From positions 1 to 64,000 of the forward strand of contig JAZDJU010000031.1 of NCBI GenBank assembly GCA_043803685.1: a stretch of DNA of 64,000 nt. Direction: 5' to 3'. Below, piece after piece: positions 1-64,000 of this stretch (position 1 is the first letter of the stretch; the number at the start of each line of letters is the position of its first letter). The DNA is from Candidatus Omnitrophota bacterium (GTDB lineage: Bacteria; Omnitrophota; Omnitrophia; Omnitrophales; Aquincolibacteriaceae). Position numbers and translations under genes: made by a program. The notes under the pieces were generated by a model. It saw only the letters and a list, made by a program, of their open reading frames with translations. It was not told where the DNA came from and ran no database searches.

Positions 1-40
1 GCCCAAAAGACTTCGGGGCCACTCTGAAGCGCCCCTTGCT

Positions 41-658
41 TCACGAAAATTGGAATTTCTCGAAGAAGATCAGATAAAGAGCGACTAACACGAGGATCCC
101 TGAGGATACCCGAGACAGGAACGAGTGATTTTTCTCGCTCCAGAGTTTTAGTTTCTTCAAGAAAATGAACGCAAGCGGCACGAACCAGAGGACGGCGCCG
201 ATCGCGAAACCTCCAAGAAATAATTCCTTGAACCAGGGCGTACGCGCCTCAGGAAAATGGGCGCGAAGAAAACCGACGACCCCCACCCACATAAGAAATA
301 CCACGGGATTCGTAATGACCACCAGGAATCCGACGAGAAAATTTTTGGTCGGGTTCCTCTTAACGACCTCCTCATCCTGGGCCTGGGATTGTTTATGGGG
401 CAAAAGACTGCGCACCGCTAGCGACAGCACCACCCCGATCCCGACCCAGCGAATGATCCCCCACCATTCCGGATGTTCTAAAAGTGGCTGAGTGCCTGTC
501 AAACCGATCTGAAGAAAGATCATATCCGCCAGGACCGCCCCGCAACCCACGAGCAAGGCCGCCGTCCGTCCCCGCTTCAGCCCACGTTGAATCGCGATAA
601 GATTGATCTGCCAGCCAAAACAGGACGCAAAAAAACCGGTCAGGATCCCGATCAACAT
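41..658 (-). CDS. LysE/RhtB-family translocator
   Basis: 205 aa with about 6 TM segments; 'NLIAIQRGLKRG', 'GAVLADMIF' and 'FLVGFLVVITNP' match the LysE pattern; start overlaps the pssA stop. Confidence 0.8.
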   Translation of the reverse strand: MLIGILTGFFASCFGWQINLIAIQRGLKRGRTAALLVGCGAVLADMIFLQIGLTGTQPLLEHPEWWGIIRWVGIGVVLSLAVRSLLPHKQSQAQDEEVVKRNPTKNFLVGFLVVITNPVVFLMWVGVVGFLRAHFPEARTPWFKELFLGGFAIGAVLWFVPLAFIFLKKLKLWSEKNHSFLSRVSSGILVLVALYLIFFEKFQFS

Positions 659-1407
659 TAAGCGCCCCCCTCCTCATCCGGAGAAGATGCGGCACAAGAC
701 CTGTGGAATGAGACGCAATAGAACGGAGAAAGAATAATGAAGGTCAGAAAGATCGAGGCGATCGCACTCTCAACATTAAGATAGAACCAGGCTGAAAGGA
801 ATGCGGCCACCTGCACAACGAACAAGGTCCGCCAAGTACGGAACTTAATGGCCGAGACTTTCGGGTAAGGAATGTCACTGACCATGAGAAAACCAAGCGC
901 CGTCATGAGGAACACCTCGCTGATGAGCGAAAAGGACCGTTCGGTCCAAAGGTTCTTATGAAAAGCGAGCATGGTCATCATCAGCGTCAAGGCCGCTGCG
1001 GGCGTCGGAAGCCCCTCAAAACATCCCCCTCGGGTCGGGTTCACGTTGAAACGCGCCAGGCGAAAGATCCCGGAGCAAAGATAAAATACGATGACCATCA
1101 GAAGCATCACGGGGGAATTCTGGAAAAAAGCTTTATAAACAAGCATGCAGGGGGCCACCACAAAAGAAACGGCATCGGCCAACGAATCCAGTTCGCGCCC
1201 AAATTCCGTTTCATTCCCGAAGATCCGGGCCACGTGACCATCCAGGGAATCAAGAATAAGAGCAAGAAATACGAGCCACACGGCGTATTCATATTTCTCC
1301 TGAACGCTCATCAGGATCGAGAAAAATCCCGCCACCAAGTTGAGCAACGTGATCATGTTGGGGAAAGAGGCCGTCGTGAAATAAAAACGTTTCCTCATGA
1401 TTTTCAT
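658..1407 (-). CDS. pssA: CDP-diacylglycerol--serine O-phosphatidyltransferase
   Basis: 'PNMITLLN', CDP-alcohol motif 'DSLDGHVAR...FGRELDSLAD', 'RLARFN', 'FEGLPTP'; start chosen at the ATGA overlap with psd. Confidence 0.92.
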   Translation of the reverse strand: MKIMRKRFYFTTASFPNMITLLNLVAGFFSILMSVQEKYEYAVWLVFLALILDSLDGHVARIFGNETEFGRELDSLADAVSFVVAPCMLVYKAFFQNSPVMLLMVIVFYLCSGIFRLARFNVNPTRGGCFEGLPTPAAALTLMMTMLAFHKNLWTERSFSLISEVFLMTALGFLMVSDIPYPKVSAIKFRTWRTLFVVQVAAFLSAWFYLNVESAIASIFLTFIILSPFYCVSFHRSCAASSPDEEGGA

Positions 1408-2048
1408 CCCTCTTCGATCCATGACCCGAGGATCGTCGCCCCGCCAGCAACATGCTGTCCGACGCGAACGCTCGTCCGGAACATCCCCCGGGGAACATAG
1501 ACCTCGACCCCTGACCCGTAACAGATGACCCCAAGCTTTTCCCCGCGCCCCATGACCTGGTCGATCACCACATCCGAATAAATACGCTTGGCAATCGCAC
1601 CCGTCAACTGACGCACCAGAACCCGTCTCGCGCGGTTCTCAATCCCGATCCAGTTCGATTCATTATGGTCAAAGGCATCCTTGCGGAGCGCGTTCAGGAA
1701 TTTCCCTTTGACGTACTGCTGGTATTTGATGATTCCGGCCAACGGCGTGCGTGTCGTATGCACATCAAAGATCGAAAGAAAGATACGGATCCGCACAGCC
1801 TCCGCGTGAAGGAATCGATCTTCGAACACCTCATCGATCGCCCGGATGGTCCCGTCCGCGGGAGAAAGAAGCCCATAGTCTCTCGGAGGTTCCCTCTGGG
1901 GGTCCCGAAAAAAAAGAACATGCGCGGCCAAAAGAACAAACAACACAGGCGTTACATACGGAACATGGAAACCCTTCGCCAAGATGATCAGAATCCCTAT
2001 CAATACCACTCCGGGCCACACTCGTTTATCGAGAGAGATCTTTTTCAT
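1404..2048 (-). CDS. psd: Phosphatidylserine decarboxylase proenzyme
   Basis: 'FFRDPQR', 'SPADG', 'IFLSIFDVH', self-cleavage motif 'YGS' (FGS-like); adjacent to pssA. Confidence 0.92.
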   Translation of the reverse strand: MKKISLDKRVWPGVVLIGILIILAKGFHVPYVTPVLFVLLAAHVLFFRDPQREPPRDYGLLSPADGTIRAIDEVFEDRFLHAEAVRIRIFLSIFDVHTTRTPLAGIIKYQQYVKGKFLNALRKDAFDHNESNWIGIENRARRVLVRQLTGAIAKRIYSDVVIDQVMGRGEKLGVICYGSGVEVYVPRGMFRTSVRVGQHVAGGATILGSWIEEG

Positions 2049-3664
2049 AAGGATACCGCCATGGGAGTTTCCTTCTTCATAAGTCCTGAACCTTCGTCAC
2101 TTCGATGTTTTTCAACCTCGCCAAAGGGCGGTTTCTTCGGATCCTGTCCCTCCGGGATCCCTTGCGTTTCGGTCACATACTTACGAAAGGCCCGGTGTGT
2201 CGCGATCCATCGAAAAAATTCCAACCACTTGCTCATAGAGAACGGACCGCCCTTAGCGACACGCCAAAAGGTCCCCGAAAAAAATCTCATCCGTTCAAAA
2301 TCAAAGGTCAAAAGATAATAAGCCAGAAGCTTGAACAAAAGAGTGGTAAATTTGAGATCCAACGACGCCCGCTTGTGCTCGGGATTGAGATTCCTGAAAC
2401 GGTTCAAGGCTGTCACCAGACGATCCGCATAAGTGTCGTAACGGTAAAGGCATCGACTCAGCCAGTTGTAACCTTGATGAAGTTCTTCCTGCGTCATGAG
2501 TTTCGGGACAAAATTGCAGTCCGAGGAGCCGTGCCCCTTCGTCTCAGTCCAATCCAGGCTCAAGAGTCGTCCCTCGGCTTCAAGCCGCTTGATCAAAGGC
2601 GTGTTGGGGAGTGCCATGAGCGTCCCGCAAGTGGTGAACGGGATCCCGAGTTCCTGCAGAAAATCGAATGTTTCCTTGAAGATATTTTTATCATCCGCAT
2701 CGAACCCCACGATCATCCCAGCCACAACGGTCAGGTGATACGAGTGAATGCGCTTAATATCTTCCAGGATATTTTCACGCGTGTTCTGAACCTTACCCGA
2801 CTCCACAAGGCTCGCGCGCCTCGGAGATTCGATCCCAACGAAAAGCGCGTAAAAATTCGCGGCCTGGAACAATTCCAGAAGGTCCGGATGGTGGGCCACA
2901 TTGACCGTCAACTCACAGGAGAATTCTATGGGATAACCGTTCTTTTTTGAATAATCCGCCAAGGCCGTGAGAAGTTCGCGGGCGAACGGAATGTTGCCGA
3001 TGAAGTTCGCGTCACCGAAAACGATGTAATGCGCTCCCTGTTTCACGCAATGATCGACCTCGGCGAGCACTTGAGCAACGGTCTTCGTACGCGGCACGCG
3101 GCCGTCCATCACGATAATATCGCAGAATTCACAATTGAAAGGACATCCCCGGCTCGTCTGGAGCGAGAACATATTGTACCGGTCCCCCCGGATGAGATCG
3201 TAGCGCGGGACCGGACTTTTACGAATGTCGGCCTTGGAAACGGCCTTGTAGAGTTCCCGGGCTGTCCCCCGCTCAAAATCGCGAAGGAACTCCGGCCAGA
3301 TTTCTTCAGCTTCTCCTACGATCCGGTAGTCACATTTCCCCTCGAACGCTTCCGGGAAAAGGCTGTTGTAAGGCCCACCGACAGCGATCTTTTTGCCGCG
3401 TTTCTTGAACTCCGCGATGATCTCAAGCGCCCTGTGGTATTGGACATTGAAAGCGCTGATCGCGATCAGATCTGCGGAACTTTCAAAATCAATGTCCTCA
3501 ACATTTTCATCCGCGATCTCCACTTCCCAGGAACTGGGCGTGAGAGCTGCGACAGTGGCCAGACCCAGGGGGGTGGTCGAAAACCGTGTCCCCGTGAGCG
3601 GTTGCAGCCCCTCGAAGGACCAGATCGTTGGTTGAAACCGGGGATTGATCAGATAAACTTTCAA
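2045..3664 (-). CDS. B12-binding radical SAM protein (HpnP-like architecture)
   Basis: N-terminal 'PLGLATVAALTP' cobalamin-binding domain; 'SRGCPFNCEFCD' CxxxCxxC; C-terminal DUF4070-like region. Confidence 0.88.
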   Translation of the reverse strand: MKVYLINPRFQPTIWSFEGLQPLTGTRFSTTPLGLATVAALTPSSWEVEIADENVEDIDFESSADLIAISAFNVQYHRALEIIAEFKKRGKKIAVGGPYNSLFPEAFEGKCDYRIVGEAEEIWPEFLRDFERGTARELYKAVSKADIRKSPVPRYDLIRGDRYNMFSLQTSRGCPFNCEFCDIIVMDGRVPRTKTVAQVLAEVDHCVKQGAHYIVFGDANFIGNIPFARELLTALADYSKKNGYPIEFSCELTVNVAHHPDLLELFQAANFYALFVGIESPRRASLVESGKVQNTRENILEDIKRIHSYHLTVVAGMIVGFDADDKNIFKETFDFLQELGIPFTTCGTLMALPNTPLIKRLEAEGRLLSLDWTETKGHGSSDCNFVPKLMTQEELHQGYNWLSRCLYRYDTYADRLVTALNRFRNLNPEHKRASLDLKFTTLLFKLLAYYLLTFDFERMRFFSGTFWRVAKGGPFSMSKWLEFFRWIATHRAFRKYVTETQGIPEGQDPKKPPFGEVEKHRSDEGSGLMKKETPMAVSL

Positions 3665-3714
3665 GATCGTTTACCGCTTTCTTTTAGGGATGTCACTGTT
3701 GGTACGAACCCGTT

Positions 3715-5805
3715 TTAATGTTTCCGTAAATAGATCCCGGAAATAACAATAGAAAGAATGAACCGGACAAAGAGGATCAATTCCTCGATCGTCGTAAGAA
3801 AAACACGCGCATAGTTGATCCTGAGCACATCGCCCCGTCGCCAGGAGATCTTCACGCTTTCCCAAAATTTCTGGAGGGGCTCGCGAGTCGCGGTGAGGCG
3901 AAGCGAAAAAAGATTCAACTTGTTCATCTTGATCTGGAACCGCGAAGGAACCCGGAACCGGTAAATATTCTTCTTCTCAAGCGCCGTAGCGGCTTTCTGA
4001 TAAAGAAGAAAAAGCTCCGAGGTCCGGAGATTTCGCCATTCCTTCGCGCACTGGGTCAGCCGCGCGATCTCCGAGATCACTTTCTGTTCAAGCGGTCCCC
4101 TTTTACGCGTGGCAAGCCAGACCTCTTCAAGTTCCAGAGTAAGCTCCCATCGGCCTTTCATACTGCGCAAAGTATCCCAAAATCTCCGTTTGAAATAGAC
4201 CCAGCGTCCCTCGACCGGATAACCTGTTCGGCGCTCGAGCCGGTCCTTCAATCGGAAAAAACCGCTGATCATCGGATGCCCGCCTTCAACATCAATCGAG
4301 TTCTTGTACCACATAAAATTTGAAAAAATACCCCAGTAATTATCCCCCTTGAGCTCCCGGTGCAGGATCTTCTTCATGTTTTCCGTGCTGTAAAAGGTCT
4401 TCCAGGCGGCCTCGTAGGCGGCAAGCCACTCTCCCGGTTTCATCCGCGGATGACGGTGTGTTTCATGGAACGTGTCGTAATTATTGAGGTCCGCGTCCAG
4501 AAGCATCCCCTTCTCAAGAGCCTGTTTATAATCCATGGCGCCCGGAAGCGGCGTCATCATGAAAAAAGATGCCTGCCCCGCGCCAAAGGACATCAATTTC
4601 TCGATATCCTGCTTCACCGATTCCACCGTATCGAGAGGAAATCCGATGATGTAGGCCAGGTGACAAACGATGCCCACCTCATGGAAAGAATCCACGAGCT
4701 TTTTGAAATTCTCGATGTCGTTCTGGTTTTTTTTCGCGGCCTTGAGATTCTCCTGGTTCAAGCTCTCCATCCCAATGAAAACCTGCCGGCAACCCGCGCG
4801 GGCGGCCTTCTCAACAAAATTCGGCACCGTATGGGCCTGGGTATCCAACTGCATCATGAAATGGAACGGGATCCCCTCTTTTTCCTTCAACTCGATCAAC
4901 CGGTCGAGGATCGTCTCCCAGTTCTTATGACGGCAAAAATTGTCATCGGTGAAAAAATAATGGGAGATCTGGTGACGACGGTATCCCTCGCGAACCGTTT
5001 CGATCAAAAGCTCGACATCGCGGAACCGCATCTTGCGTCCCTGAACGTTGATCACGGTACAGAAACTGCACCCGAAAGGACATCCCCTGCCGCAATCGAG
5101 AGTCCCGAAATGCTGAAGCGCGTAATGTTTTTGGTGTTTGGGATTAATGCGCGGGAACGAGGCTTTGGAAATATCGGGAATATCGTTCAGAAAATTATAA
5201 ACGGGTTTGAGCTTGCCCTGGATCGCGTCCTTCAACATCAACTCCCAGTGCCCGCCCTCGGCTTCCCCCGCCGCAAGGGACACCCCCGCGTTACGAAGCG
5301 TCACAAGCTCCGGAGAAAGATCGGGCAAGGTCGCCATTACCCCGCTCACATGGAACCCTCCTAGCAGGACTTCGACCCCTGCCTGACGGAATTTCATCGC
5401 GATATCGGACGCACGCGGCATCTGGTTAGACTGTACCCCGACCAGACAGATCACCGTCTTGGTGCCGGCACAATGACTTTCTTTAATGATCTTCTGATAA
5501 GGGATCCCCTGGACCGTATCGTCAATCAGCGTAATCTCCCAGATGAGGTCTTTGCCGAGAACGCCGCGTTCCCGGACATCCTCACTCAATCCATTCAGAC
5601 AGGAAAGTGTATTGCTTGGGAGCACTCCCTTCCAGTAACGAATGACATATCCTTCGTCGTCATACTTGGAGGGTTTGATCGGAAAAAGATGGAGGCGTTT
5701 GTACTTGTGAGGCCTCCCCCCGGCACACGTCGCGCCCGACGCCTCGGAGGGAACATCCGAAGAACAACAAGACCGGAGAGATACGGGATTTTCCTGAATT
5801 TGCAT
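3715..5805 (-). CDS. B12-binding-type radical SAM protein, 696 aa
   Basis: 'GRGCPFGCSFC' motif; 'LLGGFHVS' and 'GEAE' B12-domain motifs; 'FTDDNF', 'IGMES'. Confidence 0.85.
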   Translation of the reverse strand: MQIQENPVSLRSCCSSDVPSEASGATCAGGRPHKYKRLHLFPIKPSKYDDEGYVIRYWKGVLPSNTLSCLNGLSEDVRERGVLGKDLIWEITLIDDTVQGIPYQKIIKESHCAGTKTVICLVGVQSNQMPRASDIAMKFRQAGVEVLLGGFHVSGVMATLPDLSPELVTLRNAGVSLAAGEAEGGHWELMLKDAIQGKLKPVYNFLNDIPDISKASFPRINPKHQKHYALQHFGTLDCGRGCPFGCSFCTVINVQGRKMRFRDVELLIETVREGYRRHQISHYFFTDDNFCRHKNWETILDRLIELKEKEGIPFHFMMQLDTQAHTVPNFVEKAARAGCRQVFIGMESLNQENLKAAKKNQNDIENFKKLVDSFHEVGIVCHLAYIIGFPLDTVESVKQDIEKLMSFGAGQASFFMMTPLPGAMDYKQALEKGMLLDADLNNYDTFHETHRHPRMKPGEWLAAYEAAWKTFYSTENMKKILHRELKGDNYWGIFSNFMWYKNSIDVEGGHPMISGFFRLKDRLERRTGYPVEGRWVYFKRRFWDTLRSMKGRWELTLELEEVWLATRKRGPLEQKVISEIARLTQCAKEWRNLRTSELFLLYQKAATALEKKNIYRFRVPSRFQIKMNKLNLFSLRLTATREPLQKFWESVKISWRRGDVLRINYARVFLTTIEELILFVRFILSIVISGIYLRKH

Positions 5806-5842
5806 GGGGGCGGATTATACCCCATCTTGAGAGGGACTACTA

Positions 5843-6173
5843 GTACAGCTTCAAGATTGAAATTTTTAGGTGACGCAATTTCAATCTGCTCTATGGACTG
5901 TACCGTTCACTGAAAAAATCAAACTTGAAACGGTGCTAGCACTGCGTCAATATTGATTTTACGGGTTCGTAATGCTGCCCAAGTCTTTATTTCTTTTCAC
6001 TAATGGCGACTTGGACTGCACTGACTTTAATTTAAATTAAGGGTAGTCAGCGCTGCCCCCAATCTCAACTTTGTTTCGATTAATAAGAATTGGGACTGCA
6101 CTGATTTCCGATCATTGATTAATAAAAATCAGGTGTTGCACCGTGTACCCGTAAAAATAAAGTGACACGGCAC
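5843..6173. repeat. Tandem hairpin array, copy A (8 units); candidate structured ncRNA
   Basis: Abutted inverted-repeat units 5843-5898, 5900-5936, 5939-5975, 5977-6016, 6018-6053, 6055-6096, 6098-6136 and 6138-6173, separated by T or TA; inverted homolog at 10554-10832. Confidence 0.85.
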
Positions 6174-6203
6174 TACAAGAGTTCCAGCTTGGAAGCTACT
6201 GTG

Positions 6204-6238
6204 ATTATATTGAAATGGGTTTTGTCCCTCAGTATAAT
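6204..6238. promoter_or_regulatory. Overlapping divergent sigma70-type promoter elements
   Basis: Plus strand TTGAAA (6210-6215), 17 bp, TATAAT (6233-6238) upstream of the response regulator; minus strand TATAAT at 6204-6209 pointing into hairpin array A. Confidence 0.55.
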
Positions 6239-6330
6239 GCCCCCATTCAAGTTGCGGAAAATTTTGCTTTTTGAAAGGATCATCGAAACGCTACTCTGGA
6301 ATAACTGGACCGCTAAAAATGGAGATGCTC

Positions 6331-6735
6331 ATGCCGAAGAAAGTTTTAGTCGTGGATGATGATTCGGATCTTTGCGAACAGCTCAAGACGGAAATCGCAG
6401 AGCAGCTAGGCTGTGACGTCGATATTGCCTTGAACGGGCGGGATGCTGTCGCGATGTTCTTCGTCTCGAGAGTGGAGCAACCTTACGATCTCATTCTCCT
6501 TGATATCAAAATGCCCGTCTTTGACGGCAAGAAAGCTCTCGACGTTATCCGAAAGAACGAAGAGCTTCAAGGGGTTCTTTTGGGGCATGGGGTTCCGATC
6601 ATTATGTTAACGGGAGTGACTACGGGAGTGCCTGATACCTTCTATGAAGGTTGTGACGATTACGTGACCAAACCGTTTAAAACTGATTTTTTGATCAAAA
6701 AAATAGCAGAGCACCTAAACCGCAAAAAGGTTTAG
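6331..6735 (+). CDS. Single-domain response regulator (REC)
   Basis: 'VLVVDDD', 'DLILLDIKMPVFDG', 'IIMLT', 'YVTKPF'; GGAG RBS before ATG 6331. Confidence 0.9.
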   Translation: MPKKVLVVDDDSDLCEQLKTEIAEQLGCDVDIALNGRDAVAMFFVSRVEQPYDLILLDIKMPVFDGKKALDVIRKNEELQGVLLGHGVPIIMLTGVTTGVPDTFYEGCDDYVTKPFKTDFLIKKIAEHLNRKKV

Positions 6736-6879
6736 CACCTTATTTCCGGTCGCGCAGGGCTGGGAACCTATTCCGGCGGGGCATTAAAGCATAGGGCTTA
6801 CCATGTCGTTCTATAATCGGGGCAAGCTATTCCTGAAATAGCTTTCAAAGAGAATTATCCCTGAGGAAGGAGCGTGAAA

Positions 6880-7261
6880 ATGTCACAAGAGGGTTCCGGG
6901 ATGGGCGCGGTGGAACACAAGACGCAGCCTTTCAAGAAATGTCCTTGTTGCTCGTTTGTATGGGACAATGAAAATGATTTTTTGAGTGACGCCAACATCG
7001 AGATCATGGGCGATCCTGTTTTTTTTTGAAAAAACGAAAAAGAATTTTTTTCTTTTTAATCATAAAATCTGTCAATCATCATTGACGGTTCTAACCTTTG
7101 GGTTTACCAGCCTTCGAGAGGACTTGGCAGAAGCATTATCGTGGGCTGAACGTCCCTCTTACTGTTTATATCCAGAAAGCATGGAAGGCTGTTCCCCGCG
7201 ATGCGATTGTTCCCATCTTCAGAAAATGGCCCAACGCATAAGAAATTGGCCCAAAAAATAA
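6880..7261 (+). pseudogene. Cys-rich protein frameshifted in a T9 tract
   Basis: RBS GAGGAAGGA; ATG 6880 reads 'FKKCPCCSFVW...FLSDANIEIMGDPVFF' then TGA at 7027; removing one T from 7019-7027 joins it to 'EKTKKNFFLFNHKIC...CDC...RNWPKK*'. Confidence 0.65.
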
Positions 7262-7270
7262 TTTTTCCAG

Positions 7271-8650
7271 TCAGGGCATCGGATAGCGGAGACTTGTGAC
7301 GGCAAACCGGGCCCGGCGAATACAATCCGTGATGCCGAAGCCTTGAAGTCCGTTCCCCGCGAGAAAAAGACCTGGATATCGAGAACTTTCCTTCTCGATC
7401 TCCGCCACACGCTCAAGATGTCCCACCTCATATTGAGGCAATGCCTTGAGATACCGCTTCACGTCAGTAAAGAGCGGCTTGGACCGGGCGCCGAAAAGAT
7501 CCCCCGTGAAAGTCGCCGCCTCCCGGCTGAGGATCTCATCGCTCTTATGGAAGACCTCGGGAAGCATGGCCTCCGAGATGAAAGCACGCGCCAAGGCGTA
7601 TTTTCTGTCAGCACTCTTGCCAAGCCACTTGAAACTTGAAAAAGGATATTGGCCACCATCCGCTGGCACCCAAAAGCCCGGTTCTATTCGCACCACCGGC
7701 ATATCCTCGGCACTGTAAGCGAAACTCACCGTCGAGATCGAATCGTATCGCACGGCCGAAAGTGCCCGGGAAAGTTCTGGAGCCGTTGAGGACAATAACC
7801 GGGCAGAATCAGGGGCATTCATGGCAAGCCCCAAGATATCCGCATCGAGCGCAGCGCCGTTCTCCAAAAGGATCTTCCATCCCGCATCGTAGACGCATTG
7901 GCGAACGGGCGTCGAACGCTGCAGCTGACAATGTCCCAGTTCCCGCTCAAGCGTCCTGGCCAATCCTTCAAGGCCTTGCCTCAGTGTAAAAAATTCCGCC
8001 GCAGATTTTTTTTTCTTGGCGCGAATCCTGTCCAGGAAAGACCCTGTAAGACTCCCCTGAGTTTCCTCGGCTTGCCGCCACTTCGGGAACAGAGCATTCA
8101 AGCTCGCGTGCTCGGGATCGGCCATATAAACACCCCGCACCAACGGCATCACGGCCTCCCGGTAGAAATTTTTCCCGAGGCGGCGGCCAACAAAGTCCGC
8201 GATACTCTCATCTTCCTCTCCACTCTTGCGGAGGACGAACGGCTCCGCAAGCATCCGGCACTTCGCCGCAAATCCCAGGTTTGGATTTCCGAGAAAACCC
8301 AGGACATCCCCCCACGATCCTGGAAAACCCTGCATACGATAAAACTTATTATTTTTCAGATAGAAAAAATTCCGGAAGCACGGAGCTGCCTCGATCACAT
8401 CACCCTCAAGGCCTAATGCGCGGCAAAGATCTAGCGTGTCGCTTTGGCCACCATAAAAGGCATCCGCCCCCGATTCCATCCGGAGATCGCCGTGAGACAA
8501 CGTGCGGAGGACGCCACCCCAACGGTCAGACGCTTCAAGAATAGTGATCTTGAGAGGAAATTGCTCCTGGGAGGCTTTCTGCGAGAGGAAAAAGGCGGCG
8601 CTAAGACCGGAAATGCCACCCCCGACGATCACCGCATGGCGGTCCTTCAT
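7271..8650 (-). CDS. hemG: Protoporphyrinogen/coproporphyrinogen oxidase (HemY type)
   Basis: 'IVGGGISGLSAA' FAD motif, 'LEASDRWGG', 'ESGADAF', 'ALPQYEVGH', 'GFGITDCI'. Confidence 0.88.
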   Translation of the reverse strand: MKDRHAVIVGGGISGLSAAFFLSQKASQEQFPLKITILEASDRWGGVLRTLSHGDLRMESGADAFYGGQSDTLDLCRALGLEGDVIEAAPCFRNFFYLKNNKFYRMQGFPGSWGDVLGFLGNPNLGFAAKCRMLAEPFVLRKSGEEDESIADFVGRRLGKNFYREAVMPLVRGVYMADPEHASLNALFPKWRQAEETQGSLTGSFLDRIRAKKKKSAAEFFTLRQGLEGLARTLERELGHCQLQRSTPVRQCVYDAGWKILLENGAALDADILGLAMNAPDSARLLSSTAPELSRALSAVRYDSISTVSFAYSAEDMPVVRIEPGFWVPADGGQYPFSSFKWLGKSADRKYALARAFISEAMLPEVFHKSDEILSREAATFTGDLFGARSKPLFTDVKRYLKALPQYEVGHLERVAEIEKESSRYPGLFLAGNGLQGFGITDCIRRARFAVTSLRYPMP

Positions 8651-8677
8651 AAGATCCGAACAGGAACGGATGGACTC

Positions 8678-9604
8678 TTAGTTCTTTTGGACAAGGATCG
8701 TAAAGATCTTTCGGGTCGGAGCCGTGCGGGGCTCCCACGGCCGTTCATAGACAAAATCGATTTTGCCTTCGCCCGGTGTCACAGCCTTGAACTTAAAAAT
8801 TTCCTCGCCCGGAACACCCGGCATCACTTCCTGGGAAACAACATGGTCGGACCTGACAAACTGAGCGGTCTTATCCCCCTCTGGCATCGTCATCTTCCAC
8901 CGAAACCCTGTTGAGGGATTGCTCGCAAGCGCGATCGAGAACTCTTCTCCCGGAAGGACTTCCACAGGGACACCCGGATCACGGAAGATCAACGGCTTGT
9001 TTTCGGTCACCGGAGTAGCGCTGGGGACCGGGGAAGAAGGTGTATCGCTCTCCTTGCTCGCATCGACCGAAACCTGAGCAGACGTTTCAGGCAAGATCTC
9101 AGCGACAGGAGGAATCGGAGTTTCCTTGGCTTCTTCGGGCACCACAACATTCATGGTGATCGGATCGCTCCAAAGGGGCTCAGCGACATCTCCATCTTCG
9201 CTCATACGTTTGAACCCGAGCCTGAAGGTCACCGGTCCCGTCTTGTCCTGACTGGGGATATAAAGAATGATGTTCTTCTCATAACTGTTTCCAGGGTCCA
9301 ACGTCACTTCTTCGAGGGTATTCTCGTTACAGGTCCAGGACTGAATCGACACAACGGGATTATCCGTGACCCAGTGTTTCTCATAAGAACAGGTATTGCT
9401 CCAGAAATCGACCGAAGTATCGTCGCTCGTATTGGAGACCTCCACCCGGTTGAGGAACATCATCCCGGTCTTGACGGAATTTTGATCGGGAAATACCTGG
9501 ATCTGGAGGAGAGGATCCTCGGCCCGAACTACCGGGCAAAAAAAACAAACCCCTAATAGAAGGAAAAAGAAGGCGTGGCTAAGCGAGGAGGAACCGATTT
9601 TCAT
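8678..9604 (-). CDS. Exported protein with C-terminal chagasin (inhibitor I42) domain
   Basis: Signal peptide, Ig-like N-domain, Pro/Ser linker, chagasin motifs 'SNPSTGFRW', 'PGVPG', 'YERPWE'. Confidence 0.8.
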   Translation of the reverse strand: MKIGSSSLSHAFFFLLLGVCFFCPVVRAEDPLLQIQVFPDQNSVKTGMMFLNRVEVSNTSDDTSVDFWSNTCSYEKHWVTDNPVVSIQSWTCNENTLEEVTLDPGNSYEKNIILYIPSQDKTGPVTFRLGFKRMSEDGDVAEPLWSDPITMNVVVPEEAKETPIPPVAEILPETSAQVSVDASKESDTPSSPVPSATPVTENKPLIFRDPGVPVEVLPGEEFSIALASNPSTGFRWKMTMPEGDKTAQFVRSDHVVSQEVMPGVPGEEIFKFKAVTPGEGKIDFVYERPWEPRTAPTRKIFTILVQKN

Positions 9605-9611
9605 TTTCGAA

Positions 9612-9836
9612 TCAACTGACCTTTACGAAGGGATACTGGGCTTTGACGTGTCTTTGAAAGAAAGTCCCATGCGAAGGCGCGGACATGAGCTCCTGATAGA
9701 TCCTTTCGGGAACTCCCTGATAGCGATACACGCCGCCCGCGCGGAAGACGACCTCCAGGATTGATGTCATGTTATCGTAGCCGATCAGCGCGAGATCACG
9801 CGATCTTACGGGCTTTACATCTATTTCTGTCACCAT
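9612..9836 (-). CDS. KTSC domain protein
   Basis: 'IGYD...LEVVF..GGVYRYQGVP...YQELMSAPSHGTFF' matches the KTSC consensus; AGGAGG RBS. Confidence 0.9.
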   Translation of the reverse strand: MVTEIDVKPVRSRDLALIGYDNMTSILEVVFRAGGVYRYQGVPERIYQELMSAPSHGTFFQRHVKAQYPFVKVS

Positions 9837-9851
9837 AAAAGCACTCCTCCT

Positions 9852-10298
9852 TCAGGGATGGGTGGCCCGCTGACGCAAGGCCTCTTCGAGCTCAACGAAC
9901 TTCTCCAGGATCACGTCCCGGGCCGGCCGGAAACTCCCGTCCTGGAATTTAAAAAGAATGACGCTGTTGCTGAAGATCGACCGGTAACAGTGTTTCCGGG
10001 CCCAAGCCTCCGGATTTTCGCCCCGGTAATTGGTCATCAAGAACACAAGCCCGAAGGGATAGGCGACTTCTGCCGTATAATCGATCCCCTCAAAGCGAAC
10101 CACGACCGGCGCCGTCCGGAAATAGTTCAGGAGACAGACCATCTTCGCCAGATCATTCCCCGGCTTTTTCAGGAATTCCTGATAGGCCTTGGACTGCGCC
10201 ACTGGCTCAAGCCCTTCGGCGCCCCAAACCGGCGGGACCCCTCCTCCCAGAACACCGGCAAAAACACTCAATAGAACAACCGCTAAAAATCTCTTCAT
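9852..10298 (-). CDS. Exported DUF5329-like protein
   Basis: Signal peptide MKRFLAVVLL; spacing of 'LLNYF...FEGIDY...RSIFS...FQDG' resembles DUF5329. Confidence 0.55.
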   Translation of the reverse strand: MKRFLAVVLLSVFAGVLGGGVPPVWGAEGLEPVAQSKAYQEFLKKPGNDLAKMVCLLNYFRTAPVVVRFEGIDYTAEVAYPFGLVFLMTNYRGENPEAWARKHCYRSIFSNSVILFKFQDGSFRPARDVILEKFVELEEALRQRATHP

Positions 10299-10335
10299 TC
10301 CCTTTATGATTCCTTGACCTTCCGCCCGACCGGGA

Positions 10336-10536
10336 TCATGCCTCGTCCATATAGGACGTATGCCCCACGCTTTTTTTATAAAAATCCAGACACTCACGAC
10401 AAATTCCCTCGCCGTGTCCCCATTTGGGGTGCTCCTTCAAAATCACGTCAATGATGTGATGGTCCGTGTGCTTCAAAAAAACCATCAGATCGTGCTCGAT
10501 CTTTTCCTGGCAGACCGGACACACATAATTTTCCAT
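10336..10536 (-). CDS. Small putative zinc-binding protein
   Basis: 66 aa with 'CPVC...H..HH...HPKW...CREC'. Confidence 0.7.
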   Translation of the reverse strand: MENYVCPVCQEKIEHDLMVFLKHTDHHIIDVILKEHPKWGHGEGICRECLDFYKKSVGHTSYMDEA

Positions 10537-10553
10537 AAAGGCTCATCTCCGGC

Positions 10554-10832
10554 GTCATTTAGACCTTACAAAGAAGCGGTAGTCTAAATGAACTAGTACC
10601 GCATGACAATTAAAATTAAAGGTATGCGGTACAGTACTTGATTTTCATTTACAAGAATTACCGGAAATCAGTGCAGTCCCAATTCTTATCAATCGAAACA
10701 AAGTTGAGATTGGGGCAGCACTGACTACCCTTAATCTAAAATAAAGTCAGTGCAGTCCAAGTCACCCCTCATGAAAAGAAATAAAGACTTGGGCAGTACT
10801 GTTAACCCCTAAAATTAAATCGACAACAGTCC
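10554..10832. repeat. Tandem hairpin array, copy B (7 units); candidate structured ncRNA
   Basis: Units 10554-10593, 10596-10632, 10634-10674, 10676-10716, 10718-10753, 10755-10794 and 10796-10832, joined by A or TA; reverse complement aligns with 5939-6173. Confidence 0.85.
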
Positions 10833-11212
10833 TAAGCCGTTTCGTCAAAGCCCCAATTGGCGTGCAGGAAATACTTTTTGATCTCGGTCTTATGTTCTTT
10901 CATCCGGAACTGGAAATTGGCGATCCCCCCCTGAGGCAAATGGTCCGGCTCGGTCGGGACACTGGTCCCCAGAAGGGGGACCTGGTTCTTGTCGAAAATC
11001 ACGAGTTGCGCGCGGATATCCTTGATCGGATGTCCGATATTGTTGATGACGATGCCCTGGAGGGATGCGCCTTCTATTTCGTTGTAATGAGTGCTGGCGC
11101 CTTTGATGATCACTTCGCGCGGCAACTTCTGAAAATTCTCGATCTCTGGAAAGGATTCGATCCCCCTGGCCCCTCGGTATGATGTTTTCTGTCGCTTATA
11201 GAAACGGCCAAT
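10832..11212 (-). CDS. FxLYD-domain-like protein (start uncertain)
   Basis: 'GIVINNIGHPIKDIRAQLVIFDKNQVPL...LPQGGIANF' FxLYD-type Ig fold; no canonical start after the upstream gene's stop (ATT possible). Confidence 0.55.
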   Translation of the reverse strand: MGRFYKRQKTSYRGARGIESFPEIENFQKLPREVIIKGASTHYNEIEGASLQGIVINNIGHPIKDIRAQLVIFDKNQVPLLGTSVPTEPDHLPQGGIANFQFRMKEHKTEIKKYFLHANWGFDETA

Positions 11213-11225
11213 GGGGCTACAACCT

Positions 11226-12698
11226 TCACAGTATTTTTTGGATCTCCGCTTCGGCCTTGGGATCCGCTTCCGGGGCCAGACTTTCGAGGAACTGTTCGAA
11301 TTCATCCTCCAGGGCGAGATAGGGCACGGGCTTGAGCCCGGTAATTCGCTCGATCGTATCGAGGGTCTTCAGGTCGAACGGGTCGCACATCGCGATCCTC
11401 ACAGAACCTTCGGAAACCCCGATCGGGACCGCGCGATGATGAAAGATGAATTCCGCGTTAAAAAGATGGAAGATCGCAGGGTCCGGAGTCCACCCTTTCA
11501 GGCAAAAGTAAGGGATCTTGAGCTTCTTCTCAAGCATCTTTCCTACGTCCTGACTGGAGATAAGATTCATATCGATCAAAGTCTGACCCAGACGACGCCC
11601 CGTCTGGAGGTGCTCTTTAAGGGCTTCGGCAAGCTGGTCTTCGGTGATCAGCCCCGTACTGACCAGGACCTGCCCGAGCGGATCCACGCGTTTCCTGGGC
11701 TTGGCGGGTTTCAACTCCGGCTCCAGGATATGGACCGCTTCATCGAGCTTCTTGATCGGTGACGAGCGACGGTCCTGAAGATAATGACTCCCCGGCTGGC
11801 TTTTGAGATAAGTTTTGACCTCGGCGGCGTCCTGCGCGATCTCACGGAAATTCGCGTAATTCCGGTAAAAATTGGTACAACCGGCCACAGAACAGGACAT
11901 AAGCGGAAAATTCTCCATTTTCCCGCGCCGGTTCTCCACGCGGATAAAACCCGCCTCCCGGTCCGTCTTGTTGTAATAGGTGGGAATGATCCGGTCAAAA
12001 TCATCGATAAATTGACGCGCATAGACCTCTTCAAACTCCGCCGGAAGCACCACGATAAAATCGTCCCCTCCAATATGCCCGACGAAGCACTCCCCGTCCC
12101 GTGCCACGGCGTGACTCGTCCCCACAAGGATCCGGGCGGTCTGGAGAATGGCCTCATCGCCTTTCTCGAAGCTGTAGTGATCGTTGAAAGCCTTGAAGTT
12201 GTTGATATCGATGTAAAGGACCGAGAATTTCTCGCCCGCCTGGATTTTCTTCAGAACGATCTTCTCGATCGCGTGACTGCCTGGAAGATGCGTGAGCGCG
12301 TTGGCCTCCACCCGCTCCGTTGTTTTTGCGATGTTCAGGTTCACGCGCAACTGGAGCACGAGTGGGCTGAACGGCTTCACCAGAAAATCGTCGAAGCCCT
12401 TTTCGTGGCCGAGCATGAGCTCCGTCAATTTGTGCTCTTCGGTGATCATGATGACCGGGACCGACATCAGGTGAGACCGGGAACGGATGATCTGGATGAG
12501 GGATTTTCCGGACACGGGTTCCATGTCACTGGAAAGGAGGATCAGATCGAGAACCTCGCGGTCAAGAAACCTCAGGACCTGACTGCTCTTCGAGGCTTCA
12601 AAAACCTTATGGTGGCGGGAGTGAAGACGCATCAGGATCAATTCACGGGTCACAGGGTCCTTTTCGGCGACCAGGATCCGCTTTCCCTTGTCTCTCAT
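11226..12698 (-). CDS. Pseudo-receiver / GGDEF / MshEN fusion protein
   Basis: REC lacking the phospho-Asp ('LILLSSDM'); 'YIDINNFKAFND' and 'HIGGDDF'; tandem MshEN motifs 'PLGQVLVSTGLITEDQLAEAL..H' and 'RLGQTLIDMNLI'. Confidence 0.85.
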   Translation of the reverse strand: MRDKGKRILVAEKDPVTRELILMRLHSRHHKVFEASKSSQVLRFLDREVLDLILLSSDMEPVSGKSLIQIIRSRSHLMSVPVIMITEEHKLTELMLGHEKGFDDFLVKPFSPLVLQLRVNLNIAKTTERVEANALTHLPGSHAIEKIVLKKIQAGEKFSVLYIDINNFKAFNDHYSFEKGDEAILQTARILVGTSHAVARDGECFVGHIGGDDFIVVLPAEFEEVYARQFIDDFDRIIPTYYNKTDREAGFIRVENRRGKMENFPLMSCSVAGCTNFYRNYANFREIAQDAAEVKTYLKSQPGSHYLQDRRSSPIKKLDEAVHILEPELKPAKPRKRVDPLGQVLVSTGLITEDQLAEALKEHLQTGRRLGQTLIDMNLISSQDVGKMLEKKLKIPYFCLKGWTPDPAIFHLFNAEFIFHHRAVPIGVSEGSVRIAMCDPFDLKTLDTIERITGLKPVPYLALEDEFEQFLESLAPEADPKAEAEIQKIL

Positions 12699-12730
12699 TG
12701 GATCTCCCTAAAAGGTAGCAAAACTTCCTT

Positions 12731-13525
12731 TTATGAAAAACTTTCTTTCTTGGACGGAAAGGCGCTCTGTTGAACGTCACGGCAGTACTCACTCGCCGCA
12801 TTTTTCATGATCTTTTCAAGGTCCGCGTAGCGCCGTACAAAGCGAGGGCTCACCCCGGAACGGACGCCGAGCAGGTCATGGAACACCAATACTTGTCCGT
12901 CGGTGGCAGGCCCCGCGCCGATCCCGATCGTCGGACACTTGACCGCCTTCGTGATCTCCTCGGCAAGTTTTGACGGCACGCATTCGAGGACGATCGAAAA
13001 CACTCCCATCCGGTCCAGAAGCTTCGCATCCTCCAGAATCAACGCCGCCTCTTCCGGATCTTTTCCGTACACCCGGTATTTTCCATCGCCAATATTCTGA
13101 GGCAACATCCCGACATGTCCCATCACCGAAATGCCTTCGGTCATAAGCTTTTGGACCTGAGCCTGGATCTTCACGCCGCCTTCGAGCTTCACGGCATCAG
13201 CGCCGGCTTCGCGGATCAGGCGCTGCGCGTTCACAAGCGCCCGTTCAGGATCATTATAGGAATGGATCGGCATGTCCGCGACGACCAAAGCGCGCTTCAC
13301 GCCCTTCGCAACCGCGGCGGTATGATAGAGCATGTGCTCGATCGTCATGCCGAGCGTGTTTTCGTGACCGAGGAGCACCATACCCACAGAATCCCCGACC
13401 ATAATGACGTCGACACCTGCCTCGTCCGCGATCCTCGCACTCGGATAATCGTAGAGACTAAGCGAAGTGATCTTCTCTCCGGATTGCTTCCTGGCATAAA
13501 TGGATTGAGCGGTGAGTTTCATCAT
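12731..13525 (-). CDS. panB: 3-methyl-2-oxobutanoate hydroxymethyltransferase
   Basis: 'VGDSVGM', 'VADMP', 'AVKLEGG', 'IGIGAG..TDGQVLVFHD'. Confidence 0.96.
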   Translation of the reverse strand: MMKLTAQSIYARKQSGEKITSLSLYDYPSARIADEAGVDVIMVGDSVGMVLLGHENTLGMTIEHMLYHTAAVAKGVKRALVVADMPIHSYNDPERALVNAQRLIREAGADAVKLEGGVKIQAQVQKLMTEGISVMGHVGMLPQNIGDGKYRVYGKDPEEAALILEDAKLLDRMGVFSIVLECVPSKLAEEITKAVKCPTIGIGAGPATDGQVLVFHDLLGVRSGVSPRFVRRYADLEKIMKNAASEYCRDVQQSAFPSKKESFS

Positions 13526-13541
13526 TAGAACCGGACCAAGT

Positions 13542-13592
13542 TCCACGCCCCACGGGCCACGAAAACGTGGTGCGTGGCTCGTGGTACGAGGC
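13542..13592. repeat. Inverted heptamer repeat cluster (CCACGNN / NNCGTGG)
   Basis: ttccacgccccacgggccacgaaaacgtggtgcgtggctcgtggtacgagg; the same family recurs at 18.8, 24.0-25.1 and 46.2 kb. Confidence 0.7.
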
Positions 13593-13597
13593 CCCCT

Positions 13598-14455
13598 TTA
13601 TTTAGTTTGCCACTCATACGCGAGGAGAAGATTTTCCATAAGCATGGTCACGGTAAGCGGTCCGACGCCTCCCGGCACCGGCGTGATAAAACCGGCTTTT
13701 TTGACCGCCTCGTCGAATTCGACATCGCCTTGAAGTTTTCCGTCAACTTCTGTCGTCCCAACGTCGATCACGACCGCGCCCTGTTTGATCCACGCGCCTT
13801 TCACAAGCCCGGGTTTACCCGAACACGCGATCACGATCTCGCTTGCACCGACAATTTTTTTCATATCCTCTTCGCCCGTCCCGGTATTACAAACAAGCGT
13901 GGTCACCCGAGCTTCGCCCAACAATAGCTGAAGCGGACGGCCGACGATGGCACTTTGGCCGATAAGCGCCGCTTTTTTCCCGCGGAGCATAATGCCGCTC
14001 GCTTTAATGAGCGTGTAAGCCGCGAACGCCGTGGGCGGAATCAGTTTGCCTCGCCGGAGCACGATCAGTCCAAGACTCGTGGGATGAACACCCTCCACGT
14101 CCTTCTTTGGATCCATGGCAAGCAGGACTTTGTCGGAGTCGATCCCCTCCGGAAGCGGCATGGAAATAAAAAGTCCGTGAACTGTTTTATCCGCATTGAT
14201 CTCCTGGATCTTCTTGAGTAGCGCCTTTTCGCCCTTGACCTGATCGGGCATAATTCGCTTGAAATGGATCCCCAATTTTCCGGCCAGTTTCTCCTGACTG
14301 TTGATATACCAGACCGCCGACGGATCTTCGCTCGTCTGGATCGCAGCCAGAGATGGCGTCGGCAGCCCCGCTCCCGTAAAAGCTGCTATTTTCTGGACGA
14401 TCTTTTCCTGCAAGTCCGCCGCGATCGCTTTCCCTTCAAGTCTCTTCGCTTCCAC
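13598..14455 (-). CDS. folD: Methylene-THF dehydrogenase/cyclohydrolase
   Basis: 'KKDVEGVHP', 'SAIVGRPL', 'VIDVG', 'GDVEF', 'ITPVPGGVGPLTVTML'. Confidence 0.93.
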   Translation of the reverse strand: MEAKRLEGKAIAADLQEKIVQKIAAFTGAGLPTPSLAAIQTSEDPSAVWYINSQEKLAGKLGIHFKRIMPDQVKGEKALLKKIQEINADKTVHGLFISMPLPEGIDSDKVLLAMDPKKDVEGVHPTSLGLIVLRRGKLIPPTAFAAYTLIKASGIMLRGKKAALIGQSAIVGRPLQLLLGEARVTTLVCNTGTGEEDMKKIVGASEIVIACSGKPGLVKGAWIKQGAVVIDVGTTEVDGKLQGDVEFDEAVKKAGFITPVPGGVGPLTVTMLMENLLLAYEWQTK

Positions 14456-14456
14456 T

Positions 14457-15062
14457 TTAGCTCCCCTTGGTGAAGCGGCCACGAAGCTCCGCCAAAGCCT
14501 TCTCGGCGCGCTCCTTCCGCTCTATGTTTTTCATGTAAACCACGTTGATATGTGCCGTGTGATAAGCCCCCTCGAACGCCGCGGACAAAAGGTTGTCACT
14601 GACGATCAGATCGTTGGCGACGGCGCCTTTCACGAGGGTTTTCATGTGGGCGTTCCACTCTTTCGCCATGACAAGGATCAGCGCCAGGTCCGCCTGCAAA
14701 CGGAACGCATTTTGAAGTGCGTCTTCGAGTTTTTCAGGCCCAGAGCCTTCTTTGTAACACGCCATCACTTCATCGTAGACCTTGGGGTCGAGCGACACGA
14801 CCTGAAGCGCGTCCGCGCGGGTCTTTTCGAGGGAATTGACGATCTCCTGCATGCGCTGGCGATTCGCCTCGTCCTGGAACTTCTGTTCCTGAGGAAGATC
14901 GGCTTTGGGCTTCCGCTTGAGCGCGATCCTCGCCACCATTTGCGTCAAAGCCATGCCAAGAGCCCCGGCATAAGCCGAAACACTTCCCCCTCCCGGCACT
15001 GGCGCGTCGCTTGCGAGTTTCTCGAGATAATCCGCGAGGCTAAGGTCTGTGTATTTCTTCAT
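14457..15062 (-). CDS. Formiminotetrahydrofolate cyclodeaminase/cyclohydrolase family
   Basis: 'LASDAPVPGGGSVSA', 'AHINV'; adjacent to folD. Confidence 0.88.
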   Translation of the reverse strand: MKKYTDLSLADYLEKLASDAPVPGGGSVSAYAGALGMALTQMVARIALKRKPKADLPQEQKFQDEANRQRMQEIVNSLEKTRADALQVVSLDPKVYDEVMACYKEGSGPEKLEDALQNAFRLQADLALILVMAKEWNAHMKTLVKGAVANDLIVSDNLLSAAFEGAYHTAHINVVYMKNIERKERAEKALAELRGRFTKGS

Positions 15063-15139
15063 AAGACTCCTTCTATTTCTTTAAAAATAAAAAAAACGCC
15101 GCTACGGACTTCGCCCTCACTCGAAGATCGGATGACCGA

Positions 15140-15544
15140 TCAACGTTTCAGAACCACAAGCGCTTTTTGGCTGCTATCGGTCACAATAACGAGAGTACAC
15201 ATCCCGTAAGACGTAGGCGCACTGCCGTAGATATTGAGGATACTGATCTTTTTGGCCGCGAGTTTGCGCGTGATCCGCATCAAAACCCCCGGTCTGTCCA
15301 CGATCTCCAGCAACAGCACCGTGTTCTCCTGGGCCTTCCACCCCTTCTTTGCGAGAAGGTCTCTCGTGCGTAACGCATCGTCCGTCACAAAATTCATGAG
15401 CGCCACGCCGCCTGCCGCCTGGGCCGAAAGGGCCACCATGTCGATCCCGTGATCCGCCAAAAGGGTCGCCACCTTCGAAAGCACGCCGACCTTGTTCTCC
15501 GAAACGACCACGAATTCTTTACCCAACTTCACGCTCTGGATCAT
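15140..15544 (-). CDS. Tandem ACT-domain protein
   Basis: 'ENKVGVLSKVATLLADHGID' and 'DRPGVLMRITRKLAAKKISI' ACT repeats; AGGAGG RBS. Confidence 0.85.
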   Translation of the reverse strand: MIQSVKLGKEFVVVSENKVGVLSKVATLLADHGIDMVALSAQAAGGVALMNFVTDDALRTRDLLAKKGWKAQENTVLLLEIVDRPGVLMRITRKLAAKKISILNIYGSAPTSYGMCTLVIVTDSSQKALVVLKR

Positions 15545-15622
15545 GGCTAAACCCTCCTTGGTTTTTTGAAGGATATGACTCGTATTATATACTGGACGCC
15601 GTCCGCGGGGAGAGGTTAATTT

Positions 15623-15659
15623 CACTCCCAATTCCAGACCGGGTCTGGAATTGGGAGTG
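15623..15659. repeat. Near-perfect palindrome followed by a T-run; REP-like element or terminator at the end of the cobalamin operon
   Basis: cactcccaattccagacc-g-ggtctggaattgggagtg; core resembles the palindromes at 24610 and 36076. Confidence 0.65.
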
Positions 15660-15664
15660 CTTTT

Positions 15665-16201
15665 TTAGAATTCTATTCCGGACTGGGCGAGAATACCGCG
15701 CTTGAGGGGATGCTTCACGCATTTCATCTCGGTCACAAGGTCCGCCAGACGAATGATCGCCTGGGGTGCGCCCCTGCCGGTCAGGATCACGTGGAGACCG
15801 GGACGCTTTCGCTTAAGCGCCGTCACCACCTCGGAGGCTTTGAGGAATTTATAGCGAAGGGCGATATGGATCTCGTCAAAAATGACGAGACTGCATTTCG
15901 GGTCCTTCAGAAGTGCACGGCATTGTTTCCAGGCTTTTTGAACGGCCTTGGCATTTTCTTCGCGCGCCACACGCCAGGTAAATCCCCCGCCAAAGCTCCA
16001 GACTCGGAATCCTGAGGATTTTTTCAGAACACGGAATGCGCCCTCCCTGTCCTTAGCCTTGCTGTTGACGGGATATTTAAAGAACTGGACCACGCCTACC
16101 CGCCCGCCGTGCCCCAAGGTTCGTAACGCAACCCCCAGCGCGGCCGTCGTCTTCCCCTTGCCATCCCCCGTATAAACCTGAATGAGACCCATATTTTTCA
16201 T
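15665..16201 (-). CDS. cobO: Cob(I)yrinic acid a,c-diamide adenosyltransferase (CobO/BtuR)
   Basis: 'YTGDGKGKTTAALG', 'DEI', 'LTGRGAP', 'ADLVTEM..KHP','GIEF'. Confidence 0.93.
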   Translation of the reverse strand: MKNMGLIQVYTGDGKGKTTAALGVALRTLGHGGRVGVVQFFKYPVNSKAKDREGAFRVLKKSSGFRVWSFGGGFTWRVAREENAKAVQKAWKQCRALLKDPKCSLVIFDEIHIALRYKFLKASEVVTALKRKRPGLHVILTGRGAPQAIIRLADLVTEMKCVKHPLKRGILAQSGIEF

Positions 16202-16998
16202 GTTCCCTCCTTGGGATCTGAATGGTCCGCGAGTGGCAGAACGAACGGTTTTCCAGAAACGGGATTCTTCCCGGCCGAAACACGCGTTCCGAACACCGCT
16301 TCGATCGTCGCGCGGTCCAGCGCCTCTTCCGGCGTCCCCGCCTTGTGGATACGACCTTGTTTCATGAGAAGCATACTTCGCGCGTATTCCGCGGCGAGAT
16401 TAAGATCGTGCAGGACCGCGACCACGGTCAGTTGGTGTTCACGGTTGAGCCGCGCGAGAAGACCGAGCACCGCAACCTGGTGCGCGATATCCAGGTGCGC
16501 CGTCGGCTCGTCCAGAAAAAGCCATTCGGGTTCCTGGGCCAGGGCGCGCGCGATCGAGGCAAGCTGCCGCTCCCCCCCGCTTGTTTCTGTCATCAACCGG
16601 TCCCGAAGATGGTCCACGCCAGCCTTTCGCATTGCCTGGTCCGCGGCTTCAAGGTCCGCCGCCGTTTCCAGGAACTGGAAATCTCCGTAGTGAGGAATAC
16701 GCCCCAGGAGCACGAACTCCTCGACCGTCATCGGAAGAGACGGAACGTTCTGCGACACGACCGCGCAACGTTTTGCGAAATGTTTCGGTGGAAGCTTCCA
16801 AAGATCCTTCCCCTCAAAAAGAACTTCGCCGCGCAAGAGCGGCAGTGAACGCGTCAAAGCCCGGACCAGCGTCGTCTTCCCGGAACCGTTCGGACCGAGG
16901 ATGGCCAGAAAGTCCCCGCGATCGATCGTAAGGTCGATCCCCTCCAGGATCATTTTTTTCCCGTACCCGCAACTGAGGCCGCGCGCCGTAAGCGTCAC
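16198..16998 (-). CDS. btuD: Cobalamin/Fe-siderophore ABC transporter ATPase (BtuD-like)
   Basis: Walker A 'GPNGSGKT', 'SGGERQ', 'LDEPTAHLD', 'LHDLNLA'; GTGA overlap with the permease. Confidence 0.85.
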   Translation of the reverse strand: MTLTARGLSCGYGKKMILEGIDLTIDRGDFLAILGPNGSGKTTLVRALTRSLPLLRGEVLFEGKDLWKLPPKHFAKRCAVVSQNVPSLPMTVEEFVLLGRIPHYGDFQFLETAADLEAADQAMRKAGVDHLRDRLMTETSGGERQLASIARALAQEPEWLFLDEPTAHLDIAHQVAVLGLLARLNREHQLTVVAVLHDLNLAAEYARSMLLMKQGRIHKAGTPEEALDRATIEAVFGTRVSAGKNPVSGKPFVLPLADHSDPKEGT

Positions 16999-18014
16999 AG
17001 TGCTCTTCCTTTCCCGCGCGCGAGCACGTAAATAAAAAGGCACCCGCCCAGAAGCCCTGTCACGACCCCGACCGGAAGTTCCACGGGAGCGATGAGGACA
17101 CGCGCCACGGTATCGCAAAGCACCAGAAAAGTTCCGCCGCCGAGAAAGGAAGCGACCAGAAGGATCCTCGCGTCACGCCCCACAAGTCCCCTCATCATAT
17201 GCGGCACCACGAGCCCGACGAATCCGATCACCCCCGCCACCGCCACACTCACTCCGGTTAAAACAGAGGCTATCAAAAAAAGAGCGCGCTTGGTCCGCTC
17301 GACCGGGACCCCGAGATGCCGCGCCTCCTCTTCCCCGAGCGCGAGCGCGTTCAGGTCCGCGTGAAAAAAATAACAGGTCCCCAGACCCGCCAGCGAGACT
17401 CCGATCATGATGCGAATGAGCGCCACGTCCGGCTCGTCGAGTGATCCCATGATCCAGAAAAGAATGCCCTGAAGGTCCTCGGTCCTGGAAACCGCGAGAA
17501 TGAGGAGCATCAGGGACGACGAGATAAAGGTCAGCATCACTCCCGTGAGGAGCATCCCCTGAAGCGGAAGCTCCCGGCCCCGGCGGCTCAGGAAATAAAG
17601 CAGGAAGATCACAAGACAGGCGCCCAGAAATCCGGAAAGCGGAAGCCCGAGATGCCAGATCCCGGAAAGACCCCAGAGAATATTGAGCGACACCCCGACC
17701 GCAGCGCCGCCCGAGATCCCGAGGGTATAGGGTTCGACCAGCGGATTCCGGAACATTCCCTGCAGGACCACGCCCGCGAGGCTCAACGCGCCGCCCACCG
17801 CGAATCCCAGGAGAAGCCTTGGGAAACGGATGTCCCAGACAATGCGGCTTTCGATGCCTGCCGAGTGTCCGGAAAGGATCTTGATCACTTTCTCGACAGG
17901 GATCCCGGAGGGCCCGGAGATCAGAGCAAGCACCGCGGCCACGACCGCGGCGAGCACGATCAGCCCCAGCCAGCCCAGCCAACGCCTTGAACGATCAGTG
18001 GGGGTAGTTCGCAT
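16995..18014 (-). CDS. btuC: FecCD/BtuC-family permease
   Basis: 'IRFPR', 'FRNPLVEPYTLGISGGA', 'LGEEEARHLG', 'IGFVGLVVPH'. Confidence 0.88.
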   Translation of the reverse strand: MRTTPTDRSRRWLGWLGLIVLAAVVAAVLALISGPSGIPVEKVIKILSGHSAGIESRIVWDIRFPRLLLGFAVGGALSLAGVVLQGMFRNPLVEPYTLGISGGAAVGVSLNILWGLSGIWHLGLPLSGFLGACLVIFLLYFLSRRGRELPLQGMLLTGVMLTFISSSLMLLILAVSRTEDLQGILFWIMGSLDEPDVALIRIMIGVSLAGLGTCYFFHADLNALALGEEEARHLGVPVERTKRALFLIASVLTGVSVAVAGVIGFVGLVVPHMMRGLVGRDARILLVASFLGGGTFLVLCDTVARVLIAPVELPVGVVTGLLGGCLFIYVLARGKGRAL

Positions 18015-18903
18015 GAAGGATCTGGATCATGGTTTCAAGCGCCCGCGTGAAAGTCACGGGCGTCGGAGAGCAGAAGAGGTCGGAATTCACGAACACGATA
18101 CGGTTCCCGCGCGCGGCCTTGAGTTCCGGATATTTTTCCCACATCCGTTTTTCCTTTTCGCCGTCAAAACCCATACTCGAAATAATGATCATGTCCGGGT
18201 CCTGCGAAAGGACCTTTTCCCGGGAATAGATCGGCCGTTCCGCGTCCGCAGCGATATTCTTCCCGCCCGCGAATTCGATCAGGTCATTCAGAAAAGAATT
18301 CCGCGTCACCGTCACGAGCGGTTCGGATCCCACCTCGAGGAACACCGAGATCGGAGGCCCTTGCGGGACCTTCCGCCGCAGAAGTTCAACGGCCCTCGTT
18401 TCGTCCTCGATGATCTTCGCGGCTTCCGCTTCCCTGCCGATCATTCCCGCGAGCCGGAGGAACGTATCGCCCACCCCCTTGAAATTTTTCGCCGGCGCGA
18501 ACGTTTCCACCCGGAGCCCGAGCGCTTTCATTTTCGCGACCGCCCGGGGATCGATCATCGGCGTCACGATCACAAGGTCCGGCACAAGCGACACCACCTT
18601 CTCAAGATTGATCTCGACGATGCTCCCCGCTTCGGGGATCTCTTGGACTTCCGCGGGCCGGACACAGAAGCGCGACCGCCCGACCACGCGCTTCCCTTCG
18701 CCCAAAAGGAACAGCTCCTCCGTTACCACCGTCGAAAGCGAAACAATGCGCTGGAGCATTCTTGGGCCTTCACTAGAAGCGATCGCACTTCGGGAAATGA
18801 AAACCACTGGGGTCATTAGGATCATGCAGAGCGCAACGCACAACGCGCAACGTTTTCGTGGCTCGTGGATCGTGGATCGTTGCACTTTTCTTTCAGACTT
18901 CAC
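17995..18903 (-). CDS. btuF: Cobalamin-binding periplasmic protein (BtuF-like)
   Basis: 'RIVSLS..VTEELFLLG', 'INLEKVVSLVPDLVI', 'FAGGKNI'; operon context. Confidence 0.85.
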   Translation of the reverse strand: MKSERKVQRSTIHEPRKRCALCVALCMILMTPVVFISRSAIASSEGPRMLQRIVSLSTVVTEELFLLGEGKRVVGRSRFCVRPAEVQEIPEAGSIVEINLEKVVSLVPDLVIVTPMIDPRAVAKMKALGLRVETFAPAKNFKGVGDTFLRLAGMIGREAEAAKIIEDETRAVELLRRKVPQGPPISVFLEVGSEPLVTVTRNSFLNDLIEFAGGKNIAADAERPIYSREKVLSQDPDMIIISSMGFDGEKEKRMWEKYPELKAARGNRIVFVNSDLFCSPTPVTFTRALETMIQILHANYPH

Positions 18904-19562
18904 GCCACACTCCCGAGTTCCAGCGTGGAGGCCCAATGCTTTTCGATCATCCGAGGTTCTCCCTCCCGGAAAGGGACCGGCGCGCGGAATAGCGGTCCAT
19001 CGTAAACGAAGGTGTGATACTCGCCTTTTTCACCGCACGCGTCGACATGCGGCAAGGCTCTCATTTTTCCCATAAAATCTCTGTCGATCTCACAGCCCAG
19101 CCATTCCTCACCCAGGACCGCCGCGTCCGTCACGACGATCCGGCTCTTGAACCCCGCGGAAATGAATTCCGTGAGCAGGTCTTCGCGTTTCGCGTCCCAA
19201 AGAGGGAAAAAAGCCTGGATCTCCATCTCCCGGCAAACCCTCTCCAGCCAGTCCCGGTGCGCCCAAAGATCAATATCCCCGAAGACCCCCGCTTCGACAC
19301 CCTGCGCTTTCAGATCCGCGATCGCTTTTTTAAACTCCGCTTCATATTCCTTGCGGGAGGCTTTGCGCTGAAGGATCGGGATCCCCATCCTGTTCGCCTG
19401 TTCCCGGAGCAGATCCGCGGGAAGGCAATGGGAGAGAGAACATTCCCCGGTCTCCGTCAGCATATTCAGTAAGCACGCGACTTCTATTCCCGGCTGTCGC
19501 AGAATGCGGTAGCAGGCGAGCAGGCAATCCTTGCCGCCGCTCCAGGAAACGAAAGCTTTCAT
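18900..19562 (-). CDS. Dph6-like (DUF71) PP-loop ATP-dependent amide ligase
   Basis: 'SWSGGKDC', 'FGDIDL', 'DACGEKGEYHTFVYDGPLF'. Confidence 0.88.
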   Translation of the reverse strand: MKAFVSWSGGKDCLLACYRILRQPGIEVACLLNMLTETGECSLSHCLPADLLREQANRMGIPILQRKASRKEYEAEFKKAIADLKAQGVEAGVFGDIDLWAHRDWLERVCREMEIQAFFPLWDAKREDLLTEFISAGFKSRIVVTDAAVLGEEWLGCEIDRDFMGKMRALPHVDACGEKGEYHTFVYDGPLFRAPVPFREGEPRMIEKHWASTLELGSVA

Positions 19563-21061
19563 AAACAGACCTCTTTTTTTTCGGATAGCCCAAGACAGGA
19601 CCGAAGCAATCCCAGATCCAGGTTCCGCGTCAAATGGTCCGCCCAAAGCCGGTAATGCTCCTCTTTTCTCGTCCAGGACGACACAGCATTCGGGTCCGCG
19701 GCCCTTGGCTTACCGGCATGCGCGGCCAAGGCATCCAGAAAAGATTCGCGAAATTCCGCGCTCTCAAAAAGACCGTGGTAATACGTCCCGGCCAAATTCC
19801 CGGAAGCGTGAAGAGGACCGAGCGCGCCGCCTGCTCCGCCAAGACTGCTTTCCCCCATATGAATTTCGTACGCTTCCACTTTCCCCCGCACGGAGAGCCC
19901 AAGCCATTGCACGTCCAGAGAAGTGGAAACACGCCGCAGGACCTTTTGCGCGCCAAACCGCGTCGTCATGTCAAGAAAACCGAACCCGTCCATTTCCGGG
20001 CTCAGGGATTCCACGCGGTCCGGGTCCAACAATTTCCTTCCCATCATCTGATAACCACCGCAGATCCCCAGGACCGCCCCGCCGCCCGCCACGAACGCCC
20101 GGAGCTTTCCCCCGAAACCCGCCTCCACCAGATAACGGCAATCGGCCATCGTCGCCTTGGTCCCCGGTAAGATCACAAGGTCCGGAACTCCCAGTTTTGC
20201 GGCGGAGTCCACATAGCGAAGTCTCACGCCGGGTTCTGCCCTCAGGACCTCAAAATCCGTGAAGTTCGACATCCGCGGAAGCAGGACCACCGCGATGTCC
20301 AGATCGCTTGCGGAAACGGCGGACGCGTGAGCGTGCTTCTCCGGCAGAGCGTCCTCCTCGTCGAGCTTAATGTGATGCGCGTAGGGCAGCACACCCCAGA
20401 TCTTTTTGCCGCTTTTCTTTTCGATGAAATCCACGCCGTCATGAAAGAGCGTTTGGTCCCCGCGGAATTTATTGACGATCAATCCCTGAATGCGGTCGCG
20501 CTCCCCCGGGGTCAGAAGGTCCAGCGTCCCCAAAAGTGACGCGAAGATCCCGCCCTTGTCGATATCCCCCACCAGCACGCACGCGGCGTCCGCCCACTCC
20601 GCCATCTGCATGTTCACGAGATCGTTCTTTTTAAGATTCACCTCCGCCGGACTGCCCGCTCCTTCGAGAACGATCACTTCATATTCCGAAGAGAGCCGCT
20701 CGTACGATTCGAGGATCGCTCGTGAGATCACTTCGCGCTGGGCATAATAATTTCTGGCCGAGAGATGGCCGATCGCGTGTCCTTGCACGACCACCTGGGA
20801 ATGATTGTCCGCCGCGGGTTTCAGCAGAACCGGGTTCATGTCCACGTGCGGGCGAACCCGCGCGCATTCGGCCTGGACCACTTGCGCGCGTCCCATTTCG
20901 CCGCCCTCTTCGGTGACGTAGGAATTGTTGGACATGTTCTGCGCCTTGAACGGGGCCACACGATATCCCCAATCGGAAAGGACCCGGCAAAAACCGGACG
21001 CGATCACGGACTTCCCCACTCCGGACCCCGTCCCCAACACCATAATGGCTTTAGCTTTCAT
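19559..21061 (-). CDS. cobQ: Cobyric acid synthase
   Basis: 'GTGSGVGKS', 'PFKAQNMSNN', 'EGAGSPAEVNL', 'SNFTDF', 'GICGGYQM', 'GTYYHGLF'. Confidence 0.95.
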   Translation of the reverse strand: MKAKAIMVLGTGSGVGKSVIASGFCRVLSDWGYRVAPFKAQNMSNNSYVTEEGGEMGRAQVVQAECARVRPHVDMNPVLLKPAADNHSQVVVQGHAIGHLSARNYYAQREVISRAILESYERLSSEYEVIVLEGAGSPAEVNLKKNDLVNMQMAEWADAACVLVGDIDKGGIFASLLGTLDLLTPGERDRIQGLIVNKFRGDQTLFHDGVDFIEKKSGKKIWGVLPYAHHIKLDEEDALPEKHAHASAVSASDLDIAVVLLPRMSNFTDFEVLRAEPGVRLRYVDSAAKLGVPDLVILPGTKATMADCRYLVEAGFGGKLRAFVAGGGAVLGICGGYQMMGRKLLDPDRVESLSPEMDGFGFLDMTTRFGAQKVLRRVSTSLDVQWLGLSVRGKVEAYEIHMGESSLGGAGGALGPLHASGNLAGTYYHGLFESAEFRESFLDALAAHAGKPRAADPNAVSSWTRKEEHYRLWADHLTRNLDLGLLRSCLGLSEKKEVCL

Positions 21062-21082
21062 TCGATCCCTCAAATTTCTTTG

Positions 21083-21218
21083 TCCCCTCTTTCGCAAAGA
21101 GGGGTTCGGGGAGATTTCTCGAGTCTCCCGATGCAATTCAAATCCCCCTCGGGTCCCCCTTTTCCAAAGGGGGAATTTACTTCTTCCCCTCTTTAGCAAA
21201 GAGGGGCTCGGGGAGATT
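21083..21218. repeat. REP/BIME-like cluster of three CCCCTCTTT-N-AAAGAGGGG palindromes
   Basis: Two direct copies of cccctcttt(cg/ag)caaagagggg(t/c)tcggggagattt flank one inverted unit between tonB and cobQ. Confidence 0.8.
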
Positions 21219-21826
21219 TAGACCTTATCGTCCTCGAGCTTAAACGTGACCGGAGTTTCGACAACATCTTTGACCGGCTGGCCTGCTTTCAGCGCCGGCT
21301 GGAATTTCCATTTTTTGACCGCATCACGGGCCGCCTCGTCCAGAAGCGCGTGCCCTGAAGACTGCGTAAGCTCCACACGCCCCACGGAGCCGTCGGGAAG
21401 CACTTCGTACGTCAGCACCACACGCCCCTCCCACCCACGCCGGACCGCTTTCTTAGGATAAGGGACCGCCTCCGGAGTCGAGATCAGGAATGACGACGTC
21501 CAGCCTGCGGGAGCCGCCTCTTCACTCGTTTGACGGCTTGGGCTAGCATTCTGTTCCGGACGGGAAATACGGGGGCCCATCTGATTGCCGGGAAATCCCG
21601 CGGTCGAGAACGCGGAGGGCGCCACGAACTTTTGCGGCGTCGCGGCCACACGCTCCGAAGCTTTCGCTTTCACGTTCACCGGCACGCTCCGGGAAAGCAC
21701 AGGCCCCGCTTCGACCGAAGACCAGGCCCCGGCACTCTCCTGCGCCTCAAGACGCACTCCGCAGAGGGCCGCCACGAACAAACTCACGCCGATGATCTTT
21801 AAACGTTGTTTCACCAGAACTCCCAT
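21218..21826 (-). CDS. tonB: TonB-family energy transducer
   Basis: C-terminal 'YPKKAVRRGWEGRV...SSGHALLDEAARDAVKKWKFQPA'. Confidence 0.88.
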   Translation of the reverse strand: MGVLVKQRLKIIGVSLFVAALCGVRLEAQESAGAWSSVEAGPVLSRSVPVNVKAKASERVAATPQKFVAPSAFSTAGFPGNQMGPRISRPEQNASPSRQTSEEAAPAGWTSSFLISTPEAVPYPKKAVRRGWEGRVVLTYEVLPDGSVGRVELTQSSGHALLDEAARDAVKKWKFQPALKAGQPVKDVVETPVTFKLEDDKV

Positions 21827-24129
21827 TTGGTTCCGATCACAAATTCCCGCGAAGCCCCTGGATCGACAAAGGTGTAGGTCCCGGCAGGGTAAATGGCCGT
21901 GCCGAACGAAGTGGCGTTAATGGCACGCGAGTAGTACTTCTCATTGAACACGTTATTCACTTTCAGATAGACCTGCTTGCCGCGCCAGTCGTACGAGAGA
22001 ATAAGGTCCCAGACCGAGTAGGGCTTGATCCAATGCCCCGCCCCCCCGGTCGTATTCAAAGTCGCCTGGGTCGCCGTCTCATAAGAGGTCGGATGCTGTT
22101 GTCCGGTAATGGTACCGTACAACCCCGCTTTAAGTCCCTTATAATTTTCGCCCAAACGGGCGAGCGGCGTGACCGTGATCCCCGTCGTGAAACGGTTCTC
22201 GGGAACCTGTCCGAGGGCCCGGCCGTCCTTCAAACTTTCGGCGCCGTCCGTTTCGCGGACAAAAGCCTTGGTGAACGTATAACTGCCGTAGAGCTTGACC
22301 TCTTCGACCGGCGTCACGTCCAGGCGCGTCTCGATACCGTAACGACGGGTTTTGGACACATTGATGTTCCGTCCCCACGGTGTTGCCGCGCTGATGGCTG
22401 TGCTGTCGTAGCGGATCTCATCTTCGACATCGATGAGAAAATAACTCAGCTTGCCCTCGGCGTACTTCCCCGCCCGGAGCCGGGTACCGGCCTCGTAGCT
22501 ATTGGACAGTTCCGGCGTCAGAGGCGTAAGCGATGTGCCCCCGTAGGGCGCGAGCTCGGTGATCGTCGGAACGCGGAAGCCCTGGGAATAATTGGTAAAA
22601 AGATCCACGCTCTTGACCGGCTTGACGGTGACGCCCGTCGAGACCGTCGATCTGTTCCAACGGTTCGTTTGTCCGGCCGCGCGATTCAATCCGCTCTGGG
22701 ACGCGAACCAGTTGTAATCGTGCCGCATACTGACGTACGGGATCACCTTGTCAAAAAATTTGAGCGTCTCGTTCCAGAAAAGCGCGACGTTGTCGGCCTG
22801 AGCGGTCCGGTCCGTGCGAGTGACGGGATTCGAAGGCACCGTGCCGTTCGGAGCGTCTCGTTGGATCGACCAATTGCGGCCCGCCCGGTATTCCATCCCC
22901 AGCAGGCTCTCGTTCCCGAGCCAGCCCCACGTGTCCTGATAACGGGTCTGCCACGTGAGGTCCCGCTCCTGGTTCTTGGTGTTCAGAAGCGACGTGTAGG
23001 GATTGTATCCGTAAGAAACAAAGGTTCCCGTCGTGTTGACAAAACTGATGTCGTTCCAGCGTTCGCTCGCGAGGATCGAAGCCAGGATCCGGTCATCCCA
23101 GAACTTCTTTTCGGCGCCCACCTGGACGATCGTGTTCTTGAACTTGCGGCCGTCCAGAGGCTTGTTCGTGCGCCGGTCGTCATCCTGATATTGCTGAAAG
23201 GTCATTTCCCCCGGCATCGAGACCGCGTCCTCGATATGCTTCAGCCCAAAGGAGATCTTCCCCTGGTCCTCGGGCAGCTCATAAGCGGTCTTGATATCGA
23301 ACGAGGTCAGCCGGAATTCACTATTCGGACGAAAGCCGTGTTCGTCATCGCGTTCGCCGTTAAAATAATACCCCAGCTTGCCGCCGAGGGGCGTCAGCTT
23401 GTCCTTCAAGGTTCCGCTCATGCCCTGGTTGAACCGCAGTCCGTGGAAACTCGTCCATTCCAGTCCGCCAAAAAGATGGACGGGCTTCTCGCTCGGCTGC
23501 CCCGTCGTGACATGGACCACGCCGCCGAACGCGTTGCTCCCGTAAACGGACGAAGCCGACCCTCGGTCGATCTGCACCGACTGGGTGTCGCGCATCCGCA
23601 TCAAAGGAAAATTGACACTATTGCCGTCCACTTCGTTCACACGAACGCCGTCCACCAGAAAGATGACCGTGCTGGGGTCCGTAAAACCGCGAAGGGCAAA
23701 GGTCGTGTCGAGCCCGTTCCCCGTGGAATCGTAAAGAACCACGCCTTCCGAATCCCTCACGGCGTCCTGAAGAGTGTCGGGTTTGATCGTGTCCAGGGAA
23801 GTCGCGTCCTTAAAGGTCACGTTGAAAGGAACGTCGGAGATCTTCTTGCGGAAACTCGGGATCCTGGAAGCCACGACTGTCACGTCAGCCACGGGCTGCG
23901 GCGGAGGACCCTTAACTTCCGTCTTCGAATCGGTGGACGCTTCTGTGGTAACAGCCGCCGCTTTTCCGTCCGTCTGACTTTGTTCTTTTTCCGTGGCACT
24001 TGGCTCGTGGTCCGTGGCACGGTTTTTAGAGAACGGCCAGCTCCAGCCGATGTTCAGAAGGCAAACTGCGAGGAACAGAATACTGATCTTCCGAAGATGC
24101 TCGCTCCGGATCTTTTGTTTTGTGGACAC
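21811..24129 (-). CDS. btuB: TonB-dependent receptor, probable cobalamin receptor
   Basis: TonB-box-like 'DVTVVAS', plug 'LRGF...LVDGV...GSASSVYGSNAFGGVV', barrel ending in aromatic residues; lies under a cobalamin riboswitch; start uncertain (GTG 24129). Confidence 0.85.
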   Translation of the reverse strand: MSTKQKIRSEHLRKISILFLAVCLLNIGWSWPFSKNRATDHEPSATEKEQSQTDGKAAAVTTEASTDSKTEVKGPPPQPVADVTVVASRIPSFRKKISDVPFNVTFKDATSLDTIKPDTLQDAVRDSEGVVLYDSTGNGLDTTFALRGFTDPSTVIFLVDGVRVNEVDGNSVNFPLMRMRDTQSVQIDRGSASSVYGSNAFGGVVHVTTGQPSEKPVHLFGGLEWTSFHGLRFNQGMSGTLKDKLTPLGGKLGYYFNGERDDEHGFRPNSEFRLTSFDIKTAYELPEDQGKISFGLKHIEDAVSMPGEMTFQQYQDDDRRTNKPLDGRKFKNTIVQVGAEKKFWDDRILASILASERWNDISFVNTTGTFVSYGYNPYTSLLNTKNQERDLTWQTRYQDTWGWLGNESLLGMEYRAGRNWSIQRDAPNGTVPSNPVTRTDRTAQADNVALFWNETLKFFDKVIPYVSMRHDYNWFASQSGLNRAAGQTNRWNRSTVSTGVTVKPVKSVDLFTNYSQGFRVPTITELAPYGGTSLTPLTPELSNSYEAGTRLRAGKYAEGKLSYFLIDVEDEIRYDSTAISAATPWGRNINVSKTRRYGIETRLDVTPVEEVKLYGSYTFTKAFVRETDGAESLKDGRALGQVPENRFTTGITVTPLARLGENYKGLKAGLYGTITGQQHPTSYETATQATLNTTGGAGHWIKPYSVWDLILSYDWRGKQVYLKVNNVFNEKYYSRAINATSFGTAIYPAGTYTFVDPGASREFVIGTKWEFW

Positions 24130-24167
24130 AAAAAAACCCTTTCCGCCTCGAAGGGGCAAGAAAGGGT
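24130..24167 (-). terminator. Intrinsic terminator in the riboswitch expression platform
   Basis: Minus strand accctttcttgccccttcgaggcggaaagggt followed by a T-run. Confidence 0.75.
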
Positions 24168-24285
24168 GACCTGTCTTGACCTCTGCTCGGAGGCATTAGA
24201 ATGATGAGCCACGATCCACGCCCCACGTTCCACGAATTCTGCTTCAGTTTTCGTGGCCCGTGCAACATGGCCCTTGGCCCGGTTT

Positions 24286-24453
24286 TAATGACAGGTTTGA
24301 TATTCTGACTAGGTAAGTATTAGCCTACTCGCGAGCCTTCCCTTCCCTTTCGGAAAAGTGGCTATTCGCTTTCGTCCTTACCGACAGCGGCGGCACCGTG
24401 GAGTCGTTTCGCCGAACTTCGGCGTCACGCTCACTTCCCAATGCCTGTCATTA
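24286..24453 (-). promoter_or_regulatory. Cobalamin riboswitch
   Basis: Minus strand: P1 taatgacagg/cctgtcatta, GGGAA, 'gccgccgctgt', 'gccact...gggaagg', B12-box-like 'agtcagaa'; upstream of btuB and cobQ. Confidence 0.88.
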
Positions 24454-24609
24454 CGTTCCCTCAAAACAAAAATTATTTCGAGGGAACTTTTTCAAAGAAA
24501 CCCTTCGCTTTAGCTCTGGGTAAGTGGGCCGGAAATTACCCGCCCCCTTAAAGAACAACCAACAACACGCGGATTATACTCACGAACCCCCACACCACAA
24601 CAAAAAAAA

Positions 24610-24720
24610 GGGGCTCCCCACTCCAAGACCCGGTTCTAGAACCCGGTCTTGGAAGGGGTTCGCTGATCTGTCATTGCGAAGGAGTCCGCCGAGATTTGTG
24701 GCGGACGACTGCGGCAATCT
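24610..24720. repeat. Two adjacent REP-like palindromes
   Basis: ggggctccccactccaagacccggttctagaacccggtcttggaagggg (near copy at 36076-36124), then gtcattgcga...gcaatct. Confidence 0.7.
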
Positions 24721-24806
24721 GCTTTGAGCCAATCCCGTGCCACGTTCCACGACCCACGCGCCACGTTTTTCCGTGGTCCGTGGCTCTTGGCCTGTGGCTC
24801 CGTTCT

Positions 24807-26138
24807 CTAATTATCTCTCACTCTCATGGCGAAGCCGCGTTCCACCAACTTCTGATTTACATAGACGCTATTAATGAAAACATCCGCCAGGTAACGGTCA
24901 TACTTGTCCGACTTGGAGGTTTTGACCAAAACCTCCGTTCCACGTTCCACGACCCACGCTCCACGTGCCTGCCCTTCACCCTTGTCCCCATTTTTTCCCG
25001 TGGACCGTGGCCCTTGTCCCGTGTCCCTGTTTTTCGTGTCCCTTGGCTCGTGGCTCGTGTCCCCATTTATCATTTGTTCTAAAAATACTTTCGCCTCCTT
25101 CCCTTCCTTGCTCACCATCTCCGGCGCGTCAATGCCGCGCAGGCGCAGCGTCTGCACGCTCCGCACACCGAACCCCAGGTCCACCACCGCCTTCACCGTG
25201 TCGCCGTCCAGCACTTCGATAATGGACGCGCGGTACGTGTAAAGGTCGTCCGCCGTGCGCTTCGAGAGTTTGATCTTGTCTGAAGGCGACGAACCTTCCG
25301 GCATCGCGAACAAAGCTTCAATGATCGCCCCTTCCTTGAAACCCAGAGGTCGCGACGTCCGGTAATAGTTCGAGAACCCGAGATCGATCACCATTTTCCC
25401 CACCTCAGGACCCACAGTCGCCTTGACCATCCTATAAGTCCCGACTTTCCCCAGCTTCGCCGTGAGCTTCTCCTCCACGACCACGGGCGCCGTGACTTCA
25501 CCCTTCGCCTCCTTGCGCCGTTTCACCTCTTCACGGATTTGATCGCGATTCCAATTTTCTTTGGCAGCTTTCTCTGTAAGCTCGTCACGGTCCTTAGAGT
25601 CATTCACGGCAAGAAGCTCCCGGTAATCTGACCAAGTCAACTTCCCCGCATGCGGGGAAATGGGGTACGCCCTGGCGAATTGGAGCATATACCCCAATTC
25701 CGTGTCACTCACGCCCAGGTCATTCGCAAGCCTGAGAAGCACCTGCTTCCCATAATCCGCTCTTTCCTTGTGCTGAAGCACATGCTCGTCAATGAGCTTG
25801 CCGATCTCCCAGTTCTCGCGCACCTTCTCTTGCGCTACCGCCTGCTCCACCCGTGCCTGACTCTCCCCCCTCGCCTTCCGAATCGCCGCCACCAGTTGGT
25901 CGTAAGTCGTTACGGTCGCAGTAGACGATTGTCCTACGGTCACAGTAGACGCCTGTTCGCCAACTACTTCCGGCACGTCCTTCTGAAGAACTTGAGGAGT
26001 GTCCTGTGGAACCACCTGCGGAGAATCCGTTTGTACTACCTCCGGAGCGTCAAGTGGGAGCGTCTGCTCCTCCGCCCTCAACGCGCCCGACGCCCCAAAA
26101 ACCAGAAGAAATAAGATAACCGTCAGTTTCGTTTTCAT
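24807..26138 (-). CDS. Signal peptide + DUF1016(YhcG)-N + thermonuclease (SNase) fusion
   Basis: 'WEIGKLI...RADYG...LANDL...FARAYP...LTWSDYRELL' and 'VLDGDT...LRLRGIDAPE...DKYDRYLADV...VNQKLVERGFA'. Confidence 0.85.
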   Translation of the reverse strand: MKTKLTVILFLLVFGASGALRAEEQTLPLDAPEVVQTDSPQVVPQDTPQVLQKDVPEVVGEQASTVTVGQSSTATVTTYDQLVAAIRKARGESQARVEQAVAQEKVRENWEIGKLIDEHVLQHKERADYGKQVLLRLANDLGVSDTELGYMLQFARAYPISPHAGKLTWSDYRELLAVNDSKDRDELTEKAAKENWNRDQIREEVKRRKEAKGEVTAPVVVEEKLTAKLGKVGTYRMVKATVGPEVGKMVIDLGFSNYYRTSRPLGFKEGAIIEALFAMPEGSSPSDKIKLSKRTADDLYTYRASIIEVLDGDTVKAVVDLGFGVRSVQTLRLRGIDAPEMVSKEGKEAKVFLEQMINGDTSHEPRDTKNRDTGQGPRSTGKNGDKGEGQARGAWVVERGTEVLVKTSKSDKYDRYLADVFINSVYVNQKLVERGFAMRVRDN

Positions 26139-26218
26139 TTTAACCTCTAATTAAGTGATGTGCCTGCCCTGCGTAGCTTTAGCGGAGGAAGGCCCCCCGA
26201 CTGGACAGGGTCGCCAGT

Positions 26219-27085
26219 CTACACTGTAGTCTTTTCAAGATAGGCGTTCTTTCGTTGTAATAAGTCTGACAGTCTTTTTTTCTCTTGAGTTACGGCGTCG
26301 ATATGTTCAGCGCTTAATATCGAAGTGGACACCCACGCATGCGGCTCTCTTTTAACATCCCATAAAAAATGCACATCCATCGCCCTCGGACGGTTAATAC
26401 CCCTTCCAGAATATTTCCATGAAATTATCAACAAAACAGTTTCATCATTAAGTCCAGCGCTTGATGAATAAGCAATCTGCGTTTTTTCATCAACGTCAAT
26501 ATCCTTTTTACGCTCCACGCCTTGTTTGAGGCTTTTAATTATTTGTTTTTTCGCGTCTTTGTACCCAGGGATATCTATGTTGTTTTCGATTTTTATAATC
26601 TCCCAAACCAAAACGAGGTCTTCCCCAGGAAGATTGCCCACATTAACCAGATTGATATTACCGTTTCTAACATCCCCCTCCACACCCAAAACCAGCCTTG
26701 CTCGGTTCATCATAGCAAATTCCAAGGATTGTTCTCTCTGCGTGTTCGCTTGAATACAAACTCCTATCGAAGCGATCAAGATCGATGCCGCAGTAATAAT
26801 ATTTACGGGCTTTATCTTGTAAACTCTCCCGCCAAGAATCATAAGAAGGGGAATCAGCCCCACCCACAAGTAACTTTTTCCGCCCCAACATAGCACCATT
26901 GAGAAAATTCCGACTGGAATAAAAAACCAAAGAATGAATTCTGAGAATTTTTGAGGCATGAAGTTGCCGAACATTTCACGCACATCTTCTTTGAACGTAA
27001 TTTCTCTGGGCTGTTCACTCTGGCAATGGCTGCACTTAGTTGCTTCTTCGCATATTTCTTCACAGCAGCACTTACATTTTTTCAT
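26219..27085 (-). CDS. Hypothetical membrane protein with N-terminal zinc ribbon
   Basis: 'KKCKCCCEEI..EATKCSHC', 3 TM segments, low GC; GGAGG RBS. Confidence 0.7.
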   Translation of the reverse strand: MKKCKCCCEEICEEATKCSHCQSEQPREITFKEDVREMFGNFMPQKFSEFILWFFIPVGIFSMVLCWGGKSYLWVGLIPLLMILGGRVYKIKPVNIITAASILIASIGVCIQANTQREQSLEFAMMNRARLVLGVEGDVRNGNINLVNVGNLPGEDLVLVWEIIKIENNIDIPGYKDAKKQIIKSLKQGVERKKDIDVDEKTQIAYSSSAGLNDETVLLIISWKYSGRGINRPRAMDVHFLWDVKREPHAWVSTSILSAEHIDAVTQEKKRLSDLLQRKNAYLEKTTV

Positions 27086-27117
27086 AAATTCCCTCCAGGC
27101 CTCAAGGCGTCGAACGA

Positions 27118-27163
27118 TACCGGGCACCTTGGGGACGACTACTTTTGACTCACCTTACGCATC
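27118..27163. repeat. About 46-bp intergenic motif, copy 1
   Basis: taccgggcaccttggggacgactacttttgactcaccttacgcatc; homolog at 28824-28869. Confidence 0.75.
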
Positions 27164-27230
27164 TGTCCGCAGAAGCTGTGTGGCGGGGACGGCGTCCGGC
27201 ATACGATGCACGGATTTTCTAAATATCATT

Positions 27231-27794
27231 TTATCCCAGTAATTTATCCCACCCTGCATTCGATATCGCACCTTTAAATATCACATTCTCCGGCTTAACC
27301 TCTATTTTTTTATTTTCAAGAAGTAAATGCCAAACACCTTCATAATGCAAAATAGGGCCAGACCCTCCCAAAATATGCATGCCGAACAAATGAGGAACTT
27401 CCAACTTAATAGGCGTGGGAATTCCTGGCCGCAAAGAATACTTTCCGGTAACCTTACTATTACCATCAAAAAAACCTATCGACTGGAGCGATACGGAACC
27501 ATTACCAGTCAAGCTAAAGCCACCCACATATTCCGCCCCTGTAACAATATATATTTTGTTAATATCTTTATTAACCACTTCCAGTAAAAGCCCTATTTGA
27601 TATTTGTCAGTCTCTTTTTCAACATAATAAATATCAACTTTTTTACAAAATAAGTTCGAAACTCTTAAATTCCAAACAAACCAAATCACATAGAGCGCCA
27701 GACACAAAATAAACACCCCAAAAACAATCCATGAAAACAATTTGAATGTACCAGAACCTTCTACGGCTGCCTTTAAAACATTCCATTGATCCAT
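27231..27794 (-). CDS. Hypothetical single-TM protein
   Basis: 187-aa ORF in very AT-rich DNA with one N-terminal TM segment. Confidence 0.65.
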   Translation of the reverse strand: MDQWNVLKAAVEGSGTFKLFSWIVFGVFILCLALYVIWFVWNLRVSNLFCKKVDIYYVEKETDKYQIGLLLEVVNKDINKIYIVTGAEYVGGFSLTGNGSVSLQSIGFFDGNSKVTGKYSLRPGIPTPIKLEVPHLFGMHILGGSGPILHYEGVWHLLLENKKIEVKPENVIFKGAISNAGWDKLLG

Positions 27795-27943
27795 ATTATT
27801 TTCTCGCTTTTTTAAAATTATCGTCTAACGGCGTTGCGTGTTCTTAAGCACTGCTCCGCTGCCGTGGGAGCTGCTACTTTCGGCTCGTCTTGCGTCTCCC
27901 CTGCGAAGCAGTAGAGTTTCAAACTCTGCCGAGCGTGCCAAAA

Positions 27944-28768
27944 CTATTGGAGTTTCGGCCCGCGGTCGGCAATCGGTTTACGCTTCCTGTTCTTCATCGA
28001 CACCATTGCTAGACCGCCTACCCCAAAGAGAAGCATCGACGCAGGTTCGGGTGTGACCGTGGCATGTTGTTTGATGATGCTCGCATCGAGTGCCACATTA
28101 TAAAGTGCAGCATCATCAAGACTGCCTGCGAAATAGCGGTATCGGGTACCGGCGTACAAAGAACTTCCCATTTCCAGCGGCTGATCATTCGTATTCTGTT
28201 CCAATCGATTCGGCTGTGAAGCCTTGAGATTTCCATCAATGTAAAGCTTCAGGTCGCTCATATCATAAGTTCCAGCCACATGATGCCACTTTCCATCAAA
28301 AACGTTATTTGCTCGAACCTCACTCCACCCATCGAGTCTGCCAAAAGCAAATTGTAGAGTTTGATCATCTTTCATGTATTGCAAACACCAACCATTGTGT
28401 CCATAAAATCCATGGGATTTATCAAAAATTAGCGAGACGTTGCCCACTTGATCCCCGGCATTCGCTTTTAACCATAGTTCAACCGTCATTGCCCCGCTCA
28501 AAGAGTGAATGGCGCCAGAAGTCGTTGGGAAATTGACCCATTGATTGACCCCATTAAAGCTAAGCGCATGGCCAGAGACTCCGGTGACCCAGTTACTGTC
28601 AGTCATGTTTTGCAGGATGCCTGTATTTCCGTTGCCGGACACATCTGAAAGCGTGGTTCCGCTTCCTTGATCGAAATCCCATTTCCCAAGCACCTCGGCA
28701 TATGCTTGCGTCCTGAATAATAGAACACAAGCGATGACGGCTAGCGATCCCACAATGCGTTTTCTCAT
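27944..28768 (-). CDS. LamG/concanavalin-like PEP-CTERM protein
   Basis: Signal peptide; 'WDFDQGSG..DVSGNG', 'DGKWHHVAGTYD...LYIDG', 'GSLDDAALYN'; C-terminal 'TPEPASMLLFGVGGL...RKRK'. Confidence 0.9.
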   Translation of the reverse strand: MRKRIVGSLAVIACVLLFRTQAYAEVLGKWDFDQGSGTTLSDVSGNGNTGILQNMTDSNWVTGVSGHALSFNGVNQWVNFPTTSGAIHSLSGAMTVELWLKANAGDQVGNVSLIFDKSHGFYGHNGWCLQYMKDDQTLQFAFGRLDGWSEVRANNVFDGKWHHVAGTYDMSDLKLYIDGNLKASQPNRLEQNTNDQPLEMGSSLYAGTRYRYFAGSLDDAALYNVALDASIIKQHATVTPEPASMLLFGVGGLAMVSMKNRKRKPIADRGPKLQ

Positions 28769-28823
28769 GAACGACCTCCTGCTTGACAATTATTTTTGTT
28801 TTTCAAGATAGCTAGTTGAATGG

Positions 28824-28869
28824 TACCGGGGACCGCGGGGACGGCTACTTTTGGCTCACCTCACGTATC
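28824..28869. repeat. About 46-bp intergenic motif, copy 2
   Basis: taccggggaccgcggggacggctacttttggctcacctcacgtatc. Confidence 0.75.
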
Positions 28870-28895
28870 ACTTGAGGTGTCTGGTATTATTTTGT

Positions 28896-29495
28896 TTACC
28901 AATATTGAATGAATGGTGCGCCAAACCCAACTCCCGCGCAAGCCCCCAAAAGCAAAAGAACGATTTGAGCTATAATCAACCAGTAGTTATAAGACTCTCT
29001 AACAACTACATATTTAAAGTTCTTTTGATCTAAAGGCTTCCCTAGTCCCTTTTCTTTGGTGTATTGCAATTCCTCTTGGGCGATTGCGGAAAGCAATTTT
29101 TCAGGATCCTCCTTCGTTTCGATTAATTCCTTCAAAATAAATGCGCCCTTTTCGGTTTCAGTCTCTCCTACAACATGCAACCTATGTGACCAAAGAAGCA
29201 TGTGCGCCACACCAGCCAAAAGAGATACAGCCCAAGAGGCAAGAGCAACGAGGGAGATGGTCAAATGAGAATCAGCAACTTCGCGGAAATAGCTGACACC
29301 TGAGATATACAAAAAAAACGCTCCCGCCGTACCGTTCAAAATTAATTTGCACACATCAAATTCAAATCGATTACTTTCCGCAAACGCTTCAACGGCGGCT
29401 TTATTCCGAGCATCGACGGCCTTCAATATTCGTTCTATTGTTTGACGCAACGCTTCTTTACTTTCAATCAACTGAGCTGCCGTAAAATTTTCCAC
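28896..29495 (-). CDS. Hypothetical 3-TM protein
   Basis: 199-aa ORF, GGAG RBS, hydrophobic segments. Confidence 0.65.
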   Translation of the reverse strand: MENFTAAQLIESKEALRQTIERILKAVDARNKAAVEAFAESNRFEFDVCKLILNGTAGAFFLYISGVSYFREVADSHLTISLVALASWAVSLLAGVAHMLLWSHRLHVVGETETEKGAFILKELIETKEDPEKLLSAIAQEELQYTKEKGLGKPLDQKNFKYVVVRESYNYWLIIAQIVLLLLGACAGVGFGAPFIQYW

Positions 29496-29555
29496 TTTCG
29501 TTAATCTCCGTGAAAACCGGACGGCGTCCGAGAGGGAGGGGTTAGCGTCCTAAAT

Positions 29556-29670
29556 GAAAAAAGCGGGCGCGGGCCCGCTAGTGTCACTCTCTGGATTTTG
29601 TGTTGCGCCAAAACGCCGACTGGTCCTGCATTCGCCATGCCCCAACCCTCATTTTCTTCTTCCGTCATTT
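29556..29670 (-). repeat. About 115-bp repeated leader (22-codon sORF + terminator), copy 1
   Basis: Near-identical to 31441-31555; ends on the minus strand in gcgggc-ccgc-gcccgc-tttttt. Confidence 0.85.
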
Positions 29671-29831
29671 TGATCTACAACTCCCCCTTCGACCGCTAAA
29701 TACTCTACCCCTCTGGGATCAGTTTCAAGAAAAAACTCAACCCGCTAACCCGCCACCCCACCAGAGCCCTGATATAACACCTGATGATGATCCACATCCG
29801 CGTCCGAATCACCCCCCCACCCCCGTCCGCT

Positions 29832-29855
29832 GGCCATATATCATATATGATATAC
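29832..29855. promoter_or_regulatory. Palindromic operator-like site (atatcatatatgatat)
   Basis: Inverted near-copy at 30121-30144 on the other side of the XRE gene. Confidence 0.55.
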
Positions 29856-29877
29856 AGTCTCTCCCCCACGCGAAACC

Positions 29878-30096
29878 TCAAAGGATCTTCAAGCCCAACT
29901 TCAGAGTGTCATTGAGTCGAACGAGAAGGTCGAGCGAGAGGTTCTGGAGCCCTCTCTCGATCCTGGAAATATTAGCCTGGCGGGTCTTGAGCGTGCTGGC
30001 CAATGCCTGTTGCGTCAGGCCCTGCGCCTGTCTCGCTTCCGCCACCGCTTTCCCGATCTTCCTCTGGATCTCCGTCACCGAAGTTCTTCCCATCAC
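29878..30096 (-). CDS. XRE-family helix-turn-helix protein
   Basis: 'IGKAVAEARQAQGLTQQALA..LKTRQANISRIERG..NLSL'. Confidence 0.88.
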   Translation of the reverse strand: MMGRTSVTEIQRKIGKAVAEARQAQGLTQQALASTLKTRQANISRIERGLQNLSLDLLVRLNDTLKLGLKIL

Positions 30097-30120
30097 TCGC
30101 TCCCCGCTGCCCCTCTTGCC

Positions 30121-30144
30121 GCATATCCTATATGATATATGGCC
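30121..30144. promoter_or_regulatory. Palindromic operator-like site upstream of the XRE gene
   Basis: gcatatcctatatgatatatggcc is an imperfect reverse complement of 29832-29855. Confidence 0.55.
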
Positions 30145-30185
30145 TTACTGCCCGCTTGACATCCAATCTGTGCATTTTTAAGTTT

Positions 30186-31418
30186 TTAGATCTTTTCATA
30201 GGTGATCCCCAGGATGAACTTTATCCATTCTTTGTCGAGTTCGTTCATTTGAGCCTGGGAAAGGTGCTGTGTAAAACAATCATGTGACGTATTCATATCA
30301 TTGGAAGCGTTTTCGCGTTCATATTTCAAATACTGCTCGAAAAAGTCCTTAAAAACGGGATGCCCTCTCTCGATGAAAAAATAAGTCAAACTCCACGACA
30401 TCAAAGCAAACATTTGTTCGTCTGATCTCGTCATTCCATAGCCCGGCCAGTGGGAGAACACCGCCATGGCATGCTCCAACTCCCCTTGTCCATAAAGAAA
30501 GTTTATGAATTCAAGCTTGGACAGGATTTCGCTTTTCGCATCTTTCTTTTCCAGCTTATAGCTGATGTACTGAGCGAGCCCTTCACTGGCAAACCGTGAT
30601 GGCGAGCTGGCGTAAAAATTACCCAGCAAGCAATGCGCCATTCCATAAGCCATAGCATACCAATCCCAGGAGCCATCAAAATAGATCACTATTTCGTTCT
30701 CGTGGTTATCGATAAACCCTTTAGAGCCATGACCGCCGAGTGGCCGCCCCCCACCCACGTCTTCGAACTTCTTTTTCCATTCATCCATCAACGTCAGGTA
30801 TTCTGAATACCGTCCCACGATCAAGACCTTCACATAGGAAGCCGGTTTCTTTTCAGGACCCAGAATATCCGTCATCAGCTTCTTCTCCTTACGAAGAAGA
30901 TCCCCCAAATGTTCGATCAAGGGTCGATGGTAGATCTCGGGAATATTGGTTTTGATGACAAACTCCTGATTCCCGAATACCTGTGCACCCGTCCAGGACG
31001 GCGCAGCTTTCATGGCTTGGGCGAATTCCTTCTTTTCCTCGAGGGTGTTGAGCCGAGCTTCGATCTGTTCCTTTTGGTTTGAAAGATTTTTCTCCAATGC
31101 CTGCTTTAAAATCTGCTCGGCCCCCGGGAAATCCCCCTTCAACTCCAGAATTTGGTCATAAAAGTCATAAACGATCCATTCCTCAGGATGAGATTTCAAA
31201 AGCTGTTCGAACAGGGGTATCGATTTATTGAATTGGCCTCTCACACCGTAAAGGTAAGCCTTGTCCAGAGTATCGTGGAAGGTTGATGACGGGCTGACGC
31301 TCTTTAGCCCTTGTTCCGTGGCATTTGCAGCAGAAAGTTCGAAAGGCATCGAAAAAGCGGTAGTCAATACCAACCCGAAAACAATGATTAAACGGAACGC
31401 CCGTTCGACTTTGCTCAT
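30186..31418 (-). CDS. Exported TPR protein with degenerate peptidase-MA-like domain
   Basis: Signal peptide, TPR helices, 'AYGMAHCL...SEGLAQY' (HExxH position altered). Confidence 0.6.
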   Translation of the reverse strand: MSKVERAFRLIIVFGLVLTTAFSMPFELSAANATEQGLKSVSPSSTFHDTLDKAYLYGVRGQFNKSIPLFEQLLKSHPEEWIVYDFYDQILELKGDFPGAEQILKQALEKNLSNQKEQIEARLNTLEEKKEFAQAMKAAPSWTGAQVFGNQEFVIKTNIPEIYHRPLIEHLGDLLRKEKKLMTDILGPEKKPASYVKVLIVGRYSEYLTLMDEWKKKFEDVGGGRPLGGHGSKGFIDNHENEIVIYFDGSWDWYAMAYGMAHCLLGNFYASSPSRFASEGLAQYISYKLEKKDAKSEILSKLEFINFLYGQGELEHAMAVFSHWPGYGMTRSDEQMFALMSWSLTYFFIERGHPVFKDFFEQYLKYERENASNDMNTSHDCFTQHLSQAQMNELDKEWIKFILGITYEKI

Positions 31419-31440
31419 GGCTGACGTCCTGCCTATAAAA

Positions 31441-31555
31441 GAAAAAAGCGGGCGCGGGCCCGCGGGTGTCACTCTCTGGAATTTGTGGTGCGCCAAAACG
31501 CCGACTGGTCCTGCCTCTGCCATGCCCCGCCCCTCATTTTCTTCTTCCGTCATTT
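31441..31555 (-). repeat. About 115-bp repeated leader (22-codon sORF + terminator), copy 2
   Basis: Direct repeat of 29556-29670. Confidence 0.85.
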
Positions 31556-31643
31556 GAGCCTGCCACTCCCTCTAAAATGATACCGTCACTTATGGTGTCG
31601 GTACCTTCTGCGAGGTTTATGTGAAGAACCTCTGCAAAAATGA

Positions 31644-31677
31644 AAAGGCGGTTTCCCTTTTGGAGGAAACCGCCTCA
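31644..31677 (-). terminator. Intrinsic terminator-like hairpin
   Basis: Minus strand aggcggtttcc-tccaaaag-ggaaaccgcct followed by tttcattttt. Confidence 0.6.
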
Positions 31678-32202
31678 GATAATACAAAAATCAAGACGCT
31701 ATCACCCTTCGGGGTGCTTGATCGATCAAAACACAGGTCGGATTCTCTACCTCTCCCGGGCGAGTTTCAACAAATTTTATCGATTTTTTCTTTAAACGGG
31801 ACGGCATTTCCCCTCTTTCGAGGGTGGGGTCAGGGCCTGCCTGCCGGCAGGCAGGGAGATCTTTGAAATCCCCCACAGCTCCTCCAGGCCATATAGCTTT
31901 TAAGCTATACGGCAACACTTACCACTTACCCACTCCGCACTAATCCAATTTGATACGGGAAAAGTTTCAAGAAATAATAAAAAAAAGACCGGAGACTGCT
32001 GACTACAGACTTGAGTACTTGCTCTTGAAAGCAATTACGCCTGCCCCCAAATCCAACCTCCCGGATTAGAAGGGGTCGTGTAGCTGAAATAAAGTCTCTC
32101 TTCCATCCAACACGCTTTAACTAGCAATTTCTAGCATTCTAACTTTTTACTTTATTGCATATTTAGGTTGATTTTAATGGAACTTTATGATACCTTATCC
32201 GC

Positions 32203-32727
32203 ATGAAAAAGATGGCCCCGCTCAACCTCAACGCAATCGCATCCGGGATCTATCTGATCCGAGGCAAAAAAGTGATGCTTGACCGAGATCTCGCGGTTCT
32301 TTACGGGGTCAGCACAAAACATCTTAAGAGACAAGTCCGGAGGAACCGCAACAGATTTCCCGAAGATTTTATGTTCGAACTTTCGGACGAGGAGACCCGA
32401 ATTTGGAGGCGCCAATTTGGCACCTCCAATTTGAAAGACAAGATGGGACTTCGGTATTCCCCCTTCGCTTTCACAGAGCACGGCATCCTGATGCTCTCTA
32501 GCGTTCTGAACAGTGAGAAAGCCGCCCAGATCAACATCGCCATTATGCGTGTTTTTTTACGGCTCCGGGAAATGATCATGACAAACAGCGCCCTTGCTCT
32601 TCGCCTTGAGAGAGTCGACAGGACTGTCGAGCATCACGACCGGAAGATCCGCGACCTCTACCGGATCGTGACGAGATTTTCCGCAACAGAGAAAAAAGCC
32701 AAAGGCCCCATCGGTTTTCAGCCATAG
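32203..32727 (+). CDS. ORF6N-domain DNA-binding protein
   Basis: 'IRGKKVMLDRDLAVLYGV..K.L..QVRRNRNRFPEDFMFEL', 'AFTEHGILMLSSVLNS', C-terminal 'IGF'. Confidence 0.93.
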   Translation: MKKMAPLNLNAIASGIYLIRGKKVMLDRDLAVLYGVSTKHLKRQVRRNRNRFPEDFMFELSDEETRIWRRQFGTSNLKDKMGLRYSPFAFTEHGILMLSSVLNSEKAAQINIAIMRVFLRLREMIMTNSALALRLERVDRTVEHHDRKIRDLYRIVTRFSATEKKAKGPIGFQP

Positions 32728-32896
32728 AAAAGCTTCCAGCTACTCAGAGCTATTGCTATTTGGCTATTGGCCGCAGCTCACTATTTACCTTGTGTCGCAA
32801 CCCGTGCATTTTTTACACAGATTGACTCCCGATACAATTTACCTATGAAACCGAGTCTAGTTTGCAGTCTGTTGTCTGCGGTCTGAGGTCTGGGGC

Positions 32897-35026
<2,130 letters not shown>

Positions 35027-35040
35027 TTACTTTCGCTTCA

Positions 35041-35308
35041 TGGAGAAAACTGCATGTCTCCCGAACACTCGAAATTCCCCAGCGATGAATTTCTCGCTCG
35101 CGCACTCATCTCCGCTCGACCGGGAGACTTCGCAAGAGCCAGCTCTCGGAGCGCTTCAAGCCTGGTCCCGCAACAGCGGGTCGAAGCGCGAGAGCGCAGG
35201 CGGTCGTCATTCGCTGGAGATGACGAACCGCCGTTGGCGAAGGTGAAGTCTCCCGGCCACCTTGCCCGCTTCGCCTCGTGAGCGTCGCTCGACATGCGGT
35301 TTTCTCCA
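35041..35308. mobile_element. MITE-like element with 18-bp terminal inverted repeats
   Basis: tggagaaaactgcatgtc (35041) and gacatgcggttttctcca (35291-35308), 17/18 match; extensive internal complementarity; intergenic. Confidence 0.65.
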
Positions 35309-35329
35309 CCGCCTCGCGCTCCTCAACCG

Positions 35330-36052
35330 CTATGAAACCAACCGCTCCGCCAAAAACGGCGGCAGTCCCGCGGCGCGTATTTTCGCGGCCGCCTTCTTAT
35401 TATCATAAGGGAGACGGACGATTTCAAATGTTAATTCATCCGGGTCAAAGATCCCGAACGAAAGACGCAGGTCCCGGTCCCGGGGCTGGCCGATACTTCC
35501 CGGATTGAAAATGTAGCGCGTCCCCTTTTTCAGCTCGTGAACGCCTTCCTTCAGGTAAATGCCCTTCTCTTCTTTTCCGGTGAACATACAGGGAATGTGC
35601 GAATGCCCGACGAAACCGAATTTGCCCTGAAAGGCCATGAATGATTTCCAGGCGTCCTCGGGCTCCAGAAGATAGTCAAAACGCTCCGGACTGTGGAGCG
35701 TCCCGTGGGCCAGGGCGATCTCCCCTTCCACTTTGAGATAGGTCAGGGCTTTGAGCTTTTCGACAAGCTCCGGGCGAAGCTTCTTAGCGGTCCATTGGAT
35801 CGCGGTGCGGGCCCAGCTCGTAAAGGTCAACATGATCTTGGGATGGATCAACGCCGCTTCGTGGTTCCCGAGAATATGGTGTTCCGCGTTCGCGAGCGCC
35901 CACTCGAGACATTCATTCGGATCGGTGCCGTAGCCGATGGAATCCCCGAGGACCAGAAAGCGGGACAGCCCGCGCTTTTCGGCGCACTCGCGCGCCACTT
36001 GAAGCGCCTCCAGATTTCCGTGAATGTCCGCAAAGACTGCGTAGGGCATCAT
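35330..36052 (-). CDS. Calcineurin-like metallophosphoesterase
   Basis: 'DIHGN', 'GDSIGYG', 'GNHE', 'GHSH', 'NPGSIGQPRD'. Confidence 0.92.
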   Translation of the reverse strand: MMPYAVFADIHGNLEALQVARECAEKRGLSRFLVLGDSIGYGTDPNECLEWALANAEHHILGNHEAALIHPKIMLTFTSWARTAIQWTAKKLRPELVEKLKALTYLKVEGEIALAHGTLHSPERFDYLLEPEDAWKSFMAFQGKFGFVGHSHIPCMFTGKEEKGIYLKEGVHELKKGTRYIFNPGSIGQPRDRDLRLSFGIFDPDELTFEIVRLPYDNKKAAAKIRAAGLPPFLAERLVS

Positions 36053-36075
36053 GTTCCCAAAGTTTATTCTATTGT

Positions 36076-36124
36076 GGGGCTCCCCCTTCCAAGACCGGGT
36101 TCTAGAACCGGGTCTTAGAAGGGT
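36076..36124. repeat. REP-like palindrome (copy of 24610-24658)
   Basis: ggggctcccccttccaagaccgggttctagaaccgggtcttagaaggg. Confidence 0.75.
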
Positions 36125-36145
36125 ATGAGCCTTTAAATCAGCGAA

Positions 36146-36418
36146 CTAATACGCGATCCTGAAACCCTTGAAGGTGCCATGCGCGTCCGACCAATGAGCC
36201 TCGACATCCTGAATGTACTGTTTCATCCCCGACTCCCGGATCGCCGTGAGAAACTCGACTAGCACCGTTTCCTCACCTTCAGCCACGACCTCCACGCGCC
36301 CGTCGTCCAGGTTACGCACAAAACCCGTCACGGAAAAACGCCGCGCCAAACGTTCGGCGGTAAACCGGAACCCGACGCCCTGCACAGTCCCGCTGAAAAA
36401 GATCTGCATGTTTTTCAT
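36146..36418 (-). CDS. acyP: Acylphosphatase
   Basis: 'GTVQGVGFR', 'GFVRNLDDGRVEVVAEG'. Confidence 0.93.
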   Translation of the reverse strand: MKNMQIFFSGTVQGVGFRFTAERLARRFSVTGFVRNLDDGRVEVVAEGEETVLVEFLTAIRESGMKQYIQDVEAHWSDAHGTFKGFRIAY

Positions 36419-36945
36419 GGGGCACGCCGTTTCCACTGTTCGCGGAGCCGGAACCCCACGACCCCGAAGGCGACCGCGACATTCAGGGAATTTTTGAGCC
36501 CCGACATTTCGATCTCGATCGTTTTGTCGCACAAAGACAGAAGCTCGTCGGAAACGCCAGCCACTTCATTGCCGAGCACAAGACAAACCTTCGGAGCGGG
36601 CTCGTAATCCTGATAAGGAATGCTTCCGGTGATCTGCTCAAGAAAAACAATTTGGTACCCTTGGGCCTTGAGCTCGCGCACGACGGAGCAGGCATCCTCA
36701 CGGTACTCCCACGGCACTTCTTTTTCGGCGCCGAGCGCGGTCTTCGTGATCTGCGTGTCCGGTGGAAATCCCGTAATGCCACAAACCCAGATCTTTTCCA
36801 CGCCAATGCCGTCCGCGGTCCTGAAGATCGAACCTACGTTGTAAAGACTCCGGATATCATTGAGCAGAACCGAGAACGGAAGTTTGGGGTCCCCGCGTTT
36901 TTCTTTCTGACGCTCGAGGAGTTCGGGATGGGTTAATTTTCTCAT
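36415..36945 (-). CDS. SpoU/TrmH-family RNA methyltransferase
   Basis: 'IRSLYNVGSIFRTAD', 'KTALGAE', 'LGNEVAGV', 'KNSLNVAVA'. Confidence 0.92.
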   Translation of the reverse strand: MRKLTHPELLERQKEKRGDPKLPFSVLLNDIRSLYNVGSIFRTADGIGVEKIWVCGITGFPPDTQITKTALGAEKEVPWEYREDACSVVRELKAQGYQIVFLEQITGSIPYQDYEPAPKVCLVLGNEVAGVSDELLSLCDKTIEIEMSGLKNSLNVAVAFGVVGFRLREQWKRRAP

Positions 36946-36955
36946 GGTGAGGGCG

Positions 36956-37732
36956 CTACGCCTTGGGAGGCGCGTTGTCCCAGGCGAGGTGGCGGCGATA
37001 GCCCAAGTGATACACCCATTCGGGCACACGGCTCACAAGCCCCATGAGAGGCTTCCACCAGAACGGCACATACGCGACCTTCTTCCCTTTTTGGATAGCC
37101 TCGAAAATATCCTCGGCGGCTTTTTCGGGAGAAATGACACCAAACAGGCCCTTGCGCCCACGGACCATGTCCGTGTCAACGAACCCGGGTCGGATATCAA
37201 TGACCTGGACAGCGGTATTCGAGAATTTTCGCCGGAGACCTTCCATGTAATTGGAAACGAACGCCTTCGAGGCATTATAAGCCGGAGAGCGCCCGCTCCC
37301 GCGATGAGCGGCCACTGATGAAATACCGACGATGCAACCCGAGCCTTTTTTCTGAAAATAATCGGCGGCCACGTTCGCCGCGGCGGCAAAGCCGAGCGCG
37401 TTCACCTGGATCATCTCTTCCTCAAAGCTCCACTGGAGTTTCTCGTTCCGGAAAAGCACACCGGCATTGATCACCATAAGATCCAAGTCCCACATACCCA
37501 TGATCACGTTCCGGAGACTGTGGATCGCCTCGCTCGCGTTCCGGAGATCGACCACCCGTGCCAGACTTTTCCCGGGAAGTTCTTTCTGGAGTTCCTGCAG
37601 TTTCTCAAGCGACCGCCCGGTCAACGCGACAAAATAACCTTCCGCGGACAGTTTTTTGGCCAACGCACGGCCGATCCCAGTGCTACAACCGACCACAATC
37701 GCTTTTTTTTGAGGCGGATCTTTCCGTGACAT
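36956..37732 (-). CDS. Short-chain dehydrogenase/reductase, copy 1
   Basis: 'GCSTGIG', 'NAG', 'YNASK', 'PGFVDTDM'. Confidence 0.92.
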   Translation of the reverse strand: MSRKDPPQKKAIVVGCSTGIGRALAKKLSAEGYFVALTGRSLEKLQELQKELPGKSLARVVDLRNASEAIHSLRNVIMGMWDLDLMVINAGVLFRNEKLQWSFEEEMIQVNALGFAAAANVAADYFQKKGSGCIVGISSVAAHRGSGRSPAYNASKAFVSNYMEGLRRKFSNTAVQVIDIRPGFVDTDMVRGRKGLFGVISPEKAAEDIFEAIQKGKKVAYVPFWWKPLMGLVSRVPEWVYHLGYRRHLAWDNAPPKA

Positions 37733-37827
37733 ATGAAATCCCTATGTGCAAAATTCGAGCATGATCAGAAAAAAGCGCAACCCATCGGAAGGCCGCGCCT
37801 TTTCGGCTTCGCGTTGCTGCTCCGTGG

Positions 37828-38056
37828 CTTCTTTTCCAACGCCGAGCGCGGTCTTCGTGATCTGCATGTCCGGTGGAAATCCCGAAACCCTACAAACCTA
37901 GATCTTTTTCACGCCAATGCCGTCCGCGGTCCTGAAGATCGAGCCTACGCTGTAAAGACTCCGGATATCATTGAGAAGGACCGAGAACGGAAGTTTGGGG
38001 TCCCCGCGTTTTTCTTTCTGACGCTCGAGGAGTTCGGGATGGGTTAATTTTCTCAT
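37828..38056 (-). pseudogene. Duplicated 5' fragment of the TrmH-family gene with a nonsense mutation
   Basis: Aligns to 36717-36945 at offset 1111; the Trp codon of 'KIW' is TAG at 37898; truncated at the duplication junction. Confidence 0.85.
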
Positions 38057-38066
38057 GGTGAGAGCG

Positions 38067-38843
38067 CTACGCCTTAGAAGACGCGTTGTCCCAAGCGAGG
38101 TGGCGGCGATAGCCCCAGCGATCCACACACTTCGGAACCCGGATCAGAAGCCACAAGAGAGGCTTCCACCAGGACGGCACATACGCGATCCTTTTCTTCT
38201 TCTGAATAGCCTTGAAGATATCCTCGGCGGCTTTCTCCGGAGAAATGATCCCAAAGAGACCTTTGCGCCCACGGACCATGTCCGTGTCAACGAACCCGGG
38301 ACGGATATCAATGACCTGGACAGCGGTGTTCGAGAATTTCTGCCGGAGACCTTCCATGTAATTGGAAACGAACGCCTTCGAGGCGTTGTAAGCCGGAGAG
38401 CGCCCGCTCCCGCGGTGGGACGCCACCGACGAGATCCCCACAAGACAGCCGGAGCCTTTCTTCTGAAAATAATCAGCGGCCACGTTCGCCGCGGCGGCAA
38501 AACCGAGCGCGTTCACCTGGATCATCTCTTCCTCAAAGCTCCACTGGAGTTTCTCGTTCCGGAAAAGCACACCGGCATTAATGATCATCAGGTCCAGGTC
38601 CCACATACCCATGATCACGTTCCGGAGACTGTGGATCGCCTCACTCGCGTTCCGGAGATCGACCACCCGTGCCAGACTTTTCCCGGGAAGTTCTTTCTGG
38701 AGTTCCTGCAGTTTCTCAAGCGACCGCCCGGTCAACGCGACAAAATAACCTTCCGCGGACAGTTTCTTGGCCAACGCACGACCGATCCCGGTGCTACAAC
38801 CGACCACGATCGCTTTTTTCTGAGGAGGATCTTTCTGCGGCAT
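38067..38843 (-). CDS. Short-chain dehydrogenase/reductase, copy 2
   Basis: Paralog of 36956-37732, same length, diverged mainly at the C-terminus. Confidence 0.92.
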   Translation of the reverse strand: MPQKDPPQKKAIVVGCSTGIGRALAKKLSAEGYFVALTGRSLEKLQELQKELPGKSLARVVDLRNASEAIHSLRNVIMGMWDLDLMIINAGVLFRNEKLQWSFEEEMIQVNALGFAAAANVAADYFQKKGSGCLVGISSVASHRGSGRSPAYNASKAFVSNYMEGLRQKFSNTAVQVIDIRPGFVDTDMVRGRKGLFGIISPEKAAEDIFKAIQKKKRIAYVPSWWKPLLWLLIRVPKCVDRWGYRRHLAWDNASSKA

Positions 38844-38879
38844 ATCAAATCTCTATGTGCAAAATTCGAACATCATCAA

Positions 38880-38917
38880 AAAAAAGGCGCAGCCCGCGAG
38901 AAGGCTGCGCCTTTTTT
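38880..38917. terminator. Bidirectional intrinsic terminator
   Basis: aaaaaaggcgcagcc-cgcgagaa-ggctgcgccttttt. Confidence 0.75.
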
Positions 38918-38926
38918 GATGCGTGC

Positions 38927-39607
38927 TTATTGGGCCGCGGCCTTTTGAGCTTTTCGGGCCTGCTTTGCGGCTTCCCGGCTCGCCTTTTCGGCTTCGCGTT
39001 GCTTTTTCTTGGCTTCTTTCTCAGCCTCGCGCTGTTTCTTCTTGGCTTCTCTTTCCGTCTCACGCTGCTTCTGCTTGGCCTCCTTCTCAAGTTCTCGCTG
39101 TTTCTTCCTGGATTCCCGTTCAAGCTCGCGCTGCGTTTTCTCAGCATCGCGCGCGGCCTTCAACTTTTGCTTCTCAGCTTCTCTCTCGGCTTTAAGTTTT
39201 TCCTTTTCAACATCTTTTCCGCCATCGAGCTTCTTCTCGGCCTTTCGAGCTTCGCGCTCGATTTCCCGTTCGGCTTTGCGAATCTCATTGCCTGTTTTCC
39301 GCGCGCCCTTTTCAGTCTCTTCCTTCACCTCTCGACCAGCCTTACGCATTTCACCTTCGACCTTGCGGGCGTCTTTGATGATCTCCTGCTGGGTCCCTTT
39401 GACGGTCTTCTCTGACATCAGCTCTTTGCCCGTCTTGCCCTTGGCTTCCAACCCTGGAGGAACATTCCCGGTCCAACCCTTCTTTTCCCCTTGAGTCCAA
39501 CCTTTGGGATCCGTGCTTTCTTTCTCTGCAAACGCCACGCTACCGTTCAGGCTAAGGCCTGCGATCAACGCACAAACGCACGTCAACTTCAGAATGCTGA
39601 TTTTCAT
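38927..39607 (-). CDS. Exported charged coiled-coil protein with PPGL motif
   Basis: Signal peptide; 'GWTQGEKKGW...VPPGLEAK'; 11-aa repeats 'KKKQREAEKEA'. Confidence 0.75.
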   Translation of the reverse strand: MKISILKLTCVCALIAGLSLNGSVAFAEKESTDPKGWTQGEKKGWTGNVPPGLEAKGKTGKELMSEKTVKGTQQEIIKDARKVEGEMRKAGREVKEETEKGARKTGNEIRKAEREIEREARKAEKKLDGGKDVEKEKLKAEREAEKQKLKAARDAEKTQRELERESRKKQRELEKEAKQKQRETEREAKKKQREAEKEAKKKQREAEKASREAAKQARKAQKAAAQ

Positions 39608-39629
39608 GGTCAGTCCCCTTTCGTTGGAG

Positions 39630-39845
39630 TTATTGGATCTGCTGTTTCTGTTTGGATGAACGAAGTTTCAGAAATCGCTCCACGGAGCGGTCGTAGGTTT
39701 TTTCAACAGCGTCCGGAAAATAACAGGCCGGCAGTTGATCCTGGGCCCGGTGGTAAGCCACGCACTCGCAACAAATCCCCTTGCGGGAGCAAGGTTCGTA
39801 CGAGCAATTACAGCGTTTTTTGTTAACTTCGATCTGACATTCCAT
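39630..39845 (-). CDS. Small Cys-rich protein (DUF6485-like)
   Basis: '[29 protein letters not shown]...TYDRS'; GAGG RBS. Confidence 0.8.
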
Positions 39846-39875
39846 CGACAGGGTCACCTCGGATGGAAAAAAGAG

Positions 39876-40028
39876 TCGGGGTAGTAGGATTTGGCTCCTT
39901 CGGCTTTCGCCTCCGGTAGGCCACCCGCCCTTAGAAACGCAACGTCTGTTGCGTTTCCAAGCAAGGGCTCCCTTCAAATCCTACTAAACCGAAGGGGCAG
40001 GGTTCGCTTTTCGCTTACCCAGTCCCGA
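39876..40028 (-). repeat. Structured element ending in an 18-bp copy of the tRNA-Pro 3' end
   Basis: 39876-39893 is identical to 40060-40077; internal complement at 39975-39986; nested hairpins. Confidence 0.7.
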
Positions 40029-40059
40029 TACTCCTTAATACTTCTTTTCAAAATAGAAA

Positions 40060-40116
40060 TCGGGGTAGTAGGATTTGAACCTACGGTCTCTACGTCCCGA
40101 ACGTAGCGCGATACCA
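40060..40116 (-). tRNA. tRNA-Pro(CGG), 3' three-quarters only; 5' end disrupted
   Basis: tggta-tcgcg-ctacg-ttCGGga-cgtag-agacc-gtagg-ttcaaat-cctac-taccccg-a; no matching 5' acceptor or D strand upstream. Confidence 0.75.
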
Positions 40117-40188
40117 CACCAACTCTCTATGAGTTGGTGCGGCCCGTCACGCAATTTGAAATTGCTTGCGGGGTCGAAAACGGCGGGG

Positions 40189-40217
40189 ATTATATCACCC
40201 TCACGATGAGTATTCAA
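40189..40217 (-). promoter_or_regulatory. Sigma70-type promoter upstream of the tRNA locus
   Basis: TTGAAT (40217-40212), 17 bp, TATAAT (40194-40189). Confidence 0.65.
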
Positions 40218-40226
40218 TCAAAGGCG

Positions 40227-41984
40227 TCAGTTATTCTCGATCGCCAGGTCCGCGGTCGCGGCGATCTGCTCGGAGGTTAGGGACGGTACCATTTCTCTTT
40301 GGGGTTGCGTTCCCCGGGTCAAAAGCGCGGCCTCAATGACTTCCTTAAAAACAGGCGCCGCCACGGTCCCTCCATAATAGGCGGGCCTTGCTTCATCGAG
40401 TACGACCACCATCGCGTAGCGAGGATCGTCAGCCGGGGCAAAACCCACGAACGAAGACATGAACGCCGAATGGGAATAGCCTTTTCCTCCCGGGAGGATC
40501 TTCTGCGCGGTACCCGTCTTCCCCCCCACCGGGATGTTAGGGATCTTCGCCTTCGAGCCGGTGCCTCGGTCCACCACTTCCGTCAGGATCCTTCTCATCG
40601 TCGCGGCCGTGGCGGGCGTGATGACCCGACGTTTGACGATGGGTTTCTTTTCTTTAAGCGTCACACCCGCGGGGTCCTGGACCTTGGAAACGATGTAGGG
40701 CTTCACCAATGATCCTCCATTCGCGATGACGGACATGGCGGTCACCATCTGGAGCGCCGTGACCATGACCTCCTGTCCCATCGGAATATTGTAGGGAGAA
40801 GTCTTGGACCACTGGGAAGGCGGGCGCGTGTACCCGGGGGCTTCACCGGCCAAGTCGATACCCGTCGAGGCCCCAAAGCCAAAGCCAGTCACATAATTCT
40901 GGAATTTCTGCGCTCCCATTTTCAGAGCGATCTTCACGGTGCCGATATTGCTCGACTTCACGATCACTTCTTCCATGGGCAGCATGCCATACGGATGCAC
41001 GTCATGAAGCACTTTGTAACCGTAATTCCATTTCCCGTTCTCGCAATTGAACATCGTCTCCGGTGTGACCGTCCCATCGTTCAGCGCGCCGCTGGCCGCC
41101 ACGATCTTGAAGATCGAACCCGGCTCGTACATGTCCGTGACCGCCCGGTTGCGCTTGGCGTCCGCTCCCACATGGGCGTAATGATTGGGATCATACCCAG
41201 GTTGGTTCGCCATGGCCAGGATCTCCCCTGTCTTGGGGTCCATCAGGACCGCCCACGCGGCCTTAGCCTTCCATTGCTTGAAGGCCTTTTCAAGCGCCTT
41301 CTCGGTCAGATATTGAAGATGCTGGTCAATGGTAAGCACAATGCGGTTCCCGTCGACCACCGGCAAACTTTTAATTTCAAACGCCTTGATCTCCCGTCCT
41401 TTGGCATCGCGTTGGGTCACACGTTTCCCAGCACGGCCGCGAAGATCAGTGTCCATGGACCTTTCGATCCCCTCCATGCCCTGATTATCCACGGTCGAAA
41501 ATCCGAGCACCTGGGCCAGCATCGTCCCCTGGGGATAGAACCTTTTGTATTCTTCCAAAATACCCAGCTCCGGGCACTGAAGTTTCGCGATCTTGTCAGC
41601 TTCCTCAAAAGTCACGCGCCGCTTGAGCCACACGAACGACTTGTCCCGGCTCAGACGTTCGAGGACCCATTTCCGGTCAAGACCCAGGATCTTCGCGATG
41701 TCCCGGCTAAGCTCGACGCGCTCCTCGGCCTTCAGAACACGCGGCACCGCATAGATGGACGGGATCTTCAGATTAGTGACGAACTCTTTTCCGTTACGGT
41801 CCGTGATCGGACCGCGCAGCGGCGGCACATCGACCGTCAAATAATGCTGACGGTGCGCCAGGGCGAGAAGCGACGGCTGATGGAACCAGGTCAGTTGAAC
41901 GATCTGATAGATGACCAGACCGAACAAAGTGAACAGAAGAATATAGAGGAACCAGAACCGACGCGGTGAAAGCACCGCGCGCAT
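40227..41984 (-). CDS. ftsI: Penicillin-binding protein 3 (division transpeptidase)
   Basis: 'RGPITDRNG', 'YEPGSIFK' SxxK, 'SSN', 'KTGTAQ'; dcw context. Confidence 0.92.
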   Translation of the reverse strand: MRAVLSPRRFWFLYILLFTLFGLVIYQIVQLTWFHQPSLLALAHRQHYLTVDVPPLRGPITDRNGKEFVTNLKIPSIYAVPRVLKAEERVELSRDIAKILGLDRKWVLERLSRDKSFVWLKRRVTFEEADKIAKLQCPELGILEEYKRFYPQGTMLAQVLGFSTVDNQGMEGIERSMDTDLRGRAGKRVTQRDAKGREIKAFEIKSLPVVDGNRIVLTIDQHLQYLTEKALEKAFKQWKAKAAWAVLMDPKTGEILAMANQPGYDPNHYAHVGADAKRNRAVTDMYEPGSIFKIVAASGALNDGTVTPETMFNCENGKWNYGYKVLHDVHPYGMLPMEEVIVKSSNIGTVKIALKMGAQKFQNYVTGFGFGASTGIDLAGEAPGYTRPPSQWSKTSPYNIPMGQEVMVTALQMVTAMSVIANGGSLVKPYIVSKVQDPAGVTLKEKKPIVKRRVITPATAATMRRILTEVVDRGTGSKAKIPNIPVGGKTGTAQKILPGGKGYSHSAFMSSFVGFAPADDPRYAMVVVLDEARPAYYGGTVAAPVFKEVIEAALLTRGTQPQREMVPSLTSEQIAATADLAIENN

Positions 41985-41987
41985 TTT

Positions 41988-42380
41988 TTAGGAGGAAAGA
42001 TCGGTCTTGGCCTGGGCCGTTTGGATCCACCGGCCAAGGAAACTGGAAACCTCGGAGGACAAAGTCCGCGACACCTTTTGCGTGGGTGCCGCGGAAAGCA
42101 TGATCCCCGAGACCGGAGGGACTTCCACGATCTGCACCTTGTTGGGGATCGCAAGCTCCATGTCATGGCGTTTCATTTTGGCTTCAAGAAGGCGGGGGGC
42201 TCTCAACTGATCGACCTTGAACTGGAATTTTCTTAAAAGCTCCTCTTTGGCGGCAAGGGCGCGGGAACTTCTGTGGATGTCGATGGAGACAAGCACCGAG
42301 GCGATCTGCAGATGCACATAAAAAAGCATCGAGAGGGTGAAGACCGCGATAAGGATGAGGATTTTTCCGCTACCCTTCAT
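41988..42380 (-). CDS. ftsL: FtsL-like cell division protein
   Basis: TM segment + coiled coil; position between rsmH and ftsI. Confidence 0.65.
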   Translation of the reverse strand: MKGSGKILILIAVFTLSMLFYVHLQIASVLVSIDIHRSSRALAAKEELLRKFQFKVDQLRAPRLLEAKMKRHDMELAIPNKVQIVEVPPVSGIMLSAAPTQKVSRTLSSEVSSFLGRWIQTAQAKTDLSS

Positions 42381-43285
42381 GATATTTTTTCGATCACTCT
42401 CAGTTTGGCGCTTCTGGCTCTCGGATTATTCAATATTTCCGTACGATTTGCAACCACGGGTTTGCGAAAAACAAGATTGCCGAGCTCTTCATCGTCCCAC
42501 TTCCGGAATTGCTGCTTGACGATCCGGTCCTCGATCGAATGAAAGCTGATGATCCCAAGCCGTCCGCCCTTCCCAAGGTGATCGAACGCAGCGGCCGCGC
42601 CTTCCTTCAGCGCTTCCAGCTCGTCGTTCACGCCGATCCTGAGAGCTTGGTACACTTTGGTGGCGGGATTCCGCCTCGCCCACGAAGGACGATGCCCTTT
42701 TTTGAAACGCAAGTGAGCCGGCAGTGCCTCTTCCAAGGTCTGGTTGAGGTCTTCGATCGTACGGATAGGCCGCTGGCGCCGCGCTTCGACGATCACCCGG
42801 GCAAAACGCCGTGAATGGTGTTCTTCGCCGTAATGATAGAAAAGATCCGCGAGCGCGACCTCGGACATCTGCGCTATCAGCTCTGAAGCTTTCAGACCGA
42901 CTTCCGGGTTCATTCGCATATCCAAGTCTCCGTCTGTTTGGAAACTGAAACCGCGCTTCCCATCCGCTAACTGCTCCGACGAGGTCCCGATATCCAGAAG
43001 CACCGTGTCGAACGCTGTGACTCCCAACCCCGAAAAAACCTTATTCAAATTCCTGAAGTTCTCGTGGACCAAGGTGACCCGCGGATCCTCCTGGAATAAT
43101 TTCTGACATCGCGCGATCGCCTCAGGGTCCTGATCGAAACCGACCAACTTCCCCGAAGGACCGATCACTTTGAGGATCGCTTCCGAATGCCCCCCGCTCC
43201 CGAGGGTCCCGTCCATGACCACCGCCCCCGGCTTAAAGGCCAGATGCTCGAGGACTTCCTGTAAAAGAACAGGGTTATGCCGCAA
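42377..43285 (-). CDS. rsmH: 16S rRNA m4C1402 methyltransferase
   Basis: 'HNPVLL', 'DGTLGSGGHS', 'RGFSF..DGDLDMRM', 'QALRIGVNDEL', 'NPRARSAKLR'; TTG start inferred. Confidence 0.95.
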   Translation of the reverse strand: MRHNPVLLQEVLEHLAFKPGAVVMDGTLGSGGHSEAILKVIGPSGKLVGFDQDPEAIARCQKLFQEDPRVTLVHENFRNLNKVFSGLGVTAFDTVLLDIGTSSEQLADGKRGFSFQTDGDLDMRMNPEVGLKASELIAQMSEVALADLFYHYGEEHHSRRFARVIVEARRQRPIRTIEDLNQTLEEALPAHLRFKKGHRPSWARRNPATKVYQALRIGVNDELEALKEGAAAAFDHLGKGGRLGIISFHSIEDRIVKQQFRKWDDEELGNLVFRKPVVANRTEILNNPRARSAKLRVIEKIS

Positions 43286-43613
43286 AGCTGAGGATCGCCT
43301 CTTCTTCCGTCGAATAACTTTCAATGAGACCGTTGACGCCGATCATCTGAAAGGTCTTTTCGACTTCGGGCCGCAGATTGCACAATTTGATGTCCCCCTT
43401 TTGCTCGCGCACCTTGCGCAGGCGGTCGACGAGGATACCGACTCCGGCGAGTTCCACGTGCTTCGTATCTTTCAGATCCAGCAAAAGACGCTTGTGGTTC
43501 TTGTTCATCAAACGATTCATGCGCCCCTTCATCTTGATCATGCTAAGAGCATCAAGATCCCCGTTAAAACGCAACACATCGACCCCGATCTTCGTTCTGG
43601 CGTGATAGACCAT
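43275..43613 (-). CDS. STAS-domain (anti-anti-sigma-like) protein
   Basis: 'GDLDA', 'LLLDLKDTKHVELAGVGIL', 'GDIKLCNLRPEV'; AGGAG RBS. Confidence 0.88.
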   Translation of the reverse strand: MVYHARTKIGVDVLRFNGDLDALSMIKMKGRMNRLMNKNHKRLLLDLKDTKHVELAGVGILVDRLRKVREQKGDIKLCNLRPEVEKTFQMIGVNGLIESYSTEEEAILSFAA

Positions 43614-43626
43614 AAAAGCTCCTTTG

Positions 43627-44064
43627 TTATTCTGCCGCTAATTTTTCCGCGAGTTCTTCGAAATGATTTTTGTGCTGATCAAAAAAACCTTGCCACTTCT
43701 CCTTCGCCCAAATTTCGATGCGACTTGAAACGCCGACGATCATGACGTCCGTCTTGACGTCGGCATAGGTCTTGAGATAGTCCGGGATCAGGATCCTCCC
43801 CTGTTTGTCGCAAATGACTTCGGAGGCGCCTGAGAAGAAAAGCCGGTTGAAAGTTCGGGATTCGGCTTTTGTAAAAGGCATGTCGCGGAACTTCTTTTCT
43901 TCCAGCTTCCACTGCTCTTCCGTGAAAACGAACAGACATTGATCAAGACCGCGGGTGATGAAAAAACGCTCCACATAGCGTTCCTTAAAGATCTCGCGGA
44001 ACTTGGCAGGGATCATGACGCGGCTTTTAGCATCAATCACATGTTCGAATTCACCGTAAAACAT
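43627..44064 (-). CDS. mraZ: Division/cell wall cluster repressor MraZ
   Basis: 'MFYGEFEHVIDAKSRVMIPAKFR', 'TRGLDQCL', 'DKQGRILIP', 'RIEIW'. Confidence 0.96.
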   Translation of the reverse strand: MFYGEFEHVIDAKSRVMIPAKFREIFKERYVERFFITRGLDQCLFVFTEEQWKLEEKKFRDMPFTKAESRTFNRLFFSGASEVICDKQGRILIPDYLKTYADVKTDVMIVGVSSRIEIWAKEKWQGFFDQHKNHFEELAEKLAAE

Positions 44065-44086
44065 GGATCTTCTTTCCTTTCAGGGT

Positions 44087-44115
44087 TCCCACCTTCTACC
44101 ACTTTGCCCCACTTT
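44087..44115 (-). promoter_or_regulatory. MraZ binding boxes (three GTGG at 10-bp period)
   Basis: Minus strand aaaGTGGggcaaaGTGGtagaagGTGGga upstream of mraZ. Confidence 0.8.
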
Positions 44116-44323
44116 ATTATCGGCGGCAGTATATGTTTCCATTAATAGGGTGTCAATGTTCTTTTTTATAGGGAACCCGAGAAATATAGAGACACACCAT
44201 CCGAAGTGTTTTTTGTGCGGGGGACCACAAGATAAGGGGAGAAAAAAAGGCCGGGCTAGAACAAGCTAAATGGGGTTTTACAAAATAATGATACTGAAAG
44301 GAACAGCGGCAATCGATGAACTT

Positions 44324-45043
44324 CTACTGGTTTTCGATGTAGAGGATGCGGGAACAGTTCTCACAAACGATGATCTGCTGACCGAGCCGGATCTCGTTAA
44401 TAAGTTGCGGACGTAATTGCATTTGGCAGGCAGCGCAAACTTCACCATGCACGACCGCAAGTGCCAACCCTTGTTTTTTGAGGGCGATCCGGTTGTAAAG
44501 CTCTTTGAGCTCGGGAGGAAGTACCGCCACGGATTCTTCGCGCTGTTTCTGCAGGTCCCCGAGACGTCCCTGCAAAGTCTTTTCCTGCGTAGTCATTGCA
44601 TTGTCCCGGTCCTGAAAAGATTTTGTCACAGAAACCAATTTCTCTTTTTCCTTACGCGTCTCTTCTTTGGCAGCATCCACTTCATCCATAATGTGAATGA
44701 TCCCTTCTTCAAGAAGAGAATTGTCGGCTTTCAAAGAAGCGATCTCCTGCTGAAGCGCGGCATATTCCTTGTTCGTCTTCACCTGGGAGAGCTGCCCATC
44801 GAGCTTCTTGATCTGCATCTCTTTTTGCCCGAGCTCCAACTCTTTTTCCTTCTGCTTCAGCTGAATGTCTTTAAGGGACTTCTCCAGATCGTTCAGATGA
44901 GTCTTTTCGAGTTCGAGTTCTGACTTGAGTTGGACCCTCTGCGAGGGGATCTCTTCCAAGCGGACCTTGGCGTGATGGATCTCACTGTCCAATTGCTGGG
45001 CTTTTTTCAGAGCATCAAGATTCTGGGTAACAGGGCTTAGCAT
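44324..45043 (-). CDS. Coiled-coil C4 zinc-ribbon protein (DUF164 family)
   Basis: 'QQLDSEI', 'VKTNKEYAAL..EI', 'CAACQM...CENCSRILY'. Confidence 0.9.
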   Translation of the reverse strand: MLSPVTQNLDALKKAQQLDSEIHHAKVRLEEIPSQRVQLKSELELEKTHLNDLEKSLKDIQLKQKEKELELGQKEMQIKKLDGQLSQVKTNKEYAALQQEIASLKADNSLLEEGIIHIMDEVDAAKEETRKEKEKLVSVTKSFQDRDNAMTTQEKTLQGRLGDLQKQREESVAVLPPELKELYNRIALKKQGLALAVVHGEVCAACQMQLRPQLINEIRLGQQIIVCENCSRILYIENQ

Positions 45044-45215
45044 AAGTAGGAGGGATTATAGAAGAGATGGCAGGCACCATCAAGGAGAAATACGAGAAAA
45101 TACGAGTACTGTATTATGAAACCCTAAATCAAACCGCGGTTCCCGTTGTAAAGGAAAAAGATGGGGCTATAATAACCTCTGTCATAAATACGATCTTCTA
45201 TCTTAGGGCAATGGC

Positions 45216-46217
45216 ATGATGACGATCCGCCAGGAAAAGTTACGCCAAAGGTTCGCCGCGTTCCGGTCGAAATTCGCCGGACACATGCAAAGAATCCGTC
45301 CCCGTGTCGCGTTCAAGATCCTCGCCGGCATCCTACTGTTATTTCCATGGATGGTCGCCTCGCTGGTCGCGAGCTTTCTAAGGGTAGGGCACTGGCGCAA
45401 GATCGCAACGTGCCGGACTTTCCTCAAACGTCACGCGCTCGCCTTTGACGGCATCGATCCAGAAATGCTCACCGTAGAATCGGTCTCGGGAGGCGTTAGC
45501 AATTCCAATCAGATATGGCAATGCCGAAAAACCTCCGGAGAAGAGATCCGCTATTTCGTGAAGATCTTTCTTGATGCTGGGAGTTTCTGGGCCAAACACC
45601 TGAGTTTCGTAAGCCCCTTCCCTTCCATCTACGGCGGCAAGGTCCACGAACGTTTTACCGTGGACATGGTCAGCCGCGTCCAGCTCGAAAAGATCGGCGT
45701 CCCGGTCCCGCGCCTCGTCGCTTACGACGCTGTCGAAAAAGTCATGGTGACTGAGCACATCGAGGGAGAAACAGTCGATTCGATCCTGGAACGCATCGGA
45801 GAACGCGCGGCCCTGGGGCCCGGGGACGAAGCCGTCGTCCGCCAGTGCGCGATTGGGTTGGCCAGGATCCACCGGGCGGGTTTTTCTCTGATCGACACCC
45901 AACCCGTCAATTGCATCTGGGTTCCGGTGGAACAGAAGGTCTATTTCACAGATCTGGAATTCTGCAGTTCCCAGGACAAACGGGTTTGGGATATCGGATT
46001 TTTTCTGTGCTTCATCGCCGTGAGGCTTTCAGGTACCGTACGGCAGGAGGTACGCAATATTTTCCTGGAAAGTTATCAGAAGGAACGTCAGATCGACCTT
46101 GCCCAAGTCGCGGAAACCGGCCGCCAGCTCCAGGAATATATGCCAGTCTTTCAGGCGATCCTGGATATCCGCCGTTTCACGCCCGAGGAACTTTTCGAAG
46201 GTCTTATTTCCACGTAA
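45216..46217 (+). CDS. Protein-kinase-like phosphotransferase (Bud32/Kdo/RIO-like)
   Basis: 'YFVK', 'GVPVPRL', 'VTEHIEG', 'IHRAGFSLIDTQPVN', 'TDLE'. Confidence 0.7.
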   Translation: MMTIRQEKLRQRFAAFRSKFAGHMQRIRPRVAFKILAGILLLFPWMVASLVASFLRVGHWRKIATCRTFLKRHALAFDGIDPEMLTVESVSGGVSNSNQIWQCRKTSGEEIRYFVKIFLDAGSFWAKHLSFVSPFPSIYGGKVHERFTVDMVSRVQLEKIGVPVPRLVAYDAVEKVMVTEHIEGETVDSILERIGERAALGPGDEAVVRQCAIGLARIHRAGFSLIDTQPVNCIWVPVEQKVYFTDLEFCSSQDKRVWDIGFFLCFIAVRLSGTVRQEVRNIFLESYQKERQIDLAQVAETGRQLQEYMPVFQAILDIRRFTPEELFEGLIST

Positions 46218-46285
46218 CCTCGTACGGAGTGCGGCGAGGAAAGTTTGCACGCCGCACGCACAACGCCGCACACCTTACGAACTTG

Positions 46286-46750
46286 TTAAAAATCAACGCC
46301 GAGCCATTCCACCCATTGCTGTTTCCTGGGGAACGCAAGCCAAAAACCCGTCAGAGCCACAACGGCGAACGGTATAAAATCATGCGGCTGTCGTCCCAGG
46401 AAAACAAGAAGCATCCCCAGGAGAAGCGGAAGCTCAGCCCCAGCGCTCATCAGGATCGTTCTCACGAGAAGTCTTTGAACCGGACGTTCCGTGCTGGGTA
46501 GGGACGCGGGAACTGCATCGAATGCCCGGCGGCTCAATTGTTGCATCATGAAGATCCCGATGACCGAAACAACCAACGCCCCGTACTTGGCGAGCGGATA
46601 AGTCTGAGCGTTCAGGATCGCGGGCCCCGACTTCCCCATTTGGATCAAATAGTATCCGACCACGCCGTACGCCACGACGGAAAACGCCATAGCGATCGTC
46701 ATCATCCGCGCTTGCGCGTAGAACCTTTTTGCCGTTTCTGCCCGGTCCAT
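46286..46750 (-). CDS. Hypothetical 4-TM membrane protein
   Basis: Four hydrophobic segments; AGGAG RBS. Confidence 0.7.
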   Translation of the reverse strand: MDRAETAKRFYAQARMMTIAMAFSVVAYGVVGYYLIQMGKSGPAILNAQTYPLAKYGALVVSVIGIFMMQQLSRRAFDAVPASLPSTERPVQRLLVRTILMSAGAELPLLLGMLLVFLGRQPHDFIPFAVVALTGFWLAFPRKQQWVEWLGVDF

Positions 46751-46787
46751 GAACCGTTTCTCCTTGGGTTAAAAACGTTGAGTGTCC

Positions 46788-47186
46788 TTAGAATTTATGC
46801 CCCCGCCATTCTCCGGGAGGTCCATTCTTTTCCAGCTTCCCGTTCTCATCATAAAATTTAGCGACATGCTCCGGAAGCCCGTTCTTATATACTTCCTCGA
46901 ATCTCACCTGGCCATTCTCATGATAATCCTTGAAGACCCCGTGGAGCGTGCCATCCTTGTAAAACGTCTCACCTTTAAGCCGGCCACTTTTATAATACCA
47001 CCGGGACGGTCCGTCAAGCTGTCCGTCCCTGTAGAACTCCTCATTTTTTAATTGGCCATTGGGATAATACTCCCGGTACGGCCCGTCCTGAACATCGCAT
47101 CCACCGAGACCGAACAACGTCACCAGGGTCACGATCCCCAGGATCACACCTGCGAGCAGAAACACCTTTTTGAGATTCACTCTCAC
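46788..47186 (-). CDS. MORN-variant repeat protein
   Basis: 'YYPNGQLK', 'YYKSGRLK', 'YHENGQVR', 'YDENGKLE'. Confidence 0.85.
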   Translation of the reverse strand: MRVNLKKVFLLAGVILGIVTLVTLFGLGGCDVQDGPYREYYPNGQLKNEEFYRDGQLDGPSRWYYKSGRLKGETFYKDGTLHGVFKDYHENGQVRFEEVYKNGLPEHVAKFYDENGKLEKNGPPGEWRGHKF

Positions 47187-48331
47187 AGCGGCTTCCCCAA
47201 ATCCGGATTCTCAAGAATGCTGCCATAATGAAAAATGGCACAGAGCCCGACCTCCGATTCTTCACATATCCGGAATTCTTTTTCGAAGATCTCCGGTGAA
47301 CGCACAAACTTATAAGCCCCGACCCCCAGATACATTCGTCCAAGGTCCTTCACTTTTGTCTTGGCGACTTCGGTCCAGCGTTCATATTCCACCGGATCCG
47401 GAGAATAATTCATGACTGTCACGAAATCCACAAGACCGCGATTCACCCAGGAAGGCCAATCCTGAAAAGCCTCGAAAAGCGCCCGCTCATAGGACATGCA
47501 CCCCGTTGCGGAAACCCGGATCCGGGGACGGATATCCCGCGCCTTTTGGATACAAAGCCCCAAGAGCTCCGTCACCTGAGCTCGTTTCCAATCCCCCCAG
47601 GCCCGGCTCCCCTCCCGGATCTTTTTGAGCCGGGTTGTTTTCTTGAAACGTTCCATGTTGATCGGCGTATAACCGTACCGCGGATGAGCGTCCGGATATC
47701 GGATATAATCAAACTGAAGGCCGTCCAGGTCCGGATATGTCCTGACGATCTCCCCCACCATCGTGACTAGTTCCTGACGGACCCGCGTATCCCCCGGCTC
47801 GAGAAAATACTGGTTATCGATCTTGTAGTCCTGGAGCGTCTTTTTTTCTTCAAGATTCCGCGTCAGGATGTCCGGCCCATATTTTTTAAGGAGCGGCGCG
47901 TCTTCATTCTCGCTCAAACTCAGCATGTTGAGCCAGGCATGAACCTCGATCCCGGCGTTATGCGCCTCCCGGATCAAGAGCGCGAAAGGATCTTCTCCGA
48001 GCGTTTTAAGAACCGCTTCATACGGCGCGGGATCCCCCACCGTGGAAGGGAACCAGGTCTTATTGGCGCGATAGATCTGGACGAAGAGGGTCTTGATGCG
48101 CGCTTCCTTCGCGAAACGGATCAGTTCCATGAGGGTCTCGCGACTCGAAAGCGTCGGCGGGTTCTGGATCAACGAAACAAAAAGACCGCGAGAAGAAGAC
48201 GTCCTTCGGGGCAGGTTTTCGATGTCTTTCTGTGACGCGCCTAAATCGTGGGATCCCGGGGTTTCACACTTGGCCGGAACCTGGAAAAGTGTTAAGAGAC
48301 ACAAAAGAAGGATCGGTATTTTTTTCTTCAC
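47183..48331 (-). CDS. GHL10 (DUF187) glycosyl hydrolase-like exported protein
   Basis: 'IREAHNAGIEVHAWLN', 'DGLQFDYIRYP', 'QDWPSW..GLVDFV..MNY'. Confidence 0.85.
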   Translation of the reverse strand: MKKKIPILLLCLLTLFQVPAKCETPGSHDLGASQKDIENLPRRTSSSRGLFVSLIQNPPTLSSRETLMELIRFAKEARIKTLFVQIYRANKTWFPSTVGDPAPYEAVLKTLGEDPFALLIREAHNAGIEVHAWLNMLSLSENEDAPLLKKYGPDILTRNLEEKKTLQDYKIDNQYFLEPGDTRVRQELVTMVGEIVRTYPDLDGLQFDYIRYPDAHPRYGYTPINMERFKKTTRLKKIREGSRAWGDWKRAQVTELLGLCIQKARDIRPRIRVSATGCMSYERALFEAFQDWPSWVNRGLVDFVTVMNYSPDPVEYERWTEVAKTKVKDLGRMYLGVGAYKFVRSPEIFEKEFRICEESEVGLCAIFHYGSILENPDLGKPL

Positions 48332-48352
48332 AAGAGGAGTTCCATCGTTCTA

Positions 48353-49792
48353 TCAGACTTGGCCCGCCTGAGAATCAGGACGAGGCTCGCCCGTCTTCGC
48401 AGGATGGCCGATCACCCGAAGGAACGCCTTCACGACCTCGGGCCGGAATTGGGTGCCACTCGCACGTTCGATCTCACCAACCGCAACCTCATGCGTCAGC
48501 GGTTGGCGGTAGGGTCGTATCGAAGTCATGGCATCATAAGCGTCAGCAATGGATACGATCTGGGACGCCTGATCGATCTCTTCTCCCTTGAGACCATCGG
48601 GATAGCCCGCACCGTCCACACGCTCATGATGCGACCGTATCACACGCAGCAGTTCGGGGTCGAGGACCGGTTCCAGGATCCTTTCCCCGGTCACGGGATG
48701 CTCCTTCATGGCCACCCACTCTTCGGCGTTGAGCTTGCCTTTTTTATTCAAGATCGCTTCCCGGACGACAAGTTTTCCGACATCGTGAAGCTCGGCAACG
48801 CACCAGACGAGTTCCGCCTTTTCGGGGTTCAGGCCAAGCTCAAGCGCCACTTGACGCGCCAAGTGCGCCACGCGCTCGGAATGACCCTGCGTATAAGAGT
48901 CCTTCGCTTCCAAGGCCCGCACAAGCGCCTGGGCCACCTTGAAAAAATAATTCTGAAGACGCTTGCGGGAATCCGAAAGGCTCTCGGCCATCTTATTGAA
49001 GGAATCCGCCAATTCTCCGATCTCGTCTTTCGATCGCACGACAACCCGGTAATCCAGATTATCCTTGGCCAGCTGCCGCGTGCCCTCCGCGAGCTTTCGC
49101 ACCGGACCCGAAACATTTCCGGCGATAAATATCCCGAGCACACAGCAAAGGAGGATCCCGGAGAAAAATACGACCGCCATGCGTTGTTTCACTTCCTGCT
49201 GCATCTTGGCGATATCATTCGCCAGAATGTCCACACCAATGATCGCGATGACTTTCCCGTCCTTCGCGAAGATCGGAGCATAACCAGACAGCACCAACCC
49301 CCAGGGATCCTCCGCAAGTTCACGATCCGCGGAAGGCTTATCAAAAGCCGCGAGCATTTCAGGAAGACGGCGGGCATCATAAAGATCCCCGGGACGCGCA
49401 GCCCCGCGGACCGTATGCCCTTCCCGGGTCGGAACGTCCGTATCGACCAAAAACCGCAACATCCCGGGAGTCTCCGTCTTCGCCATGATGTAGATGTATT
49501 GAAGCGGGCTATTGCGTTCGACCACCCTGTAAAGCTTGGAGGCTATCTCACGGTAAGCGGGACTCCGGACCCCTTCCCGCGTCAGAGGGATCGTCTGAAG
49601 CGCCTCGGCATCGACCGCCAAGGAAGCGGTCTGGGCAATAGCGATGAGAGACTTTCGCAGTTGTTCGAAATTGGAGGCGAGATTAAAACGATAGACGAAA
49701 AAATTATTCAATCCCGTGACAAAGACCATCGCAAGAACCAAGGCCAGCGTCACGCGCGTCTTAAAACTATAAAAAAAAGCCCTGTTTTTCAT
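48353..49792 (-). CDS. Membrane sensor HAMP/HD-GYP phosphodiesterase
   Basis: 2 TM + Cache-like domain, HAMP 'DEIGELADSFNKM', 'HSERV', 'LHDVGK', 'HHERVDGAGYPDGL'. Confidence 0.93.
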   Translation of the reverse strand: MKNRAFFYSFKTRVTLALVLAMVFVTGLNNFFVYRFNLASNFEQLRKSLIAIAQTASLAVDAEALQTIPLTREGVRSPAYREIASKLYRVVERNSPLQYIYIMAKTETPGMLRFLVDTDVPTREGHTVRGAARPGDLYDARRLPEMLAAFDKPSADRELAEDPWGLVLSGYAPIFAKDGKVIAIIGVDILANDIAKMQQEVKQRMAVVFFSGILLCCVLGIFIAGNVSGPVRKLAEGTRQLAKDNLDYRVVVRSKDEIGELADSFNKMAESLSDSRKRLQNYFFKVAQALVRALEAKDSYTQGHSERVAHLARQVALELGLNPEKAELVWCVAELHDVGKLVVREAILNKKGKLNAEEWVAMKEHPVTGERILEPVLDPELLRVIRSHHERVDGAGYPDGLKGEEIDQASQIVSIADAYDAMTSIRPYRQPLTHEVAVGEIERASGTQFRPEVVKAFLRVIGHPAKTGEPRPDSQAGQV

Positions 49793-49823
49793 CCACATCT
49801 CCCGGTCTGAAGGACCGAACGGC

Positions 49824-50630
49824 TCACTCCCCGATTTGAGGCCGGCTCCTTCTCTGGACCGCGAGCACTTCTTTCGCTTTATCCAACAGGATGTCGGGAT
49901 CATTTCTTTCGATCAGCTGAGTATCGATCACGCGACAGATGCTCTTCACGGCCGTACGATCAAAAGAGGGATCGGGTGCCATGTACAAGAGCACGGGAAT
50001 GTCCATCGTTCGCGGCATCTGCTTGAGCTTCATACAGACCAGATCCCCCGAAATGTCCGGAAGTCCCAATTTGATCACGATAAGATCAGGGAGTTCGACC
50101 ATGATCTTTTCAAACGCCGTCAACGCGCTTAAAGCGGATTCCACCGCGTACCCGGCATTCAGAAAAGATATGGCGATCTTCCCCAGGGCCACCTCATCAT
50201 CGTCCACCACCAGGATCTTTTTGGCCCCCTTGGCGATTTTCTCTTCTTCCGCGTCCGGGATGTTATACCGTTTCTTCATCACAACATCGATCTCGCGCAT
50301 GACATCCTCGACGTCAAAGGGCTTGGTGATGAACCCGTCCACATCCAGGTCCTTGAAAAGCTTTCCTAATTCTTCGCGCACCGTCAAGACGATGAGCGGA
50401 ACGACCGGCTTTCCTTTTCCCAACATGATCTTTCCGTAAAGTTCGATCCCGTTCATCTTGGGCATATTGATGTCCAGGATCACAAGGTCCGGATACTTTT
50501 CGAAGATCATGGCGAGACCTTTTTGCCCATCCACCGCTTCGAGGACCTTGTATTTGGTCTCCAGATAGAACCGGAGGATCTTCCGGACCTCTTCCGAATC
50601 GTCGATCACAAGCACCGTTTTCATGTCCAT
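49824..50630 (-). CDS. Double-receiver response regulator
   Basis: First REC canonical ('DLVILDINMP'); second lacks the phospho-Asp ('DLIVIKLGLP'). Confidence 0.88.
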   Translation of the reverse strand: MDMKTVLVIDDSEEVRKILRFYLETKYKVLEAVDGQKGLAMIFEKYPDLVILDINMPKMNGIELYGKIMLGKGKPVVPLIVLTVREELGKLFKDLDVDGFITKPFDVEDVMREIDVVMKKRYNIPDAEEEKIAKGAKKILVVDDDEVALGKIAISFLNAGYAVESALSALTAFEKIMVELPDLIVIKLGLPDISGDLVCMKLKQMPRTMDIPVLLYMAPDPSFDRTAVKSICRVIDTQLIERNDPDILLDKAKEVLAVQRRSRPQIGE

Positions 50631-50643
50631 AAGATATCCGCTC

Positions 50644-50964
50644 CTATATGTTTTTTTTCAATTCTTCCATGAGACTTTTCAAACTCTTCACCCGTAACTC
50701 GATCGTTTCCAGGTCCAGCCCGATCTTCGCCGCCGTCTCCAACTCCTTGGCCGTCAAATAGATCTCTTCGATCCTCAGATTCCCGGCAGCCCCCTTGATG
50801 AAGTGGGCCGATCTCGCGATCTTTTCAAAATCCTTTTCCTGAAAAGCCTTTTCAAGATCCAGCATCACGCCTTCGGACTGGCCGGAAAATCCGACCACAA
50901 GCCCGTCATAAAGCCCTTCGGGGATCCCCAGTTCCTGGAGAGCCTTTTGCCTGTCCCACTTCAT
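50644..50964 (-). CDS. Hpt phosphotransfer protein
   Basis: 'AHFIKGAAGNL'. Confidence 0.9.
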   Translation of the reverse strand: MKWDRQKALQELGIPEGLYDGLVVGFSGQSEGVMLDLEKAFQEKDFEKIARSAHFIKGAAGNLRIEEIYLTAKELETAAKIGLDLETIELRVKSLKSLMEELKKNI

Positions 50965-51000
50965 ACAATGCCCCGCTTCCCGCCCTTGATAGAGCCTATT

Positions 51001-54000
51001 TTAGGAAATATTCTTGATCCAGTGAAAGATCTTATCCTTGAGTTTATTGATTTCAATGGGTTTCGCAAGATAATCGTTCATCCCCGCCGCAAGACATGTG
51101 GCTCTATCATCCTCCGAGACCCCTGCGGTGAGCGCCAGGATAGGCATGGTTTTATGGAGTTCCTTCCGGATGATCCGCGTCGCTTCAAGGCCTCCCATGA
51201 CGGGCATTTGAAGATCCATCAAGATCAGATCACAGGGCTCCTTCTGCACCTTTTCCACAGCCTCACGTCCATCACAAGCGATTTCGACCACAAAATCGAA
51301 ACTCCGGAGGATGATCGAAAGAAGTTCCTGGGAAGACGGATTGTCTTCCACCACCAGGATCCGAAGTCCTTTGCGCGACAATTCTTCCGCCGTATATTGG
51401 GTCACGATCTCCACAGGAAGGATCTTTTCCCTTCGATCTCCCAAAACAGTTTTGATGACCTTCAAAAGATTGTCTCTGGAGGCGGGTTTGGACACATAGC
51501 CGTCATACCCGCTTTGTTGCGCCCTGGAAGCCGCCCCCTCCCGCGCCTCTCCCGTGACCGCGACCAATTTGATCGTTTCATATTTCTTATTATTCCGTAT
51601 TTTTCGAGCCAGCTCATACCCGTCCATATCGGGCATCACGATATCCGCAAGAATGATATCCGGAAGCAACGACTGCTCTGACAACCACTGCAAAGCGTCT
51701 TGGGCAAGCGCGGACGAACGCAACACCACCATCTGGACTTCTTCGCAATAATAAGAAAAGATCTTCCGGGCCATTGCATCATCGTCAAGAATGAGGATCT
51801 TCTTGCCCGAAAGTTCCTCATCCTTCAAAGGAAATATCTGGACATCATTCGCCGCCGATTCCACTTCGAGCGGCAGCAAGACTGAAAAAACGCTTCCCTG
51901 ACCGGGCTCGGACTGGACCTCAATCGTCCCTCCCATCAGCTTGACAAGTTCCCTGGAGATCGAAAGTCCCAACCCCGCTCCTCCATACTTGCGCGTCGTG
52001 GAAACATCCGCTTGCTCAAAAGCTCTGAAAACAGCTTCGTATTTTTCACGCGAAAGACCGATCCCCGTATCCCTCACCGCAATCCGGATCATGGCCTCAT
52101 TGACTGGATCTCTATTTTCCATCTTCCCATCCAGCGACACCCGGACCTCGATCTCCCCTTTTTCGGTGAACTTGATCGCATTGCTCAAAAGGTGCATTAA
52201 AACCTGCCGGATCCGGGCAGGGTCCCCGCGAAATCCGTGCGGCACTTTTTCGTCCATCGAACAAAAGATCTTCAGATCTTTTCGGCTGAGTTTTCTCATA
52301 TGAGCCTTGAGCACACCTTCGATCAGGCGTTCGAGGTCGAAATGGATCTTTCCAGGTCGCACTTCCCCGGACGCCATCCTTGAAAAATCCAGCACATCCG
52401 TAAGCAGGGAAAGCAATGTTTCCCCTCCGTCCCGAAGCGTCTCGACGTATCCTTTTTGGACAGGATCCAAACTCGTGCTTTTTAAAAGATCCGAAAAACC
52501 GATAATGGCATTCAGCGGAGTGCGGATCTCATGAGACATGTTGGACAAAAACTGGTCTTTGGCTTTATGGGCCCGGGCCGCTTTCTCGATGGACTCAATA
52601 AGCAATATTTCGGCTTGCTTCCGGTCCGTAATATCACTGAGGATCCCGTCGTAGGACATGAGGCGCCCCGAAGGATCCATGTGAAGCACGGGTGTATTCC
52701 GGACCCAACGGACCGTACCATCCTTACGCAAAATGCGATGTTCGAGAGGTTGAACGGTTTTTCCTGCAATGACCGCGGCCGAAAATTCGAGCACCCTCGG
52801 ACGATCCTCTGGATACACCATATTTTCCCAAAGAGCCGGTTGGGTCTTGAACTCGTCGGCGGCATAGCCAGTCACCGCCAAACAGGTCGATTGATGGGTC
52901 GTCTCAACCGCCACGCCATCTTTCACCGTCACGGTGTAGATATAATCTGTGATCGTCGCGAGGATCTGCTGGGTATAGGCCTGGGTCTTTGCTAACTCCG
53001 CGGTTCGCTCGCAAACTCGCGCTTCCAATTCATTGTGAGCTTGTCGCAGGGCTTCTTCCGCCTTTTTTCGTTTGGTTATGTCCCTCGCACAACCCAAGAC
53101 CTGAACCTTCCCCTGGATCTTCACAGGAAAAAGTCTTACCTCCGCCACCACAACACTTCCGTCCCTGCGGTGAAGTGTGTACTCCTCAGGATCGGAAGGA
53201 AACCCCAGGGTACTCCTCGCAAGAGCCGCGGCGGCTTTCGGCATATCCGAAAGAGCTATGAGTTTCATTTTCATAAAACTTTTCCCCATCAATTCTTCCT
53301 TTGGGTAACCGCATATTTCTTCCGCTGCCTTATTGCCGTCCAGAAAAGTCCCCGTGAGATCGAACAGATAATAGGCGTCGGGAGCATAATCAAATATGAC
53401 CTTGAGCCTGTCCTCCGAATCCTTCAGTTTTAAATTCGCCTGGATCCGATCGGTGATATCACGACTTTCCGCGATCAATAGCGAAACCTTTCCTCTTGAG
53501 TCCTTGACCGGCTTCAATGAAAAATCAAGAGAACGAAGCTCTCCGTCTTTGAATGGATGCGTCACTTCGAACCGGACAAACTCACCTTGGGACGCCTTGG
53601 CGATGGCCGCGCGTAATTGGTCCTGCATCTCAGAAGAATGGGTCCACCAAGGTGTCTCCCAAAAGCGTTTCCCCAGGACGTCGGATTCCTTGATCCCCTC
53701 AAATTCAAGTGCCGTTCTGTTCGCGGCCGTGAGAATACCCTCCGGCGTCAGCAATCCGATCAATTGAAAGGCCTGGTCAAAAACCGCGCGGAATTTTCTC
53801 TCATGTTCCGAACCGATTTCCTCGGCTCTATCCAGTTCGCGCAACTGCCCCTCCAACGCATCATACGCCCTCTGCAAAGAATCCTCAGCGGTCTTGCGTT
53901 CGGTCGCTTCCTTGACCCAAGCGTCACGTGAGACCATTGTCCGCTCCAGATTCTCGGCAAGCCGGTCGAAGGCCTCGCCCAACACCTGGACCTCGCCCGA

Positions 54001-55053
54001 AGCTTTCGCATGAACCCGCAACGTCAGGTCCCCTTGCGAAAATCTCCGCACGGAATCAATAAGCTCCCTCATCGGACGCGAAAAATTCTTCGATACGATC
54101 CGGATCAAGATGCCAAGAAACAGGATGGCCAAAAATAAAAGGATCAGAGAATAGATCAGAACATTCTGCATTCCTCTTTGGAATACTTTGGGCGAGGCTC
54201 TGAAGGTAACGTTGAACAGGGGCCGGACGTACGGACTCAGCCTGATCTCTTTCGAAAGATCATAGAAATCAACGGGCTTGCCCTTCTCCGTTGGATTTTT
54301 CACGGGAGAAGTGGCGACGTCAGCGCTTTCGGGTGGGAACATCTGCTGATCATTCAAGGAAGTAACCCTGGCCACCCGCTCCCCAAAGAATTGAACTCCC
54401 GCCAAGTCGGTAAAGAATTTCGACAGATCGCAATGAAAGATCAGAACGCCCGCCGTCCCTGCAATCTCCGGATCGCCCTTGGTCATCCCCACTAAAAAAG
54501 TCCATTTCCCTTTAAACTTGAAAGGATCTTCGCACAATATTGTGCCGGCGGGTTTCGATATCAGCTTTGAGAATAAGGTGGAGATCCCGATATGTAGCGC
54601 GTCTTCAGGCGCCGCCGCAAGCGAGACGTAATTCTTTATTCGCTTATTCCCTTCCACGACGATCTTTTCAAGGCCCACCGCGTCAATGAACCTGAGCGAC
54701 AAATAGATCCCGTTATCCCTGCGGGTAAAACTCAGGAACAGCCGCTCGGCCGGAGATTTTGCTAATAAAATCTCGTTTTTCTGCGCGCTCAAATAATAAT
54801 CGAACGCGAAAGCGTATTGGAGGAATTTGAAATCGTTCTCAATGGGAAAGGCGTAGGTAGCATTAAAATCATCCACGGCATCCGTCAATAAATCCGAGAA
54901 CTGGGATTTTAATTCTTTGGCAATAAGCTCTCTTTGAAAAAAATAGCTGCTTATCTGCAGAACAGTGATCGCGATCAGGCTGGCGACAATAATAGGAACC
55001 ACGATCTGCTGGAAGATCGTCGGCCCTTTCTGAGAGATCACTTCATCTTTCAT
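51001..55053 (-). CDS. Hybrid histidine kinase (TM-HAMP-3xPAS-HisKA-HATPase-2xREC)
   Basis: 'FLSNMSHEIRTPLNAI', 'NAIKFT', 'DTGIG', 'GAGLGLSI'; PAS repeats; two REC domains. Confidence 0.95.
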   Translation of the reverse strand: MKDEVISQKGPTIFQQIVVPIIVASLIAITVLQISSYFFQRELIAKELKSQFSDLLTDAVDDFNATYAFPIENDFKFLQYAFAFDYYLSAQKNEILLAKSPAERLFLSFTRRDNGIYLSLRFIDAVGLEKIVVEGNKRIKNYVSLAAAPEDALHIGISTLFSKLISKPAGTILCEDPFKFKGKWTFLVGMTKGDPEIAGTAGVLIFHCDLSKFFTDLAGVQFFGERVARVTSLNDQQMFPPESADVATSPVKNPTEKGKPVDFYDLSKEIRLSPYVRPLFNVTFRASPKVFQRGMQNVLIYSLILLFLAILFLGILIRIVSKNFSRPMRELIDSVRRFSQGDLTLRVHAKASGEVQVLGEAFDRLAENLERTMVSRDAWVKEATERKTAEDSLQRAYDALEGQLRELDRAEEIGSEHERKFRAVFDQAFQLIGLLTPEGILTAANRTALEFEGIKESDVLGKRFWETPWWTHSSEMQDQLRAAIAKASQGEFVRFEVTHPFKDGELRSLDFSLKPVKDSRGKVSLLIAESRDITDRIQANLKLKDSEDRLKVIFDYAPDAYYLFDLTGTFLDGNKAAEEICGYPKEELMGKSFMKMKLIALSDMPKAAAALARSTLGFPSDPEEYTLHRRDGSVVVAEVRLFPVKIQGKVQVLGCARDITKRKKAEEALRQAHNELEARVCERTAELAKTQAYTQQILATITDYIYTVTVKDGVAVETTHQSTCLAVTGYAADEFKTQPALWENMVYPEDRPRVLEFSAAVIAGKTVQPLEHRILRKDGTVRWVRNTPVLHMDPSGRLMSYDGILSDITDRKQAEILLIESIEKAARAHKAKDQFLSNMSHEIRTPLNAIIGFSDLLKSTSLDPVQKGYVETLRDGGETLLSLLTDVLDFSRMASGEVRPGKIHFDLERLIEGVLKAHMRKLSRKDLKIFCSMDEKVPHGFRGDPARIRQVLMHLLSNAIKFTEKGEIEVRVSLDGKMENRDPVNEAMIRIAVRDTGIGLSREKYEAVFRAFEQADVSTTRKYGGAGLGLSISRELVKLMGGTIEVQSEPGQGSVFSVLLPLEVESAANDVQIFPLKDEELSGKKILILDDDAMARKIFSYYCEEVQMVVLRSSALAQDALQWLSEQSLLPDIILADIVMPDMDGYELARKIRNNKKYETIKLVAVTGEAREGAASRAQQSGYDGYVSKPASRDNLLKVIKTVLGDRREKILPVEIVTQYTAEELSRKGLRILVVEDNPSSQELLSIILRSFDFVVEIACDGREAVEKVQKEPCDLILMDLQMPVMGGLEATRIIRKELHKTMPILALTAGVSEDDRATCLAAGMNDYLAKPIEINKLKDKIFHWIKNIS

Positions 55054-55061
55054 AAACTTCC

Positions 55062-56175
55062 TTATTGGGGAGACGGATACTTTTCTAAAGCCAAAGACTT
55101 ATCCACATATTCCTCGATGAATGCTTGGCTCGACAGATCGACACCTAACATCCCGGCCCTCTGACGGTTCACCATGACCGCACCCCGGTAAGGCGCCACC
55201 ACCGGAATCACCGCAGGATCTTTTTTCTCAAAAAGGATCTGATGAGCGATCTTGACGGCCTCATACCCCTGTTTAAAACCGGAATCATCGACAGCGATGA
55301 GTACCCCTTCTTCAACAAATTGCTTCTCATCCGTGCAGTCGGGTTTCTTTACGTTTTTCAAATACCACGCGCTTGCCTCCAACGGATCCACGGCCTTCCC
55401 CGACGGATCTTTCAAGGTGTTATGATTGAAGATGAAAAACGAATCCGTTTTATCGCGAAATCTCAAAATTTCCGCCTTCCATTCCGAAAACGAATCCGTC
55501 ACGATTGAAGCTGTCAGCTTCAAACCAAGCCGTCCCTCGACCGCAAGACTCTCGATCTTTTTGGCTTTGGCCCTGCCAGTCGATGAATCATCCGAAAGCA
55601 CGACAAGGGTGGAAATGCCAGGAGCCAGTTTCTTTAAGCACCCCAAAGTTTCTCTCAGATACCCCGTCTGATAAACACCCGTAACATTATGGCCGGGAGA
55701 CTCCAGAGTTTCTACGAGACCATACTTCGTGGGATCGACATTGACCCCCCCAGAAAACAACGGGGATCCCGGTATCCACGAACTCATTACCGATGTAGTT
55801 GGCCGCATTGTCATCCCCTAAAAGGATCAGATCGGGCTTGAATTCATGGATCTCTTCCGTGATCTTGGCGGCAGCTTCGGCAATTTCACTCCTTGCGTTT
55901 TTTCGCTTGGTGTCCATCCAGGCTTTTCGGATGACCACTTTTTCAGTTTCCACAAAATCATTCCGGGTCAACTCCTCGCCCTGCGCCTTATTATCCAAAA
56001 ATTTAAACTCCAGCAACGCTGCGCATACACCCGCGTTCGTATCCTGGGACCAAAGATATTCCCGGTGATAGCTGCTCACGATGAATATTCTCATCTTCCC
56101 CGGATCCGCGAAACTTGTTACGGCTGAACACAACACAAAAAACAGAACAAGGAAAACCTTCGCCCATTTTTTCAT
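55062..56175 (-). pseudogene. ABC-type substrate-binding sensor protein split by +1 G in a G7 tract
   Basis: ORF 55687-56175 reads '...PVVFWGG' and ORF 55062-55814 continues 'GVNVDP...'; six instead of seven C at 55745-55751 restores 'PVVFWGVN'. Confidence 0.8.
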
Positions 56176-56612
56176 GCGAGTGATCTCATCTTTCTTTTCG
56201 AGAAGAACCGGAACGCGTTAGTTCAAACCGATCGAGCACCTTTTCCTGAAATGCCTGCCTATAGAGAAAAAGCCCGGGCGTCACGAAAAGCGTCACGGCT
56301 TGGAAAAGGCAAGCCCGCCCATCACCACGAGCCCGATCCTTCCCTCCCGGGAGCGCTGGGGAAGCATCATGCAAACGACCCCCAGCCCAAGGAAAGAAAA
56401 GCCGTAGATAAAAAAAGAAGTCGCGTTGGCCCTTAAAAAATCGCTCCATTAAAATTCCCTCTGAGCGCTAAAAAAAATAATGCTAAAACAGATCCCACCG
56501 CCTGTAAGATCCGAAGCGTTCAAGTATCGTCACTTTCAACTCCCAAATACACTTCCCCATTGCCTCAACGCGACGACCCAGGAAAACACCACGTTCGGGA
56601 GCCCTCACACGG

Positions 56613-58016
56613 TCAGGCCTTTTCCGTTTCCTGCTGCCATCCGCCGCCGAGCGCGCGATAAAGCTGGACATAGTAATTGAGTTGTGCGCCTTGTGTGAGC
56701 GCAAGGCTGTTTTGAGCGGTATAATATTGCTGGTCCGCGTCCAGAACCTCCGTGTAGCTTGAGAGGCCCTCTTCATACCGGGCTTGTGAAAGCTTGACGG
56801 CCTCTTTCAGGGCCGCAACTTGTTTTTCCTGCTCCTCACGGACTTTTTGGCTCTTTTCAATTCCCACCAGCGCGTCCGCCACCTCCTGGAATGCGGTCAG
56901 CACCGTCTGTTTATAAAACGCGAAGGACTGTTGCCATTTCGCTTGGGCGGCTTTGTAACCATAAACATTTTTCCCGCCCTTAAAAAGAGGCATATCTACA
57001 TTACCGCCAATCGACCACGTGTATCCCTTCCCGTTGAAGATCTGGGAGGGCCGCTCGCCGCCACCGCCCACAAAATGGGTCAGATTCACCTTCGGCATGA
57101 ATTCACCGACCGAAACCCCCATCTGCGCATTGGCCGCACGTAAGAGTTGTTCTGCTTCCATGATATCCGGGCGGCGTTTCAATATTTCAGAGGGAAGGCC
57201 GGAACTGGGAAGACCGGGCGCAAAGGACTCCTCGGATATGGAAGCGGTCCGTTGGATCGAACCGGGGTTCCTGCCGAGAAGCTCCGAAAGTTTATTTTCC
57301 TGAACCGCGATCTGGCGCTCGAGCTCTGGAATATTCGCCCCGGTTTGGTCATAGTCGGCTTCGGCCCTCGCGACTTCAAGTCCGGAAGCGGTGCCTCCCT
57401 GAAGACGCTTCTGGAAGAGGTCTAAATTACCGCGGCGGGTCTCCCTCGTATTCTTGGCGATATCCAATTGGAGGTCCAGTTGCAGGATCGTAAAATAAGT
57501 CTGGGCCACATCGGCGACAAGCGTCACCATCACTCCCCGACGGGCGTCCTCCGTCGCTAGGTAATCGGCCTGCGAAGCGCGGATCGCCTGGCGGATCTTT
57601 CCCCAAACGTCCAATTCCCACGCCGTGCTGAAACCACCGGTCATCGTGGAGGTCAGACGGTCAAGGCCCGGATAGAGCGCCTGCGAATTCCGGTCCCGTG
57701 AGATACCGCTCGTCAGATCCGTCTGAGGGAGGATCTGAGACCGGGTCACGCCCACCATGGCACGGGCCTCATCCACGCGGGCGGCCGCAGAGCGCAGATC
57801 ATAGTTATTGAGCAGGGTCTCGCGGATAAGTTCCTGTAGCGTCTTATCGTTGAAGACCTTCCACCACGGAAGATTGACCATCGACTCCCCTTGATCCAGG
57901 GTTTTGTAACTGCGATAGGTCTGCGGCAGTTCCATGGCGGGCTCATGATACCGGGGGCCGATCGCACAGCCGGAAACGAAGAGGGTAAGGACGAAGAAAG
58001 CCGCTTTGAATTTCAT
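56613..58016 (-). CDS. NodT/OprM-family efflux outer membrane lipoprotein
   Basis: Lipobox 'VSGC', 'WWKVFND..L', 'WELDVWG', 'RRPDI..AE', 'LYRALGGGW'. Confidence 0.93.
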   Translation of the reverse strand: MKFKAAFFVLTLFVSGCAIGPRYHEPAMELPQTYRSYKTLDQGESMVNLPWWKVFNDKTLQELIRETLLNNYDLRSAAARVDEARAMVGVTRSQILPQTDLTSGISRDRNSQALYPGLDRLTSTMTGGFSTAWELDVWGKIRQAIRASQADYLATEDARRGVMVTLVADVAQTYFTILQLDLQLDIAKNTRETRRGNLDLFQKRLQGGTASGLEVARAEADYDQTGANIPELERQIAVQENKLSELLGRNPGSIQRTASISEESFAPGLPSSGLPSEILKRRPDIMEAEQLLRAANAQMGVSVGEFMPKVNLTHFVGGGGERPSQIFNGKGYTWSIGGNVDMPLFKGGKNVYGYKAAQAKWQQSFAFYKQTVLTAFQEVADALVGIEKSQKVREEQEKQVAALKEAVKLSQARYEEGLSSYTEVLDADQQYYTAQNSLALTQGAQLNYYVQLYRALGGGWQQETEKA

Positions 58017-58120
58017 TGAATTTCCTCCTTTTTCAGCTGCCGGAAGAGATTAAAAAGATCATGGTCATGTTTTTCAGATTATACCCGCCGCATCCTGCCT
58101 AGTCGAGGCTGAACAGGAAG

Positions 58121-59245
58121 CTATTTTGTTACTGCGATCGATTTCCGGAAAAGTCCCAGGCTATAAATAAAAAATCCGAGACCGATCACGCTCACCATCA
58201 GGAATTGAAGCCAAACCGCGCTAAGTCCCCCACCCCGGTAAATGATCACCTGTGAAAAGCTGACAAAATGCCTGGAAGGTAAAAAGAACGTAATATGCTG
58301 GAGCCATTCAGGTTGGCTTTCAACGGGCGTCGATCCGCCGGAAAGCAGCATCAGCACAAGGACCACCAGGATGTTCAGGAGTGCAAACTGGGCCATGGAC
58401 CGCGAGATCGTCCCGAGGAATATTCCCAATGCCGTCGCGAAGAAAAGGTAGAGAACCACCCCGGAGAACCACAACAGGTGCGAACCGGCAAACGGCACCT
58501 TCAGCGCCATTTGGACCACCCCAAAAAGAGAGATCGCTGTCGCAAGCAGGATCACCAGGCCGTTGGCCCACACCTTTGCCATGGCGATCTCAAAAGCGTT
58601 CAGCGGCATCACGAGCAGATGTTCCAGCGTTCCGTGCTCGCGTTCCCTGATGACCGCGGCACCCGTCAGAACGATCGTCAAAAGAGAGATCTGATTGATA
58701 ATGGCCACGATGCTCAAAAACCAAGAGGCGGTCCCGTTCGGATTGAAAAGCTTGCGGATGATCAGCTGGACGGGCGCGGATTCTTGCTCATCCGTGCGTT
58801 TTAAATAATTCGAGATGCGCTTGTTGATGATGCTCTTGATGTAAGTCGTGCCGATACCTGCCTGCTGCATGGCCGTTGCGTCGATATTGATCTGGATCTC
58901 CGGATTCCGTCCGGCCCGGAGATCATCATCAAACCTCGGCGGGATCGCGACGACGAACATGAACAGCCCTTTATCCATGGCGTCTTCCACTTCGCTTGCG
59001 TTGATCTTTTTGGGCGCCTGAAAACGCGGCGGATAAAAAGCATTGATCAGTTCCTTCGACAACGTGGAGTTGTTCTCATCCACAAAAGCGATCGACGCGT
59101 TATTCACTTCATTCGAAGTGCCCGTCGCCTGAATGTAGATCGCCATCGTGAACGCATAGATGACGAACACAAGCATCACTTTGTCGCTGATCAGACTGCG
59201 GATCTCCTTGAGGCCGAGCCAAAAAATGTTCAAGAGTGACGTCAC
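58121..59245 (-). CDS. yhhJ: ABC-2 permease (YhhJ-like)
   Basis: 'LGLKEIRSL', 'IDATAM..AG', 'IREREHGTLEHLLVMP', 'SGGSTPVESQP'. Confidence 0.88.
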   Translation of the reverse strand: MTSLLNIFWLGLKEIRSLISDKVMLVFVIYAFTMAIYIQATGTSNEVNNASIAFVDENNSTLSKELINAFYPPRFQAPKKINASEVEDAMDKGLFMFVVAIPPRFDDDLRAGRNPEIQINIDATAMQQAGIGTTYIKSIINKRISNYLKRTDEQESAPVQLIIRKLFNPNGTASWFLSIVAIINQISLLTIVLTGAAVIREREHGTLEHLLVMPLNAFEIAMAKVWANGLVILLATAISLFGVVQMALKVPFAGSHLLWFSGVVLYLFFATALGIFLGTISRSMAQFALLNILVVLVLMLLSGGSTPVESQPEWLQHITFFLPSRHFVSFSQVIIYRGGGLSAVWLQFLMVSVIGLGFFIYSLGLFRKSIAVTK

Positions 59246-59247
59246 AA

Positions 59248-62043
59248 CTATTTCTCCTGTTTTCTAAGACCCAGCATGCTGACCGCCCAGAAGACCGGAA
59301 TGCAGCAGGCCAGGAAAATAATATCCTGAACCATGAGACCTGGGCTGAGACCCTTGGTATAGGCTCCGACGCTCGAATGCATGTAGTAAGTGGTCGGCCA
59401 GATCATACCCACGAGCCGGGCCTTCCCCATCAGCGTCGACACCGGCTGGAGAAGCCCAGAAAACTGGATGGTCGGAGTGATCGTGAGGATCGCGGTCACG
59501 AAGACGGCCGCGACCTGGCTTGTGGTGAAACTCGAGATGAGCATGCCGATACCGGTCGTCGCCGTGACATAAAGCAGTGTGGTGAGCGTCAGGAACAAGA
59601 AACTCCCTTTGACCGGAACGCCGAAAATGAAACGCGCCATAGCCGCCAAAATAAAAAAGTTGAGCATTGCGATCGCGACGTAGGGTATCTGCTTTCCCAG
59701 AAGGTACTCCAGCTTTCCCGTCGGCGTGACATAGAAATTGATCATGGAGCCCAGTTCTTTTTCCCGCACGATACTGACCGCCATCAGGATCGCCGGGATC
59801 AAGACCAGGAGAAGGGCCGGAATGCTCGGCACGATCGAGTAGACGCTTTCAAAGGTGGGATTGTACATGTAGCGTTCTTCAAAGGTCGCCGTATCCTTCG
59901 GGGGGCCCACGTGCAGCCCGCTTGCAGGATTTTGAAGCATGGTGTTATTGACCGCTTGAACATATTGGGCGACGGTCTCACCGCGGAAGGTCATAGCCGC
60001 GTCCACCTGAGCCAAAACTTCGGGAGCCTCCCCCCGACGAAAATCCCTGCCGAAGTTAGGAGGTATCTCAAGGACCACCGAAACATCATCCGCCTGCAGC
60101 CGGCGCAGGCCTTCATCGGCGGACCGGACAGGCGCCGTACGCGTGAAATAGCGGGGTGTCGCGGCAAATTGCTCGAGATAAGCGCGGCTTTCCGGCGACT
60201 GATCAAGATCTAAGGACGCATAGCGGATATGTTCAATATCGGTCGTGATCCCGAAACCGAAGACGAGCATCAGAAGCGCCGAACCGAGAAAAGAGAAAAC
60301 CAATCGCACCGGGTCGCGAAGGATCTGCATGGTTTCATTGCGCGCATACGCGAGCATCCGGCCGAGTCGCAAGCGGAGGCCGGAAGGCGCCGACGCCTTC
60401 GAAACCGCAGGCTGAACAGCGGCGGGTGCACTGTCCTGAGCTTTGTTTTTGCTTTTCGCGCCGGATGCGGCATCGGCAACGGCATCTTCCATATAACCGA
60501 TGAACGCATCCTCCAGATTGGCGGCACCGCGCGTTTCGATCAGTTTTTGCGGAGCGTCACACGCCAACACCTTCCCCGCGTTCATAAGCGAGATCCGGTC
60601 GCAGCGCATGCCTTCGTTCATGAAGTGCGTCGTAATAAAGATCGTCACCTTCTGCTTTCGCGAAAGGTCGATCAAGAGTTCCCAAAAGCTGTCCCGCGCG
60701 ATAGGATCGACCCCAGAAGTGGGTTCATCCAGGATCAATATTTTGGGCTCATGAAGAACGGCGACCGCCAGCGAAAGCCTCTGCCGCAAGCCCATGGGCA
60801 GAGACTCGGCCAACGAATCGAGATGCGGGCCCAGGCCGAATTTTTCAACGAGCTCCTCAATGCGCGCCTCCGACTTTTTAGCCGGAATATGATAAAGAAG
60901 GGCGTCCAGCACCAGATTCTGGCGAACGGTCAGCTCGCCGTAAAGCGAGAACGCCTGAGTCATGTAGCCGAGCTTTTTTCGCACTTCATTGCTTCCGGCT
61001 TCGACGGAACTTCCAAAGAGCGTCGCCGTGCCTTCGGTGGGAGGTAAAAGTCCGGTCAGCATTTTCATGGTGGTGGACTTGCCGCAGCCGTTAGAACCGA
61101 GAAAGCCGAAGATCTCTCCGCACTCGATCGACAGGCTGACATGGTCGACCGCGGTGAAGCTGCCAAAGAGGCGGGTCAGTCCTTGGGCGTCGATGACGAT
61201 CTCGGATTTTTCGGCCGCCCGCTGCGGGATAGCGAGTTCCGTATGTCCCATGCGCTTTTCTTCCGGAAGCAATCCGATAAAGCACGCCTCCAGATCTTTG
61301 GTGCCCGTCCGCTTCATCAATTCCGCGGGCGTTCCCGTAGCCAGCACTTTTCCGGCATCCATCGCTACGATCCAGTCCCACTTTTGCGCTTCATCCATAT
61401 AAGCGGTGGAAATAAGAACGCTCATGCCGGGACGGCCGGCCCGAATGTCGTCGATGAGTGTCCAAAATTGCCGGCGAGAAAGCGGGTCGACGCCCGTGGT
61501 GGGCTCATCAAGGATCAGGAGATCCGGTTCATGGACCAAAGCTCCGCAAAGCCCTACTTTTTGCTTCATTCCGCCCGAAAGCTTGCCGGCAGGGCGATCG
61601 GCAAAGGGCCCGAGTCCCGTGGCATTGAGCAATTCCTTGATGCGGACCGGACGTTCCGCGGGAGACAACCCGAAAAGTTGCGCCATGAAATCGACATTGT
61701 CGTAGACGCTCAGTTCCAGGTAGAGGTTCTTGCCTAATCCCTGAGGCATGTAGGCAATCCGGGGGCACGCGTCGCGCCGGTGCGCGGCGTCCGCCATATC
61801 TCCGTCCAGGACGGTCACCTTCCCCTGCTGCATCTTTTTCGATCCGGCGATCAGCGCCATAAGCGTCGACTTGCCGACGCCGTCGGGGCCGATGATGCCG
61901 ACCATGCGGCCGCTGGGGATATTGAGGGAAATACCGTCGAGCGCTAGGACCTTGCCATAACGGTGATTGACGTCTTGAATGGAAACGACCGGTTTACCAC
62001 CGGAGGCAACTCGAGACAGTTGAGAAGCGGATGACTCCACCAT
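59248..62043 (-). CDS. rbbA: Ribosome-associated ATPase / ABC transporter RbbA
   Basis: Two NBDs ('GPDGVGKST', 'GSNGCGKST'), 'YMPQGLGKNLY', fused permease 'REKELGS'. Confidence 0.92.
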   Translation of the reverse strand: MVESSASQLSRVASGGKPVVSIQDVNHRYGKVLALDGISLNIPSGRMVGIIGPDGVGKSTLMALIAGSKKMQQGKVTVLDGDMADAAHRRDACPRIAYMPQGLGKNLYLELSVYDNVDFMAQLFGLSPAERPVRIKELLNATGLGPFADRPAGKLSGGMKQKVGLCGALVHEPDLLILDEPTTGVDPLSRRQFWTLIDDIRAGRPGMSVLISTAYMDEAQKWDWIVAMDAGKVLATGTPAELMKRTGTKDLEACFIGLLPEEKRMGHTELAIPQRAAEKSEIVIDAQGLTRLFGSFTAVDHVSLSIECGEIFGFLGSNGCGKSTTMKMLTGLLPPTEGTATLFGSSVEAGSNEVRKKLGYMTQAFSLYGELTVRQNLVLDALLYHIPAKKSEARIEELVEKFGLGPHLDSLAESLPMGLRQRLSLAVAVLHEPKILILDEPTSGVDPIARDSFWELLIDLSRKQKVTIFITTHFMNEGMRCDRISLMNAGKVLACDAPQKLIETRGAANLEDAFIGYMEDAVADAASGAKSKNKAQDSAPAAVQPAVSKASAPSGLRLRLGRMLAYARNETMQILRDPVRLVFSFLGSALLMLVFGFGITTDIEHIRYASLDLDQSPESRAYLEQFAATPRYFTRTAPVRSADEGLRRLQADDVSVVLEIPPNFGRDFRRGEAPEVLAQVDAAMTFRGETVAQYVQAVNNTMLQNPASGLHVGPPKDTATFEERYMYNPTFESVYSIVPSIPALLLVLIPAILMAVSIVREKELGSMINFYVTPTGKLEYLLGKQIPYVAIAMLNFFILAAMARFIFGVPVKGSFLFLTLTTLLYVTATTGIGMLISSFTTSQVAAVFVTAILTITPTIQFSGLLQPVSTLMGKARLVGMIWPTTYYMHSSVGAYTKGLSPGLMVQDIIFLACCIPVFWAVSMLGLRKQEK

Positions 62044-62076
62044 GAGTTTCCCAAGCCGATCTGTAGGTTTTGTATT

Positions 62077-63102
62077 TTACTTCTTGTCCGGCTGTTTGGC
62101 GGGCTGAACAAGGTTCTGAAGCCAGCTGGGCCAGACGGCAGATTCTTTAATTTTGACATACCCGACGCCGCGAACGCCCGTCTTGACGCGCTCAATGTAA
62201 CCGGAAACAAGCTCCTGAGGCACCTGGATCTTCACCCGGAACATCAACTTGTCGCGCTCACTCTTTGTCTCGACCTGCTTGGGAGTGAACTGTGCTTCCG
62301 GCGATACAAAACTGACAAAAGCGGCGGCCGCGCGACCGGGAGCATAGTCCACCGTAAGCCTCGCCTCAGCGCCGATCTTAAGACCGGCGGCCTGTTCTGA
62401 GGGAAGGTAGATCTCCATGTAAACATCTTCCAGATTCACCAAGGTTAGCGCTTTTCCTCCGGCGGCGAGCATTTCGCCGGGCTCCGCCAGGCGATAAAGC
62501 ACCCTTCCGGTCACGGGCGACTTGAGCGTCGCGTCATCAATGTGCGTTTGGATCGTCGTCACATTCGCCTGCGCGACTTCGACCTCTTGCTTCGCCGTCC
62601 GGAGCTGGGCTTCCGCTTCCGCGAGAGCGGCCGTGTTCGTCTGGAGCGACGTGTTGCGGGAGTCAAACTCACGCTGAGAAAGGGCATTCTGCTCGACAAG
62701 TTTACGGGTGCGTTCAAACTCAAGCTGGGCATTGTCAAGCAGGCTCTTCTGCCTCACCATCGCAAAGTTGGCGCTTGCCACGCGCTCTTGCGCACTTGTA
62801 ACCTGTAATTTGGCCTGATTCAGTTCGGAATCGAACGTGGCAGTATCCAGACGCACCAGCACTTCGCCCGGCTTGACGAGATCGCCTTCGTCAACGAGGA
62901 TCTCCTTAACCCTGAGCGCGTCCTTGGCAACCGCATCCACCAGCTTGGCTTCGATACGGCCGTTCCCCGAGGCGATCCCTTTGGGCAACTCGGATTGCTT
63001 CGCCTTCCGGTACTGGACGCCGAAGAATACAACTGCGGCAACGGCCACCAGCAAAATAATCCCCTTGAGATATTTTTTAGAGACGGCAATGGACATGGTC
63101 AA
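62077..63102 (-). CDS. HlyD-family adaptor (YhiI-like)
   Basis: 'GIASGNGRIEA', 'AQFTPKQVET..ERDKLMFRVK', 'VKTG'. Confidence 0.9.
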   Translation of the reverse strand: MTMSIAVSKKYLKGIILLVAVAAVVFFGVQYRKAKQSELPKGIASGNGRIEAKLVDAVAKDALRVKEILVDEGDLVKPGEVLVRLDTATFDSELNQAKLQVTSAQERVASANFAMVRQKSLLDNAQLEFERTRKLVEQNALSQREFDSRNTSLQTNTAALAEAEAQLRTAKQEVEVAQANVTTIQTHIDDATLKSPVTGRVLYRLAEPGEMLAAGGKALTLVNLEDVYMEIYLPSEQAAGLKIGAEARLTVDYAPGRAAAAFVSFVSPEAQFTPKQVETKSERDKLMFRVKIQVPQELVSGYIERVKTGVRGVGYVKIKESAVWPSWLQNLVQPAKQPDKK

Positions 63103-63295
63103 CTCCCCGGTGGTTAATGATTAGACAAAAGTTTATTAGCGAGAGGAGGAAAAAAGCACTGCAGGATCTATTCGCTGTACGCATCGGCGATCTTTATAGC
63201 TTAGCCTCAGGTTACCAAATAGAAAAAACTTATGAACATATTATTCATAACTTCTTTAATTACAAGGGGAAAAGCGCGGTTTGGCCGTTGACCGT

Positions 63296-64000
63296 CTACT
63301 TGACCCGGATCACAACAAGCGTCATATCGTCAAAGGGCGGTGCCTTGCCGATAAAATCCTGGATCCCGGATTGGATCTTCATAAAAAGGTCATGAGCGCT
63401 GAGCAAACTGTTCTGTTCGATCAGCCGCCTGAGCCTTTCGATGCCGAACATACTTCCGTCTTCCGCCCTGGCCTCGATCACTCCATCCGTGTACATCACC
63501 AAAATGTCCCTCGAAGCAAGCTGAAGCGTCATTTCCGGATAGACCTGTCCCGGAAGGATCCCCACGGGAACTCCACTCACCGAGACCTCGGAAAAAACCC
63601 TGCCTTCGGCCTTGAACCACAAAGGAGCATAATGCCCCGCGTTGGCGCAAGTCATTTGCTTTGTTTTTCCATCATAAAGCAGATAGAGAACCGTGATGAA
63701 CATCCCGTTCCCCAAGGCCGCGTCCGCCGCAATATAGTTGTTGGAGCGACTCAGGGTCTCTCCCGCACGCGTCTCCTCTGAAGAAATCACCTTAAAGACG
63801 CTCCGGGAGCGGGTCATGTAAAGAGTCCCGGGAAGCCCCTTGCCGGAAGCATCGGCAACAATGAATCCCGTTTTCCCGCGGGTGGGAAAGGAGAAAAAAT
63901 CATAATAATCGCCGCCCACCTCCTTGGCGGGAACGCTCCGGGCCTCAATCTCAAGACCTTCGATCAAGGGAGGACGTTCGGGAAAGATCGACCGTTGGAT
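63296..64000 (-). CDS. SpoIIE/PP2C phosphatase domain protein (5'-truncated by the window edge)
   Basis: 'EVGGDYYD', 'ADASGKG', 'NAGH', 'YTDGVIEA', 'DDMTLVVI'. Confidence 0.92.
   Translation of the reverse strand: MQRSIFPERPPLIEGLEIEARSVPAKEVGGDYYDFFSFPTRGKTGFIVADASGKGLPGTLYMTRSRSVFKVISSEETRAGETLSRSNNYIAADAALGNGMFITVLYLLYDGKTKQMTCANAGHYAPLWFKAEGRVFSEVSVSGVPVGILPGQVYPEMTLQLASRDILVMYTDGVIEARAEDGSMFGIERLRRLIEQNSLLSAHDLFMKIQSGIQDFIGKAPPFDDMTLVVIRVK

Follow-up and report, generated by a model that had tools for sequence, protein, structure and literature searches.

Nested insertion of short hairpin elements probably accounts for a six-hairpin intergenic array in a Candidatus Omnitrophota genome

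The pneumococcal BOX repeats (boxA-boxB(n)-boxC) and the enterobacterial BIMEs are composite intergenic repeats in which fixed outer hairpin modules enclose inner ones that vary in number. REP units are defined by a GTAG head, and insertion sequences of the IS5 group duplicate YTAR target sites. MITEs, according to the working definition in one account (PMC3119063), have inverted terminal repeats, often show a target duplication and are too short to encode a transposase. The same account describes MITEs, PATEs and SMRs of Haloquadratum walsbyi that are nested in one another, with 192 targeting events. For REPINs, PMC3116915 reports that changes on the two sides tend to compensate.

We analyzed an array of six hairpins in a 64,000-nt stretch of DNA from a Candidatus Omnitrophota bacterium (contig JAZDJU010000031.1, positions 1 to 64,000; the window). 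The hairpins, each about 40 nt long, lie in a 525-nt gap between a gene for a 696-aa radical-SAM-type protein (3715..5805, minus strand) and a gene for a receiver-only response regulator (6331..6735, plus strand). Their stems comprise 8-10 bp, their loops are A/T-rich and about 20 nt long, and short GCAG-type linkers join them on the minus strand, on which units 1 to 6 are read. This array, copy A (5940..6172), is a composite in which an outer two-hairpin element, class I, is split by two nested two-hairpin modules. Unit 1 (6139..6173), with the stem CCGTGT/ACACGG and a half-profile match spanning 6137-6175, is the left inverted end of class I, and unit 6 (5939..5977) is the right inverted end. 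Units 2 (6099..6135) and 5 (5978..6015) are the first and second hairpins of the outer inserted module, u2+u5. Units 3 (6056..6095, TCCCAAT...ATTGGGG type) and 4 (6019..6052) are the first and second hairpins of the inner module, u3+u4. Unit 5 combines a variable stem with a conserved A-rich loop and is the unit type with the widest dispersal. A second six-unit composite in the window, copy B (10597..10831, plus strand), has the opposite orientation and a mean column identity of 84% to copy A.

The initial annotation of this locus had drawn attention to complementarity between hairpin loops, and a direct reading of the sequence bore this out. In copy A, the unit-1 loop contains acccgtaaaa (6147-6156, plus strand), the exact 10-nt reverse complement of ttttacgggt (5957-5966) in the unit-6 loop. 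In copy B, 8 of 9 positions are complementary between plus-strand attaaaggt, from the unit-1 loop, and acccttaat, from the unit-4 loop. An ACCC...AAA loop start had also been assigned to units 4, 5 and 6, with an inverted form in unit 1; alignment supported it for units 4 and 6, while unit 5 carries it in copy B and lacks it in copy A. We compared loop 1 with mononucleotide-shuffled versions of loop 6 (29 elements, 50 shuffles each, 1450 in total). The longest exact complementary run in the shuffles averaged 4.35 nt, and the run of 10 in copy A was reached in 0 of 1450; no shuffled run exceeded 8, which argues that the complementarity is not due to chance. The mean loop duplex energy was -12.7 kcal/mol for real pairs vs -4.7 kcal/mol (sd 2.1) after shuffling. 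Among the 29 elements, loops 1 and 6 match best in copy A and worst in copy B (-2.9 kcal/mol, longest run 4). The loops of units 1 and 6 are necessarily reverse complements because the two halves of class I are inverted copies, and the match between units 1 and 4 in copy B arises because the loops of units 4 and 6 are related and share one orientation. The complementarity of the loops is thus the inverted-repeat relation of a single element's ends, which inserts have moved 160 nt apart.

Without inserts, class I consists of unit 1 followed directly by unit 6, a non-coding imperfect palindrome of about 83 bp that begins with CTAGTAC and finishes with GTACTAG. In a manual count, 27 of 42 consensus positions, and 15 of 17 positions in the loops, agreed between unit 1 and the reverse complement of unit 6, so that the element has the terminal inverted repeats of a MITE. 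Copy A gave 55 matches in its own 2.89-Mb assembly. Five were near full length, at 83-87% identity: the two in the window and one each at C98:61511-61736, C61:10347-10569 and C123:5438-5624 (prefix C, contigs of this assembly). Iterative BLAST within the genome identified approximately 110 loci totaling 10,972 bp, or about 0.4% of the genome. Their lengths cluster near 85, 165 and 245 nt, equivalent to two, four and six hairpins, and two kinds of two-hairpin element of about 85 nt, class I and class II, are prominent. Elements of these sizes (about 83, 165 and 245 nt) are too short to encode a transposase, and the array itself occupies an intergenic gap between ORFs.

Profiles of the half-elements yielded 66 matches that formed 28 paired elements, or 29 with copy A included. 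Class I is unsplit in 17 copies (gap of about 0), has a short 33-nt insert in one, takes a four-unit form (1-2-5-6; gap 79-82 nt) in six and takes the six-unit form (1-2-3-4-5-6; gap 160-161 nt) in five, copies A and B among them. Comparison of unit order across homologous arrays, a check proposed with the initial annotation, showed the same order in all five six-unit copies.

We examined the sequences flanking these elements. Copy A is bordered by CTAG on the unit-6 side (5936..5939) and by CTAC on the other side (6173-6176), a match to CTAG at 3 of 4 positions; from their sequence, we take these flanks to be a decayed 4-bp target-site duplication. Copy B has CTAG on the unit-1 side (10593..10596) and CTAA on the unit-6 side (10832..10835). 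The latter reads TTAG on the minus strand, where its TAG is the stop codon of a 157-aa ORF (10832..11305). The flanks of both copies thus match at only 3 of 4 positions. Identical 4-mers, mostly CTAG, flanked both ends in 16 of the 27 scorable class I copies of this genome. The left 4-mer differed from CTAG in 12 copies, and the right end repeated the variant in seven of them (CCAG, CTAA twice, TTAG four times). Other genomes added the flank pairs CTGA/CTGA, TCAG/TCAG, CTAA/CTAA and CTAC/CTAC. Class I therefore shows the target-site duplication often seen with MITEs, and a 4-bp duplication fits better than duplication of TA because the flanks repeat in direct rather than inverted orientation and TA is missing from several of them.

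Orthologous loci in congeners revealed empty sites. At the copy B site, the gene of 157 aa closes with a single (C/T/A)TAG, directly followed by TTCGTYTAAGC, in 8 of 17 congener loci; in this genome the gene end and TTCGTYTAAGC are parted by TTAG, the six-unit array and CTAG. In another eight of the 17 loci, this tetranucleotide is the site of different hairpin inserts, and one locus was not comparable. At the copy A site, the junction is uninterrupted and of the ...CCATTCCTAG type in 8 of 16 congener loci, where a single CTAG directly precedes the radical-SAM gene. One congener (G006) carries a class I element of 83 nt at this position, bordered by CTAG at either end, and another (G011) has a diverged two-hairpin element. 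The site in our genome holds the array, a solo hairpin and more inserted DNA that includes the response-regulator gene. The solo hairpin (5900..5934, minus strand), a seventh hairpin that adjoins the CTAG, is a half-element of class I type and resembles the second hairpin of the G006 element (L162). Elements are thus present at some and absent from other orthologous sites at both the copy A and the copy B positions. The response-regulator gene and the region between it and a hemY-like gene (6736-7270) are missing from the junction in most congeners, which indicates a larger insertion at the copy A locus besides the array.

A flank coincides with the stop codon of a neighboring ORF in 15 of 29 class I copies, as judged with crude gene calls. 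CTAG is approximately six-fold under-represented in the genome (1774 observed vs 11,233 expected from base composition), and TAG is the rarest stop codon in the crude gene set (494 vs 943 TAA and 932 TGA). We also noted a 48-nt palindromic repeat centered on TCTAGA, with 90% identical copies at 24610-24657 and 36076-36123, that may be another CTAG-centered small mobile element.

The inner modules occupy defined positions. The center of unsplit class I reads ...GGTACAG/TACTGTT, with the slash at the point where modules enter. In the four-unit form, a u2+u5 module of about 80 nt sits exactly at this center between two CAGs, and in the six-unit form the u2/u5 junction holds u3+u4, again with a CAG on each side. 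Free-standing, CAG-flanked copies of u2+u5 occur at C122:8203, C37:182003, C47:26957 and C104:16220. A free-standing, CAG-flanked u3+u4 occurs at C114:3559-3650 and is 95% identical to that of copy A. In other genomes, two-hairpin modules lie in the opposite orientation at the same class I center (L027, L044, L088, L125). Since the modules are also found free-standing with their own direct repeats and in either orientation, we favor nested insertion over tandem amplification. A 3-bp duplication accompanied 13 of 19 inner-module elements, a weak claim because the 19 class II elements were curated by eye from 67 regular-expression hits that were mostly false and because every unit junction has a YNG as well.

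The second hairpin of class II has a conserved loop and a stem that changes completely between copies. In some class II elements (C92:18816-18924, C79:47350-47441, C79:43520-43604 and C37:184466-184570), the sequence just before the element repeats its 3' stem half, with up to 12 of 12 nt matching (C92:18836). We considered whether the variable stems had been copied from the target and judged a truncated tandem copy upstream to be more likely.

The earlier suggestion that homologous modules had been assembled in either orientation agrees with these data: unit 6 is an inverted unit 1, unit 4 has the orientation of its relative unit 6, and inner modules are found both ways elsewhere. Its description of the array as a recombinase-built mosaic holds in part. 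The modules are real, and as their builder, transposition with target-site duplication and nesting fits better than cassette shuffling.

We conclude, with a probability of roughly 0.8, that the array is DNA-level debris of nested transposition and not a dedicated RNA gene. The elements constitute a new MITE-like family, probably one of Omnitrophota. In the model we propose, class I would insert at the rare CTAG (a YTAR-like target) and duplicate 4 bp. The insertion site would often be the TAG stop codon of a gene, which the duplication would regenerate. The palindromic center of class I, with its CAG/CTG, would serve as a hot spot for two-hairpin modules of about 80 bp. Entry of u2+u5 into this center would create the four-hairpin form, entry of u3+u4 at a CAG between u2 and u5 would create the six-hairpin form, and the latter would then have been copied whole via its outer ends to reach five sites, including those of copies A and B. 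We infer both this order of nesting and mobilization, by a cut-and-paste or a copying route, by a DDE-type transposase acting in trans.

We searched 20 genomes for an autonomous element with matching ends, using PF01609 besides Y1_Tnp, and found none. DDE_Tnp_1 genes are present in 8 of the 20 genomes of the genus, and ten DDE_Tnp_1 loci of the genus contained no half-element match (E at most 0.01). The only well-scoring DDE_Tnp_1 element in our genome (C110) has unrelated inverted ends. The MITE feature that was not seen in this search is thus a relationship between the ends and those of an autonomous insertion sequence. Pairs of distant half-elements 1.4-3 kb apart (C37, C72, C75) were considered as a possible autonomous partner and rejected, as they enclose ordinary genes and no transposases.

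Alternatively, a Y1/HUH transposase (a RAYT or an IS200/IS605 TnpA) might read the hairpins as single-stranded DNA and copy them in a REPIN- or PATE-like manner, without true duplication, and CTAG and CAG would then be target or cleavage motifs. Class I has the architecture of a REPIN, as described in PMC3337134 and PMC3116915, in that two inverted palindromic units could form one long hairpin. This long fold-back was the minimum-energy structure, or close to it, in the four elements we folded, and it is nearly isoenergetic with the two-hairpin conformation. The stems covary, the loops are conserved, and the genome encodes three Y1_Tnp (RAYT-like) proteins above the Pfam cut-off, one of them with a class II element 140 nt upstream of its gene. 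However, none of the three Y1_Tnp genes is flanked on both sides by hairpin units, and one of them (228 aa, C72:67082-67870) is bracketed instead by perfect 27-nt inverted repeats that occur three times in the genome and are unrelated to the units. The GTAG head is absent. The direct repetition of variant 4-mers at both ends, the two flanks covarying, corresponds to duplication from a staggered cut, unlike HUH transposition and unlike PATEs as PMC3119063 defines them. We therefore regard a REPIN-like mode of movement as unlikely.

We next consider the structures of the elements. The minus strand of copy A has a folding energy of -84.8 kcal/mol (z -6.84); in this fold, the two 10-mers pair in a helix that encloses four hairpins. 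The plus strand of copy B also folds well (z -6.44), and its minimum-energy fold lacks a loop 1-loop 6 helix. The opposite strands of copies A and B gave z-scores of -2.2 and -3.3, compared with -6.8 and -6.4 on the strand with GTCC...GGGC motifs. The strand with these motifs folded better at 40 of 60 loci with RNA parameters and at 45 of 58 non-tied loci with DNA parameters, a test that is partly circular because orientation was defined by the same motifs, which contain a T.G pair.

Pairing is maintained across the family. The end stems covary between subfamilies (ACCGCAT/ATGCGGT vs ACCGTGT/ACACGGT), with exchanges of C-G/T-A and A-T/G-C/C-G in unit 1 and of T-A/G-C in unit 6. We assembled 54 distinct class I elements, drawn from this genome, from related genomes and from metagenomes. 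At 17 loop-loop positions, 79.6% of cells were paired, as against 22-59% when the partner was slid by 1-3 columns and 78.2% (sd 0.4) when partners were permuted between elements; 1 of 2000 permutations reached the observed value. In the 6-bp GC core, 93.0% of cells were paired vs 90.4% after permutation, and 0 of 2000 permutations reached the observed value. Loop duplexes in our genome averaged -12.73 kcal/mol within elements vs -11.69 kcal/mol between elements (permutation p 0.005). Pair 27-16 occurs as G-C (34), A-T (4), T-A (1) and C-G (1), all four Watson-Crick types, and as 5 G.T and 4 A.C mismatches. The sole C-G is the ACGGGT/ACCCGT of copy A, and covariation at this pair is compatible with pairing in either DNA or RNA. 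An 18-nt degenerate pattern for the center matched 120 metagenome loci, of which 13 are real elements and the remainder chance matches; the 13 lie close to the consensus and added little covariation. Loss of complementarity in further homologs, to the level of shuffled controls, had been named in advance as the outcome that would count against the loop observation, and complementarity is kept throughout the family, with a mean duplex energy in the 29 elements of this genome lower than in the shuffles.

Pairing is slightly better within elements than between them, and one pair shows all four Watson-Crick types. Selection for a fold-back form, or its templated correction as a quasi-palindrome, is therefore a likely cause of the within-element excess. 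The data do not single out RNA, given the small size of the effect, the relatedness of the sequences and the occurrence of both G.T and A.C mismatches.

These folds raise the question of whether the arrays act as structured RNAs, be it as small RNAs or as elements of untranslated regions, in which loop 1-loop 6 pairing closes a multi-helix junction. The fold of copy A with its closing helix, the stability of copy B, the excess of within-element pairing over 1999 of 2000 permutations and the location of both window copies near response-regulator genes would suit such RNAs. Other observations are at odds with this proposal. Copy B folds without the helix and shows poor pairing between loops 1 and 6, and the presence of both G.T and A.C leaves no wobble signature of one transcribed strand. 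Rfam 15 gave no match at the array at gathering scores, and at E up to 10 only a chance snoRNA hit (E 5.3) appeared within 5800-6340. The elements show no orientation bias relative to tandem genes, with 26 loci co-oriented and 25 opposed. None of the congeners examined has the array at the orthologous sites, and no full-length six-unit composite was found in any of the 40 other genomes searched. Matches at the level of units occurred in 19 of 19 other genomes of the genus, none covering more than about 141 of 251 query bases among the matches listed, and other genera of the family and order gave weak matches only. A search for sequencing runs listed six of DNA or of unknown type, each with at most 0.08 of the sampled words, and no RNA run. 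We consider functional RNAs quite unlikely. The specific idea in the initial annotation, that long-range loop-loop pairing folds an RNA into a higher-order shape, is not supported: other genomes conserve neither the position nor the composition of the array, its elements are oriented at random relative to genes, and copy B folds without the pairing.

We analyzed the genomic context of the repeats using crude ORF calls. Approximately 90 of the 110 loci lie outside these ORFs, in a genome that is 91% coding. Beyond the tandem contexts, 20 loci are between divergent genes, 12 between convergent genes, 7 at contig edges and 20 nominally within crude ORFs, mostly at ORF ends. The crude calls also include very long open frames of about 16 kb (C98:16287-32363) and 21 kb (C123:54196-75519), each with a hairpin-repeat locus inside it or at its end. 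An intergenic distribution, the many elements that adjoin gene ends and the combination of conserved loops with varying stems might be expected if the host had recruited the repeats as protein-binding sites, like the BIME/REP sites of gyrase and IHF, for chromosome organization or protection of mRNA 3' ends. However, closely related species differ in the presence or absence of elements at the same sites, no T run or terminator context was evident by eye in the sequences, and the data point to no binding protein. Purifying selection against insertions in genes, together with the CTAG target, explains the intergenic location equally well. Recruitment as protein-binding sites is thus highly improbable.

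The window contains further sequence features of interest. A conserved TATAAT motif precedes the start codon (ATG) of the radical-SAM-type gene by only about 9-10 nt, here and in most congeners (GGGGTATAAT...CCCCATG; window 5806-5840, loci L156-L171), which suggests from the spacing that the mRNA is leaderless or has a very short leader. The ATG itself sits in a small GGGG/CCCC inverted repeat. A separate family of intergenic repeats, with CGTGG/CCACG words at a period of about 8 nt, is found at 13531-13599, 18852-18890, 23987-24025, 24204-24285, 24735-24805 and 24935-25068, and this family (D3, D5) clusters around a cobalamin riboswitch (24277-24478). A 27-nt direct repeat (39867-39893 and 40051-40077) overlaps the end of a tRNA match at 40060-40118 (59 nt, 34.9 bits) and could be a duplicated tRNA end of the kind left by an integration site.

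Nested transposition probably accounts for the array, and the hairpins themselves call for comment. Single-strand structure seems to matter, because a DDE transposase acting on double-stranded ends needs neither covarying hairpins nor a loop pair. A bolder proposal is that the hairpin modules are selected as single-stranded structures and are mobilized or used by an undescribed mechanism. It is motivated by the fully compensatory changes that preserve the stem of every unit type, the conserved loops of about 20 nt, the co-variation of the end loops and the better folding of one strand. Such a mechanism might involve a transposase that recognizes the loops of hairpins and nevertheless duplicates 4 bp; alternatively, the composites might have been exapted as protein-sponging or regulatory RNAs near signaling genes in Omnitrophota. 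We give this proposal low odds.

The analysis removes a tempting false lead, a six-hairpin kissing-loop "riboregulator", and replaces it with a testable account of a split mobile element. It also describes a system of repeats that spans a genus of a phylum little studied so far, with the wider distribution resting on the rows listed for the unit-5 pattern. Of the 80 rows listed, 31 come from assemblies labeled Candidatus Omnitrophota, with many matches per genome, and matches elsewhere are single and chance-like. For annotation, fold-based screens will tend to take such elements for structured RNAs, and the elements can break assemblies. Their hairpin ends, which covary, hint at a role for single-strand structure in how these elements move. 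We searched the literature on Omnitrophota repeats and hairpins and on bacterial MITEs with CTAG duplication and found no description of this family.

We compared the family with the systems described above. It resembles MITEs in being short, non-coding and dispersed, with inverted ends, direct 4-bp CTAG-centered flanks and empty sites in relatives, and differs from them in that the search among the genus turned up no parent insertion sequence whose ends are related. Each class I end of about 40 nt is moreover itself a hairpin, in which the stem covaries and the loop of about 20 nt is conserved, unlike ordinary MITE ends, which to our knowledge have no need of hairpin structure. With REPINs, the family shares two inverted palindromic units able to form one long hairpin (as given in PMC3337134), compensating changes, and tens of copies per genome that persist across the genus; the direct target duplications and the lack of a RAYT gene flanked by units set it apart. 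Like BOX repeats and BIMEs, it draws on a small alphabet of hairpin modules with variable inner modules between fixed outer ones. Unlike in those repeats, to which it has no sequence relationship, the inner modules also stand free with their own flanking direct repeats and occur in either orientation in other species. The conglomerates of Haloquadratum walsbyi likewise consist of small transposase-free repeats that insert preferentially into other such repeats. They belong to another domain of life and to other families, and the target here is the palindromic center of a two-hairpin element.

Follow-up and report, generated by a model that had tools for sequence, protein, structure and literature searches.

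The stretch of DNA analysed here (the window) comprises 64,000 nucleotides from a Candidatus Omnitrophota bacterium (GCA_043803685.1, JAZDJU010000031.1:1-64000) and carries two arrays of abutted hairpin modules, inverted with respect to each other. Array A (5843..6173) is read on the minus strand and consists of eight modules: A1 (6173-6138), A2 (6136-6098), A3 (6096-6055), A4 (6053-6018), A5 (6016-5977), A6 (5975-5939), A7 (5936-5900) and A8 (5898-5843), the last of which is composite, longer than the others and has an internal stem of 11 bp. This array is located upstream of two divergent genes. One encodes a B12-binding-type radical SAM protein (3715..5805, minus strand), with the array 38 nt upstream of its start and its sense equal to that of the A-linker strand (the strand on which the single-base linkers between modules read A), and the other encodes a CheY-like response regulator (6331..6735, plus strand). 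Array B (10596..10832, plus strand) is formed by six modules, B1 (10596-10632), B2 (10634-10674), B3 (10676-10716), B4 (10718-10753), B5 (10755-10794) and B6 (10796-10832), with a single A at every junction. It is antisense to both of its neighbours, a 66-aa zinc-ribbon-like ORF (10336..10536, minus strand), which is downstream of the array on the minus strand, and a 157-aa ORF (10832..11305, minus strand), whose stop codon extends over the final base of B6.

The original prediction described these arrays as two inverted copies of the same series of hairpins, and both the reading of the sequence and the A-B alignment agree with it: the six units of B (approximately 36-41 nt) recur in A in the same order, together with two additional ones. 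The anatomy proposed for the units was also confirmed, with stems of 8-11 bp, AT-rich loops (AT fraction 0.66-0.83) and single-A linkers at 5/5 junctions in B and 6/7 in A, where the remaining junction is a dinucleotide. Identity between the copies was 0.62, 0.73, 0.95, 0.92, 0.88 and 0.57 for units 1-6, respectively; the middle of the array is near-identical and units 1 and 6 are diverged, a patchy distribution (0.57-0.95 per unit) that fits partial gene conversion. The compensatory double changes reported between the copies are indeed present, affecting two pairs each of units 1 and 6. Tandem Repeats Finder detected no tandem repeats in either array, and a model search with filters off revealed no third array or further module in the 64-kb window (best non-array match 15.9 bits, E 0.84).

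A scan of genomes with a three-junction pattern returned at least 118 stretches, with 116 loci among the matches listed, and at least three of the loci among those matches (L038, L091 and L097) carry true hairpin arrays. They belong to two Candidatus Omnitrophota MAGs, L038 and L091 being on one contig and L097 on another. The 20-kb flank of L038 contains two further arrays that the scan pattern had not matched. At least five arrays are thus known beyond the window pair (three at L038, one at L091 and one at L097), and the arrays seen amount to two per 64 kb in the window, three per 20 kb at L038 and one each at L091 and L097, within 21.5 kb of sequence from the relatives. These arrays contain the same module types in other orders, and the best partners of the window modules in them show an identity of 0.72-0.86. 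Modules of the unit-5, unit-3 and unit-2 types resemble the window versions more when flipped (0.76-0.85) than in the same orientation (0.57-0.71), and, within these arrays, unit-4-type and unit-1-type modules retain the window orientation. Some modules have flipped loops and conserve the linker polarity, and one module loop holds a nested palindrome (L038 7572-7642). Apart from one gene, no other DNA or protein similarity was detectable between the array-bearing genomes in the compared stretches. The covariance model R1 found nothing at E<=10 across 1,300,869 nt from 100 unrelated loci, and its best match in 13 more loci scored 10.4 bits. These data do not support the initial idea that the two copies make up a new, self-contained ncRNA or cassette system of this locus: their modules are also found in at least five intergenic arrays elsewhere, reordered and sometimes flipped, as a dispersed repeat family would behave.

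Module size is 36-42 bp over 31 modules, except for two composites of 56 and 71 bp, and the arrays are chains of two to eight modules with AT-rich loops of 15-25 nt. The module ends are conserved and paired (G-Y-M-C ... G-K-R-C), at least six to eight different stems occur in one array, and part of the loop is common to modules. Regarding polarity, the single-base linkers agree inside each array (5/5, 6/6, 3/3, 3/3 and 2/2). The junction motif appears 18 times in the window, counting both strands, versus 17.5 in shuffles, and 9 of these 18 occurrences are inside the two arrays. Furthermore, an 8-base boundary motif is present at the left end of array A (5839..5846, plus strand), sharing four bases with the beginning of the terminal module, and at the left end of array B (10592..10599, plus strand). 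These are its two matches in the window, where 0.09 were expected, and its single match in L038 (7567-7574) is likewise at an array end. A loop-edge motif was found in 14/31 modules (2.8 expected), facing one way in 10 of them and the opposite way in 4, and 17/31 modules lack it.

Concerning structure, RNA folding z-scores were -5.86 for array B (plus strand) and -5.22 for array A (minus strand), with 0 shuffles folding as well, versus -2.6 to -2.8 on the opposite strand of the window arrays; B folded with DNA parameters gave z = -4.54. Folded as RNA, the A-linker sense is the more stable one in 7/7 arrays, which are not independent of one another, by 1.5-15.8 kcal/mol summed over units, and in 6/7 of these non-independent arrays it points toward the next gene. 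In many modules the hairpin potential is near-equal on both strands. The covariation anticipated for the stems was recovered in 29 modules and eight stem pairs, in a test with some circularity, given that the hairpins themselves served to delimit the modules: 92.7% of cells pair versus 67.3% after shuffling (29-46% in slid controls), the covariation score is 0.750 versus 0.249 and was reached by 0/500 shuffles, and both sides vary in 6/8 stem pairs. The original prediction had inferred selection on single-strand structure, and this test gives clear evidence of selection or of some mechanism by which the potential to form single-strand hairpins is preserved. The prediction had also stated that imperfect pairs are mostly G-U in the A-linker sense. 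This stands in the window (13 G-U versus 5 C-A at stem positions 1-9) and fails in the relatives (6 versus 8, a count that omits the composite unit L038b_1), and the first eight stem positions of all 31 modules give 19 G-U versus 14 C-A, with no overall strand bias. The energy asymmetry, which is weaker, and the linker polarity favour the same sense as that claim.

All seven arrays are extragenic, and four of them lie between same-strand genes, starting 0, 0, 6 and 15 nt after the stop codon. A minus-strand TATAAT had been pointed out upstream of array A; the hexamer is present at 6204-6209, but the promoter scan detected no full minus-strand promoter there. The same scan revealed a strong plus-strand site at 6210-6238, between array A and the CheY-like gene, and no promoter-like plus-strand site belonging to array B. 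Consensus terminators were limited to one weak site in array A, at the A6/A7 junction (5932-5948), with none inside B. Moreover, no Y1/RAYT, transposase or integrase domain was found among the 62 window ORFs and 21 L038 ORFs, and the array neighbours gave no nuclease, toxin family or PADLOC match. A protein family co-occurring with the arrays was sought as initially recommended, and none is common to the array neighbourhoods compared.

The view that the arrays match no known RNA family was supported by Rfam, where no array of the window, L038, L091 or L097 reached a gathering score; at E<=10, the sole match touching an array was a nematode snoRNA model (19.7 bits, gathering score 80). They are not CRISPR either, as already argued, since there are no tandem or identical repeats, no cas domains in the window and no Rfam CRISPR repeat family at the arrays. 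A guide-like origin of the loops found no echo in phage and plasmid sequences, where no loop matched and the whole array B had no match in either collection. Integron attC sites are recombination sites whose identity lies in the hairpin fold of the single strand; their ends are conserved and their centre varies, and in these features they resemble the modules. However, attC sites are longer, have gene cassettes between them and need IntI, whereas the modules abut without cassettes and the window encodes no integrase domain; an attC array was consequently rejected. ToxI-like type III antitoxins are composed of tandem ~36-nt units that are cut into monomers by a partner endoribonuclease. Their repeats are direct and near-identical and precede a toxin gene, whereas the array units differ from each other and have no toxin-like neighbour. 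A type III toxin-antitoxin RNA array was discarded as well, with no Tandem Repeats Finder repeat and no toxin family or PADLOC match in the neighbours. The arrays also recall REPINs, hairpin-forming non-autonomous repeats that replicate within a genome and are mobilised by a RAYT (Y1), and the conserved foot bases of the array hairpins could serve as a recognition element. Nevertheless, a REPIN consists of two inverted copies of one REP separated by a spacer, whereas neighbouring array modules differ, and no RAYT gene, which in REP/RAYT systems is flanked by the repeats, was found among the window or L038 ORFs. In PMC8355165, hairpin clusters located downstream of stop codons and between operons are proposed as intrinsic terminators, but the array stems carry 15-25-nt loops and no U tract.

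The arrays seem closer to an atypical repeat of the REP/BIME type than to a one-off novel RNA gene. According to PMC2817692 and PMC3733652, these repeats are also short extragenic imperfect palindromes in composite arrays of several unit types, with either unit orientation, stems kept by compensatory change and lineage-specific families, and they are mostly placed between unidirectional genes, downstream of coding regions. PMC3733652 describes REPs as palindromic units of 20-40 bp, mostly located downstream of coding regions and in the gaps of unidirectional or convergent ORF pairs, and in a verrucomicrobial genome (section 14) REP dimer partners are 1-2 bp apart; the copy number of REPs is usually >100 per genome according to PMC2817692. 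The modules are at or just above the upper bound of this size range, and the 7/7 intergenic and 4/7 same-strand locations agree with REP placement. BIMEs are regularly spaced palindromic units that alternate in orientation; in the arrays the spacing is regular by virtue of abutting modules, and loop orientation is mixed (10 versus 4), not alternating. The unpaired GTAG/CGTC tag that defines REPs is missing: of the 31 modules, none starts or finishes with either tetranucleotide. The long AT-rich loops are a further difference, as are the strict abutment and the polar single-A linker, and REPs combine a conserved stem with a variable loop, whereas the arrays combine variable stems with a partly shared loop.

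The preferred reading, to which we assign a probability of roughly 0.55, is that the arrays constitute a lineage-specific, dispersed, polar and mosaic palindromic repeat of Candidatus Omnitrophota, of the REP/BIME type, which would be co-transcribed and act, if at all, as RNA structure in UTRs or between cistrons. As regards mobility and mode of spread, arrays may multiply as whole or partial copies and be partly homogenised by recombination, modules may be shuffled, and loops may invert between short arms. The stems would change fast yet stay paired, through selection on hairpin potential, template switching during replication, or both. Most arrays follow closely on a stop codon or directly precede a gene with the same sense, and are therefore probably co-transcribed. 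Their function, if any, would most likely be similar to that of REPs and BIMEs, that is, stem-loops in UTRs or between cistrons that could affect the stability of mRNA 3'/5' ends, read-through or translation termination. Points against this reading are the low density of arrays in the window (two in 64 kb), the absence of a Y1/RAYT, transposase or integrase domain among the window and L038 ORFs, the missing REP tag, the reversed pattern of stem and loop conservation, and the signs of a strand-specific RNA in the A-linker sense.

Other explanations should be considered. It is unlikely, although worth stating, that we are facing a new polar hairpin-cassette element composed of mutually orthogonal ~40-nt hairpins, with stems diversifying under local-folding pressure and with ends, single-A linkers and loop-edge motif read by a factor; this could be an RNase that frees ~40-nt hairpin RNAs from a co-transcribed array or a structure-specific ssDNA recombinase that inserts, flips and shuffles cassettes. 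Slightly less likely are ssDNA hairpin cassettes handled by a recombinase encoded elsewhere (of HUH/Y1 or integrase type), which would read the paired ends and the linker and insert, shuffle and flip modules. The mosaic module order, the flipped modules, the nested insertion in one module, the conserved module ends and single-base linker, the boundary motif at three array ends in two genomes and the folding with DNA parameters would all fit it. However, no such enzyme was found in the 64-kb window or the 20 kb of L038, template switching and ordinary recombination also yield flips and shuffles, and, given that stems differ between modules, a sequence-specific enzyme would have only the structure and four end bases to read. 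A stand-alone structured RNA, the leading idea of the original prediction, in which an A-linker-sense transcript is cut at the single-A linkers into ~40-nt hairpin RNAs with a guide-like, antitoxin-like or decoy role, appears more doubtful still. The stability, the z-scores and the gene-facing sense of the A-linker strand hint at a dedicated strand-specific RNA as well, and conserved linker polarity and covarying stems point the same way. Nonetheless, B is antisense to both neighbours and devoid of a plus-strand promoter-like site, A has no full minus-strand promoter upstream, G-U and C-A pairs are not biased overall, neither a nearby nuclease, toxin or cas gene nor a phage or plasmid match to the loops was found, and module loops flip between genomes, so a fixed RNA sequence in the loop cannot be the active part.

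Two further readings are considered the least probable. One of them, quite improbable, is that these are functionless quasi-palindromes: template switching would perfect inverted repeats and invert loops, and local duplication would enlarge arrays, with no selection. Template switching can create perfect stems and multi-base compensatory changes (as described in PMC8794818), the predicted inversion of loops between short arms is seen, and both strands are near-equal in hairpin potential in many modules, but module types, loops included, are 0.72-0.86 identical between genomes with no other detectable similarity in the compared stretches (one gene excepted), ends, linker base and polarity are conserved, and the loop-edge motif is enriched. 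This last motif is the basis of the other reading, the most improbable of all, a multivalent binding platform where a protein would recognise the loop-edge motif on hairpins or cruciforms and the arrays would titrate or position this putative binder. Stems that vary and covary beneath a partly conserved loop are consistent with such a platform, and recognition of cruciforms or double-stranded DNA would be compatible with modules in both orientations; the absence of the motif from more than half of the modules (17/31), and of a candidate binding protein co-occurring with the arrays in the neighbourhoods compared, argue against it.

Finally, an extra perfect 10-bp hairpin without the end motif of the family adjoins array B (10555..10591), and the nearest Atlas clusters of the 157-aa ORF on the other side of this array are hypothetical proteins of 111-124 aa, commonest in Omnitrophota.

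The arrangement that the original prediction had described for the two inverted arrays of the window was recovered, with six abutting hairpins separated by a single A in array B (10596-10832, plus strand) and, in array A (6173-5843, minus strand), counterparts of all six in unchanged order with two extra units after them. The final unit of array A, 56 nt long, is a composite that contains an inner stem of 11 bp. Stems are 8-11 bp long and loops 15-25 nt, with an AT fraction of 0.66-0.83. Tandem Repeats Finder reported no tandem repeats within the arrays because the units are too dissimilar. Identity between A and B is patchy (0.62, 0.73, 0.95, 0.92, 0.88 and 0.57 for units 1 to 6), and this pattern of high values in the middle and low values at the ends fits partial gene conversion among dispersed copies. 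The compensatory stem changes claimed for units 1 and 6 are also present, with two double-sided pair changes in each. When folded as RNA in the A-linker sense, that is, the strand in which the modules are joined by single A, the arrays gave z = -5.86 (B) and -5.22 (A) against shuffles. The reverse strands were weaker (-2.79 and -2.56), and array B folded with DNA parameters gave -4.54. The prediction had recognised no RNA family here, and the Rfam check agreed, since neither the E-value scan of 5000-12000 nor the gathering scan of the window and three related loci matched the arrays.

Related arrays were found in other Omnitrophota by scanning genome contigs with a degenerate pattern that spans three junctions in a row. 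The pattern matched at least 118 stretches, and the matches listed, which include 116 loci, are nearly all chance or simple repeats from GC-rich genomes. In a test for closing stems in the segments that the junctions delimit, the window and L097, a locus from a second Omnitrophota MAG, were the only ones among the matches listed to reach 8 or more pairs in each of the two segments, and the best control had 7 and 4. L038 and L091, located 25 kb apart on a single contig of one Candidatus Omnitrophota MAG, are clear arrays on direct reading despite their lower rank, which comes only from one of the two tested segments, whose second position is C-A when read in that sense. The arrays of these two MAGs lie on contigs PLLJ01000045.1 and JBDRCT010000005.1. 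Two further arrays that the pattern did not match are present in the 20 kb around L038 (1284-1367 and 7572-7768). Overall, 31 modules in seven arrays were delimited by coordinates across the 64 kb window and 21.5 kb of relatives. A short-query BLAST that searched the window and the Omnitrophota loci with the window modules gave no extra copies in the window. An initial hairpin-chain scanner requiring 8/9 Watson-Crick pairs was dropped, as it missed real modules and was too permissive in GC-rich controls.

Module types are shared across genomes at 0.72-0.86 identity, with their order differing, and the arrays are interrelated (A with B, and L091 with L038c, one of the three arrays of L038). Modules of window types 5, 3 and 2 match better when reverse-complemented (0.76-0.85 versus 0.57-0.71), and types 4 and 1, which are neighbours of the flipped modules, retain their orientation. 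The loops have thus been inverted between the arms, with the linkers left unchanged. Moreover, the loop of a unit-6-type module at L038 7572-7642 encloses another palindrome, which is GC-rich; this points to the insertion of one palindromic element into another.

The ends of the modules are conserved and paired. In A2, the MAFFT alignment of 29 modules, G occupies position 1 in 28 and C position 4 in 27, and the last C is invariant. The single-base linkers are uniform per strand in every array (5/5, 6/6, 3/3, 3/3 and 2/2), and the arrays are therefore polar. A three-base motif at the loop edge adjoining the stem appears in 14 of the 31 modules versus 2.8 expected from shuffled loops, ten times in one orientation and four in the opposite one. 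The window contains exactly two copies of an 8-base boundary motif (0.09 expected), both at array ends, and the single copy in L038 is likewise at an array end. Target-site duplication was also considered, given that TA flanks window A, window B and L038b, and it was rejected because the pair is absent at L038a, L038c and L091.

Concerning the stems, covariation was tested on A2 with the eight outer pairs taken as the structure. Standard pairs fill 92.7% of the 232 cells (67.3% when shuffled), and the covariation score of 0.750 (0.249 when shuffled) was reached by none of 500 shuffles. Sliding the partners by 1-3 columns left pairing in 29-46% of the cells, and six of the eight pairs are altered on both sides. 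The test is partly circular because the modules were delimited by hairpins, but against this circularity, the arrays are tiled almost wholly by such modules. A2 was also used to build a covariance model, which, searched with filters off against the window, L038, L091 and L097, recovered known modules only. Its best other match (15.9 bits, E 0.84), at 40022-40066, overlaps a 59-nt match to the Rfam tRNA model at 40060-40118 on the minus strand (34.9 bits, gathering score 29); ARAGORN found no tRNAs in the window. Among 100 unrelated loci (1.30 Mb), none matched the model at E<=10, and 13 more loci gave nothing above 10.4 bits.

The original prediction had also held that most imperfect pairs are G-U in the A-linker sense. 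Counted over stem positions 1-8, the 31 modules contain 203 Watson-Crick pairs, 19 G-U pairs read in that sense, 14 C-A, which correspond to G-U on the opposite strand, and 12 others. The bias holds within the window (13 versus 5 over positions 1-9) and disappears in the relatives (6 versus 8). When energies are summed over units, all seven arrays are more stable in the A-linker sense, by 1.5-15.8 kcal/mol, and this sense is directed at the next gene in six of them, the exception being B, which is antisense to both neighbours. These strand counts are suggestive only, because the arrays are interrelated.

All seven arrays are intergenic, with the adjacent gene calls based on ORFs. Four lie between same-strand genes and start 0, 0, 6 and 15 nt past the stop codon of the preceding gene, and the final base of both window B and L038b falls within a stop codon. 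For arrays that sit right after stops and upstream of co-directional genes, this placement makes co-transcription with neighbouring genes likely. Array A is flanked by divergent genes encoding a radical SAM protein and a response regulator. A minus-strand TATAAT had been noted upstream of it; the promoter scan found no full promoter on that strand and instead a strong plus-strand site at 6210-6238. A 24-nt inverted repeat (5788-5811 / 6239-6262, 83% complementary) lies on either side of array A, its left arm spanning the radical SAM start codon. It could sequester the start within a long leader or be due to chance, and it was discarded as a feature of the array, being no better than the chance pairs listed alongside.

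No common theme links the genes that separate A from B (response regulator, protoporphyrinogen oxidase-like, chagasin-type inhibitor, KTSC and small ORFs). A 157-aa ORF adjoining B, whose support comes solely from the Atlas, has its nearest clusters there at 0.96, 0.95 and 0.95, hypothetical proteins commonest in Omnitrophota. No partner protein emerged: Pfam, NCBIfam and PADLOC returned nothing relevant for the array neighbours, and there are no transposase, Y1/RAYT, integrase, cas or toxin domains in the window or L038. A co-occurring protein family had been envisaged, and blastp identified none common to the array neighbourhoods (no hits at E<=1e-3 when ORFs of at least 40 aa in window 3-13 kb were compared with those of L038, L091 and L097). 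The sole gene common to the window and L038 stretches encodes a DUF1016_N + SNase protein (PADLOC candidate family PDC-S02; about 72% identical by tblastx), at 24807-26138 in the window and 8523-9875 in L038, on the minus strand in both. In L038 its start is 50 nt away from an array, and in the window it lies 14 kb from B. Between L038c and the start of this gene, at L038 9880-9925, a 6-7-nt motif repeats in a short run.

The recurrence of shuffled and partly flipped modules at unrelated intergenic sites of several genomes is what marks a mosaic palindromic repeat of the dispersed kind, of which REP sequences and BIMEs are known examples (PMC2817692; PMC3733652). By default, the role would be REP-like, in the protection of mRNA ends, in read-through or in the termination of translation. 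The family is not REP in the strict sense: it lacks the GTAG/CGTC tag, its loops are long, neighbouring modules have differing stems, and the polarity of its linkers has, to our knowledge, no counterpart. Guide-like RNAs had been proposed, and array B gave no matches to plasmid and phage collections by blastn in distant mode, so spacer-like targeting of mobile DNA is unsupported. The stems may be maintained by selection on the hairpin or by template switching during replication. The latter can yield perfect stems with multi-base compensatory changes (PMC8794818), and it would invert loops too.

As a dispersed mosaic palindromic repeat, the family would broaden the known REP-like range through its heterologous covarying stems, shared loop motif and fixed linker polarity. 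Omnitrophota is a phylum without cultured members, and its non-coding DNA is, as far as we know, essentially undescribed; a full-text literature search on Omnitrophota palindromes or tandem intergenic hairpins found no earlier description. The arrays offer a natural orthogonal hairpin set for telling selection from template-switch mutation in stem upkeep. They also caution annotators and RNA-motif hunters that strong two-copy covariation does not necessarily mean a dedicated RNA gene. Processing or mobilisation by a dedicated enzyme, if true, would be a new mechanism.

Other features of the window were also observed. At 6880-7261 (plus strand), a 49-aa Cys-containing ORF with a T-run at its end overlaps a 91-aa ORF in a different frame, neither with a family match; a single gene may have been split by a frameshift at the homopolymer, or the two may be separate small ORFs. 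The region 26000-33000 has a GC content of 0.43-0.49 versus about 0.52-0.60 in its surroundings and contains mainly family-less ORFs, one Laminin_G_3 protein and one ORF6N-domain protein, and it looks like an acquired island. A cobalamin riboswitch (24277-24478, minus strand; Rfam RF00174, 43.6 bits, exceeding the gathering score) is located upstream of genes for a TonB-dependent receptor, TonB, CobQ, an ABC transporter and a BtuR-type adenosyltransferase (about 15.6-24.2 kb). Finally, two perfect palindromic hairpins, at 15623-15659 (13-bp stem) and at 24620-24656, the latter a perfect palindrome past a gene end, look like ordinary terminators and have no relation to the array family.
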